A stretch of 58,659 nt of DNA, filler included, from Dugesia japonica (Eukaryota): assembly GCA_001938525.1 (NCBI GenBank). It is 5 parts of 5 records of this genome, joined end to end, with 100 filler letters (N's around TTAATTAATTAA, not from the genome) between each part and the next. Parts side by side here need not be neighbours in the genome. Positions count along the whole stretch, not along the records: positions 1 to 12,964 come from MQRL01580610.1; 4 more parts are not named here. The stretch is one strand, 5' to 3'. How positions within the stretch are numbered: the first letter of the stretch is position 1; every line of letters begins with the position of its first letter. The position numbers were made by a program, and so were the translations under genes. Shown piece by piece: positions 1-58,659 of this stretch. The notes under the pieces were generated by a model. That model saw only the letters and a program-made list of their open reading frames with translations, was not told the DNA's origin and did not search any database.

Positions 1-715
1 TCTCACATGATCGCCAACTTTATACTTTGGTTTTTTATTTGCTTTTGAATGTTTACGTGATAACCATAACTTTAGTTAATTGTTTGTACTTACATCAACC
101 GGTCTTGATCCATTTAATTCCTTATGACCAGAATGATTTTAACTATGAATAGGTTTCGGTAAAACATTTATCCAAGTCTTATTACCAACATGTACAAAGT
201 ACTTTTTCAATGCATCTATCAATGTGCGATTAAATCTCTCTACATTTGCAGCTTTATACTGAGAGAATACACTGTAATGGTTTATGGATAGATGATTTAT
301 AAGTTGTTTCACCTCGGAATTGTAAAATTCCTGGCCCAAATCCGTTTGCAAATTATCTGGACGTCCATTTTTAAACATTGACTTGCTGGTTCCATATAAT
401 TAGTAGATTTTGATTTAACAGGAACAGCTCTTGCAAATCTACTGAATACATCAATACATGTCAAAATATAGTTTATTAACTTTCGAATATGGAACCATCT
501 CCATTAGATACATAAATCATCAATACCATATGTTTTATATGCTCTTGTTGGAAATCTTTTCATCATTGGCTTGTTCGAGCTGTACGCTTGTTGTTCCGAT
601 AACCACTTTTTTGTCTTTCTTTTCGTTTTTTGAGATGCTTTCATCAACTTTTCTACGCCTCGAAAACTTGCTGGGTTTTTTGGATCTGTCCATATTGTCT
701 TTAGTTTCCCCATTG
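1..715 (-). pseudogene. Polinton rve-type (c-integrase) integrase, frameshifted
   Basis: IWTDPKNPASFRGVEKL...WLSEQQAYS, YILTCIDVFSRFARAVP, LQTDLGQEFYN, KAANVERFNRTL, KYKVGDHVR, spread over several frames. Confidence 0.9.
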
Positions 716-805
716 CAACAATTCGATGCAAATTTTATGTCAAAATTAGGTAATGATTGCAATTCGCCCATTGTTTATTAATTTATTGATCAAAAGCTTC
801 AATTG

Positions 806-1130
806 TTTATTTGAAATGAGTTAAGCCTAATGCTGCTAATGTAATTGGTAGTAACGCTGCTATAAATCCAACACCAAGATTATTTCGTATTAATTTTCTC
901 ATCAATCTCCTATTTTTAGTATTTACAAGCGATAGTAAGGTTTTTTTTATGTTTTTTCAATGTTTTCTTTTTAGCTTTGCTCAAATTTACATTACCACGA
1001 ACAATATTTACAATAATCTCAAGTAAATCATCCATAACATACGGTGGAAACGATTTCAAAATTCTCACTCTCATTGATTTTGATTATTTAATCAAAGCAG
1101 TAAAAAACGGAATACTTCTTTCAAATTTCA
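806..1130 (-). pseudogene. Polinton small conserved ORF with C-terminal GFIAALLP amphipathic motif
   Basis: Manual translation gives DDLLEIIVNIVRGNVNLS...LGVGFIAALLPITLAALGL, resembling the small Maverick ORF ending in (Q.G)GFLxxLL that lies between ATPase and integrase. Confidence 0.55.
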
Positions 1131-1167
1131 TTTTATTTCAATAACAAAGACATAACAGTTAATTGTT

Positions 1168-1394
1168 TATAATGATATCCATCTTCCATTCAACATGTCC
1201 AGTTTCTTTCCATCACTTTTTGAAAGTTTTTTAAACTTACTGAATTGTTCTTTCTTATTTGCATTCATTTTCTTATGAAATTGTTTCTTGTGAGACTTTT
1301 TCTTACAAGATTGATTTGTTTTTTTCTATAAAACCAACCTTTTCTTTTGTTTAACAACATCACCATCAACTACAATTGTCTTAAACTTTGCCAT
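1168..1394 (-). pseudogene. Lys-rich small ORF, possible Polinton core/DNA-binding protein
   Basis: MAKFKTIVVDGDVVKQKKRLVL*KKTNQSCKKKSHKKQFHKK...RWISL; basic, has an internal stop, lies between ATPase and integrase. Confidence 0.35.
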
Positions 1395-1429
1395 TTTATA
1401 TAATGATATAAAAATTATCTATTTTGTTT

Positions 1430-2043
1430 ATATACTGTGATACCATTATGGTTGAATATATCTGTTCTTTCATATAATCATCTGGATATTGTTGTGTAAA
1501 GTCGAGAAATAGATATCCATGTAGTGTTTCTGTTGCATCTTAAAATGATTCAATGAGAAATTGTCTGTTATTTAGATATACTTGTCTTGCTAGAAAATCA
1601 AAAACAGGTTGATTTCTAGAATTTTTGAATAGAACTAAATATTATACGTTTAAATTGCGTGTTCTATGACTACTTCCTTGATGAAATAGATTTTGTGTAA
1701 TAAATATAACAGTCACATTACGATGTCTCGATATCTTTGTGAATAAAGTATTGAAATCTTTTTCTTTATTTGCCTCAAGATACAGATCATCAACAGCAAT
1801 AACATCACCTGGTCTTAATCTTTTACTCCAATTAGATTCAAAGTCATTTATGATTTTCATTTTAGTATTACAAAATTCACATTTAGTCATACCATGCTCC
1901 TCATCTGCACCTCTATGCCAATATATGTTTTTAAATTTAGAGTTGAATAACTTTGATTTCAATAATTGACATAGAAACAAAGTTTTCCCGCTACAACTAG
2001 GTACAACAATTAGATAGACTGCGTCATTTCTTAAAGTTTCCAT
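1430..2043 (-). pseudogene. Polinton genome-packaging ATPase (A32/FtsK-HerA family)
   Basis: Walker A-like VVPSCSGKT, Walker B VIAVDDL, TKISRHRNVTVIFITQNLF. Homology continues past the stop at 1642 (YLVLFKNSRN...LARQVY...HGYLFLDFTQ...RTDIF). Confidence 0.9.
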
Positions 2044-2104
2044 CTTGTTTACTTTAATTTACTCATAATTTAGTATATTGTTTATAATTAAAAGTTAAAA
2101 AACA

Positions 2105-3484
2105 TTAAAAATCACGTGACTATGAATTTTTATTAATAAATGCAATAGGTATGTAACTCAGATGCAACACACATACACTGAAAATCATGCGCTTATGAAT
2201 TTTAGACTCCGCTCATACCCTGTAAAATATATAGACTCCCTCGTCCCTTGCAAAATGTTTCTTACATNNNNNNNNNNNNNNNNNNNNNNNNNNNNNNNNN
2301 NNNNNNNNNNNNNNNNNNNNNNNNNNNNNNNNNNNNNNNNNNNNNNNNNNNNNNNNNNNNNNNNNNNNNNNNNNNNNNNNNNNNNNNNNNNNNNNNNNNA
2401 ATTTCTAATAAAACGATTTCTCCCCATTGCAATGAAAAATTTCCAACCAAAGTATTGTTTTTAAATTTCCCGCCAAAAAAAATTTTTCTTGAATTTCCTG
2501 CCAAAAATAATTTATTTTAAATTTCACGCTAAAATAGTTTTCATAAATTTCAAGAATCCTCTCTTCCCTGTTCGAAAATGTTACAAAACAACACTTCTCT
2601 GATCAAAATACCGAAAACAATAACCAAAAATACATCAAATACTCAAAAATAACATTACTTTCATTAAATTCATCAAATTAAGCAATATACAGCATTTTTA
2701 ACCAAATTAAATATTTTAAAAGTTTATGACGTCATAACCAACTAACAGAAAAATTTCAAATAAATCTTTTAAAATCCGATAATTAATTCTCTTTCCACAC
2801 ATACCAACCTCCACCTCNNNNNNNNNNNNNNNNNNNNNNNNNNNNNNNNNNNNNNNNNNNNNNNNNNNNNNNNNNNNNNNNNNNNNNNNNNNGACAACCA
2901 ACATCTTCACCATCCCATTACCTCTCCAACAAGCCATCAACCAACAAATTCCATAAACAACATAAAAACCTACAACACCAACAAAAACCACTCACGATAA
3001 CTCATACGACTGTGCCCGTGTNCCNCTANCCTAGTANCANAAACCANCCATCCAAACTCATAAGTCNTTTAGACAATATATAGACCAAATTTTTGTCCAA
3101 CAACAAATAAATCTTCAAAATCCCTAAAATATTCTTTCCAAGATCTCCAGCTACTACTCCTCGTTTTTTCCTGTCTTTTACACACACACACACAACCGCG
3201 CACACAGACAAAACTTGACCTACTTTTTAAAAACTATCTTAGCAACCCAAACACACACAAAATTTAAAATTTAAAAATACACACACACTTTCAGGATCGA
3301 AAAAACTGATCAGATCAAACAAAAATTTGATCACAAAAATCATGGTTAGAAAACGGAGCTCAAGCGTAATGTGTTTTCGAGCCTTCCCTTGGGGGTAGAG
3401 AGCTCGCAATAACTGCTTAAAAATAATTGTGCTCGAATGTTGACTCATTGCCAAATTGTGCCCGTGTGCTACTATCTATCTACT
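2105..3484 (-). repeat. Polinton terminal inverted repeat (left copy), reverse complement of ~8925-10170
   Basis: Colinear reverse-complement matches, e.g. 2161-2255 vs 9998-10093 and 3078-3170 vs 9195-9285; visibly diverged. Confidence 0.88.
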
Positions 3485-3510
3485 CAATACGAACTTTATT
3501 TTTATGGAAA

Positions 3511-3988
3511 TGTTACTGATTTTGCATTAAAATTGTTAAATTATAAACAGGTGATATTTAGTTTATTGGTTAATGTAAATTTTTTATTATAGTGTGTGTG
3601 ATAATCTACTGATCAGAATTAGTATAAATACTAATCTGTTTCAGTGATTGTTCAGACAACTGTGATCAGTTAGAATCCAACCTCTCTGGGCGCCATCTAT
3701 GACTCGATTTAAATTTTGCTTATATTGTTCATAAGGTTTAATAAATGTACTATATTGTTTTATACATAAAAAATAAATTATTGTAGAAGGTATATTTTTC
3801 ATTTATATATAAGGAAAAGTAGACACATATTACATTATTTATAAATTTCATTTAACAATATATATTATATAATATTGTAGCAACATAGCAAGGGTAAAAT
3901 CAACAACCGTTAAAATTGTAAACATATTTTCTCAATATTTTCAAACTAATGAACCATAAATTATTTTGGTGAGTAGAAATACCCAACA
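3511..3988 (+). repeat. 5' LTR of gag-env retroelement
   Basis: TGTT...AACA termini, TATAAATA at 3623, AATAAA at 3740, and a PBS a few nucleotides downstream. Confidence 0.6.
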
Positions 3989-3992
3989 AATT

Positions 3993-4010
3993 TGGTGCCG
4001 CGCACCGGGA
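3993..4010 (+). promoter_or_regulatory. tRNA primer-binding site TGGTGCCGCGCACCGGGA (tRNA-Phe-like)
   Basis: 18-nt GC-rich motif starting with TGG just after the LTR-terminal CA; resembles the known Phe PBS TGGTGCCGAAACCCGGGA. Confidence 0.65.
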
Positions 4011-4272
4011 CTCAAAATAATAAAAATTATTAAAAACAATTTAAAATCAAGCGGGTGTTCAGACCTTTATTAAAATATACCGTGTATTGATCAGTTTGAT
4101 ATCAGATATTGAATAAAATCCTACTATGATCTCTTATCAAAGTTGATTAATTTGATTATCTTAAGTTTGATATTAGATTTGGATTGAATTCCTGCCGCAA
4201 TATCTTACCAAAGTTCTGATAATATAAAATCAGTTACCTTAAAATAATAAAGTTAAAAGTGATTCAGAGTTT

Positions 4273-4460
4273 ACCGGTTGAAACGAAACCAACGAAATTG
4301 TTTAATTAGTGTACCGGTTGACACGAAACCGAAGAAATTGTTTGATTAGTGTAAAGGTTGAAAAAGAACCAAAGAGAAATTGTCTAATTAATGTGCCGGT
4401 TGAAATGAAACCGAATAAGATATTTGTTAGTATTCCAGTTGAAAGAAACTGAGGGAATAA
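4273..4460 (+). repeat. ~40-bp tandem repeat x5 in retroelement leader
   Basis: Units like ACCGGTTGAAACGAAACC(G/A)A..AAATTGTTTAATTAGTGT at 4273, 4313, 4353, ~4395 and ~4435. Confidence 0.85.
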
Positions 4461-4510
4461 TCATTAAAGAGAATATAGTATACAAATTGCGAAATAGAGA
4501 TATCAAAAAA

Positions 4511-5620
4511 ATGGCGGCGGCAAATATGGAAAATATGCCATTTCAAAATCTACCAATTAATGATCAAATAGGTGGTGGATTTGGATACCGCGGTACATTG
4601 CATGTATTACCCATACAATTTTATGCAGGAAAACTTGAAGAATTTGACGAATACTTTTGCGCCACAGCTTGTGGATGGACAGAGGCAGAATTAATTCAAC
4701 GATTGCCACTTTATCTGTAAGAATATGCATTAAAATGTTATAAGAATATGGATTTCAAACCTGATAAATGGAATGAGCTAATAATAAAAGTGAGAAAAAA
4801 GATAATAGTCCCAAGTGAGATAGAGAGAATTTGCATACAAAAATTTAGAGATAGAACACAATTAGCAAATGAAACGGTGGGCGAGTATATATATATGAAT
4901 TAACAAGGTTAGCAGAATAAGCTTTTGGAAAAAAAAATAGTACTGGTCAAATCATAGAATTCCAATTTTTGAATGGGACACATAAACATATTTGAGAAGC
5001 TCTGAAATCTGCAGAGTATAAAGATTTAGAGGAACTAACAGCAAAAGCAACGCGAGTTAAAGCGAACATTAAACATAAAGAGAAAACCAATTAAATATAT
5101 ACAATTGAAGCGAGTAACGAAGAATCTTCATGGAATGAGATAAGGAAAGCATATCAAAATCGTCAAAATAGTAGAAAAGATCAAGATATGAAATTTAAAA
5201 CGGACTATTACCAAAGAAATGATAAAAATTATAACAGAAACTCATGTCCTGGGAGAAATTACAACAATTATAATAGAAATTCAAGTCCCGGAAGGAGCTA
5301 TAACAACTATAATCGAAACTCAAGTCCTGGAAGAAATTATAACAATTTTAATAGAAATTCCAGCCCAGGTAGAAATTATGACATGAATGCAAGTTCAGCA
5401 AGAAGATATAATCGAGATAATAGAGGATATAGTCCAAAAAGATATGATAATAGAAGAAGTCTGGCCCATAGTTTGTAAATGAAGGTAGGAATAAATTGAA
5501 TAACAGAGGGCAAATAAAGTGTTATAACTGTAATAAATATGGACATATAGCAAGAGGATGTAGAAGCAAACCATATGATTCTAGAGGTAATCTAAAAAAG
5601 ATGTATCATTCAGTCCAGAA
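4511..5620 (+). pseudogene. gag: Ty3/gypsy-type Gag (capsid + SP-repeat region + CCHC zinc knuckle), with stops/frameshifts
   Basis: ATACGWTEAELIQRLPLYL*EYALKCY, RTQLANETVGEY, and CYNCNKYGHIARGC (CX2CX4HX4C) at 5520-5561. Confidence 0.82.
5222..5420 (+). repeat. 39-bp coding tandem repeat (NYNNYNRNSSPGR) in gag
   Basis: ORF 5188-5478 shows about 4 units of 13 aa plus a degenerate fifth, with synonymous differences between units. Confidence 0.85.
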
Positions 5621-5671
5621 ATAAGAGAACCTAACGCTATTAAAATAATTAATAATGAAACTTATGAAAAT

Positions 5672-6190
5672 ATGATAATCGAATTAGAAGGTATGAAAAT
5701 ACACTATCAGCGAATGATGGAACGACAACAAGAAAGAGAGGAATATGAAATAAATGTGTGTGAACCAATAGATGTGAATTTAGATGCAATCGATGAAAAA
5801 AAACAAGAAATATTAATTGAAAACGTTAGATTAGAGATAACAAAAGAAAGAACTAACGAACTTATATTGCTGCAGTATTTAAAAGATATTAACGAGTATC
5901 CTATCAATTTTCAAAAAATAAAACCAATAATAATCATACTAGCAAAACATCGAAATAAGATAGAGATATCAGAAAATTTTGATACGATAAATGAAATCTT
6001 CCAAAAGTATAGTGATCACTCAAAGAAAAATGAAAGTTTGAAAGAACATCTTAATATCAAAGTAACGGCAGGGCAAGATGATTGCTCTCTGACAGCACTA
6101 GAATTAACAATTCTTGCGTGTACAAAAACGAATAAGTTATATAAAATAGTGAAAATAGATTGGCCAGTACTATTAAAAATGAAGACGTAA
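5672..6190 (+). CDS. Unknown charged/helical ORF between gag and env (its 3' end may overlap the env start)
   Basis: 172-aa open frame with no recognisable pol motifs. Confidence 0.3.
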   Translation: MIIELEGMKIHYQRMMERQQEREEYEINVCEPIDVNLDAIDEKKQEILIENVRLEITKERTNELILLQYLKDINEYPINFQKIKPIIIILAKHRNKIEISENFDTINEIFQKYSDHSKKNESLKEHLNIKVTAGQDDCSLTALELTILACTKTNKLYKIVKIDWPVLLKMKT

Positions 6191-7904
6191 TACAGTTCTA
6201 TAATGCAGAATTAAATCAGAGTAAAACATTTATGCAATATGGAATTATTCCAGGTAACGTCAATATCATAAAAGTAACAATAATGAAACATACAACACAA
6301 GCATTAAAAAAGAAGATATTGTAGGATGATCCACTGCAAGTGGATATTGTGGAGGAGAAAGTTATAAAATATGGGGACAAGTGGAATCTGACATCTTAGT
6401 TAGAAGGCAATATCATGTTGAACTAAAGAAAATAAAAGAATATTCGACGCAGCTATGGAAAAAATGATGACATACCAATTTTGTAGATTATAAGATACAA
6501 GTTGTGATACCGGAGAATCAATGATCACATATAAAGTAAATCCATTTGAATGTACACTTAGAAAATTAAGAACAGTGACAATGAGAGTAGTTAGTGAAAC
6601 TTAACCAACTGATAAGCCACAGAATATCCGAGATAAAAAAACGAAGACAACAGTAATTAATGAAAAGGCAACACCAATTGTGTTTTATAATCAATTCAAC
6701 ACAAGAAGCATTAAGACTTATTGAAAAAGGAACGAATACCAAGTGTGGCGTGGCGGTAAAGGTAACCAATTACAATGGTTTATATTTATCAACAACGGAA
6801 ATTAAATACGCTAAACTAGAGGTAGATAAATTAGATATAAGAGTAGCTACATATTTTAATAATAAAATTGACTTTCCATATCATGAAATATTGAGACAAG
6901 TAAATAGAATATATCAGGAAACCATTATGAGAAATTGTAAAACCGACCGAGAATTGTTGAGAACAAAAATGGCAATGGTAGTCACAAATCTTGATTTCGT
7001 GGCACTGCTCTTAATTGAAGAAAGAGGAAGATTTGGAAGAACAGTGGGACAAACTATTGTAAGTTTTAAATGCAAACCAGTAGCAGTTACGCTTATAGAT
7101 CATGAAAAATATACTAATGAATTACCAGTAATTTATAAGGGAGAGAAAGTATTTTTGCTTCCAATAACAAGAAATTTTACAGATAAGCCCTATTAACCGA
7201 AAGTGATTGAAAAATGCAATAAAATTCTTGATACAATGTACAAATTAACTGAAGACGTATGGGTAACAGTATCAGATAGAAAAACAGCACCAACTTTACT
7301 TATGATAGAAATGATAGGACTCAGTAAAATAACCGAAATGGAAAGGATTGATAATATGGAAAATCGTGGTATTTAAATAATTAACAATATAGAGAAAGTA
7401 AGAACACATATGCTTTTTCCAATTCAAAGAGATAAAATAATATCAGTAATGGTTGATAAAGAAGTAAGAGGGAGTAATGGAGATGATGTAAATTTTAAAT
7501 CACTATTGCATGCAGATCATTTTAAAAGGGCAATGCGTAATGTCATAGATAGATTATTGGAGGGAATGCAATGGTTTTGCAACATATTTTCATGTATTCT
7601 ATTTGGGTGGTATGTATTAACATTTCTAAAATTGGTGGGTCATCAAATACTTTCTTTAAGACAATTACATGTAGTTTTCGGTTACACATGGAAACTAGGA
7701 GCATGTTTCTTTCCAATCATTGGAAAACATATGATTGTGCAAAATCATAGTGAAAAAATAAAAGATCTAGGAAAACATCGAGGTATATATACAGTACACA
7801 TAGACGATGAGCAAGAAAAAACTAAATTAACTAATGATAAATCATCAGACACCGAATATAAACCATATGAACAAGAAAACATTGAATTAAAACATATAAA
7901 ATAG
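6100..7904 (+). pseudogene. env: Envelope glycoprotein, Chuviridae/Jingchuvirales G-like (gB-like class III fusion), fragmented
   Basis: GYCGGESYKIWGQVESDILVRRQYHVEL, FCRL*DTSCDTGESMITY, RNCKTDRELLRTKMAM...GRFGRTVGQTIVSFKCKPVAV...NELPVIYKGEKVFLLPITR, a TM segment (FCNIFSCILFGWYVLTFL), then LHVVFGYTWKLGA. This matches the motif order of chuvirus-type glycoproteins. Confidence 0.75.
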
Positions 7905-8294
7905 ATGATTCAACACAATATAAATATCAAAAAAATATTCAATATCAGTCATAGATTTAGATAANNNNNNNNNNNNNNNNNNNNNNNNNNNNNNNNNNNN
8001 NNNNNNNNNNNNNNNNNNNNNNNNNNNNNNNNNNNNNNNNNNNNNNNNNNNTAATTGGACTTATCGATTAGCTTGCGTAGTTTTAACTAGGCAAAGATCG
8101 ATTTACAGTATGTGCATCTCTGGTAGCAGTGTTTCTATCCGTTCACATCCGGACATAAATTGAACACCACTACGATTGACAATAATTGACTAGACTCAGA
8201 TCCGCAAAATGATAAGGAATTCAAACGCAGCTGTTACTTATTCAATACATGATATTTTATATTATTTAACACATATTAGTCATCTTTGGCACAT

Positions 8295-8680
8295 TTTCTG
8301 ACCATATTAATGAAACCTTAAAACTTCATAGACCATTTAACAATGGAACCTTTAAATATCATTGAACATATAATTATGAAACCTTTAAACATCATAGACC
8401 TTTTAAAATGGAACCTTTTAAAAACATAGACCATTAAATAATGGGACAATATAAAAATAGAAACTTTAAATATCATAAACCATATTATTATGGAACCTTT
8501 AAATAATATAGACCATTTAATAATGGAACTTTTTTTACATTATAGACCATTTAATAATAGAACCTTTTAAAATCATAGACCATATAATTATGGAACCTTT
8601 AAACATCATAGACCATCAATAATGGGACCTTTTGAAATCATAGACCGTTAAATAATGGGACCATATAAAAATTAAACCTT
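8295..8680 (+). repeat. ~33-bp minisatellite (CATAGACCATTTAATAATGGAACCTTTAAATAT), about 11 degenerate copies
   Basis: CATAGACC-like motif recurs at 8327, 8360, 8393 and onward. Confidence 0.85.
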
Positions 8681-8711
8681 TGAGCTAATTTAAATTCAAT
8701 TAATATTTAAT

Positions 8712-8825
8712 TAGCATTAAATTAACATTAAATTAACATAAATTAACATTAAATTAACATCAAATTAACATTAAATTAACATTAAATTNNNNNNNNNNTA
8801 ACATTAAATTAACATTAAATTAAAT
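8712..8825 (+). repeat. 11-bp tandem repeat (ATTAAATTAAC)n
   Basis: Directly visible; spans a small gap. Confidence 0.85.
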
Positions 8826-8924
8826 TTTAAAAAAACATTTGATTTAAAATTTAACATATAAAGAAAATAATAAACACACTATTTTTTTTTTCATAATAAA
8901 CTTGCCATAATTGCAATTATGGTA

Positions 8925-10170
8925 AGTAATGGGATAGCAGCGCATAGGCACAATTTTTTTAAGGAGTTATCGCGCACCTTCTTGGGGGAGGCTTGGAAAC
9001 ACATTACGCTTGAGATGCGTTTTTTGACAAGATTTTTATGCTCGTTTTTTTAAAGATTTTTGATCAGTTTTTTTTATATTGGGTGTGTCTGTGTATTTTT
9101 AAATGTTAAATTTTGTGTGTGTTTGGGTTTCTAAGGTGGTTTTTAAAAAGTAGGTCAAGTTGTGTTTGTGTGTGTGGTTGTGTGTAAGAGTGGAAAAAAC
9201 GAGATGGAGGAGCTGGAGATCTTGGAAATAATTTTTTTGTAGTTTGAAAGATTTGGTTGGGGTTGGACAAAAATTTGGTCTATATATTGTCTAAAGGACT
9301 TATGAGTTTGGATGGATGGGTTTTGCTACAAGGGTAGTAGCGCACGGACACAGTCGTATGAGTTATAGTGGGTTGTTTTTAGGGAGGCTGTAGGTTTGTA
9401 TGTGGTTGATGTAATTTGTTGTTTGATGGGTTGTTGGAAAGGTAATGTGATGGGAGAGGGTAGTTGTCGAATGTGCTTTGATTTTTTATTTTAAGGGTTT
9501 GAATTTGATTGGTATATTTTGAAAGTAGTATAAATGTGTTAAAAGTTTTTTTCGCGAGGTGGAGGTTAGTATGCGTTGAAAGAGAATTAATTATCAAATT
9601 TTATAAGATTTATTTGAAATTTTTCTGTCGGTGGTTATGACGTCATAATTTTTTGAAATCTTTATTTTGGTTTACAATGCTTTATTTTGCTTAAATTGAT
9701 GAAGTTAATGAAAATAATAGTATTTGTGAGTATTTGATGTATTTTTGGTTATTTTTTCGGTATTTTTGAACAGGGAAGTGTTGTTTTTAATATTTTCGAA
9801 CGGGGAAGAGGGGATTCTTGAAATTTTTGAAAACTTTTTACGCGAGAAATTCAAAGAACTATTTTTAGAGGGAAATTCAAAAAAAATATATTGGTTGGAA
9901 ATTTAAAATTTTTCATTTCAATGGGGGGAAGTCTTTTTAATATAATTAAATTTAATTAAATTAATTTATTTATGTAAGAGATGCGGCAGTCTTGATATTT
10001 TGCAAGGGACGAAGGAGTCTCTATATTTTACATGGTATGAGCGGAGTTCTAAAATTCATAAGCGCGTGATTTTCAGTGTATGTTGGTTGCATCTGAGTTG
10101 CATCTGAGCTGCGTGCCTATTGCATTAATTTAAAATATCAATACAAATTCCCATGCACGTGATTTTAATG
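8925..10170 (+). repeat. Polinton terminal inverted repeat (right copy)
   Basis: Reverse complement of 2105-3484. Confidence 0.88.
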
Positions 10171-11048
10171 TATGTGTGTTGCATCTGAGTTGCAACTGAG
10201 TTGCATATTTATTGCATTTATTTTAAAAAATTCAAAATGGCGGCTATGTTGAGTTTTAAAAACTTATTTTTTGGTGAGAAATTTATTAAAAATTCTCAGA
10301 CTTGTGATTTTCAGAGTGAGTGTATGGCATGTGAGTTGCAACTGAATCACACACCTATTTCATTTATTAATAAAAAATTCCCAGACACGTGTTTTTTAGT
10401 GTATGTGTGTTGCAGCTGTAATGCTTCTGAGTTGCATTTATGAAAATATATCTATCAAAAAACTTCNNNNNNNNNNNNNNNNNNNNNNNNNNNNNNNNNN
10501 NNNNNNNNNNNNNNNNGTCTTTTTAATATAATTAAATTTAATTAAATTAATTTATTTATGTAAGAGATGCGGCAGTCTTGATATTTTGCACGGGACGAAG
10601 GATTCTCTATATTTTACATGGTATGAGCGGAGTCTAAAATTCATAAGCGCGTGATTTTCAGTGTATGTTGGTTGCATCTGAGTTGCATCTGAGCTGCGTA
10701 CCTATTGCATTAATTTAAAATATCAATACAAATTCCTAGGCATGGGATTTTTAATGTATGTGTGTTGCATCTGAGTTGCAACTAAGTTGCATATTTATTG
10801 CATTTATTTTAAAAAATTCAAAATGGTGGCTATGTTGAGTTTTAAAAACTTATTTTTTGGTGAGAAATTTATTAAAAAGTCTCAGACTTGTGATTTTCAG
10901 AGTGAGTGTGGCATGTGAGTTGCAACTGAGTCGCACACCTATTGCATTTATTAATAAAAAATTCCCAGACACGTGATTTTTAGTGTATGTGTGTTGCAGC
11001 TGTAATGCTTCTGAGTTGCATTTATGAAAAAATCTATCAAAAAACTTC
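9931..11048 (+). repeat. ~535-bp direct duplication (9931-10466 / 10517-11048) rich in GTTGCATCTGAGTTGCA subrepeats
   Basis: Two near-identical copies with scattered substitutions either side of an N gap. Confidence 0.85.
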
Positions 11049-11169
11049 AAAGAGGGGAGTCTCTGTGATATTTACATTGTAAAAATTTAACTATTAAAAA
11101 TAACCAAAAAAGGGAGTCTATGTGATATTTACATAATAAAATATAACTTTTTTTAAAATATTCAAATAA

Positions 11170-11726
11170 AAAATTCAATCTGTTCGCTTCATTTGAATAT
11201 GAACATTGACATCAGGAATAAGGTATTTCGTTTGATCCATGAAATCAAGTTGTAATGAACCACATAGTGATAATTGTTTTGATTTTGCAATAGACTTTTT
11301 TCTATCTGCTTCTGATCCATATCCTATTGCTGCAANACATATATTCTTACTGTCACCATTTTAATTTNTTATAGTTTCAATAATTGCTTTATGAAGAAAA
11401 GATCCATTTTCAACTTCAATTTTGAAATTATTAAACGAAAGAATTACATCCTTAAAAAGCGTATGCAACATAAAGTTAATAGGAACCGAATCATCCGTAT
11501 CAGTCAAATCTCTGCCATCCTTATCAACTAACTTTACTTTAATATACAATAAAGTATCATTCAAATCCAAATATTCTGTTTGAGATCCATTTTTAAAAAA
11601 CTCTACGTCACTTTGTGATTCAGAAATTGAATTCCTAGGAAAAACATCTTCGAATGTACCATTTTTAATTACAGATTGTTGAGATGGTCGATCAAAAATA
11701 CATAATTCAGTTTTACCGCAAATCAT
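11170..11726 (-). pseudogene. Polinton major capsid protein (double jelly-roll, hexon-like), N-terminal part only
   Basis: CGKTELCIFDRPSQQSVI...DVEFFKNGSQTEYLDLNDTLLYIKVKL...PINFMLHTLFKDV, then LCGSLQLDFMDQTKYLIPDV; matches the Maverick MCP N-terminus (C.KSELDLF..PP.Q). Confidence 0.88.
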
Positions 11727-11838
11727 TTTGCAAATATTGTTCCATGTCCTCTCATTCGTTTGTTTATATGTGATACATGAAATTTCTTTCGTTTTTTATT
11801 AGTTGGTTCTGTTTTGGGTTGATTTGTTAGCATATTAG

Positions 11839-12165
11839 TTATTTCTGAAGTATTTTATTAGTTATACTTTGCGGTAATATGCCTGCTACTTTTGGAATCA
11901 TGCTGGTAACTGCACTAGGTAAGGAAGAATTTACATTTATAAGCTCAGCTAATGCATTTGATTTCAATGTAGGTAGTATTTTTCCGTCATTAGCTAGTAC
12001 ATCCTGAGCTGTTTTCATACGAAAAGAACCAATACGTCTAAGAATAGGCAAAGAAAATCTTCCTATTGTTCGTTGCCACCCAGATTCATACTGTTTTTCA
12101 AGAAAGTAAGGTAATTTTCCACCTGCTTGACTAGTACTATACAATGATACAATATCAGGGTTCAT
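11839..12165 (-). CDS. Polinton small core/membrane-active ('cupiennin-like') protein
   Basis: YSTSQAGGKLPYF..QYESGW..IGRFSLPILRRIG, with a Q.GG motif and amphipathic helix; sits between minor and major capsid genes. Confidence 0.65.
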   Translation of the reverse strand: MNPDIVSLYSTSQAGGKLPYFLEKQYESGWQRTIGRFSLPILRRIGSFRMKTAQDVLANDGKILPTLKSNALAELINVNSSLPSAVTSMIPKVAGILPQSITNKILQK

Positions 12166-12790
12166 TGTTAATTTTTCTCAAATGTAACGTTAAATATCTT
12201 TTTGAATCTTCAGCAAAGTTGACTAGTTTTCCATTTTCATCACGTATATTAATTTCTATAATATTTATATATGACGGAAAAATAGGTAAATACATTGAAT
12301 GATCAACAATTATTTGTTTTATCTCATCACTCTCATGTTTTTCTATCCATACTGCATTCAATAAGGGAACATTACCATTTCAAACAGTTATAGGTTCAAC
12401 AATACTACAACAGATGAACATTTCATTATAACACTTTAACATTCTAGGTTTCTTATTACTTTTATATAGTAGTTGTTGATCATTAAACTGTATTCGAGTA
12501 TATTGCGATTCTTTTAATCCTAATGTTTTTTGTTAAGGTTTTATCGAATTTAACACTTTTAGTTCTATTTGCCAATGTAAATTTAAATATTTCATTTTGC
12601 TTTAATGAAAACGTTTTAAATAACTTTGGAAGGTGTTTCTTAAAATAGTCATTTAGTTGATTTAAATCCTTTATATACAGGTCAGATTCGAATTGAAAAG
12701 AATGTTTAGTTACAATCGGATAATAGTATTTAACTTTCATTTTTTCAATGGATTCGTCATTTTTAAAGTGTTAAAAGCCAAAAAAATGCT
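12155..12790 (-). pseudogene. Polinton minor capsid protein (penton, single jelly-roll), fragmented
   Basis: MFICCSIVEPITV*NGNVPLLNAV...MYLPIFPSYINIIEINIRDENGKLVNF...LTLHLRK matches the Maverick mCP C-terminal consensus. Confidence 0.8.
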
Positions 12791-13008
12791 TTATCTTCAA
12801 AATTTTTACTAGTATCAAAAACTAACTTAATATCCGTTGTGAGGTAAATTAAATAGACAGATTGATTCAGGGAATTTTTTGTGGCAAATTAATAAAAGAA
12901 TAATAATTTAAAATAAATATCAGAATTAATAATAGTAAAATCAGAATAAAACATTTTTAAATAANNNNNNNNNNNNNNNNNNNNNNNNNNNNNNNNNNNN
13001 NNNNNNNN

Positions 13009-13020
13009 TTAATTAATTAA
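13009..13020. other. Artificial assembly linker TTAATTAATTAA within Ns (also 32106-32117, 40815-40826, 50287-50298)
   Basis: Identical 12-mer with stops in all six frames, centred in ~100-bp N spacers four times. Confidence 0.9.
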
Positions 13021-13543
13021 NNNNNNNNNNNNNNNNNNNNNNNNNNNNNNNNNNNNNNNNNNNNGAAGATTTTGAACATGTTATAAATACGGCAGGATTT
13101 TAAATTTAGTTTGGAACAAACAACGTAGACCGAAGGAAAAAAATTCCATGAAAAATTTAAGTAAACAGTACAATGGTTGATTGGATGCAAACACTTTAAA
13201 AGATCAGGTTATAATTGTATTTAAGCACTAAATGCAAAGAAAATATGAAATCAACTGAATATGTTGTTTCAAGTTGGTAGGTTTTTGATTAGTTTTATAG
13301 TAATAATTGCAAGCTTAATAAAGTACTCTCAGCCCGCGTAGAGGAAAATGAGTCTCCGTCGTATCGAATAATAATATAATATCAGATATTGCTAGTAACG
13401 AAGTATAAAAAAAATAAAAAAGGATAACAATTTATTAAACAATGACTATATTTCCTAAAACAACAGTAAAATTTAAAGTTAATATAATATCCGCATGTAT
13501 AAATTACATTTACAGTTGAATTCTCACTTTATATTTGGCGTTT

Positions 13544-13664
13544 GGGACCATCCATTAAGGACGTCCCCTAAAAATTAGAACTTTTTGACCCCTCCCTATT
13601 TTCCACACGTGTCCGCTTTGTGGAGACCCTCCCTTCCGAGGGGACGTCTTTAATGAATGGTCCC
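13544..13664. mobile_element. 121-bp MITE, 26-bp TIR GGGACCATCCATTAAGGACGTCCCCT, 3-bp TSD TTT (Zator or PIF/Harbinger-like)
   Basis: TIRs match 24/26; TTT on both sides; GG...CC termini. Confidence 0.8.
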
Positions 13665-13799
13665 TTTGATAAAATATTTTTCAAATGAAATTTTCAAAAT
13701 TAATTTATTCCTAGTTTGTTTACGGTTTTCATTTTACTCTCTAAATATTGCTTGAAAATATTTTGTAAATCCAAAAGTAATAAATAATCTATAATATTA

Positions 13800-15018
13800 C
13801 TATTGCTGGGCTTCGAGGTTTTATTTCTTCATAGCAATCGTTCTTATTGACATTGTTCTTCTTTGTGCTGGTGTCACCTAGGGGTAGATACCCCGAAACC
13901 GTCCGAAATTTGACAATGCCTCGTGAATTGTCATGCAGGACTATGCGGTATCCCGTCTTAGAGTTTCAATTTCGATGTGCCTGGCTACAGTTACTGTTTA
14001 ATTTCACCATTTTTATGAGTCTCCACAGTGAAAAAATTTGAACTTCTTGGATAATTAGATTTTTATTTACAAAAACAAGTCATTATTCATGATCGATTAC
14101 TTCCTTTGCTCTTTCCTTCCACATCTCCTTCTCCATCTTCGATGTCTGTGTTAAGGTTCGCAGCGTTGCGATCAGTATGCTTTTTCCATCGGCGTATGTC
14201 TTATTGATTTCAGCCATCATGTGGTACGTTTGCGAGAGAGCTTGACCCCGTTTCTTTAGCTGAGTGTTCTTTTCTCGGAGCATGGTGTTTTTGTGCTGGA
14301 GCTCCGTTATTTCATTTTGAAGTTTCCTGTGTCAGAAGCTTCATCTCTTACGCAAATTCGCCAGAGATGTATCAACCGTTATTTTCCTGGCATTAGATAC
14401 AGAAACAAAATTAGACAGCTAATCCATTGGTAAACATTCAAATATTTAATTTAATGATCACAATACAGCATTCATAATTGATTTCAAAACTTAAAATTTA
14501 AAAATAGTATCTTATTTATAGAAAGAAAAAACTGCTAAGATAATTATTATATTGTCAAATTTACACAGTCACATTGTTGTTTCGATAGTAATAATGCCAT
14601 CGTCCAGAGGAAGGATTATCTGTTGGAGCGCTGTCTCGATCTTTGTGGATAACGTTTTGAATAATTTCGTGCATTCCTCGGCTCCAAGTTGAGTGGCTCT
14701 GATCGTCTTGATTAAATGCTGTTGATGCTTGGAGACTTCTGTAGCCCGTATGAGCAACCATACTAATGCCTTTTCACGTTCCTCTTGCTTTGTCACGAGA
14801 GTTGTCAGCTGTTGATCATATAGTTGTTTCTGATTAACTATGCGTTTCTGCAAGTTATCAAGTTAATTCAATTTATCTGCATGTTGTCGCTCCTGACTGG
14901 TTATTTTTTCTTCCAATGTGCGAATATACTCATCCTTCTGTTTCAGCTGATCCTGAAAAATCCACCAAGACTCGGTATCAGTACCTTCCAGCCCTAGTGA
15001 GTCCCACAAATTAGACAT
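13800..15018 (-). pseudogene. Degenerate coiled-coil ORF cluster of unknown origin
   Basis: Higher-GC coding-like blocks separated by AT-rich spacers: MSNLWDSLGLEG...QDQLKQKDEYIRTLEEKI...*...QKQLYDQQLTTL and LREKNTQLKKRGQ; contains in-frame stops. Confidence 0.4.
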
Positions 15019-15859
15019 TATTTGCTGCAATGGTTCGGAACCTCCAACGATTTTCGCTCATACTCTCCTCGGCTTCAATCTCTGGTCATTATATATTATT
15101 AATACATATGATCATATTATTATCCATAGGTATCCGTTTCAGCGCGGCCCCTTGTAGTTCAGACCAACCAAAACACGACTCATTCGACCCGTCGGCCTCG
15201 CTTTGAAGACCCACTTTATTAATTTACTCTCAGAATCTTGCAAATCGTTTGGACTATCCACGTCATTCTTTTATCTAATTTCGTTTCAAACGTTACTGGT
15301 TCTCCGTGGCGATATCAACGAGTCAACTAATTTTTGATTGATTTGCACTACTTTAATTTGAACTCATTGATTTCACCCCAGCAATCTCAACAGACATTAG
15401 ACCATTCATAACCCCCTATGGAATTGGAAATTCTATTCATAAATTATGCCTGTATTACTGATCTTGTTACAAAGTTAATCGATTAATTTAAATTGTTCGA
15501 ATTATTAATATTTATTCACAAGTCCCCAATTCCCACGCGATAATGAATGGCCTCGCTGCTTCAAAATTTTTAAACAAAAACAAAACGTTAGAATTATCAA
15601 CTAATAAATATCTAATGAAAATTATAATTGTTACATAAATATCATAAGTAAAATTAGTATTACAATTAATAAAAGTTTATAGCAGAAACATAATATCGTA
15701 AAACAAATATGGGGATGATTATTTTTTGTTAATTCTGTAGCGAATTAGGTGCTCACTTTTTTTATTCCACTTTTTTCAAGTGGAATGGCTTAAAAAAATA
15801 TTTTTCTTAAAAAATAATAATTTTCTTAAACTTGTAAGAGTTTTAGAAATAAAGATAAC

Positions 15860-16620
15860 TACACAATCACATGCAAATATGAACATATCAATCCTGAATT
15901 CTTACATAAAATCATCAGACCTTTTACATATAACTTTCCTGTTATAATTCCTTTTTGTTCATTATAAATAATATTTATTGAATAATAATAATTTTAATTA
16001 TATTTATCGATAATAATAATAATTTCACATTTTCATATTTTTATAAAATTATAATAATACAATTCTTCTATTTAAATCTGACGAATAATCCAATATTTTA
16101 TTATTTATAATGATGATGATGAATCATTTTGCTTTTTTCTTATCATTTCTCTTTAAAATATCCAAATATTTTAATATAATTATTTGTCTTAATCTTTCCT
16201 TTTCTCTCATCAATATAATTTTATTTTAATATATGAATACTTTATATAAATTATAAATAATGATATATATTCCTTGTTTTATTTACATTCTCTTTTTCGA
16301 TCATTTAAACAATTTGATTTATTTTCTGAGCACTATTTTACCTTAGTTTCTTTGAAGCCATCTAATTAATGATTATTTTCAGCTATTATATCTTTTAATT
16401 TTTAATCAATTCTTTGTTTTCTCAACAACTTATTACATCTTTATTTTCTTTTTACATTTTACCCTAGATTTTGTTCAATATTTCCTTGTGCTTTTTTATT
16501 CCAATTATTCTTATTATTATTAATCATTTCCTTACCATTTTATTGATTATTATTTCTTTTATTTCTGATTATTTTCTAATTTATTTTACTATTACCCTTT
16601 CATTTGNNTCATTCTCCGCG
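15860..16620 (-). pseudogene. Highly decayed gag/protease-like low-complexity remnant
   Basis: Lys/Asn-rich minus strand ending in a KGIITGKLYVKG...NSG protease-like segment. Confidence 0.25.
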
Positions 16621-17249
16621 TTTAATATTTTACTGAAGACTGTTTCAGCCCAACATTATGCATTGAAGACTAAGTTCTATAATTTAAGCCCTTTAAAAGG
16701 CTCTGCGAAGCTTCGATATTTGATTCAAGAACCAATTACTAAAATTATTCAATTCGAAGGTTTTCGAATAAATTTTATTAAAAATATAACTAAAATCTTA
16801 ATCGCCTCAAAAGTTTTTTTTTTCAAGAAGTCAACGCTAGACATTCGCCAAAGTTTTTTTATAAAATCTAATTTTGTGACTTATTGCAAATGTATTTGTT
16901 TTAATTGCTATAATTTCAATAATAAACTGTGTTAATTTTATGACCAATTTGGTATAAAAATTCTATATTGTCTCACGTTACTAACAAGCTGTTAATTTGA
17001 TAATAGCCAGAAATAACCGTATGAATAAAAAATTAACAATATATTTTATGAAATTGTTTTTCAAAACTTAAAAATAAATTTGATTTGTGAACAAATAGGC
17101 AGTAAGAAGTATTTTCAGTTGTGAAATCAAAATCACGACATTTTGTCCCACCATATATTTTTTAATATTCACTAAAAGATTTCTGAAACCAAGAAAAACA
17201 GGATTATATACCTTATTTTAAATATAATATTATATTTTAGATTTAACAA

Positions 17250-18971
17250 ATTAGGTCTGCTAGTTTTGAAATTTTCAAAATAATAGCTAGGCATGACAAA
17301 TATTTCAGTGATGATGATTACATCAAAGAATCTTGGCTAGAATGTGCACCGTATTTTGAAGATTTTCAAAGTAAAGCGAATAAGAAATCTACCAATTAGT
17401 CGGAATACAGTAAGAGATAATAATTAACTTGAATTCAAATATTGAAAATGAAATAAAAGAAGATTTCAAGTTATCTTTTCTATTAGCCTGGACGAAAGTA
17501 CTGATGTGACATAGTCAGTTCGATTAGTCATTTTTGCTAGATATCTCAAAAACAACGAAATGCGCGAGTAATTAATAAAATTAGCAAATTGATCTGGAAC
17601 AACAATGGGTGCAGGAATTTGCCAAAACCTTGTGAATGAATTCAAAATTACAGACTTTGATCCACAACTACTGATGGTGCACCAAGTATACCTGGAAAAG
17701 ATATAAGTTGTATGAAATTGTTTACAAGACATGTTGGACACCAATTGGTAGCATTTCACTGTATAGTGCACCAAGAAGCCTTGTGTGCAAAATTCAGTTT
17801 AAAAGAACTTGAAAATGTTATGAAAATTAAAACAAAAATTACAAATTTCATTACTGCATGTGTTTTAAATAAGAGATTTGAGCTACTGTTAAATGAAGTT
17901 CAATCAGTTTATTATGGGTTATTAATGTACAATAGTGTTCGCTAGATTAGCAAAGGTCGCGTGCTGGAACGTTTTGTAGAATTCCTTGATCAAATTCAAA
18001 TGTTTATGGATGGCAACAAACTGAATTATTCGGAATTAACTGATGTTTACTGGCTCAGCTGCTTGATGTTATTTACAGATTTTACTTTACATATAAATGA
18101 ACTTAACACTAAGTTGCTAGGTTGTGGAAAAACCATTGATGAGGCTTTTGACATCATAACAACATTTGAAAAGAAGTTGAAAATTTTCAAACGTGATTTG
18201 GACAAACAAAAGTTTCCATATTTTCCAAGAATTAAAAAATTTTATACTGAAATAAAAATCAATGAAACAGTTGTCAAAAAGTACAGCATTTGTTATTTTT
18301 AGAGATAGACGACTCAACCCTCGAACAGTTTCCAGTGTGTTTTGTGAAGTTTAGAAAGTTTGAAGACACAACAAAATTTATAAAATATCCGGATAAAGTC
18401 AAATTTGAAAATGACAATGTTTGACTAGACGGAAGTACAAGCATTTCAAATGCATGTAGCTACGGTCCAGGGAAATTTGGAATTACAAATTGGTTGACTT
18501 ACGAATGCGACTAGAAATAATTGAACATGATAGCTGCAATGGATTAAAACCGCTATCGGTCAAAAATGAGGTGCTCAGAGTCTGGAATGAATTGTCTGAG
18601 ACTTTCAACTGTATGAAAAAAGTATCAGTGGAAATTTTATCGATTTTCTCATCTAGTTACTCGTGCAAATCTTTGTATTCAACGACGAATTTCATAAAAT
18701 CAGACATCAGAAACAGTTTGAGTGATGACTTGAGTGCGTAGCTTTGAAGATTACCAAATATTTTCCGATATAAAACTTTTATAATCTGCCCTACAACAGC
18801 GAAAATCATATTCACTTCCATTTAAATTACATTACTTTTAATTGGATTTAATAAATTTAATTAATGTTTAATTGAAGCTTTAACCAAAAAAATTACTTGA
18901 CACTCGAAAATGGTTTTGTTTTTAAATTAAAATATATTGGTACGTGATTTAAAAAAGGTTTTCCAGCCCTG
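17250..18971 (+). mobile_element. hAT (Charlie/SPIN/Buster, GTF2IRD2-like) transposon remnant
   Basis: FSISLDESTDV, FHCIVHQEALCAK, YNSVR*ISKGRVLERF, and dimerisation motif FSSSYSCKSLYS...IKSDIRNSLSD; right terminus ...TTCCAGCCCTG at 18971. Confidence 0.9.
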
Positions 18972-19199
18972 ATATATTCTATGCCAAAAATTCACAATCA
19001 TTGAAGAATAAATAACATTTTAAATTTCTTTATTAGATTTTTATTAGTTCATTAGTTTATTAGTATAATAGTTTATTTATTATTATTTTTTTCTTTTTAT
19101 TAGTTAATATTATTTAACAGTAATTTTCATTCATTTTATAATAATAAGGTTTCATTTTTAATATGCAAAATTTTTATAAGAAAATGTTTTATATAAAAT

Positions 19200-19810
19200 G
19201 TCTGAGTACGCTGTGTAATTGTAGAAACAAATCCTAAAATTGTTTTATGATTACTTCATTCAAAATTTTTTAAAAATTTAAACTTTCAATTTAAAATGCT
19301 CTTAAGAATATTTTAAATATTAATGTTGTATCTCAATCTCATAAGGTTATAAATATGTTCATTAATAAATCTAGAATCCCTTCAGGTTTGTGGTTTGATC
19401 TGGTCTATCAATTTAAATGAAATGTATGTAACGCCACATATATTGGAGAGACTTCCTGTCAGAGTACAATAGCAGAGTCAAAATAGTGGAAATAGTAATA
19501 TTGTTGAACATCGAAGAAAATATATAAATTCAATAGGATTTTCTGGTTTTAAGCTATTCTGCAGTCCATTTAAAAATTATGAGGAGAAAGTGATGAGTGC
19601 AGCTTTGTTTATAAGGACATTAAATCCTAAAAATTAATGTTCTTTTGACGGATTCAATATCGCTCTTTAAATTATTTTATTTGGATTACATAATTGAAAT
19701 TATATAATCAATTAAACTTTATAAATAGTTTGTTTTAATGATTTTTAAATGCCTGATGATTACGGTTATTCCATCGAAATTAATTGTCGATAAATATTTT
19801 TTAAATGAAA
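19200..19810 (+). mobile_element. Penelope-like element 3' remnant (GIY-YIG fragment, degenerate hammerhead-like motif ~19746-19795)
   Basis: NVCNATYIGETS at ~19420-19455; downstream CTGATGA...CGAAA. Confidence 0.55.
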
Positions 19811-21899
19811 TTCTTTTATTTTTATTTTTAATTATGACAATTTTAGATACCATGGAAGAGGTACCAAGAGCATGTAAAAATCACAATCGAAAAATTTATA
19901 ACGATCGGATCGATAAAGAAAGACAACTAAGAGAATTGACAGGAAAATTTTACTTAATCTGAAAATTACGTAGTTAAGACGTACTGACGGAAATCCTATT
20001 TCTTTTGAAAATTTTAAATACATAACACACACGCTATGTACACGAAAATACGGCAATAAGATCACTTTTAAATGCATTCAATATTTTGTAAGGTTTCCAT
20101 ATCCTTTCAACATTATTCAAAATAAGGAATATTAAATAAATAACTAGTTTTATTCATTTCATATCGATTTTTCAAATGCTTTACACGAATTATCTTAAAA
20201 TTGTTAAAAATTAAACAATGTTATACTGTTTTCCGTAACTAAATAAAGTGTATATTAAACAGTGAATACTTTATTATTCTTCCTTCCAAAGAAAAATATT
20301 AATGTCACTGTACAGTTTAAAAATCAATATAAAGTTTCATGAATAGAAACATATCTGAATAAACTTTAGAATAAATAAATATCACACAAATTCGCAGTAA
20401 CTGCTACATAATAATAATTAATGGTTATAATAAAAAAAAATCCGAGAAAAATTAATTAATTAGTGTTCAAAAATCGATGTGGGCGACAGAGTAAACTTTC
20501 GCTGGTATTGAAATTCTGCTTAATACTAATTATAATTACAAAAAAGGCATAATATGGTTACGGTAGAACTATGAGACACAATAAACAGATCTCGAAATAA
20601 AAATCCAATAATGACCTCCATTACAACCTTTCACAAGCAGTTAGACATACATACACGCACATTATCGATATATATTTCTCACGTAAATTAAATAGTAAAT
20701 GAAAAATCATATTTGACATGTATTGAAAATATTTTAATTTTCTCTTTCTGAGAAGTGATTCAAAATTTTCAAGGAATTTATAGAAACAAATAACGCGTGT
20801 GTTTATTTTTTAAAATTAAATTTTCACGACAGCACTTTTGTTAATTTTACAAAACTAAATTACATATAATTACTTAAAATATAAAAATTTCTTTGCGATT
20901 TTCTTATATTTCTCCGAGTTTCGATAAAAAAAAAGCTACCATTGATATATTCATGTTTTCACAATCATAAGAATAACGCATTTCAGCAATTTTCAATAAT
21001 TTTTCTTATTCTAATATGCTAATTCTGAGAATAAATTGTATTATTCGCCCATGTGACTAATTTATTCGATAGGAAATGCTTTATAATGAATAGTCTAAAA
21101 TGGGTCAGTTGATGGACACTCTTCCTCCTTCTAGTGTTAAGCGAATACTATTAATTTTACTAATTAAAATATTAAAACATAGTGGTGGATGTTTGTTTGT
21201 GCGTGATACTCAATATTATTCAACGACTTTCAAAAAAATTTAAAAATTATAATTTTTTATTAAAGGTTTTAATATTTCAATTGATAAATTAAAAAACCCA
21301 GTGATGTTTGTTTGTTCCTTAATTCGTGCGTGATGCTCAAAATTTAGAATTTTAAACTAAAGGTTAAAGACGAAAACATGCAGAGTGAACATGATCAGAT
21401 AACATCCTGAAGTAATTGATGCGTCAAATAGGGCGGATGGTTGGTGGTTAAATCCAAATGGACAAGAGGTTTGTTGGACAACAGGAAAAAAGAAAGTAGG
21501 CGGAAGTCACTGATGTTGAGCAAAACAAGATATCTTGAACAGGTCCTGAGCAAACGAGCGAATAATACAAAAATGAGGTACCTAAAAGGCGGGTGGTTGT
21601 TGGGTATTCTTTAAACAGACTTCATTTACATGTCACATCGATGTTAGGTATGTATATTTTAGCTTTTTTTTTGTAAAAGAATAATGATGCATTAAAAAAT
21701 TTAATCCAAAAAATGATTTTTTTCTATGCGCATTCTTTGATCACGGGACGGTTTGTCGCTCATAAAATACCTAGTAATAATTATAGTTAGAAATTAGTGA
21801 TTATTTAAACAGTCCATTTTATTTAAATAAGACAAAATTGTGCTTTTTTGAATAAAAAGTTATTATCAATATCAAGTCTTTTTACTGTTGACCACACCG

Positions 21900-22500
21900 A
21901 AATGAATGCGTTAACTAAAATGAATCGCAAAGAAAAGCAAAAATATTTCTCTGTAACTCAGAAAACGCAAGAAATGTTAATTCCAAAACCAGTTTCTTCG
22001 ATGGTCTCAATCAAGATGCCAAAGATGGGATGCACGTAACGAAAGATTTTGCAAGATTCAATCAAATGGAATTTTCTTTTGCTTAATATATGATTTTAAG
22101 AAGAAATGCAAAGCAATTGTAGAAAGAATATAATTATTCAAATGAATACATTACCAATAAACAGGTCGAAAAATGGTTTATTGAAATGTATTCTAATACA
22201 AAATCGATTTACGATAAAAGTTAAGGAATTGTCTTTTACAAAACAGAGAACAGATGAGGAGTATAGAAATTTTGAAATTTCAGTTAAGAAAATTATTGCA
22301 AATGTAGTTTAAAAAAAATTAACAATAGAAGAAATTGCAAGAGCATTTATTCCGCAATGATTACAGAATGAAAAACTACACGAATCCTTTGCAATTTATC
22401 CAACAATGCCTGACGAAAGAAAAGCGAACTTGCAACAAATTTAAGAAAATTTGTGTCGCATCGGGAAGTCCCTGTCATGAAATCAAGATATTCGTAAGTA
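21900..22500 (+). pseudogene. Decayed retrotransposon gag
   Basis: IPKPV/FDGLNQDAKD and TKQRTDEEYRNF resemble gypsy capsid motifs; many stops. Confidence 0.4.
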
Positions 22501-22821
22501 GTTAGTAAACTTCAATATTATAATCAGTGTTCAAACGGGAAGAAGACATATATTGAACACCAAATGAATTCAATAAATTTCAAAGTTTCGCTAAATAGAA
22601 ATACCATTAAAAAGTCCACAGCACATAAAGAAAAAGATAAAAATTTGCCACAATCAAGCAATAATTGGAATTTCTTCCATGAAGCAATTAAACCGCAACG
22701 ATCAATGAAAATTATTGCAATAAAATTCTATAATCAATACAGAGGTAAAGCACGTCTACGTGATGTAATTGTATTTTTAAAAAACAGATTTAATATATGT
22801 TAATATAAACTTTTAAAAATC

Positions 22822-22838
22822 ATAATAATAATAATAAT

Positions 22839-22890
<52 letters not shown>
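22822..22890 (+). repeat. (TAA)n microsatellite
   Basis: Directly visible; runs into a gap. Confidence 0.95.
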
Positions 22891-22891
<1 letters not shown>

Positions 22892-22974
22892 NNNNNNNNN
22901 NNNNNNNNNNNNNNNNNNNNNNNNNNNNNNNNNNNNNNNNNNNNNNNNNNNNNNNNNNNNNNNNNNAAATTTAC

Positions 22975-23397
22975 CATCATTCGTAGGTGAACTACAAAAA
23001 TTTGGATATTCATAATACTTCATTTGGATATTATCTTCTAGGGTTTCAATTTCTTTCATTTTCTGCATATCTGTGATATTATCATCTATATATTCGCCTT
23101 CGTCATGTAAAATGAAATCATTTTTAACGTTATATACATATTGTTTTCCAGCACGAGGTTTTCTGAAATTTCTATTGTTATAGCGGTTATTATTATGCCC
23201 ACGATAATATTTGTTGTGGTATTGATATTGATTAACCGGGTAATAAAAGTAGTTTATATCACTTGAATAAGGATAGTTGTACAAAAGATATGAAGGTAAA
23301 CACTGATATGCAGTATTGTTGAAATAATAAGTAGCAGAGGAATAGTTATTCGGTAAATTTGGTGATAAATGGGTATTCGGATATCGCCAATCATTAC
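22975..23397 (-). CDS. Probable internal exon of a host gene (Tyr/Asn-rich, unidentified)
   Basis: TTTTAAG| acceptor and |GTAAAT donor; 423 nt, phase 1-1, no stops (NDWRYPNTHLSP...YYRGHNNNRYNNRNFRKPR...FCSSPTND). Confidence 0.6.
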
Positions 23398-23689
23398 CTT
23401 AAAATGAATAAAAAAAAATTAATTAAGAAATATGAAAATAGAAAGCCATAACTGTTAAACGCATTAGTTCTACAGTTTTGATAAAGAGATTTCAATTTCT
23501 TGATTGGTATACGATTTTTAATTAACTATTTTTTAAAAATTAGCCGCAATTTGAAATGTTTTAATATATATTTGTTTGATATTATTCTTTTCTGAATTAG
23601 TCCATTTTAATTCAATTTTACTAGAATTTCAAATTCNNNNNNNNNNNNNNNNNNNNNNNNNNNNNNCATGTAATTCGTAGTCAAAAAAG

Positions 23690-24330
23690 AATAAAAGAAA
23701 TGTTTTAATAAATTAATTAATAAATGATAGAGCAGGTTTCGAATCTCACCAGAATAGAACTCGGTAGATTTGATATTGTTGGTGCCAGGTCGTGAAGATT
23801 TCCTTTTTTTGCGGATGAGAGAAAAGTAGAATGGGTTGAAACAATTGAAGCAGAACAGAAAACAAATATTTTGTATCATAAATTGCAAGGCAAACCAAGT
23901 GTTACCTTATCAATTTAAGGAAATAAAGTCGAATGTCTATTAAATACAGGGACTCGAATTAATGTAATGAGTTTGAGTTGTTTTAATAAATTACGAGAAG
24001 TTCATTTAGAACTGAGTGATGAAAGATTGCGTTGTGCAAATAATAGTACACTTGAAATTATTTGGAAAGTTAGAACTGGAGTGATAATTGATGAAGTTTG
24101 CAAAGAGGTTACTTTCTTAGTTGCTGATACCAGATCTGATAGGAGGAATAGATATGCAGAAGAATTTTGGATACCAGCTTATACAAAAGATCGATAGCAA
24201 AACGGATAAAAAGGTAAGAAATTACATTTGTAATATTGAAGCGAAATTTGGGAGACAAATTAAAAAAAAAGAGAGCGATTGACAAGAGCCTTAAATACTT
24301 CGAAGATAAAAGACTGTAAGGATTAAAAAT
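23690..24330 (+). pseudogene. Ty3/gypsy protease fragment
   Basis: GKPSVTLSI*GNKVECLLNTGTRINVMSL...LRCANNSTLEI; same family as the protease at 37.0-37.25 kb. Confidence 0.65.
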
Positions 24331-24515
24331 TAAAATTGAAAGTTTGAATAAGAAAATGTTATAAAATATTTATAAAATATTATAAAATATTTATAAATTT
24401 TATTTATAAAATATTTAAAGAATTTTTTAAAATATTTAAAAACGTTGTTTAAATATTCAGTACTTGAAAAAAAGATTTGTAATTTCGTTTTAAAAATTAA
24501 ATTTTATTGAATTTA

Positions 24516-26250
24516 ATGGACTTTTCGGAAAGTTTATCTGAAACTAACATAGCGACCAACTCTTCAATGGACCTCATTCGAGAAGCCATACACCCTGTAA
24601 TTTACCAGCATGGTGACGACATTAAACAGTTTATCAGTGGTTGCAGCAAATACTTCAAATGTATTAGTGTAAAGAAAAAGGATTAAAACCTCTTGGTGGT
24701 TAGCTTAATTGATCGAGAATTAAGAGAAGCATATGAATGCCAAGATGAATTACTAGATTTTGAGGACCAACTGAGGAAAGCGTTCCACAAATAGACTACT
24801 CTAATATAAAACTTGGAGGAAGCTTTAAAATTTAAGAGAACGGATGAACACGTTTATGTGTACAAAAAAAAGATTTTAGCATTGGTCGATAAAATCTTTG
24901 CATACAAACTAGATAAAAAAGAGATGACACCAAAATAATTAATATTAAATAGTTGCCGCGATAAAAGGATGCATATCAAGATTAAAGGAGGCAAACTAGC
25001 CAACTTAGAAGAGATATTTGAGACAATAAAAACAAATGACGAACTAAAGGAGGACCTGAAAGAAACAGACAATATAAATACGGTGGAAAGTTACAGCAAT
25101 GCAGTAAAAAGAGGCATTGTGAAAGAGCGTTTCTCATGAGTTAACCGAACTCAAAGTGAAGCTAAAAAGAAATTACATGTTGGTCATGTCAGAAGATAGG
25201 TCATATTAACAGAAATGTATCAGAAAAGAAAAGAACGTGTTATGCATGCGGATCAGGGAAACATATAAGAAAAAATTGTGACAAAATTAAATGTCCAAGA
25301 TGTGGAAAAATGGACATCATACAAAACAATGTTATACTAATTTGGAGAAAAGAAGTGTGTGGACTAATGCGAAGACAGAAGAATAATGGAAAAAGAAACG
25401 AAGCAGCAATATACAGCCGAAGAGAGGAAACAAACAGAAGATATGACGATAATAACAGATTCCCAAAACAAAGTGGGAGGANATCAGCCAATAATGGATA
25501 AAGGAAAAGAGACGGCAATAGATATGTAAACTCAATGGTAGAGGAAGATGAGGAGTACATAACGAGAGGAGATAATATTTATTATTACGACGAGGAGACA
25601 AACAAATATAGAGAAGAGACCCAAAACAGGCAAGATTCATTCAAAGTCGAGATGATTGGAATAATGAACTGAAAAACAATCCAGATCGCGATATAAATAT
25701 GTATAGTAAAGGTAGTTTAATTAATAGTATAAAATATGAAAGTAAAGAGGAAAGAGTAAACAGAAAAGTATATGGATTTTTAAAAAAAGATTATAGATAT
25801 ATTTATAATACAGGTATTAAGATAATAAAAGAAACGAGAAATGATGGTAACAAAATAATGGTATTAGAAGAGAATGAAAAAGTACAAATAAATTATGATA
25901 GAATACAAGATAGGCCTAGTCAAGAAGGAAGAAATCAATGAAGATATATGGACTACCTTTTGAACACAGATGCAAAAATAAACGTGATGAGCCTAAATAT
26001 TTTTAGAAGTCTGACAAATGTGGAGCTGATAGGAACTGATGACGTGTAAAAAGAGTCGATGGAGGAAACACCTACAAAAAGAAAATTCCAAGTAAGATAT
26101 GAAGTATTGATAAAACTAGAACACAAAATAATGAAAGATACACTGGCCCATACTAGATCACGGAGAAAGTTCATGAAAGAAGATATCGTATACGAAATGC
26201 AAATGGAAAAGAGCTAGATAGCAATGGATGTAGAGTGATGTAAGGATTAA
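24516..26250 (+). mobile_element. Ty3/gypsy gag (three zinc knuckles) + protease remnant
   Basis: CWSCQKIGHINRN, CYACGSGKHIRKNC, CPRCGK at ~25180-25320; YLLNTDAKINVMSL at ~25955. Confidence 0.75.
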
Positions 26251-26985
26251 AAAGATTCTTCTAATAGAACATTTGTAAATAAACTAACATCAAAAGATAC
26301 CATACACACAGTACTACCTACAACTTCAGAGTTAGAAATAAAATTACAAAAATCAAAGCTATCCTTGCATTCATATTTGGAATCAATCAACGGTTTAATT
26401 GTTTTTATCTAAAAACTTAGCAAGATTATACTGAGCAGTGAGGACCATAGATAACACAGGTCTCATAGGAACATTGGTCTTATGGACTTTAGGAAATTCC
26501 ATGTATAAGGTTCTTGGTTCACAGCCAGCTAAGGTGTATAATCTTCCTTTAACCTTTTACAACAAAATTTGAATGGATAATCAATTTACATTGAACAAAA
26601 TCTATATTCTCATTTTTGATAATAGCCAATCAAAAACAAATCAGGCCATTTTGAAATGAAAAGATAATCCACAAGAAAATAATTTCAATTCGATTACTTT
26701 CATAATTTGACATTAAAATTACTGAGCAAACTAAAAGTAAATCTTTAGAGAAATAATTAAGTAAATGTCAAATCATAACTATTTGGTAATTGGTGTGTAT
26801 AAAAACAAAATAATTAAATATCAAAAAATTATGAAAAATTGTTAAAGTTTTAATCAACAAAAAAGATGAGTTTCTGTACATATTTTTAACCACTCATTAC
26901 GTTAATAAGAATATAATTTTTAAAATATTTGATAATCATAGACACATTCAAGGTTCTTATTTCTACTTCAAATATGTTATTAGTT

Positions 26986-27269
26986 CAGGGATGCACAACA
27001 TACGAACCGCGATTCAAGTCGATGAACAATCCAAAATGTATATTTTAATAGAAATATAATTCTATACAACTAATATTTCACGATTTCACAACGATTTCCT
27101 TCAAAATACTAGCTTCAAAATGACACTTTAACAGTGCTATACTAAATTTTCGAAGTTATGTAGTATAGTATAATAATATCAGTAATGCACAACCTACGAC
27201 CCGAAATGATAGCATGCATGGCCCGCGGCCTTTATTTAAACTGTCTAGAAAAATGATTATGCACCACTG
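26986..27269. mobile_element. hAT/Charlie-type MITE
   Basis: TIRs CAGGGATGCACAAC / ...TATGCACCACTG; 8-bp TSD TATTAGTT/AATTAGTT. Confidence 0.7.
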
Positions 27270-27789
27270 AATTAGTTGAATTTCAACAAACTAGAAAATC
27301 AACTAAATAANAATTAAAATAATTTTAAAAAAACATACACACACATAATATTTTTAAAAACCATAATTCAGCCAATAATCTACTGTATATATATATAAAC
27401 AAAATAAAATATTTTGATAAAAGAATTTTGATACTAATTTTTGCAAATTGTGAAAATATAAGTTTTTAAAAATAATGAAATACACCTGTTAACAAAAAGC
27501 AATTCAGGATTTATTTTCAATTTTTTTCAATACAAATATTAAAATATGGAAATCTGAATCATAATTAGTACACACAAAAAAACGAAAACTAACAAAAAAA
27601 ATTCCATATTATTCATTCTAAAATAGTAATTTTTAGTTTTGCAGATTTTTGAATATTTTCCCTCAACGACATTAATTTGTTTAAATATTACTGATTAAAT
27701 ATTTTTGTAATTAAACATACTGTAAAACATAATTAGTTTTGTATTAAATTAATTAATTGAATTAGTTTATTTTTCTAGAATTTAACTTG

Positions 27790-28846
27790 TAAATTTCATT
27801 AATATAAGAAAAAGCTTCGATCAAAATAAAATTCATTTGTAAAAAGGTTCAAATTTTCGACAATTTTGATCGTAGCCTTTTCTTATTTTAATGAACTCTC
27901 AAATGTCATCAATGGTTAAGTCCAACAATTATTATCCCAATAATTGTAATTATTAACTTGTAAAACAAAATTTTTACTTTTCAATAGAAGCAAAATTCAT
28001 GGATAAAAAATATTTTTAGACCAGATCTACTCTTTTGATAAAACAGAAGGGTTGATTCTACAGTTAGTCAAATTTGGATGAAAAATTCTAGAATAAATTC
28101 AGTTTTTCGTTAATTTCTTGTTAAATACACCAAGATCTTGATTTGTGTCGTTTCGAAGTCGCGTCATTAATAATTCAGTTTGCATAAACCAATTAACAAA
28201 ATAGGTATTTAAATATATCGAAAAGCTTATTCCAATTTGCGTCACCATTCCTCGGTCCCAATTAACAACGCAAATCGGGGTCTTGGTGTATCAATANNNN
28301 NNNNNNNNNNNNNNNNNNNNNNNNNNNNNNNNNNNNNNNNNNNNNNAATTTCATTAAAATAAGAAAAAGCTTCGATCAAAATAAAATTTATTTGTAAAAA
28401 GGTTCAAATTTTCGACAATTTTGATCGTAGCCTTTTATTTTAATGAAATCTCAAATGCCACCAATGGTTAAGTCCAACAATTATTATCACAATAATTGTA
28501 ATTATTAACTTGTAAAACAAAATTTTTACTTTTCAATAGAAGCAAAATTCATGGATAAAAAATATTTTTAGACCAGATCTACTCTTTTGATAAAACAGAA
28601 GGGTTGATTCTACAGTTAGTCAAATTTGGATGAAAAATTCTAGAATAAATTCAGTTTTTCGTTAATTTCTTGTTAAATACACCAAGATCTTGATTTGTGT
28701 CGTTTCGAAGTCGCGTCATTAATAATTCAGTTTGCATAAACCAATTAACAAAATAGGTATTTAAATATATCGAAAAGCTTATTCCAATTTGCGTCACCAT
28801 TCCTCGGTCCCAATTAACAACGCAAATCGGGGTCTTGGTGTATCAA
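27790..28846 (+). repeat. ~500-bp direct duplication across a gap, containing an inverted Penelope-family terminal segment
   Basis: 27793-28296 is nearly identical to 28347-28846. TTCATTAATATAAGAAAAAGCTTCGATCAAAA and its inverse ~50 nt later; the same motif occurs at 31.1, 51.3 and 58.6 kb. Confidence 0.75.
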
Positions 28847-28998
28847 TATTTTCATCAATAGTCTTTTTCAGTTATTCAGGGTTTTTTACTATTAGTTTAT
28901 AATTATAATTTTTTATAACATTAATTTTTTCTTTGAAATTTTTGGTTGTGTTCATAATTAAGGAATTATAAAATATCTTTTGAATTGCATTATATTAA

Positions 28999-30159
28999 CC
29001 CGCCGTTTGTAGCGTGAGAATTTCTCAAGTTGTTGGTCACGCCTGAGCAAATAGCCCCTCTTAGTTCTTTACAAATTAAACGAGGAATATCCAATATTTT
29101 TTGTTTATTTTATTATTTATGATGTATTGTAAATCACTGTTTTTATTTACCAATAAATCCTACTCCTAATGANNCTTTTGACTTGGACGATATCGAATTT
29201 TGTTGATGATAAAATTGAAAATGATGTAGAAGAAGATTTCAGAGAAGATCTGTATTCAGATAACCATTTGGAGTCAGTTAAAGAAAATAAAGAAGTTATG
29301 ACATTGAGTATTGATTTTGGTCAAATTATTAACAGGTTAATAAGAATGTTTAAAAAATCATCTTTAAATCAATCTATTTTGCAACAAAATATAGTTCAAA
29401 AATGGGGGAAAAACTGAAGTTAAAATTGGATATCAAAACAAGATAGAATTCTTTGATTGTAATAATTTGACGATTTTTTTTTACCAAGTTCCAACGACTA
29501 TTTTCAATATTCTTCAAAAAATGCCGGAATTTCATTACAACTGTCTGTACTCTCAGTACACTATAATTATTTATTTTTTTCTGATGTCCCATACGTTGTC
29601 TCCGTACTTTAAAGAATCAGATAATGACGTCATTATGTTAGTAAACAAAAACAAAAATTTTGAAAAAAATTTAAATCCCCCTTTCATATATTCCTGGCTA
29701 CGCTACTGATTGTAATGTTATATAAAGAAAATAAATATATATTTTTTAAAATTTATTTATAAATCAATCAAAAGCATAAAATGATTAAAGTAAATTCAAA
29801 AAATATACAGATACGAAATTTTTTTTATAAATAATGTATTTTGTTCATTACACATAGATTTACAATCAGGACATAATGCTAATGAATGCTCTTTGCATAT
29901 TCTGTTACGGCACACAGAATTTGGTGGTAGTTTTGCGGTTTTTATTCTCTCGATCTTTAGTAAAACACAACTGAAACTCAAGGTAATGTAACTAATATTC
30001 ACAGCCAAATGTATATGGAATTAGTGCATGCGCGTTTTAGCACATAATATTGAAAAAAAAACATGATTCTAGATAAGTAGGCGGACCGATACATGCAAAA
30101 AACTGAAATCATAAAAATCGAGTTGGTGAGCGCTACGCCACCAAGCGACCAACGGCGGG
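28999..30159 (-). mobile_element. Internally deleted piggyBac element
   Basis: TTAA|CCCGCCGTTTG ... CCAACGGCGGG|TTAA. The minus-strand ORF 29796-30008 carries the C-terminal Cys-rich motif VCRNRICKEHSLALCPDC. Confidence 0.85.
29140..29708 (+). mobile_element. hAT transposase fragment/terminus nested in the piggyBac
   Basis: IIN RLIRMFKKSSLNQSILQ...LKLDIKTR*NSL (hAT TRWNS motif); terminus ...CCTGGCTACGCTACTG at 29708. Confidence 0.6.
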
Positions 30160-30399
30160 TTAACAAGCATATTCGTTTCCAAATATGAACTCAACTCAAA
30201 TATTTTGGTCATTATCTAAATCTCATCGAAATTTTTGTTGACGCAGAGCCAAACTAAGGTTGTCAGGTGCCCCGAAAAAACTCATCGTTTGGTGCTCTTC
30301 TCTCTCTGTTCTCCATATTTTCAAATTAATTTAGAGATTTCACTAGCGTAGTCTTTTTAATATTATTCCTCTTCTACAGTTTAACTAAGATTTAATAAT

Positions 30400-31180
30400 C
30401 ACCCTCATTTATATTGACTAAAATCACTAATTGCTAGTGGTTAATAAACTCTAAGCTCTATAGTATGAACATCTCGTATTAAATGTCTTCAAAATGAAAG
30501 CTTTAGACGTTCCGAGTAGTTGGTTTGTTTTATAGTTTCTCGATTAACGAATGTTTTTCCTTACCGGTGTAAACGGTAAATTAAAATTCTAATTCGGAAA
30601 AGCCTTTTCTTTATTCGAGCAGGGTTTGTTAAGATAATATGATGTTTTATTATTCAAGATAATATTCATGCTTTGAAAATATTTCACCGTATTTTCTCAG
30701 TAAGTTATGAAATCAATATTTTCATGTAATGGTAGCTTGGAATTCATTACCAATGGAGGATCATAAGTTTTGACATTTTTTTTATTTGGAACACTTTTAT
30801 CCACTGCTAATGTCGTGATAGTTCCAATCTTTGTATTCGCATACATAATATTTTTCTAAATATCGGTATGACAGATTCTAATGGGTATTTCCTTATTGAT
30901 TGGTTTACTGACGCAGTCTACTTGCTTTAGTCGTTCGCATACTTCTTTGAATAGTTTTTAAATTAAATTAAATTTGGTAATTAATTAAATTAAATTTAGT
31001 AATTAATTAAATTAAATTTTACAATTGCAATTATTGCGAGAATAATTGTTGGACATAACCATTGATCGTTTTACAGAAGTCATTTAATATAAAAGCTTCG
31101 ATCAAAAATTTTGTTTTTTTTATTGATATTTGATAACAATTATATATTACGACCTTGTATTCGTCAGGAATTGACTTTTT
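30400..31180 (-). mobile_element. Penelope-like element 5' region with pLTR and degenerate hammerhead
   Basis: The pLTR segment is shared with 51270-51370 (downstream of a GIY-YIG) and 58585-58659; decayed ORF follows. Confidence 0.5.
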
Positions 31181-31184
31181 AATA

Positions 31185-31800
31185 AAGAAGAGCATAACAT
31201 ATAGAAGAACATAATGAAGTTACAGCAGCTAAATATGACAAATATCGATTGAGAGATGAAATAAAAATTGATGATAAAGTTCTGATAAAAAACAATGCAA
31301 ATGGTGGCTTTAAAAGGCGATATATTGGACCATTTAAAGTAATAAAGAAAATAATTGAATGAGCTTACAATTTGCTTGATGAAAATAGAAACACTTAAAT
31401 TCAAATAAATTACAACCAAATAAAAAGAATACCAAGAGATGAACTTTCCTACAAATTAATTTTAAGTAGCAGAAAACAGCCTTGCCAGTACAACCTGACC
31501 GACAAATTGAGAGCGATATCAGAAGACGTTTTCCAGGAAGAATGACAAGGAATCCGAATCCTCAATATCGATAAAGCAAAGGGAGGAATGTGATATATTT
31601 TTTTTATGATAATATTTAAATATATCTAAATTCAAATTATTGAATATTTAAAATTTTATATTCAAAATATTTAAATGAAGTTGATTTATTTTAATTTTGC
31701 TATTTTATGAAATCTAATTTTAACTTGTTAAATATCTTATTATTTAATATCTACATTTATAAAACAAATATTCAATAATTTGAATTTAATTGTTTTACAT
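31185..31800 (+). mobile_element. Ty3/gypsy 3' end: integrase C-terminus, PPT, start of 3' LTR
   Basis: DKVLIK...RYIGPFKVIKK; PPT AAAGGGAGGAA followed by TGTGATA at 31589. Confidence 0.65.
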
Positions 31801-31809
31801 ATTTATCAG

Positions 31810-32061
31810 AATTCTTTCAGATGTTCGTTTCCCTCCTAACATCGATTCTAGGTTTCGCTCAAATACTATTTCATACGGAGAGTACTTAGTTGTTTTTTTT
31901 GTTGTCGTTCGTAATTCATATTCTATTATTGGTAGCACCGTATTTTAATCTTGCATTTCCCTGTCTCTAGTACTGTGCTAATCATATGTTTCGAAGTTCT
32001 AAATAATCTTTCTACAAATCCGTTTCTTTTAGAGTTATATGGAAATGAAAATGTTTTAATG
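31810..32061 (-). pseudogene. Ty3/gypsy integrase fragment
   Basis: FPYNSKRNGFVERLFRTSKHMI. Confidence 0.65.
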
Positions 32062-33299
32062 NNNNNNNNNNNNNNNNNNNNNNNNNNNNNNNNNNNNNNN
32101 NNNNNTTAATTAATTAANNNNNNNNNNNNNNNNNNNNNNNNNNNNNNNNNNNNNNNNNNNNATTTTAGCCCCTAAATAAAGTGTGGTTTTCTTAATGGTT
32201 CAGCAATAGGTTTAGAACCAATGACATTAATCTCATATTTTAGAATTGAACAATATCCGATTTTAAATACATCTTTAAAATCCAATTTAAATGGATTAAA
32301 ATAATTAATTTTATACAATTGTTTCTGTTTACCCTATACTTATTTGAATTAGATATATTTGATAATTGCGAAATAAAATGTCTGAAATGAATATTCGTGA
32401 CTCGGAAAATAAATTATCTTTAGAAGATTTACCTAAGATGGTGGCAATAGTGGGATTCAAACATCTCTCTTTCGAAGTACATTACCCAAAAACCAATTTA
32501 TTGTCGAATAGTTTATTTAATGTTCTTTACCTTTAATAAAAGATGTATAGGACATCGAATCATGATTACAATAAAACTATTTCAAGCTAATTCGATGTCC
32601 TGGCAACTCGTACAACTTAAACATACAAAAAATACATTTATAGGTGTATATATATGTATAAATGGTGTATAATGTATAATAAAATTGATATCTTAATTTC
32701 TAAAGAAACCTAATCTTTATTAAACAAAGTTGATTGCAAATATAGGAATATAATTTTGGAACAAAGTTATTCTTTAGAGAGATCATCTGACATAATCTTT
32801 TTAGATAAAATTTAGAAATAAAGGTAATATTTAATTTATCCAATTACAACTACAAATGACTTTTATTTTGGAGAAGTCTTTTTGAAAATCACATTTAATT
32901 TTAAAATAATTTCAATGAAATCCTAAACCAAGAAAACAACAAACTCAGTTTTATAATTAATATTTATTTTACTTTTCCGTTGTTATGGTAAATAATTATA
33001 AAATGAAAAGACATTTTTTTTCTGAAAAATTTTACGAATGGTTGATTTGTACATCTGACATAACTTTGCGAGTGGTGGTGATAATAAATAGAACCTAGCA
33101 ACGATAATAAATTAGCAATGTTGAGTAATCGTCAGATTAATTCTAGTCTGAATTCTTATTCAATTTCACCAAATACAGTCAAATGTTAACTTAAATTAAA
33201 TATAAGGGAATTTTTTAGTAATAAACTGCTAGTCGTATATTTCTTTGGTAAATTGTTCATTACTATCGTAAGATTTTCTTTATTTTATTAGTTATTAAC

Positions 33300-33790
33300 G
33301 TTCTGAAGATATTTGGAGAGATAAAAGCTGGATATGAATAACTGGTATGAAGGTAACAAGAAATTAAAACGTATTTTGTACCCTTGAAATTTTTGTTAAA
33401 GAAAAATAATGTAATGTCAATACTAGTTTGGATACACCCGATTTCAGAGGTTAAACCACACTGGGCCTCGTTGGTACTTATAACGTGAGCAGTGTCGACT
33501 AAGTCAGGTTCGTGTTTGGTTAGAGATAATTTTATGGATTTTCCAGTGCAAGAAAAGGTCCACCAGTTCATGCCTGGATTCTTTCGTATTGGACTGGATC
33601 CGAATAAATCCTTTCAACTTCTTTTAGAAGTACCTGCCTTTGAAAAGTTTTTATCAGTAGATCGTCAAAGGTACACTCAAATGCAGCTAACACATTCTTG
33701 ATTCGATCTACGATGCACAGTAATGGGGTCTTTAGTCCGAAAATGGTATTGTTTATCGATGCGTGCTAATATGTAGTTCTTTTTTGATTT
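33300..33790 (-). pseudogene. Ty3/gypsy RT-RNase H fragment
   Basis: Frameshifted IP(F)GLKTP and VYLDDLLI, then an RNase H-linker-like IKLSLTKHEPD...VISTNEAQCG. Confidence 0.6.
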
Positions 33791-34559
33791 CTTTTAAGAA
33801 TCAAAAAAAGATTAGAATTAATCAATATTCCTATAACTATTATTAGTTAAAATTTAAGTCCCACAAGTCTCCATAAATTGTTTATTGATTATTACAAGTC
33901 TTTTATTAAAATTAAAACTATGAAATAACAATTCACAAATTTCAAACAAATAATCTGAGAAATCTGAAAATATTTTTCAAAAATGTTGATTTTTTAAATA
34001 CCAAAATTTAATTATTTTTAAACCTAATTTTACCAAATAATTTTNNNNNNNNNNNNNNNNNNNNNNNNNNNNNNNNNNNNNNNNNNNNNNNNNNNNNNNN
34101 NNNNNNNNNNNNNNNTAATTTTTACAAAATAATTTTTATAATTTTATAATTTAAAATTTTGAAATACTTTTATTTTACGATAATTTTTTATTATAGGTTT
34201 ACAAAATAATTTCATAATTTTGCCAAATATAATATATAGAATTTATTCAATTAATTTTTATTTTTAAAAAAACCAATTATAATATTATATATAAAAATTA
34301 AAGAATCTCAAATATTTGAAATTCAAGAATCGATACTCACATCCCCCTCTTGAAACGTTTTTCCACATTTCTTTAAATCATCTTGCCTTCTGAACTCTTC
34401 AGCAGGTATCGTCTTTCATGAATCTGTTTTATCACCTCGTACGGACCAGTGTATCTTTCTTTGTCTTTTGATCTGTTTTCTGCCTTGATTAGCACCTCGT
34501 CTCCAACTTGAAAAGGTCTCTTATTCAATTATTCAGGTTCTTACTTCCTTTTACCATTA

Positions 34560-35260
34560 TTTAACCATCGTTCTCTATGTATCTACCTACCGTATATCAC
34601 TTCTGCTGGACTTATGCCCAAGGTCTTCTGGGTTGTTGCATTTAGAGTATATTCGATATCTGGTATTAAATCTGCCTAATTTTTATTCTTTTTATCTTTT
34701 AATGTTGTATTGATGTAATCCCTGATCGTTCTGAATTGACGTTCTACTATTCCGTTTGTATTATGATGATATGGACTGGAAAAGTAAATTGTTGTATTCA
34801 TTGAATCTGTCATTTCTTTGAAGGCTTTCGATTCGAACATTTTCCCAGAATCTACAAGTATCTCATTTGGAGCACCAAATCTAAGTATCCATTTATCAAT
34901 AATCGTTTTCTTTATTGATTCCTCATCTTCTTTAACTAGGGCTGTTATGCAAATGTATCTGCTAAATTTATCTATTATGGCGCATATATCTTTTTCTTTA
35001 TACATTTTCTTGGAAAGGCCCACAGATATCCAACAAAAACTCTCAAATAGTTCATTAGCCAATAATTTTAAAATTTCCTGCTTGGTTCTAATTGTTATTA
35101 CTTTGTTCATTTGGCATGCTGTACATTCTTTAATTACTTTTGGTACAGTTTATCTTAACTCTTCCATTTCATATTCGTTTTTCAAATAATTGATGAATTT
35201 TTCCGTGCCTGCGTGCATCAATAATTTATGGATTTCTTTTACCAGTTGAATTTTCTTTTC
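34560..35260 (-). pseudogene. pol: Integrase domain
   Basis: HAG...ECTAC zinc finger, IIDKFSRY, VDSGKMFES, NGIVER. Confidence 0.88.
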
Positions 35261-35479
35261 TGATGGGATCCATATTTTGCCGTCTTTTGTTTTTATTAAT
35301 CGAAACTTTTTACATGTTCTAGTTTTGATATTATTCTTTATCTGTTCAATTTCTTCTACGTTACTTTGCCATATATAGGTATCTGAACCTGATATACCAT
35401 TAATTGTTCTTGTCTTTATTTTTCATTCCTTTGGATTCTCATGATCTATTAAGCATTGTACACACGCACCACAATTCAT

Positions 35480-36100
35480 AATAGACAGCATATCTGCATT
35501 CGTGTGTTTCAAACCTTGTCTAAATTCCAATACCATACCTAGGTTACTAAGAAAATTCATCTATGTCTGATATTGCGGAGTAATTGGCTTGTTTGTTTTT
35601 TTCATAAATGCTATCGCCATGTGATCTGTTCTCACCAAAAATCTTTCTCCATACAGATAATGTTTAAAATGGTTACAAAAATAGTAAATGGCCAATATTT
35701 CTTTTCTTGTTATACAATTTCCCTTTTCATGAGCTGACATTACATGTGACCCATATGCAATGACTTGTTCTACACCTCTTCCATCTATTTGCGATAAAAC
35801 TGCTTCGATGGCATCAAAGCTCGCATCTGTATCTAGTACAAATATCTTTTTGATATCGGGAAAACTCAATATCGGTGCTTTTGTTAATGCCTCTTTCATC
35901 TCATTAAAAGATTTATCACAACTTTCCGACCACACAAGATTTGTATTATTACTTCCACATAGCTCTTCAAAGCTTCTAGCTTTCTTTGAGTAATTATTGA
36001 TAAACCGTCTATAGTAATTATATATTCCCAAAATGTTTCTCAAGTTCTTTACACATTTAGGTCTTCCGAAATATTTTATCGCTTCAATTTTTATTGGATC
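35480..36100 (-). pseudogene. pol: RNase H domain
   Basis: DTDAS...EILAI...VRTDH. Confidence 0.9.
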
Positions 36101-36109
36101 GGTTCAAAC

Positions 36110-36857
36110 TCAATTCTTGTCTATGACATATCCTAAAGATTTGACTTCTGCTCGCAATAAATGACATTTTCCAGGAATAATTCTCAATCCTGATTCTTGA
36201 ATTCTTTTAAAAACTTGGTCTAAAATTCTACAGTGCTGCTCTAGATTTTCTGAAAATATCACTATATCATCCATGTATACCATCGTTCCTCTCAATTTTC
36301 ATAATAATTTTGTCATTAATTATTTTAAACGTTCCAGGTGCTGCAGCTATACCAAAATGCGTTCTTGTGAAACGATACCGTCCAATTTTCGCAGAAAATG
36401 TTGTTTTCTGTTGTGAATCTTTATGTAACGGAAGTTGATAATATGCATTACCCAAATCAATAGTACTAAAATATCTTGAACCACTCAAATTGTCTAGTAT
36501 TTCCTCAACATTGGGCACGGGAAATGCCTATCTTTCTGTGATTGTATTCAGTTTTCTAAAATTAAGACATAATCGAACGTCTTTCCTTTCTTTTTTCCAA
36601 ACACATATTAACGGAGTGTTCCATTGAGAATTACACTTTCTAATAATGCCATTGTCAAACAAATTCTTCATGGCTTCATTGATCTTATTCTCTAAATGCA
36701 TTGGTTGTCTCCATGGTTTTGTATACATTGGTTCTCCATTTGTGATTATTTGATGTTCTGCCATAGTTGTTCTGCCGATATCCCGGTTGTCTCCCATGAA
36801 TATTCCTTTATGAATCCTTATAACTTCCTCTAAATTCTCATTTGGCTTGTTAATCAA
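36110..36857 (-). pseudogene. pol: Reverse transcriptase domain (frameshifted)
   Basis: ORFs 36528-36857, 36267-36518 and 36110-36295, with YMDD. Confidence 0.92.
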
Positions 36858-38429
36858 TATATTTTATTGCTCTCTATACTCTCTCTTCATCCACTGTATT
36901 ACGTCCATACTTTGCTTCTATATTAGAAAGATAAATTTCATTATCCACACATTTAGTCTCTCTTAGCAGTTGGAATTCAAACTGTTTCTGTAATTCTATT
37001 CCTCCAATTAGATCTGGTTGTATCTGTTTCACCACAATGAATTTAACTGTTTCGCTTCTATTCTCGAATTTTACTTCTACCTGTATCTTAAATTGTTTTC
37101 CCTTTTTAATATATTGACTTCTCTCAATCTTTCCAATATTATCAAGCTCATCACATTAACTCTTACACCAGTGTCTAACAAGCAATCAACTTTTACGCCT
37201 TGTATTTCCCCCATTATAGTTGGTCTACCTTGCATTTTGCCATAACTTATTTCTTGTCGCTATATCTCTTCTATCGTCAGAATTTCACAGTCATCTTCTC
37301 CATTTATATCATTGACAATCTCCGGCTGGCTTCTAGTCAATTCTTTTTTACGAACTTGAAAACCTTTTCTTTTACATAATTGCAATCATCTACTCGTTTA
37401 TCTTTGCTTCTTTTATTTATATAATTATTTATACTACTTTTACTATAATTAACAATACTGCGATTTTTTGGGATACTTAATTCAACGTTCCGACAATCTC
37501 GACTTCGGTCGGAGCTTGGCCATTTGGGTATTCATCTTGATAATTATTTGACCCGTCATNNNNNNNNNNNNNNNNNNNNNNNNNNNNNNNNNNNNNNNNN
37601 NNNNNNNNNGTATTCATCTTGATAATTATTTGACCCGTCATTACAATAGTGACCTTTGTCTTCTCTACCTGCACAATCTTTCCAATTTTCCTCAATCGAA
37701 TTTACGTGACTTCCATTCATCTTTGTATAATTATTCGTATTATTTGAATAATATCTTTGTTTGCCATTTCCAAATTCTTTTCTGGTCTGTTCACTTTTGT
37801 TTGATAACTAAACTTTCTGTTCATATTTGTGTAACAGTCCTTTGCGTAATGGCCTGTCTTGTTACATCTTACGCAACTAACTTCGGTACAGTCTCTTCTG
37901 AAATATTTTTCAGATCCACAAGCAAAGCACTTTCTTTTTCTTTCTTGACAATTTCTGTTTGCATGACCTATTTTGTTAAAGGTCCAGCACGTGATTTTTA
38001 GTCTTTCGTTGTTTCTGTTCTGTTGCATTCCTTCATTACGATTCGTGTTGAACTTTCTTTGTTCTGGGCTTCTGCAAACGGCATCTCTGTAGTTACGAAC
38101 TACATTTATTCCTTTAGTTTTTACTTCAACTTGTATGTCTTCCCATTTTTCTTTGCTTTAAATATATTATCTACTTTTTCTATTTTTCCTGATCTGATTT
38201 TATGTTTAATCCTTCGTTGCAACTATTCATTATTATCTCTTTTGTTAAGTCCTCTTTGTTCCATTTTTTTAAAAGCTTGTGTATATTTGTAGTTCAATAC
38301 ATTTTATTTTGTTTTATATCGAAGGTTCTAGTTATTTATATTAGTATAACAACTAAAAACAATATTTTTACAATAAGATAGTCGAGATAGAAAATTATTT
38401 ATTGAGTTTTTTCTTTTCTTTCAATAAAT

Positions 38430-38784
38430 CAGGGTTGCCCAAAGTGAGTCCAGTTTTACTTTTATGTGCGGCCATGACCAAAGTTATTAAAACTTTAAAA
38501 AAATATATATTTCGTAACACTTTATTTTCAGAAAATAAAATCGATTTTCAATTTCCAAAATCCATGTTTTATTATTGACGTTAAATACAAAACAATACCA
38601 CCTATTATTCATATTTTAAGAATCTCCAATACCCAAATCGAATATAATTTAAAAGAATTAATTTATATAAAAATAATTAATTTCAATGAAAAATGGAATT
38701 AAAAATTGATTTTTTGTTTTGTGGCCATCATTTTGTGTTTTGTCAAATTTTGAGCATTCGTTCTATAATCTTTGGGCACCCCTA
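38430..38784. mobile_element. hAT/Charlie-type MITE
   Basis: TIRs CAGGGTTGCCCAAAG / CTTTGGGCACCCCTA; TSD CAATAAAT/TAATAAAT. Confidence 0.72.
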
Positions 38785-39171
38785 TAATAAATCAAAATGT
38801 ATAATCCTATAAATTATAGTATCATACCATCTTATTTTCTTATTTTTTTCTCACGGTTTTATTCTAATTTACTAAAATAAGGGACAATTTACCATTTGTT
38901 CCAAAACAAAAACGAATTAAAGTATTTGTACAAATCATGCCAAACCAAAAATTCAAATATTCATAAATATCAAATTTATTGTGTTTTTACTGATGACATT
39001 TAAAAATTGTCTTCCAAACCATTCCTGATAAATAATTAAATTCACCGTGAATGAATGAATCAATAATTTGACGTATTATTTTTTATGAGAGTGATAGTTT
39101 ATGATAAATAAAGTTTACATGTAGCAAGTAGAAACAGTATAAAGAAAATCATAAATGAAAAATGCTAAAAT

Positions 39172-40641
39172 AGTCAACCTTAAGTAACTCGATAAATCCG
39201 CTAGGTCGGCATTTTATTGATATAATTCTGTATATGTAAAACTTTGATTGATTCGATATTGCATAACTCGATAAATTGTTTTGATCTTAATAAAAATAAA
39301 CTCGAAATTCTTATATTTTCTACTTAATAACAACCGATAATTTATTAAAATAATTTATCGAATTTTAAGTTAAACACAAAATATAATAATTAAGGTGATG
39401 AAAGAGATCGAGAAACAGTCATTAAACCAATAATCGGTTTTGTATATTACATGGTAGTTAGGGTACGGTTACTTCTTGGTCACCCTGTTTTATATATTTA
39501 CTACGTCTAAGTAAATATTTCTCCAGGAGAAGGTTACAAGAAAGAAAAGTAAGCTATTGCATAAGTCGATATCGACAAAGTGGTTTTAGTTTGATTTACG
39601 GATATATAAACTGATTCATGACAAACTCTTAGTTTTAAAAGATAACTAATTCACATCTATAAGAAATTAAAGGATCGAGTGACTGTTGCAGGAGGCATGT
39701 TAAAAGATGAGCTAGAACTCCTTTTCACACTTTTTAGCAATATTTCTGAAAAGATTCATTTGTAACGGATGTTATTTGCACAATGAACGAACAGTTCTTT
39801 AATTTTTTTAGAAAAAAGAGCTGTTTGTAATGTGAAATGAAATAAATAAAATTTATTAAACACACCCGTCCATCTTTTAACGCAGTTTTAATCTAGCGCG
39901 GTTTTTCAAATAAAACTTCTTTTGCGCCATTTATTTGCCATACGAAGAAATTCTTAAAGAAATGACTAAAAATAAAAGACATGCGTTAATTACCGATTTT
40001 CTAACACTAGTTATCAGAAATCGTTCTTATACAAGCGAATAAGAAATGTTAAATATTTCTACCGATAATGATAGAGACTTTGAAACCATAAAAAAGAAAT
40101 AATCAGTTGCTTTAGAAGACAGCAGCTAATTTCCGAATAAGATAGGATATTTTATGTGTGTGAACTTATTACGAAATGTTTTTAATTTCCTTCTACTTAC
40201 ACTTATACATATAAAACTTTGTTAATAAAAATTATGTTGATATGTTGTGAACATTTTCATTTCAATCATATATTACTTTGTTGAAGATCAAAGATTATTT
40301 TTACGCTTTTTTTGAAACGCATCCCTACATTTTATATGAGCTCCATGCATATTTCACGCGATTTTTTAAATTCTGGAACGTATCCACATTTTTTGTGTGA
40401 ACTTCATGTATTTTTGTACAAGGGTTTCTCGGGAACTTATCTTCCGCATTAACCGAGGCACGGGTGTACTTTGAATCAAATTTATGTAAACCACTTTAAA
40501 CTGATTAAACTTAACAGGCAAATTTTATGACGAAATGCCATGTTTCTTTGCAGTGTACCTAAGCTTAATAAGCGATCATAGTTAACTGAATAATTGGGTG
40601 AACTCTAAGATTTAGAATATCAAGTTACGCGAAGATGACTG
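39172..40641. mobile_element. Tc1/pogo-like non-autonomous element with a nested MITE (39863-40466)
   Basis: Outer ends TAGTCAACCTTAAGTAACTCG / CAAGTTACGCGAAGATGACTG(TA); inner ends CACCCGTCCATCTTTTAACGC / GCATTAACCGAGGCACGGGTG(TA). Confidence 0.5.
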
Positions 40642-40687
40642 TACTTTAAAAGTATTTAACAATAAAAATATATTTATAATATAAATA

Positions 40688-40735
40688 AAAATAATAATAA
40701 TTATTATTATTATCATTATTATTATTATAATAATA

Positions 40736-40770
<35 letters not shown>

Positions 40771-40870
40771 NNNNNNNNNNNNNNNNNNNNNNNNNNNNNN
40801 NNNNNNNNNNNNNNTTAATTAATTAANNNNNNNNNNNNNNNNNNNNNNNNNNNNNNNNNNNNNNNNNNNN

Positions 40871-40929
<59 letters not shown>

Positions 40930-40940
40930 CATTGTTATTA
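40688..40940 (+). repeat. (ATT)n microsatellites flanking a contig join
   Basis: Directly visible. Confidence 0.9.
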
Positions 40941-42473
40941 TTTACTCAATTATTAATTAATAATACTGAAAAATGTGATTATTAAAATTTAACTATATTC
41001 AAATAAAAATATTTTTTTATTATTAAAACAAAATTATACTTCAATAATGAAAAATGATAATATATTCTTTAAAATTATTTTAAAGAAAAGTTTTCAAGTA
41101 AAAAATAAAATGAGTTCTAGTGGAAAAATATTGTTTTGAAAATTAAAATGAATGATAATGTGGGATTAAATGAAAGTAACAATAAACTGTTTCAGAACTT
41201 GTGTGAAGCCTAATAGAATAAATAAATTCAATATTTGAAACTATGGTGTTTCTTTTATAATAAAATTGAGATTATAATGTATTTTGTTTCTACATATTTT
41301 CTATTATGAAAGATTTTTGGAGGAAAATAATTTCAGTTTGATTAAAAAAAAATAATGAACAACTAGATATAGATTGAAAGGATTATTTTACAAATAACAA
41401 TTCTAAAAAATCTATATTGAATTTAATTTACTTTATTATTAAAAAAAAAACTGAAATCTAAAAAACTATATATTAGATTATGTCCTTACTCATATATTGT
41501 TACACAACTGTTATTAAAATAATTATTTTATCGTATTTTTTCTATACCTGTACCAACAAAACTTTCTGACTAATCGCAAAAATTTCTTCTCTTTATTTTT
41601 CATTAATTTCTTATTTGCAAATATTTGTTTGAAACCTTTTGTAATCTAACATTCTAATTTTAATTAATTTTCAAGAAAAAATTCTGTAATATTTCAATTT
41701 TTCTTAACACGCTTTATTTTCTTATCGATAGTATTAGTAAGTTATATTATTGATAAAAAAAACAAAAAAAAATAGTAATTAGAGATGGATATTGTATCCG
41801 TGAGTATAAAATGCAAATTTAACATTTCTGTCAAAATTTATCTTCGATATTTCTACTTGTGATGACAAGACACAAAATCACACCAAATAAAAATTCCATT
41901 TTGAAATTTCAGTTTTCACAAAATTCTCAGTGTGTGCTTTAATTAAAGTAATTATAAAATTATTTCTAAAGATATTCATTTTCATTAAATAGTTTTTTTT
42001 TTAGTTAATTACATTTTGTCTTTATTTTTATTGCAATAAGTTAATAAACTGCAGTTTTCATTTCAATAGTAACTTAGAAAATATTAATTAAAAAAACTAA
42101 TTTAACTTTTAATCTGTTTTATGAATGAATTCCTATTATTAAAATGATATTCAGATTCATTTTTATATGTAAATTAACATGATTGAGTTTCCCAAATGAT
42201 AATACTGGAGTTAACTATAGTATTTACCAATAATGATTAATACCACTAGAAAATATCTATAATAAAACTCATGCTAAAATTTGTATCTTTAAATATAAAG
42301 TATAGCAGTTAATTCTGTGGATAACTTTGTTTATATTTTTTTAATCGACATATTGATTTATCGATGGTTTTCTCATTATTTTTAGAACGTTTATATTCAA
42401 GCTTATCAAATCCACAGTTGCAATAAATTGTAACATTGAAATTTTCATATTATTAGGAATTCAATATTTCAAT

Positions 42474-43062
42474 ATGAGCCAACAAAAGAGCATTTGAGGC
42501 AGTCATTGCTGTTGTTATTCAACCTAAAGAAAACTCCAACTGAAAGCTATCGTTTAGTTTTGGAAGCATATGGTGGCTTTGCTCCATCCCAAGACACCTG
42601 CGAACGGTGGTTCAAGCGATTCAGAAATGACGATTTTGATACGAAAAATAAAGAACGTCCAGGTCAATCGAAAACTTTGAAGATGCAGATTTGGAGAAAA
42701 TATTGACCATATAACACAACCACAACAACAACTACCTAAACAGTTACATGTACATCAACCCGCCATGTGTGATCGTTTGCATTATACAGAAAAGATACAA
42801 ATCAAAGGAAAATGGATTCCACATGAATTGAATGAAAGAAAAGATTTTGAAGTTTGAAAACGAAGGGATTCCACACCCTGCATACAGATCTTGCACCAGC
42901 AAATTACCACTTCCTCAGATCTATGCAGCACGGTTTGACTGAGACTACAATTAGCAGGATTTTTTGAATTAAAAACAGTGTTCCGTCTAAAACAACTGAA
43001 TATATTCTTTATCAGATCGTTGCAGTGATGCTATAAGAATCGATGAAAATTATTTTGAATAA
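42474..43062 (+). pseudogene. mariner (Mos1-like) transposase, internally deleted
   Basis: HTH HLRQSLLLLFNLKKTPTES...CERWFKRFRNDDFD..ERPG; GKWIPHEL; PHPAY/DLAPANYHFLRSMQHGL; terminal ENYFE. Confidence 0.88.
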
Positions 43063-43182
43063 ATATTAGTATTACAAAAAAAAGTTATAATAATAATGTC
43101 AAATAATTAAGTTGAGATTTTGATGTCCAATAAAATTTCGAAATTATAAATAAATTAAAGTCAGTATTAAATATATAAATTT

Positions 43183-43620
43183 TATCAGGTTGAACAATAA
43201 AATTTTGCTGATTTTTCATAATACTTTAAAGCATGAATAAAAAAATTCTATTGCATCATGATTAACTAATATATCCTTATTGTGCAAAGTTATATATTTA
43301 CTTCGAAAGGATAATATTTATTATTTATAGGCAGTATTTATAGAAACATAGCTGCAAAATAAATTATAATAAATAACATGTACTGCGGGCTGTATGAGTT
43401 CCAGAAGAAAGACGTAAGTAAAGCAACTACAAATTTGCATAAAGAATTTGAAAAGTAAGCAGTTCTTAATCATTAATATTTTGTATCCTGAACATAATAT
43501 TTTTAAAATCTGCTAAATCAATCTTGAATGAAGAAAATCTTTTCATAATCAACACCGAAAGTGTTCGGGGTATTCGAATAGTTCGATCGAGTATTATTCA
43601 AAACATTTAATTCTTCATTT
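43183..43620 (+). mobile_element. Second mariner remnant (left TIR + HTH start)
   Basis: TATCAGGTTGAACAATAAAATTTTG TIR-like sequence; LYEFQKKD.SKATTNL. Confidence 0.45.
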
Positions 43621-45335
43621 AATCTTTGAATTTGAAAATTTTCCGGCATTTTTAAATCTGAAAAAATTGACTTTTTGTGAAGACTTTTTAATATATTTTA
43701 AGAAACGATTTAGAATAAAGGTATAAAAATCGTAAATTAAGCCCCATAATAATTCACAATGAGTAACAATTTTAAATTTAATATTCGTTATAGGATATTT
43801 ACAGGTATTTTAATTTCAATAATATGTATATTCATTATCATCTATTCTACAATTACAAGTATTGTCTAAAAACTTAAAAGTAAAAAGATTTAGTGAACCA
43901 AAAAAAGTTAAGTAAATGACAGTAATTAAAAGCATACAATTAAAAACTCTTAACAATTATACAGTTTTACAAACAAAAGAAATTCTCATTTCAATAAGGT
44001 TTAAGTATATTTAGGTTGATTGATGTATTGAAGATGGTAAATAAGAATTTAAGAGATTTACTTTAGTATTATGGTTGTATAAATTTATTTTTATTTAACT
44101 GAATTATTTAAAAAAATTATTTCATGTTTTTTTTTATAAATTTCGATCGATTAAAAACGATAATAAGGTGTTACAAAATTAAACAGGTGTGATGTATTGA
44201 AAATAATGAAAAAAAATCATCAAATGACTTCAAATTTATTTTTAAAAAAAAACTATTTTATTTATTATTTGTAAAAGTATAATTGAAAATTACATAATTT
44301 GAACTAATCATTTCTACTTAATTCAATTTTCAAATTTAAATATTTACTAAGATCTATTAGTTGAAAGCAATAGTATCAAGAGACCTTCTAATCAAAACTT
44401 CATTCAATAAAACAAATTGATTTATTTCAATAGTTTCAAACTTTATCTTACTTTTTTGCTGCTAAATTGCAATTATGCAATTTTCTATCTGTTAATAATT
44501 ATTCGAACAATTTATTCTTATTTTTAAAAAAAAGCAGTTTCAATAATAAATCAAAAATGTGAAATTTAATGTATGAAAAATTTTAATATTTTTTTCAAGG
44601 GAATATTTAAAACTGACAAAAATTTCTATATTTCAAATAATCCAAAATTTAAAAAATAATAGTATTCTCGATTTTAAAAATTCAAAATAATAAAACCAAT
44701 TTAAAATAAATTAAGCGCGAAATCACATAAGATTAAATATAAAGTGAAAATAAAATATTTTTTATTTAATTCTTTTTTCTTTCGTTAGTATGAATGAATC
44801 AAAAAATTAAATAACAAGAAATGGAATTATTGCACAAATCGCAAAAGTAAACGGAAACAATAATTCATTTCTAAAATTAAACAATATATAATTTTAAATT
44901 GTTTTATCTTCTACTTATGAAGATTTTATTAATTATTCGTGGAAAAAAGTTAAAACAAAAGATAAATCTGTAAAATTAATTCAAGAAATTTGAGAACAAT
45001 TTCTATTATAATTATGTCAAAAATTGCACGGAGTAATTATATTTCGATTATTGTTTTATGTTGTAGAGAATTATCTAGTGAGAATATTAGCAGCATTAAA
45101 CAAGCGAAATCAAAAGTTAAATTGAAAAGTGTAGAATATGATGATTAATTATTATCCATCTATTCGATTTCATTGCTGATTATAAGTAGTTGAATTGCTA
45201 AAATAATTTTAGAAATAATACTTATTAATGAATCCATTAATATCAATTTGATAGATTCAATTCACCACTCCGATATAATACATTTGTTTTTATGTTTTGA
45301 AAATGAGAAATATTTTGCTAACAATTATTGATCGA

Positions 45336-45434
45336 AATCTCGTAGTTGAAATGTTTGGATAATTAGTTTCTCTCTCACTTTATTCTACAATGCTTCTATT
45401 GAATTTAGAAAAAATATAAATAAAGTTAAAGAAA

Positions 45435-45472
<38 letters not shown>

Positions 45473-45539
45473 ATTATTGTTATTATAAATTATTATTATT
45501 AGTCATTATTTTATTATTATTATTATTACTATTTTTTTA

Positions 45540-45572
<33 letters not shown>

Positions 45573-45585
45573 CATTATTAACACA
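45336..45585 (+). repeat. ~100-bp dispersed repeat followed by (TTA)n; second copy at 46330-46455
   Basis: AAATCTCGTAGTTGAAATGTTT...GAATTTAGAAAAAAT...AAAGTT occurs twice, each time ending in a TTA run. Confidence 0.7.
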
Positions 45586-46475
45586 GGATTTTTTATAATT
45601 TACAAATATAATAGAAAAGGACAGTATTTTCGTGAAATATTTTATCGACAATTATCTGTGTATTAATAATTAGGTATTAGCATTGTATAAAATATATTGA
45701 ATCTAAGATAAATTGTTGGAAGTAATTACTTTAGACATCGAAAAGATTTTATCAATGTTGCTTAGATCATTGATAAAATTCTGAGTTACTTTAAATATGT
45801 ACTAATGGTGGAATATTTCATTTCTAATTTTTTTATATGACTATTATTTGTAAATGAATATACGATTTTCTAAATCTCAATTTATTATGCAAATGTTCAT
45901 TTTATAACACATCAAGAAAATATACTCTTTCGTAAATACAAATAAAAAAATTTTATTTTTAACGTTTTTTCACTGATAAAAAANATATTTAAGAAATCAG
46001 TTTGTATCGAATAACTTGAAACAATTAAATAATATTTTAAATCGAATGTTATCCACACAACATCTGTTGATTAAAAAACACTAATTTTCTGTTTTGTAAT
46101 TATGTTTACTTTTACCTTTGCATAAACAATTTTCATTTGTAATATATTTGATAAGACAAACACATTAAAATCAGAGATGAAAATTAAAAAGTGCAATTAA
46201 TAATTATTTTTTCATAATTAACCAGTAACAAAAATATTAGATTACTTATTGTTTATATAATCAAATATTATTGTAATGATATGGAATTATTTTAATTTTT
46301 TGTATTATTTTACTTTACTATTTACTTTAAAATCTCGTAGTTGAAATGTTTAGATAATCAGTTTCTATTTCACTTTATTCCACAATGCTTCCATTGAATT
46401 TAGAAAAAATTAAATAAAGTTACAGAAAAAAATGTTATTATTATTATTATTGATAATTAATAATGTTTTTAAAAG

Positions 46476-47487
46476 TAGAATTTCCCAACCAAGGTATCAA
46501 GAAGTAGTTAAAAATAAAAGTAATATAAAATAATTTTCTTCATATTTTTTTCATATTCGCATCGATATCGTTTCAAGAAGAAAATTTATATTAAACTAAT
46601 CATAATAAACCATTTAATATGTTGCTGCAGTTTTAAACATTGTGTACGTATTAATAAGCTTTTCATGTTTAACAAGTATTAAGACTAAAGACAAAAATAG
46701 TCTCTTTTAAACAAAAGATAACATCTACGTAAAAATTTCTGAAATTCTATCAAGAATCAATTTTGTTCAAATGGAGGCACATGTTTCACATTATAATTGG
46801 TTGAAAATCATTAGATTCAAAAAATTTATTCTTATACTGTGCACATAAGTATAACGCAACGAAATTTTTGCGACTAGAAATCATAACACATTATAAACAG
46901 TTCCATATAGCACTTTTTCTCAACAAAAAAATGCACCGCGGACCAGTAAACTGTAATAAATTTCTAACGCGGACTACCAGTTCAGAAACAGTTCAGACCA
47001 GTAAACTCTAAAATTTTATAACGCGGACTACTATGATGGTTATACCTAATGGTGTTATTTAAATTTTAGCTACACATATGTTAATTGCGAAAACGAATTT
47101 TACGTTACTTACTTAGTAGAGTGATGCTGAAAGNGAACCTCTTCGACAGGGCAAANATATACTTTAGAATTTGACAATGCGAAGAAGCATTTGGCATTAG
47201 AATTTACAATTTAGAAACCATTTTTTTGGTTAATAAATTTTTTTTATCAACAGAAACGGGAGGTTCTGGTTTTGCTACTAAAAACATTAATTTTATTTGT
47301 AAAAAAGTACACAAAATATAAATTATTTACATAAAAAAACCGACTACAAAACACGAAATAATATTTAAATAATTAAATACAACAGCTTCTTTAGTTATAC
47401 TTTTTTGTTTGTTAACAAAAGTATAATAATTAAATTTTTTCGCGGACCACCAAAATCTTTCCACGGAAAACCGGTTGAGAAACACTG
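46476..47487. mobile_element. hAT/Charlie-type non-autonomous element
   Basis: Right TIR CCGGTTGAGAAACACTG, degenerate left TIR TAGAATTTCCCAACC, and repeated CGCGGAC(C/T)A subterminal motifs. Confidence 0.5.
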
Positions 47488-49547
47488 CCATAAAGCGCGT
47501 AAGATAAATTTCATTTTAAGATAAATTCGCGCGATTTCCTACAACGCAGAATGTATCTCCCGCAATGTACGGGAGTCTAATGTAATATTAAATTATGCAA
47601 GTCGTTGTAGGAAAATAAAGATTGAAAATGATCATTAGTTTTAGTTTTCATTATTGTTAAAATTCAATTTAAATAACGATCGTTAATAAAAAGTAGATAC
47701 TATGTGAAAATATTACTACATGAACGTTAGAAACCCCAATAACGTGGGCATTGTCATAGGTCTTATAAAATTAAAAAGGTGACAAAACGTTGTTCTACTA
47801 TATGAAAAAAATATTATAGATTTCTTATTTTTAAATTATTTAAAAATTCAAAACAAATAACTTTCATTAATTTTTACTTAAAAATTTATGTAATAAAAAT
47901 ACCAAAATAATTGGTTAAAAAAATAAAAAAAATGATTAAAATTGATTTTCTGAATTTTTATTTTTACAAATATAATTGTTACTTATTATTTCTTAATTTA
48001 ACTTTCTATAAATATATCGAAAATTCAACTATGGAATAATCACAAATCAAACGTTAAGTCTAATAGAAATTTTATAATAATAATATTAATGGATGACCTA
48101 AAAAATAACCAAATTTTGCGTAGAAAAATATTTCCGTTAATTTGTCATTTTTCGTAAATATTGTCTATTTTATGTTAAGAATATATAGAATTTTATTTTC
48201 TACAAACATGATATAAAAAAAATTTATTCAAAAATTTAAGTGTTTACTAATGAAATTAATTGTATCAAATAAAAATGTAATTTTCGGTATATATCAATTT
48301 TTTGTAGTAGTTTCCCTCAGTTATTAAAATAATCTGGTGTTTCTAATAATTTTCTATATTATAGTTTTGAGGAAATAAAATCCATTAAATATAAGCAGGA
48401 TTATTAAAATGAAATCCCTAACTCTAATGCCGATTCCGAACTATGTCTAATCAATGAATTGACAGAAATTAATTACTGTAAATCTGACTTGTCTGTAGAG
48501 TAAATACAAACAAAATAGACTCACAATCTCAAACAAGTATTTGTGTCCAGGTGATTAGGATATCTAAAAATTATATTGCAATTAGTTAAAACAAAAGTTG
48601 CCTAAAATTATAGATATTTTATTCTTCCACATTGTATTTTGAAAAAAAATATTCGCATATTAATTTTTGAGAAATTACAGCAAAAATTACTCATTTGTTG
48701 AAATTTCTTTTCTGAGCTCTTAATAGGCAAGTAAAAATAACAGAATAGTCATGATACACGAAATAGCAACAAATATAATCAGTAAATAGACTGAGACAAC
48801 AGTTTCATCGTCATCAAAGCAGCAAGACCATTAATCGAATTGGTTACTGTTCGAGATTCCATTCATTAGTGTGTTACAAAGTGTGTTTGGTTGTGTGTTT
48901 TTTATGAAGACCAACTAGACATTTACAAATTATAGATACAAACATACCACCATATACACTAGAGCTTTCTGAAATGCACACAGTTCTAATGAGAAAGGTG
49001 ATTCCTATGAGAGCCTAAACTACTGTAGCAACCTAATCTATCTTCTGAAATGTTTACGCCAACGTACATATTCCCCCTATTGATGAAATTGTACTGTAAT
49101 TTTCATTTACCTCCACTCCCCGATCCAATTAAACACACCAACTTCAACACACAAACAACTTTATGAGTCATAAATTTCTGCCCTTTATTGTAATTGAATG
49201 GGAAAATATTGGGTAGAATGAAAAATAGTCCATTTTACCCACAACATTGGCTAACTAATATTCTTTAACGACAGTCTTCATTGAAATTGAATGTTAATAG
49301 AAATAATTTGGAAAGAAAACAATATTATTTATATTATTTTTCTAGCGTTGCTCAGATATTAATACGATAATGAACAAGAATTTGATAGTGTATGCTGAAC
49401 ACTGAATTTTAATATTCTATCAACACATTAAACCAAACTTACTAATGAAAGTTGACACATTTATCACTTTTTGGTATATTTGAAAAGTTGGTGAAATAAA
49501 AAGAATTTATTTATTTAATAATAAGTTAAATAAAATATTATAAATAC

Positions 49548-50124
49548 CAGAATTTTTAAGTAAAATTCGTCTGTGCTTCGCTACAATAGGTTGCAAAATC
49601 GAATAGCCTTCATTCGTATAATTACCATCTTTGTGAATATCGTAGAAATCAGCGTTTAATTTTTTCGATGATTTTAATAAATCAAAGCTTTTATTTAAAT
49701 CAAATTTTTCTGTTAAAAAATGCTGCATTTCCATTCCCAGAGCAGAACCTCCTATGCTCGGAACGGAACAAAAACTTTGCTGGCGATTAAAATAAAATAT
49801 TTCTACATCTTGAAATCTAATTCGGTGTTTATTTCTTTGAGTTTCTTTCTGACTGTTCATAGATTTTAAAATGCCCTTCTGAATAATCTCTGATGAGTAA
49901 ATTTCACAATTACTTTCGCATATGGAACCACTTAAAATAGATGAAGAGTCTTGGTCGAAAGCCGAACTAATTGAAACTTGTTCACAAGAATTCATTGGGG
50001 AATCTATCAGTTCTTCACAGTTATGATTAGAATTGTTTATATACAATGTTTTGACATTAATTTCGGTTATGTCATCGTCCAACTTTAGTCTCTTAGGATT
50101 GCTACAGAAATTTTCGATGGACAT
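49548..50124 (-). CDS. CSRNP: Cysteine/serine-rich nuclear protein (CSRNP/AXUD1 family), first coding exon
   Basis: RIRFQDVEIFYFNRQQSFCSVPSIGGSALGMEMQH and LQPIVAKHRRILLKNSG match the CSRNP N-terminal domain; Ser-rich N-terminus; acceptor TTTTATTCAG| at 50136 and donor G|GTATTT at 49547. Confidence 0.88.
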
Positions 50125-50545
50125 TTAAAGATCAGCTGAATAAAAAATATAAGCAATTAAATAAAAATTTATAAATAATTATAGAAGATTGATAAAATGT
50201 AATTATTGCTTGTATAATGATTATATGCATAATAATGATAATNNNNNNNNNNNNNNNNNNNNNNNNNNNNNNNNNNNNNNNNNNNNTTAATTAATTAANN
50301 NNNNNNNNNNNNNNNNNNNNNNNNNNNNNNNNNNNNNNNNNNTCTATAATTCACACTGAATCTATAGTTTACAATCAATTGCCTGTTAATTATTCACATT
50401 TTCACCTTAATATAAATATGTTCAAACGGGTCTTTTTAAATCTTTATTGAATATCTTTATTTAATTTGAATTTTTTGGGCTGTTACATAATTGATTGCAT
50501 TATACAGAATTTTAATATAAATACTCTATTCATAGTTTAAAACAG

Positions 50546-50592
50546 TTTGACTGAAGATGACAGATATGCTGTCGAAACTTGTAGTTATCAAT
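50546..50592 (+). ncRNA. Hammerhead-ribozyme-like motif (Penelope pLTR type)
   Basis: TTGA CTGAAGA T GACAG-ATATG-CTGTC GAAAC TTGTA GTT ATCAA: core, perfect 5-bp stem II and stem III; stem I/cleavage register imperfect. Confidence 0.55.
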
Positions 50593-51269
50593 AAATATTG
50601 TTTTAAATGGCGTGTTTCAGTATTTATAAATAATTTGCCATTATTTTTTTAAATATATATATTAACTTTTTAAATTATTAAATATATTATGTTGCGGTAT
50701 TTTATAATGCATATATATTATATTCCATTTCATTATTAATTTTCTTTGAATTAAATACTAAATTATGAATATTAAATTATCAAATTTCGACGGTATCAAT
50801 TGTTTAGAAATGAAAAACAGTATTCTGAAATTCACCCAACATTATTTGACGCCCAAACCGGAAGAATGAATATGCGAATAATTGAAGATGTTCCACTATA
50901 TGTTCCACTTTATGGTGAAGTGCCATATGTGTAAGAAGAACCAAATTTTAATTTTAGAAATGAATGATAAATTTATGAAAATAGGTTTGAATTTTTTAAT
51001 TTATAATTTATTTATAATTACCTTTTTAGAATTATGGAAAGATGTTCTCGTAAAAGAAGGACGGTTATATTAGGATAGGCAATCAATGTTGCCTTAATCT
51101 GTAATTGACAAATTCATGAAGACTGAGGTTTGCGAGCTTTATTGTTTGAGTCGTGCGAAATTCAATTTTTTTATCGATGGACAACAACATGATGAAATGC
51201 AAAAATATAACAGTTATTATTGTTTTCATTGATTATTTAAAATAAATGTATTATTTAATGTGGTTTTTT

Positions 51270-52000
51270 TAGAATTCATTAAAATAAGAGCTTCGATAAA
51301 AAATGTTTTTTCGATTTGTTATTGATAATAATTCTAATTTTCGACTTTGACTTTGTCAGGAATTGCCTTTTTTTATTCATTCAATATTTTACAATAGTCA
51401 TTTTCTTTGAATTAATTTATTTTTACTAAATTTTAATTTTTTTTAATTATTTAATTAATATAAATTACATTGATTTTAAGATTGTCTTTTTAAATTAGTA
51501 ATTCTTCATGTTTTTTTCTATAAAGTGTTTAAATGTAGCCTGTTTCTAGTGTTTTCCATGTTATGTGATGTTGTTCTGGCAACATTCTATGTTTATGTTG
51601 AAAGTGTTTGAATACTTCACTTTCTTTTTGTTTCAAATGTTCCTTAATTCTTGTTCGGATGGTTCTGCATGTTTCACCTATAAATGTTTCTTGACAAATG
51701 GTGCATGTTATTTTATAAGTGATATGTTTCTTATTGCATATATTTTTTACTATCACAAATGCATTTGGAACCACAAAAGTTTTGTCTTGGTTTCTGTAAT
51801 TGGATGCCCAAAGGTGCTTGCGTTTTGAAAATAATTCTTGGATTGTGTTTGAGTTTAGCATTTTTTAATATATTTTGTATGATTTGGCTACATTTCTCAT
51901 TAATTAAAGGTAATTTATTAACAGTGTTTGTTTATGGTTGGATTTTATTATGTTTTGTATTCAAAGATAAGTATTTTGATATAATTTATTTGGGTAGCCG
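51270..52000 (-). mobile_element. Penelope-like element 3' end: GIY-YIG endonuclease + pLTR with minimal hammerhead (51331-51363)
   Basis: HITYKITCTICQETFIGETCRTIRTRIKEH; downstream ATTC CTGACAA A GTC AAA GTC GAAA ATTA GAAT. Confidence 0.82.
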
Positions 52001-52069
52001 TTATTTAAGAATTTATTTTTATCCACTTGAGAAAAATCAATTTCATTTCTTTATTTGAAGATTGTCTTT

Positions 52070-53400
52070 CAGCTCGAATTTTTACACCTTTAATTATACT
52101 AATTTTCTGGCTGATACAGTCGGGAATCACTCTTTTTACAATGAATACAAAAAGGAATTAATATTTACAGATTATTCTAAAAGGATGACTCCTCTATTTG
52201 TTATTTGCTCTGATATTGAATAAGCTTTGAAAAAAGATTTTATTAATCATCTGAAACATTTATATATATCAGGAGGACTTTTTCTAGCAAATAATTTTAA
52301 TAAAAATTGCAAATACCCCCATTATTTCGGATCAGACTGTGTTTATGTTTACCTGTCAATTATAAAATAAATTAGTAAGAACATCGTGTACCCTTAATTT
52401 GAAGGAAATAGCAAAACGAAGATGAAAATAACATCAGAAAAAGAAATTGCATTCAAAGTAACAACTATTTGTTATTTATGCAAGAAAGATATAGTTTAAC
52501 CTGTTTGAGACCGTGATAATTTCATTGAAAGATACTTAGGTTCTGAATTCTCAAAATGTAATTTGAATAAAAAAATTCGATACAATTTATCTGTCATTTT
52601 TCATAATCTGAGAGGTTATTATTTACATCACATTTTGAAATGGGATCTCAATCAGTTTTCTCATGACAATATTTCTTGAATTCCAATAGCAAGCGAGAAA
52701 TTCTTTTGTTTGATAACACATATGGGGAAAATAACTATAAAGTTCATTGTTTATTTTTAATTCATCAACTTTTTGTTATAAGCTGTGGTGAAAACAATTA
52801 AAACAAAATCCTTAGCAACAAAAGTGTTTAAGGATAACTGAGTCAAAGGGAATTTCTTATATGAAGTCACAAAATATTTAAAAGTATTGAAACTAACAAT
52901 GCTACCAATATGGAAAGATAACCATAAAGAATCATATCAGAAAACATTAGAAATGTGGAAAATGACTGGATGTAAACATTTATTGCATAATATGCTGTTT
53001 TTTATTTAAAGTTGAACATTTTTTTGTTGGCGAATTTATTTCAGTAAGTTTGAGCTACAACCTTAGCCGACAACAATTTGGAATCACTTACATTCTTTGG
53101 AATACCAAGAATCAATAGAATTATTAGTAAACAACTATATATGTACTTTCTTTGATGGTAGAATCAGAAGAGTTATCACATCTGTCAATAAACACCACGT
53201 GGTTTCAGATGAAAACACTGATTTAGTATATTAATAATAATATATAGATATCAATAATTTATACGAATGGAAATTAAGCTAGAAGCTATCCTATAAGGAC
53301 CATGAATAGATTCATTCAGGTTTGAATAAAATATTAGAGTGAAGAATAATAAAGCTTGATTTTTTATCACATGTATACGTAATAGAAGTAGATATTAAAA
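52070..53400 (+). pseudogene. Polinton protein-primed DNA polymerase B (with EndoVII-like zinc motif), heavily decayed
   Basis: CYLCKK...RDRDNFIERYLGS..SKCNL...VIFHNLRGYYLH (consensus VRDHDH.TG.YRG.AH..CNL..FHNL.GYD), a KG.F.YE-like segment, RIRRVIT (GIRGG), and YIDINNLYEW (YLDANNLYGW). Confidence 0.8.
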
Positions 53401-54384
53401 TAAGTAGGTAGACTGTAGCTCACTGTATCACCCTCCCATGAAAGAGATTTCTTTCAAAAATGGTATAGTATTATACCAGTCAAAGTTCTTAACACACCAG
53501 TTAAAATAAGTCAAAAATAGTATATTAGTCTAAAGTGGTTGTCCACGAGTGAGCGACATCAAGCCATCTGACCTATTGCCGTATTGTCTACCTATTCATT
53601 TACAAATTTTCTTTCAAAAGAAAAAGTACTGTTTGAAAAAATATTTCTTCTTAAAACACTATTTTAATCCATATAATATTTGCATAATGACAATAAAAAT
53701 AATACTTAAACAAGAAATTGCATGTTATGATATGTTATGTTATCCTTCACAATCACAATTTTGGAAATGCCTCTAAATGTTTCATAGTTAAATCAAATTA
53801 TTTTACTAATATTTTCAAATTAATTGAAAATCCAAGTGAAGCCCAACCGTTTGAAAACTTGGTTTATACACAAATAAAAAGGTTATTTACCCTTTATATT
53901 ATACTTTTATATTATCCACTTTTATATTACACGGCTGTAAACTAACGGTAAATTTAACTGTTATTTATTTTTGTTTTTTGTTTTTATCTTGTTCTTTGAT
54001 TCTTTACAAGGTGAAAACAAAGATAATTTTTTAATAATCTTGAAAATTGCTAAATCATTCTGTTTGTGAGGTTTTTCGTATATACATCTATTAGAACTAA
54101 TAGGTAATATACAAACCTTTTGGTTTGAAAATTAGAATATTTGTGTCTGAACTAACTCTGAAAATTTTATGACCAGAAATTCAAGTTATTCTTTAAAAAA
54201 CATCATCACAAATATTTACCACAAATAATTACAATAAAAGATAATACTGATTGCAATAGCAATACAATAATAAAATATTAATTAATGAAAATTTATATTC
54301 AATAAAAAAATTTACACGAGGTATTTTGATCAACAGTAGGAATTTCCTAAAATAATATTAGAATAAATTTTTGACACAAATCAA

Positions 54385-57300
54385 AAATCATGATGAGAAA
54401 ATTGCGAACCAGAAAATTGAGCACAAAAATATTGCTCACATAGAAAATTGTGCACAATATGAATTTATTATGTGTTGGGTTTTTTAGGATTTTGGTGTTT
54501 TAAATTTTATCTTCAAATTCTCTGAAATCACTTTTAATAATGATTATCTTTATTGACATATCTAGGGCAACCTAAATACCGCAAGCGTTTGCGTCACTTC
54601 TGTGACGTACCCCTATCTTTCCACGGGTTCATCGCGACTTTGTGGTGTCGCATCCTTTTCTCTGAATACACAACAACAATCACCCTTACACGCTCAGTAA
54701 CAATAAATCTCAAATNGTAAAATACTACTCTCAAAGAAATAACACAATTGCATCTCAAAATAACTATGTGACAATAATAAGTTTATTTACATATACACTA
54801 TCCCATTTCCAGCAGTTATTCGGCATCTAGATCCACAGTTGGTTCCATTGCTTCTTTTGGCCCCTCTGACGACATGTAATTCAACCAGAATGTTCTTGAC
54901 GAAACAAACATTGAACTCTCTCGGTTTGCATAGGTTTTTATAATATCCGCCATTAGCCTGTTTGCGAGCTAAAGGGACAGCTCCTTTTCTTTTATCTGGT
55001 TGTACTATGCTGCGGATTTCATTACCTGTCTCTTCAGCCTCAAAATTTAATTTTTTAATTCCTTACGTTCTTCCTTCCATCTTTGCTGCGCGGCGGATGC
55101 ATCTCGTTTTAACAGCTTCTCATCATTGGATTTGTTCACTACAAAAAAATGATTTAGTAATAATTTAATTGTAATAGTTTTAGCTGAGATAAGTGATCAT
55201 GATCAATTAAACAATAATATTTGTAGGTTAAACTGTTTATTATTTGAATTATAATTAGAATTATTTGAAATACTAATGTAATAAACATTGGCTACGCGTT
55301 TACGCTTTTACATCGAACAATTCGTAACAACTACAAAAGAAAATTCGTTTAAACCTCATTAATATTAAATACAGAACAAATAAAAAACGAAATCCAGTCG
55401 CGCTCAATCATTTATTATTTATTTTCTGATAGCGATTCTATTTTGACGATAATGGGGTTCTGGTGGCTATCCGACCCTGAGACACCATCGGGTGCCAGCA
55501 ACAGGACCTGATCATCCAGTTGTCCCAGCAATGCCCCATTCTCCACTTGCTGTCTAATTAATTTGCCCACACTTTCTTTGATTGAGTGCATTCTTTGGCG
55601 GAGCCACTCGTTCTACTGTTGACATAATTGAAAAGAGACCTGCGTATCCATCAGCTTATGTCTCACGCTCCGGAATTTCAATACCAATTGCCCACCTTTA
55701 CCGAGCATCTCAGTTTTCTCCTTCTCATATTTTCCTCGTTGGTCGTTCAGCAACTCCGCGGTATTTATCCAGGGAACCCAGAACGTTCCCTAATCTCCAT
55801 CATTTGTGAGGACCAACGGGATGTGTGGCTGGTAATATTCGGTCATAATTCTAACAAATAAAATTTATCGTATATTAAATATAATCTCAAGCAACGAAAC
55901 AAAATAAAAAGAAAATTAATTAAAAGACGTTTCTTCGGCCTGCTGCCTAATATGTCTTGTTCCCCGGCTCCTGTAACGCTAACCAGAGAAGATTCCCACC
56001 AATAGCAAGCATTTTGTATCGTTCCCGCTAGTACAGAGCCTTAGCAAAAGTTTCCCTAACAACAATTCAGCATTTTAGTATTAATTAATCTAAAACATTT
56101 TCATGCAGGGTCAATACATTAATTCACTTTTATCCTTCAATTCCTATACGACTAGAAATTGTGGATTAGAATCTCTTCAGCAACATTTATTAAACAGTCA
56201 ATATATCACAGAATTTCTTAGTTGACTGTACTTATTTATTCAAAGTGTCGACGCGATTTTCGCCGAATGAAAATTTAATTCGGGATTAGAATCATTATTT
56301 GTTATTCTCTTCCGACTATACATAAAAGATAATAAATAAAATGTAAAAATCAAAATAAAACGAATCGAACTAATTGTTAGGGAAAAATTATTTATTAGTG
56401 GTATCGTATAAAATAAAAGGTATATAAATAAAATACCCGACAATAACAAAATTCAACAAAAATGATAAGGATAAACCGAGCTTTTNNNNNNNNNNNNNNN
56501 NNNNNNNNNNNNNNNNNNNNNNNNNNNNNNNNNNNNNNNNNNNNNNNNNNNNNNNNNNNNNNNNNNNNNNNNNNNNNNNNNNNNNNNNNNNNNNNNTCTG
56601 AACATAACTTTCTCTTGATTATGAATATTTTCTGAACATTTTCGTAGCACGATCATCCATGGAATCAGATCAGCAAAGAAAACACGATCTCGAAAGGACA
56701 ATCGGAATAAAATCAACACGATGTTATTTGAATAAATTAAAATTAACTTTATTTGTTTCTTTCTCCTGGTCCGTTGTAATAAATCTCTCTCGCAAATCGT
56801 AACTTTGACAAATTGTAAGAAATGATTTTTAAAGTTTCAGATAAAAATTGTTTTAAAAATTGTTCTCTTTTTTCTCGTCATCTGATTTTATTCCTCGTTA
56901 CAATTGAACAAACTTTGGCCCTCAATTAGCCTGCCAATGATATTAGGATTTTCTCTATACAGACTCTCCGATTGGTTTCTCCTGTTCCGTGTTCGGTGTG
57001 CTTCCCTCAGTGGTTTCCATGCAAAATCTTTGTCTGACTCCTGGTGAATAATCGTTGTTTATTTGGAACTGTTATCGTCAGATTCAGACAAGTCAAGATG
57101 ACTGGACCAAATTAATTAACTTTACAATAATATCAAACGCTAATTAGCGTTATTTATAATAAATAAAACGTGTCGCAGAGACCCATTTAACATATTATTA
57201 TACTATTGTATATTATTTAATTCGTCATTTACTTTTAGCTCATATTATTTCCATTCCTATGTGACGACATTTGGGTCTTCTACGCCCGATTTTCGCTATT

Positions 57301-57705
57301 TTCATAAATAATTTCATAATGATTATAATAACAATAATAATGATAATTCTTTACACGATAATCAATTTTCTGGTCCGGAACATCTACTTTGCTCACTGTT
57401 GTCCGTATTTTACTCTTTTATTTTCAACACTTTTTGATGCCTCCTTTTCTATTTTTTGATGTGTTCCAGCCAAACATATGATATACTTTATACCAATTGA
57501 TTTAATTCATTAAAAAATTTTTTTACCTTTATTTGTTCGTCTTTAAAATTCTTATGTAGCTATATGTATAGACAAAATTGAAATCTCGTAAAATTTTCGA
57601 TTTTAATTTTTTACCTAAATCGTAACAATTTATTTAAAAATTATTATGAGCAATTTTCCATGTGCGAAATATTCGTATTCGCAATTTTCATAGAAACATC
57701 AAAAA
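54385..57705. mobile_element. Element bounded by inverted arrays of GAAAATTG(C/T)(G/T)CAC-like repeats, enclosing a GC-richer ORF cassette
   Basis: 54395-54460 (GAAAATTGCGAAC..GAAAATTGAGCAC..) is mirrored by the reverse complement at 57645-57692. Confidence 0.45.
55430..55846 (-). pseudogene. Degenerate coiled-coil ORF, unknown
   Basis: MTEYYQPHIPLVLTNDGD*GTFWVPW...KYEKEKTEML...Q*NEWLRQRMHSIKESV; two TAG stops in an otherwise long frame. Confidence 0.35.
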
Positions 57706-58469
57706 TTACACATTTAATTAGCAATGATCTAAAAATTTAAACAAAATTATTTTTAATAACAAACCTCATTTTTTTTACACAAAAATAGAAATTTGAAAAC
57801 AATTTTCTTTGAATTTTTCCTTACATACGGTTTAGTATTTACAAGAGAGTTCTTTTTAACATCAACATTGGTTATTGTTATGAATTTAATATGAGGAATA
57901 AAATAACAGCTCACCAGAATTGTTGGGAAAACTAANCTTAGAACTTTTTGTAAATTCCTTATCGTTAGATCGTCTTTTAGTAAATTAGTTTCAATCTGAA
58001 TAAAGTAATATCAGTTAAGTATTAATAAATGATATAACTTAAAAATGCAAAGTTAATTTCTAAAAATAACTTCTCTACAATAAAAGTAATATGAAAATAA
58101 TTTTTATATCTTTTTCTTTCAGTTGATTTTCTATTGTTAATTAATGAGTAGTAAAACTAATTATTTTTTCTAAAATTCTTTTAGAATTGACTGGAAATAT
58201 TATTTCATAAATTATGACGTTTTTATTTTTCATTATTTTGTTAAAAGCTTAGTAAATGAGTCATTTAGAATTCGTAGAATTATTTTCCAATGCTTTCTTC
58301 AAAATTGATTTATTAATTGAAGCATAATGTCGAACAATATAAACGCAATATTATACATATTATTATCTCAATCTCAAATAATAAGTTCAATGCATAGTTA
58401 TTATCTAACAATTTGCATTATAGTATCACTTAACAAACTATATTAATTTTTTCAGCATTCTATTTACAG

Positions 58470-58534
58470 TAAACATATAATAATTATAATAATAATGATA
58501 GTGATGACGATAATACTTATAATAATTATAAATA

Positions 58535-58583
<49 letters not shown>
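58470..58583 (+). repeat. (AAT)n microsatellite
   Basis: Directly visible. Confidence 0.95.
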
Positions 58584-58630
58584 TCATGTAAAATAAAAGC
58601 TTCAGTCAAAATTTTTGTTTTTTGAGATAC

Positions 58631-58659
58631 ATTCTATATTTCGACTTTGTCTTCGTCAG
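58631..58659 (-). ncRNA. Minimal hammerhead ribozyme in Penelope pLTR (truncated by window edge)
   Basis: Minus strand CTGACGA A GAC-AAA-GTC GAAA TATA GAAT; the 51.3-kb copy supplies 5' ATTC pairing with GAAT (stem I). Confidence 0.65.

What the first reader, a model, noticed from the sequence alone, without database searches (positions are those of the whole stretch)
3511..7904. Gypsy-type LTR element with a chuvirus-like fusion glycoprotein and no pol
Seen: LTR (TGTT...AACA), PBS and a single-CCHC Ty3/gypsy-like gag, followed ~0.5 kb later by a Cys-patterned glycoprotein with a C-terminal TM (C..V.V.....NELPV...F..P.TR; LH..FG.TW). No protease, RT, RNase H or integrase motif lies between them. 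Known: chuvirus-type class III glycoproteins were captured as env by BEL/Pao retrotransposons in insects, and gB-like env occurs in nematode elements. Inference: this is an independent env capture by a Metaviridae lineage, possibly a non-autonomous gag+env family that makes enveloped particles and borrows Pol in trans.
Basis: partly seen in the sequence, partly recalled or inferred. Interest (0 to 1): 0.85.

Follow-up and report, generated by a model that had tools for sequence, protein, structure and literature searches.

The report
Decayed flatworm-type gag-env-pol retroelement, gap-truncated
This is a broken copy of a retrovirus-like element with a chuvirus-like envelope gene right behind gag, and its "missing" pol gene most likely lies in the assembly gap just after the envelope, because its closest relatives and the published flatworm elements of this kind put pol there, so it is ordinary.

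Summary
The LTR-like start, primer site, one-knuckle gag and chuvirus/gB-type glycoprotein are real (Pfam PF24664, E 2.7e-44), and no pol lies between gag and env. But that is the normal layout of this lineage. In 9 of the 10 best env relatives a protease follows env in the same reading frame, and in 5 of those 10 clusters RT and RNase H follow too. Published flatworm, nematode and bryozoan Ty3/gypsy errantiviruses are GAG-ENV-POL (PMC13524379; Burro, PMC6431247). The env pieces are closest, by hand count, to Schmidtea Smed_errantivirus_3 (66 of 115 residues). The window's sequence runs into an N gap 60 nt after env, before the point where 10 of 11 relatives place the protease motif, and no 3' LTR is present. 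So "no pol" cannot be read from this locus. The copy is dead: stops, frameshifts, and no detectable signal peptide or N-terminal part of env. Verdict: a decayed member of a known kind. A pol-less family is not excluded but unlikely. The scan noted a gypsy element with this env type before on other DNA (e1-9887218).

The parts
3511..3988 (+). Putative 5' LTR, 478 nt, TGTT...AACA, two AATAAA hexamers (3740, 3772); no second copy in the window
   Evidence: Sequence; blastn of 3401-8100 against the window finds no second LTR
3993..4010 (+). Primer-binding-site candidate; complementary to the last 8 nt, and 9 of the last 12 nt, of the tRNA-His(GUG) end listed in the eLife supplement
   Evidence: compared by hand; host tRNA not available, no tRNA gene in the window
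4268..4444 (+). Imperfect short direct repeats in the 5' leader
   Evidence: Self-blastn, 75% over 98 nt; copy-number joints in other copies
4532..5103 (+). gag capsid region, broken (stops at 4718, 4918, 4993, 5092; frame change near 4890)
   Evidence: tblastn to P0005 41-130, E 5e-9; gag profile of 3 relatives, iE 4.7e-8 and 4.7e-4; stops
5104..5590 (+). Asn/Arg-rich nucleocapsid region with three 39-nt-spaced repeats (5222-5377) and one CCHC knuckle (5514-5564); stop at 5476
5591..6291 (+). gag-env linker, homologous to the linker of polyprotein P0009; ends in a weak, ubiquitin-like-looking segment split by a frameshift near 6180
   Evidence: blastp E 4e-7 to P0009 384-512; linker profile of 4 relatives gives two weak collinear hits, 5870-6082 and 6187-6288 (iE 0.003 and 0.009 locally; 0.14 and 0.37 over six frames of the window)
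6312..7904 (+). Broken gB-type/chuvirus-like env in three frames (6312-6434, 6425-6694, 6684-7904); stops at 6327, 6491, 6602, 7194, 7374; leader and N-terminal part not detected; hydrophobic stretch 7572-7640
   Evidence: Pfam PF24664; profile; hydropathy; fold search; stops
7905..7964 (+). Last 60 nt before the gap; no polypurine tract, no LTR; also present in other copies
   Evidence: no purine run of 10 or more in 7700-7964; bin 7827-7960 covered in 3 of 3 contig runs
7965..8051 (.). 87-N scaffold gap, at or just before the position where relatives start the protease

Best explanation
This is a decayed copy, cut off by an assembly gap, of what is likely a Ty3/gypsy GAG-ENV-POL errantivirus with a chuvirus-like gB-type envelope, likely from a planarian flatworm, whose pol would lie downstream of env rather than being absent from the family. 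In the working family (inferred from relatives) one long polyprotein would run gag - linker with a ubiquitin-like domain - membrane-anchored env - protease - RT - RNase H - integrase. The protease would cut it up, Gag would package RNA primed at a tRNA-His-like site, and Env would be the class III fusogen. This copy itself is inactive (shown): it has stops and frameshifts in gag and env, and env's leader is not detected. Whether its own pol and 3' LTR sit in an undersized gap or were deleted from this copy cannot be told.
For: Among 1.84 billion representatives the ten best env hits (29-35% identity, E 9e-66 to 4e-49) are mostly long polyproteins. 9 of 10 have a protease after env (P0005 only at E 0.0018, under the Pfam cut-off). 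RT and RNase H follow env in 3 of 10 directly and in 2 more through cluster mates P0152 and P0155. None of 15 proteins scanned has a pol domain before env. Gag or knuckle matches precede env in the same frame in P0009, P0010 and, weakly, P0039 and P0006. The window's gag and linker match the same proteins. The window stops 92 codons after an env anchor; the first protease motif lies 86-326 residues after it in the 11 of 13 relatives with a motif, beyond 92 in 10 of 11. In a quick tree of 56 rows the window env groups with the 15 polyprotein-group envs, apart from 40 stand-alone glycoproteins (SH-aLRT 98). PMC13524379 reports GAG-ENV-POL with HSV/gB env in Platyhelminthes and six Schmidtea families. 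By hand, 66 of 115 residues in three env stretches are identical to Smed_errantivirus_3. PMC6431247 describes env in frame between gag and pol, with a Ubi2/SUMO-like motif before it, in planarian Burro.
Against: No pol of this very family was seen: no genome is held, the closest full-length relatives are only 29-35% identical in env, and two word-based protein searches and three locus scans gave no close relative. The gap is nominally only 87 nt, too short for pol plus an LTR, so it must be undersized or this copy 3'-truncated. One relative (P0011) would place the protease motif inside the sequenced part (7947), where none is seen. 1 of the top 10 (P0008) ends without a protease. The host is inferred from env similarity and low GC, not shown. 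The Smed comparison is a hand count on 115 positions.
Confidence: 0.85

Rival explanations
1. A non-autonomous, pol-less family (LTR-gag-linker-env-LTR) that spread using Pol from a related autonomous element.
For: No pol is seen in the locus; the gap is nominally 87 nt; the gag-linker-env region is multicopy (9,130-11,663 contigs laid per run, all 30 bins covered in 3 of 3 contig runs).
Against: No 3' LTR or polypurine tract before or after the gap. None of the 15 best-supported joints shown (153 not shown) leads from behind env back to the LTR (weak, since the laid stretch ended at 7960). Relatives encode pol in the same frame behind env. Without its own protease the gag-env polyprotein would need processing in trans (inference). 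The window's gag-pol element shares no LTR.
Confidence: 0.08
2. A conventional gag-pol-env element that lost pol and the start of env in one internal deletion at about 6290-6312.
For: There is a real discontinuity there: the linker abuts mid-env and the env leader is not detected. Insect gB-type errantiviruses and mosquito BEL/Pao elements carry this env type.
Against: The env clade it belongs to has pol after env, never before. The sequence before the junction matches the gag-env linker of those same polyproteins, so the deletion is explained by loss of linker end and env start alone.
Confidence: 0.05
3. A BEL/Pao (Anakin-like) element or a captured chuvirus glycoprotein fragment inside an unrelated retrotransposon.
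For: The env matches the chuvirus glycoprotein family; a named chuvirus glycoprotein is among the hits (P0024, 24%).
Against: Stand-alone glycoproteins score far lower (E 1e-22 or weaker, 20-28% identity) and lie on the other side of the tree. No Pao-type family was reported for any of 15 relatives scanned. Gag has one knuckle and matches gypsy-type gags.
Confidence: 0.02

Closest known systems
Schmidtea mediterranea Smed_errantivirus_3 and the other Platyhelminthes GAG-ENV-POL errantiviruses with HSV/gB-type ENV (Chary and Hayashi, eLife 2026, PMC13524379)
   Same: env directly behind gag; gB/chuvirus-type env; 66 of 115 residues identical to Smed_errantivirus_3 in three domain I-II stretches (hand count; 24 of 39 in the first stretch, against 11 of 39 for Smed_errantivirus_1 and _2)
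   Different: About 57% identity means a sister family or another species, not the same element. This copy is broken, lacks the env start, and its pol is not visible. It shows an LTR and primer-site candidate, whereas the table lists none for the six Smed elements.
Burro / GYPSM1 giant gypsy-like elements of planarians (as described in Arkhipova and Yushenova 2019, PMC6431247)
   Same: Mononegavirus-like env in frame between gag and pol; a Ubi2/SUMO-like motif between gag and env (weak match here); decaying fragments known from a planarian genome
   Different: Burro has an internal region up to 25 kb, two or three CCHC knuckles, and BIR, MATH, ankyrin and BCL2 modules. Here gag start to env is about 1.8 kb with one knuckle and no such modules detected.
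Unnamed metagenome polyproteins P0002, P0006, P0152, P0155 (env-PR-RT-RH-IN) and P0005, P0009, P0010 (gag-env-PR)
   Same: Same env clade, same gag and linker types, same order
   Different: 29-35% env identity; intact frames; hosts unknown
Mosquito BEL/Pao elements with chuvirus glycoprotein (Dezordi et al. 2020, PMC7642597; search listing and start of abstract only)
   Same: Same broad glycoprotein family (PF24664)
   Different: Different retrotransposon superfamily; the window env groups with gypsy polyprotein envs, not with stand-alone glycoproteins

Membership tests
Ty3/gypsy (Metaviridae) | Two LTRs with a tRNA primer site behind the 5' LTR | tested here: inconclusive
   TG...CA 478-nt candidate plus TGG site present; 3' LTR absent from the window, sequence ends in a gap
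Ty3/gypsy (Metaviridae) | gag of gypsy type with CCHC knuckle | tested here: met
   zf-CCHC; match to gags of P0005, P0010, P0039, of which P0010 hits Retrotrans_gag at E 1.7e-4
Ty3/gypsy (Metaviridae) | pol in the order PR-RT-RH-IN and RT grouping with Ty3/gypsy | not testable with these tools
   No pol in this copy; the order is met in relatives P0002, P0006, P0152, P0155, P0032, P0039; no RT tree was built
GAG-ENV-POL errantiviruses with HSV/gB-type ENV | env is a gB-like class III fusogen | tested here: met
   PF24664 E 2.7e-44; predicted model (pLDDT 66, pTM 0.27) hits chuvirus glycoproteins at E 6e-13; all listed PDB hits are herpesvirus gB but only at E 0.02 or weaker
GAG-ENV-POL errantiviruses with HSV/gB-type ENV | env follows gag with no pol between | tested here: met
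GAG-ENV-POL errantiviruses with HSV/gB-type ENV | pol follows env | not testable with these tools
   Gap at 7965-8051; no genome held; met in 9 of 10 top relatives for protease
GAG-ENV-POL errantiviruses with HSV/gB-type ENV | Ectodomain flanked by a signal or TM segment and a C-terminal TM; intact ORFs | tested here: not met
   C-terminal hydrophobic stretch present; leader and first 147 profile positions not detected; stops and frameshifts. It is a relic, not an intact member.
Burro/GYPSM1 | Giant internal region with 2-3 knuckles and BIR/MATH/BCL2/ankyrin modules | tested here: not met
   One knuckle, about 0.75 kb between knuckle and env, no such Pfam hit in the linker
Burro/GYPSM1 | Ubi2/SUMO-like motif between gag and env | tested here: inconclusive
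   Weak collinear hits to a linker profile of 4 relatives; no Pfam ubiquitin hit; the ubiquitin-like label is by eye
BEL/Pao with chuvirus glycoprotein | Pao-type gag and protease domains | tested here: not met
   No Pao family among the hits of the window pieces or of 15 relatives
Non-autonomous pol-less LTR element | Several copies with both LTRs and the same pol-less interior | not testable with these tools
   No genome; laid contigs are short and no listed piece spans the stretch

The most novel reading that the evidence does not exclude
A multicopy, pol-less derivative of a planarian GAG-ENV-POL errantivirus (gag, ubiquitin-like linker, env, then straight into the 3' LTR) that is mobilised by the autonomous family's Pol: a defective-interfering-like satellite of an invertebrate endogenous retrovirus.
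Probability: 0.08. Interest if true: 0.5.

Novelty: new member of a known kind. Interest (0 to 1): 0.12.

Why it matters
Little as it stands: it adds one decayed, gap-truncated copy of a published kind of element, probably a sister family of Smed_errantivirus_3. It is a useful caution: in flatworms, nematodes and bryozoans gag next to env is the normal order, so pol must be sought downstream. If long reads showed a true pol-less family, it would be a natural helper-dependent system for studying whether gB-type errantivirus Env works in a regenerating animal.

Tried and rejected
No genome is held, so genome-wide LTR and junction searches could not be run. Word-based protein searches with env found nothing, at near lengths (0 of 2612 candidates) and at longer lengths (0 of 2709). 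Locus scans: viral contigs, 0 of 6 pattern matches confirmed; metagenomes, 1 locus from 174 matches, L001, a short broken env at 31% with no protease-sized ORF evident; GTDB genomes, 1 of 96, L002, a chance match in a bacterial contig. Alignment A2 had no stretch conserved enough for a scan. PDB sequence search gave one chance hit, gyrase, E 0.32. The ESM Atlas search with the linker gave only sub-0.9 bacterial hits. No RNA holder was listed by the run index. The careful tree did not finish; the quick tree has no bootstrap, uses 40 of 81 stand-alone-sized hits, and my 'polyprotein' label includes P0008 and P0013, for which no pol is shown. First idea that 6040-6300 is the env N-terminus was rejected: it matches the linker profile, not the env N-terminal profile. 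The gag-pol element at 34.6-38.2 kb was rejected as a helper: no shared LTR, and its pol is 25-36% identical to the relatives' pol. A search for pol-less gag+env elements in print (non-autonomous, LTR retrotransposon, lacking pol, env, gag) gave one unrelated fungal paper. Sacco et al. 2022 on nematode elements was not found and is known only through its citation in PMC13524379.
Full report
What is there. The region starts with a 478-nt TGTT...AACA segment (3511-3988) and, 4 nt later, a TGG primer-site candidate. Its first 8 nt, and 9 of 12, pair with the tRNA-His(GUG) end listed in the supplement of PMC13524379 (compared by hand). A broken gag follows: the capsid part matches polyprotein P0005 (E 5e-9) and a three-sequence gag profile, and one CCHC knuckle lies at 5514-5564. 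After a 0.75-kb linker comes a glycoprotein in three frames. The last frame, read with X at its two inner stops, matches Pfam Monjiviricetes_fusion at E 2.7e-44. Its model is of modest quality (mean pLDDT 66, pTM 0.27). It matches chuvirus glycoproteins in the viral library (best E 6e-13; 31 hits at E 0.001 or better). In the PDB every listed hit is herpesvirus gB, none better than E 0.02.

The element's end is not seen. Sixty bases after the apparent env stop the sequence enters an 87-N gap (7965-8051). No second LTR occurs in the window (blastn; shared 14-mers are AT-rich chance matches), and no purine tract of 10 or more lies before or after the gap. So either the gap is larger than stated or this copy lost its 3' part. 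Absence of pol downstream cannot be concluded.

Relatives put pol behind env. phmmer over 1.84 billion representatives gave 477 hits at E 0.001 or better. Of the top ten (29-35% identity), 9 carry an aspartic protease after env (P0005 only at E 0.0018). P0002, P0006 and P0011 go on to RT and RNase H, and so do P0152 and P0155, the cluster mates of P0003 and P0004. P0008 ends without a protease. In none of the 15 proteins scanned does a pol domain precede env. Measured from a shared env anchor, the first protease motif lies 86-326 residues downstream in 11 of 13 relatives (two had no regex match). The window stops 92 codons after the anchor, short of the motif in 10 of 11. In a quick IQ-TREE of 56 rows (window, 15 polyprotein-group envs, 40 of 81 stand-alone-sized glycoproteins; no bootstrap) the window env sits with the polyprotein group at SH-aLRT 98. 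The window's linker also matches the gag-env linker of P0009 (E 4e-7 among the upstream parts of 13 relatives).

It is in print. Chary and Hayashi (PMC13524379; I read the abstract, part 1 of 2 of sections 5 and 6, sections 14 and 22, passages, and rows of supplements 1, 2, 4 and 5) report that errantiviruses of Nematoda, Bryozoa and Platyhelminthes carry only HSV/gB-type env and are arranged GAG-ENV-POL. They say this glycoprotein resembles Chuviridae env and lies next to gypsy pol in 114 arthropod elements as well. They list six Schmidtea mediterranea families with 45, 215, 3, 8, 1 and 1 copies. Against their domain I-II sequences the window's pieces match Smed_errantivirus_3 at 24 of 39, 25 of 47 and 17 of 29 positions by hand count; the first stretch gives 11 of 39 with Smed_errantivirus_1 and _2. 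Arkhipova and Yushenova (PMC6431247; passages) had already described, in planarian Burro/GYPSM1, a mononegavirus-like env in frame between gag and pol, preceded by Ubi2/SUMO-like and BCL2-like motifs. Two relatives here show weak Bcl-2 hits before env (P0008 E 0.001, P0007 E 0.2), and four share a linker segment that looks ubiquitin-like by eye; the window matches it weakly and in order. Dezordi et al. 2020 and 2023 were seen only as search listings. A planarian host is an inference from this similarity and from GC of 18-37% per kb; the one host gene tested, a CSRNP gene, matched only an unnamed protein at 89%.

State of this copy. There are ten stops inside the homologous stretches besides the apparent env end, and the stretches change frame seven times. 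A profile of the env N-terminus from 13 relatives matches only from position 148 of 322, at 6312. No frame of 5591-6330 has a convincing hydrophobic leader in the coding frames (best 0.76 and 0.98, against 1.28-2.19 in four relatives). The env start was probably deleted near 6290-6312 (inferred). Contigs of three runs lay over all 30 bins (9,554, 11,663 and 9,130 records), mostly 80-95% alike. So this is an old copy of a multicopy family. At several breaks nearly all laid contigs read differently, so those breaks are this copy's own, and an indel close to the apparent env stop makes that stop unreliable as the true end of the frame. No listed piece spans the stretch, and 30,742 pieces were not shown, so the data neither show nor exclude the family's pol.

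How it likely works. Shown: layout, env family, decay, gap. Inferred from relatives and the two papers: an autonomous family with one gag-linker-env-pol polyprotein, self-processed, with Env threaded into the membrane by an internal leader. Whether any gB-type errantivirus Env is fusogenic in flatworms was not tested here. Verdict: new, broken member of a known kind; confidence 0.85; pol-less family 0.08; interest 0.12. An earlier scan note (e1-9887218) reached the same 'already reported' verdict for a gypsy element with this env type in another genome; I had found the paper before seeing it.

Noticed in passing
window 2100-3432 and 8948-10760: The LTR element sits inside a large imperfect inverted repeat (about 79-82% over several hundred bases), with 33-nt and 11-nt tandem arrays at 8310-8830 and a 585-nt duplication at 9931-11044: probably an older foldback or DNA-transposon end that served as the target.
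   Followed up: partly
window 1642-2058 (-), 11361-12177 (-): A weak Pox_A32 packaging ATPase hit (E 4.4e-5) and two ORFs that look by eye like Polinton/Maverick capsid-region pieces (recalled resemblance; no Pfam support), plus an integrase-like piece at 100-378.
   Followed up: partly
window 34586-38157 (-): A separate decayed Ty3/gypsy gag-pol element (RT, RNase H, integrase, knuckles) with no shared LTR; a related gag-like piece lies at 25166-25600 (+).
   Followed up: partly
window 49507-50124 (-): Host CSRNP-family exon (PF16019, E 3.9e-19), 89% identical to unnamed protein P0001.
   Followed up: partly
window 3589-7500, run X9: 457 RNA reads laid, only 21 at 95% or better, so they come from other copies. 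First mates lie mostly on + in the element and mostly on - in the flanking repeat. If the library is a usual stranded one the family's RNA would be largely antisense; direction was not assigned.
   Followed up: no
window 3915-4403: Summed contig depth is tens of times higher over the LTR end, primer site and leader than over the rest of the LTR, which may mean that many subfamilies share the leader but differ in U3. Depth is not a copy number.
   Followed up: no
proteins P0009, P0152, P0007, P0010: Relatives carry two to four protease-like domains in tandem between env and RT; P0152 also has ankyrin and C2H2 modules. P0006 is filed as a Flavobacteriaceae MAG protein although it is an animal-type retroelement polyprotein, likely bin contamination.
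   Followed up: no
window 17946-18302 (+), 51529-51864 (-): A piece that looks by eye like a hAT/SPIN-type transposase (no Pfam hit) and a GIY-YIG endonuclease piece (E 1.1e-5), likely Penelope-type.
   Followed up: no
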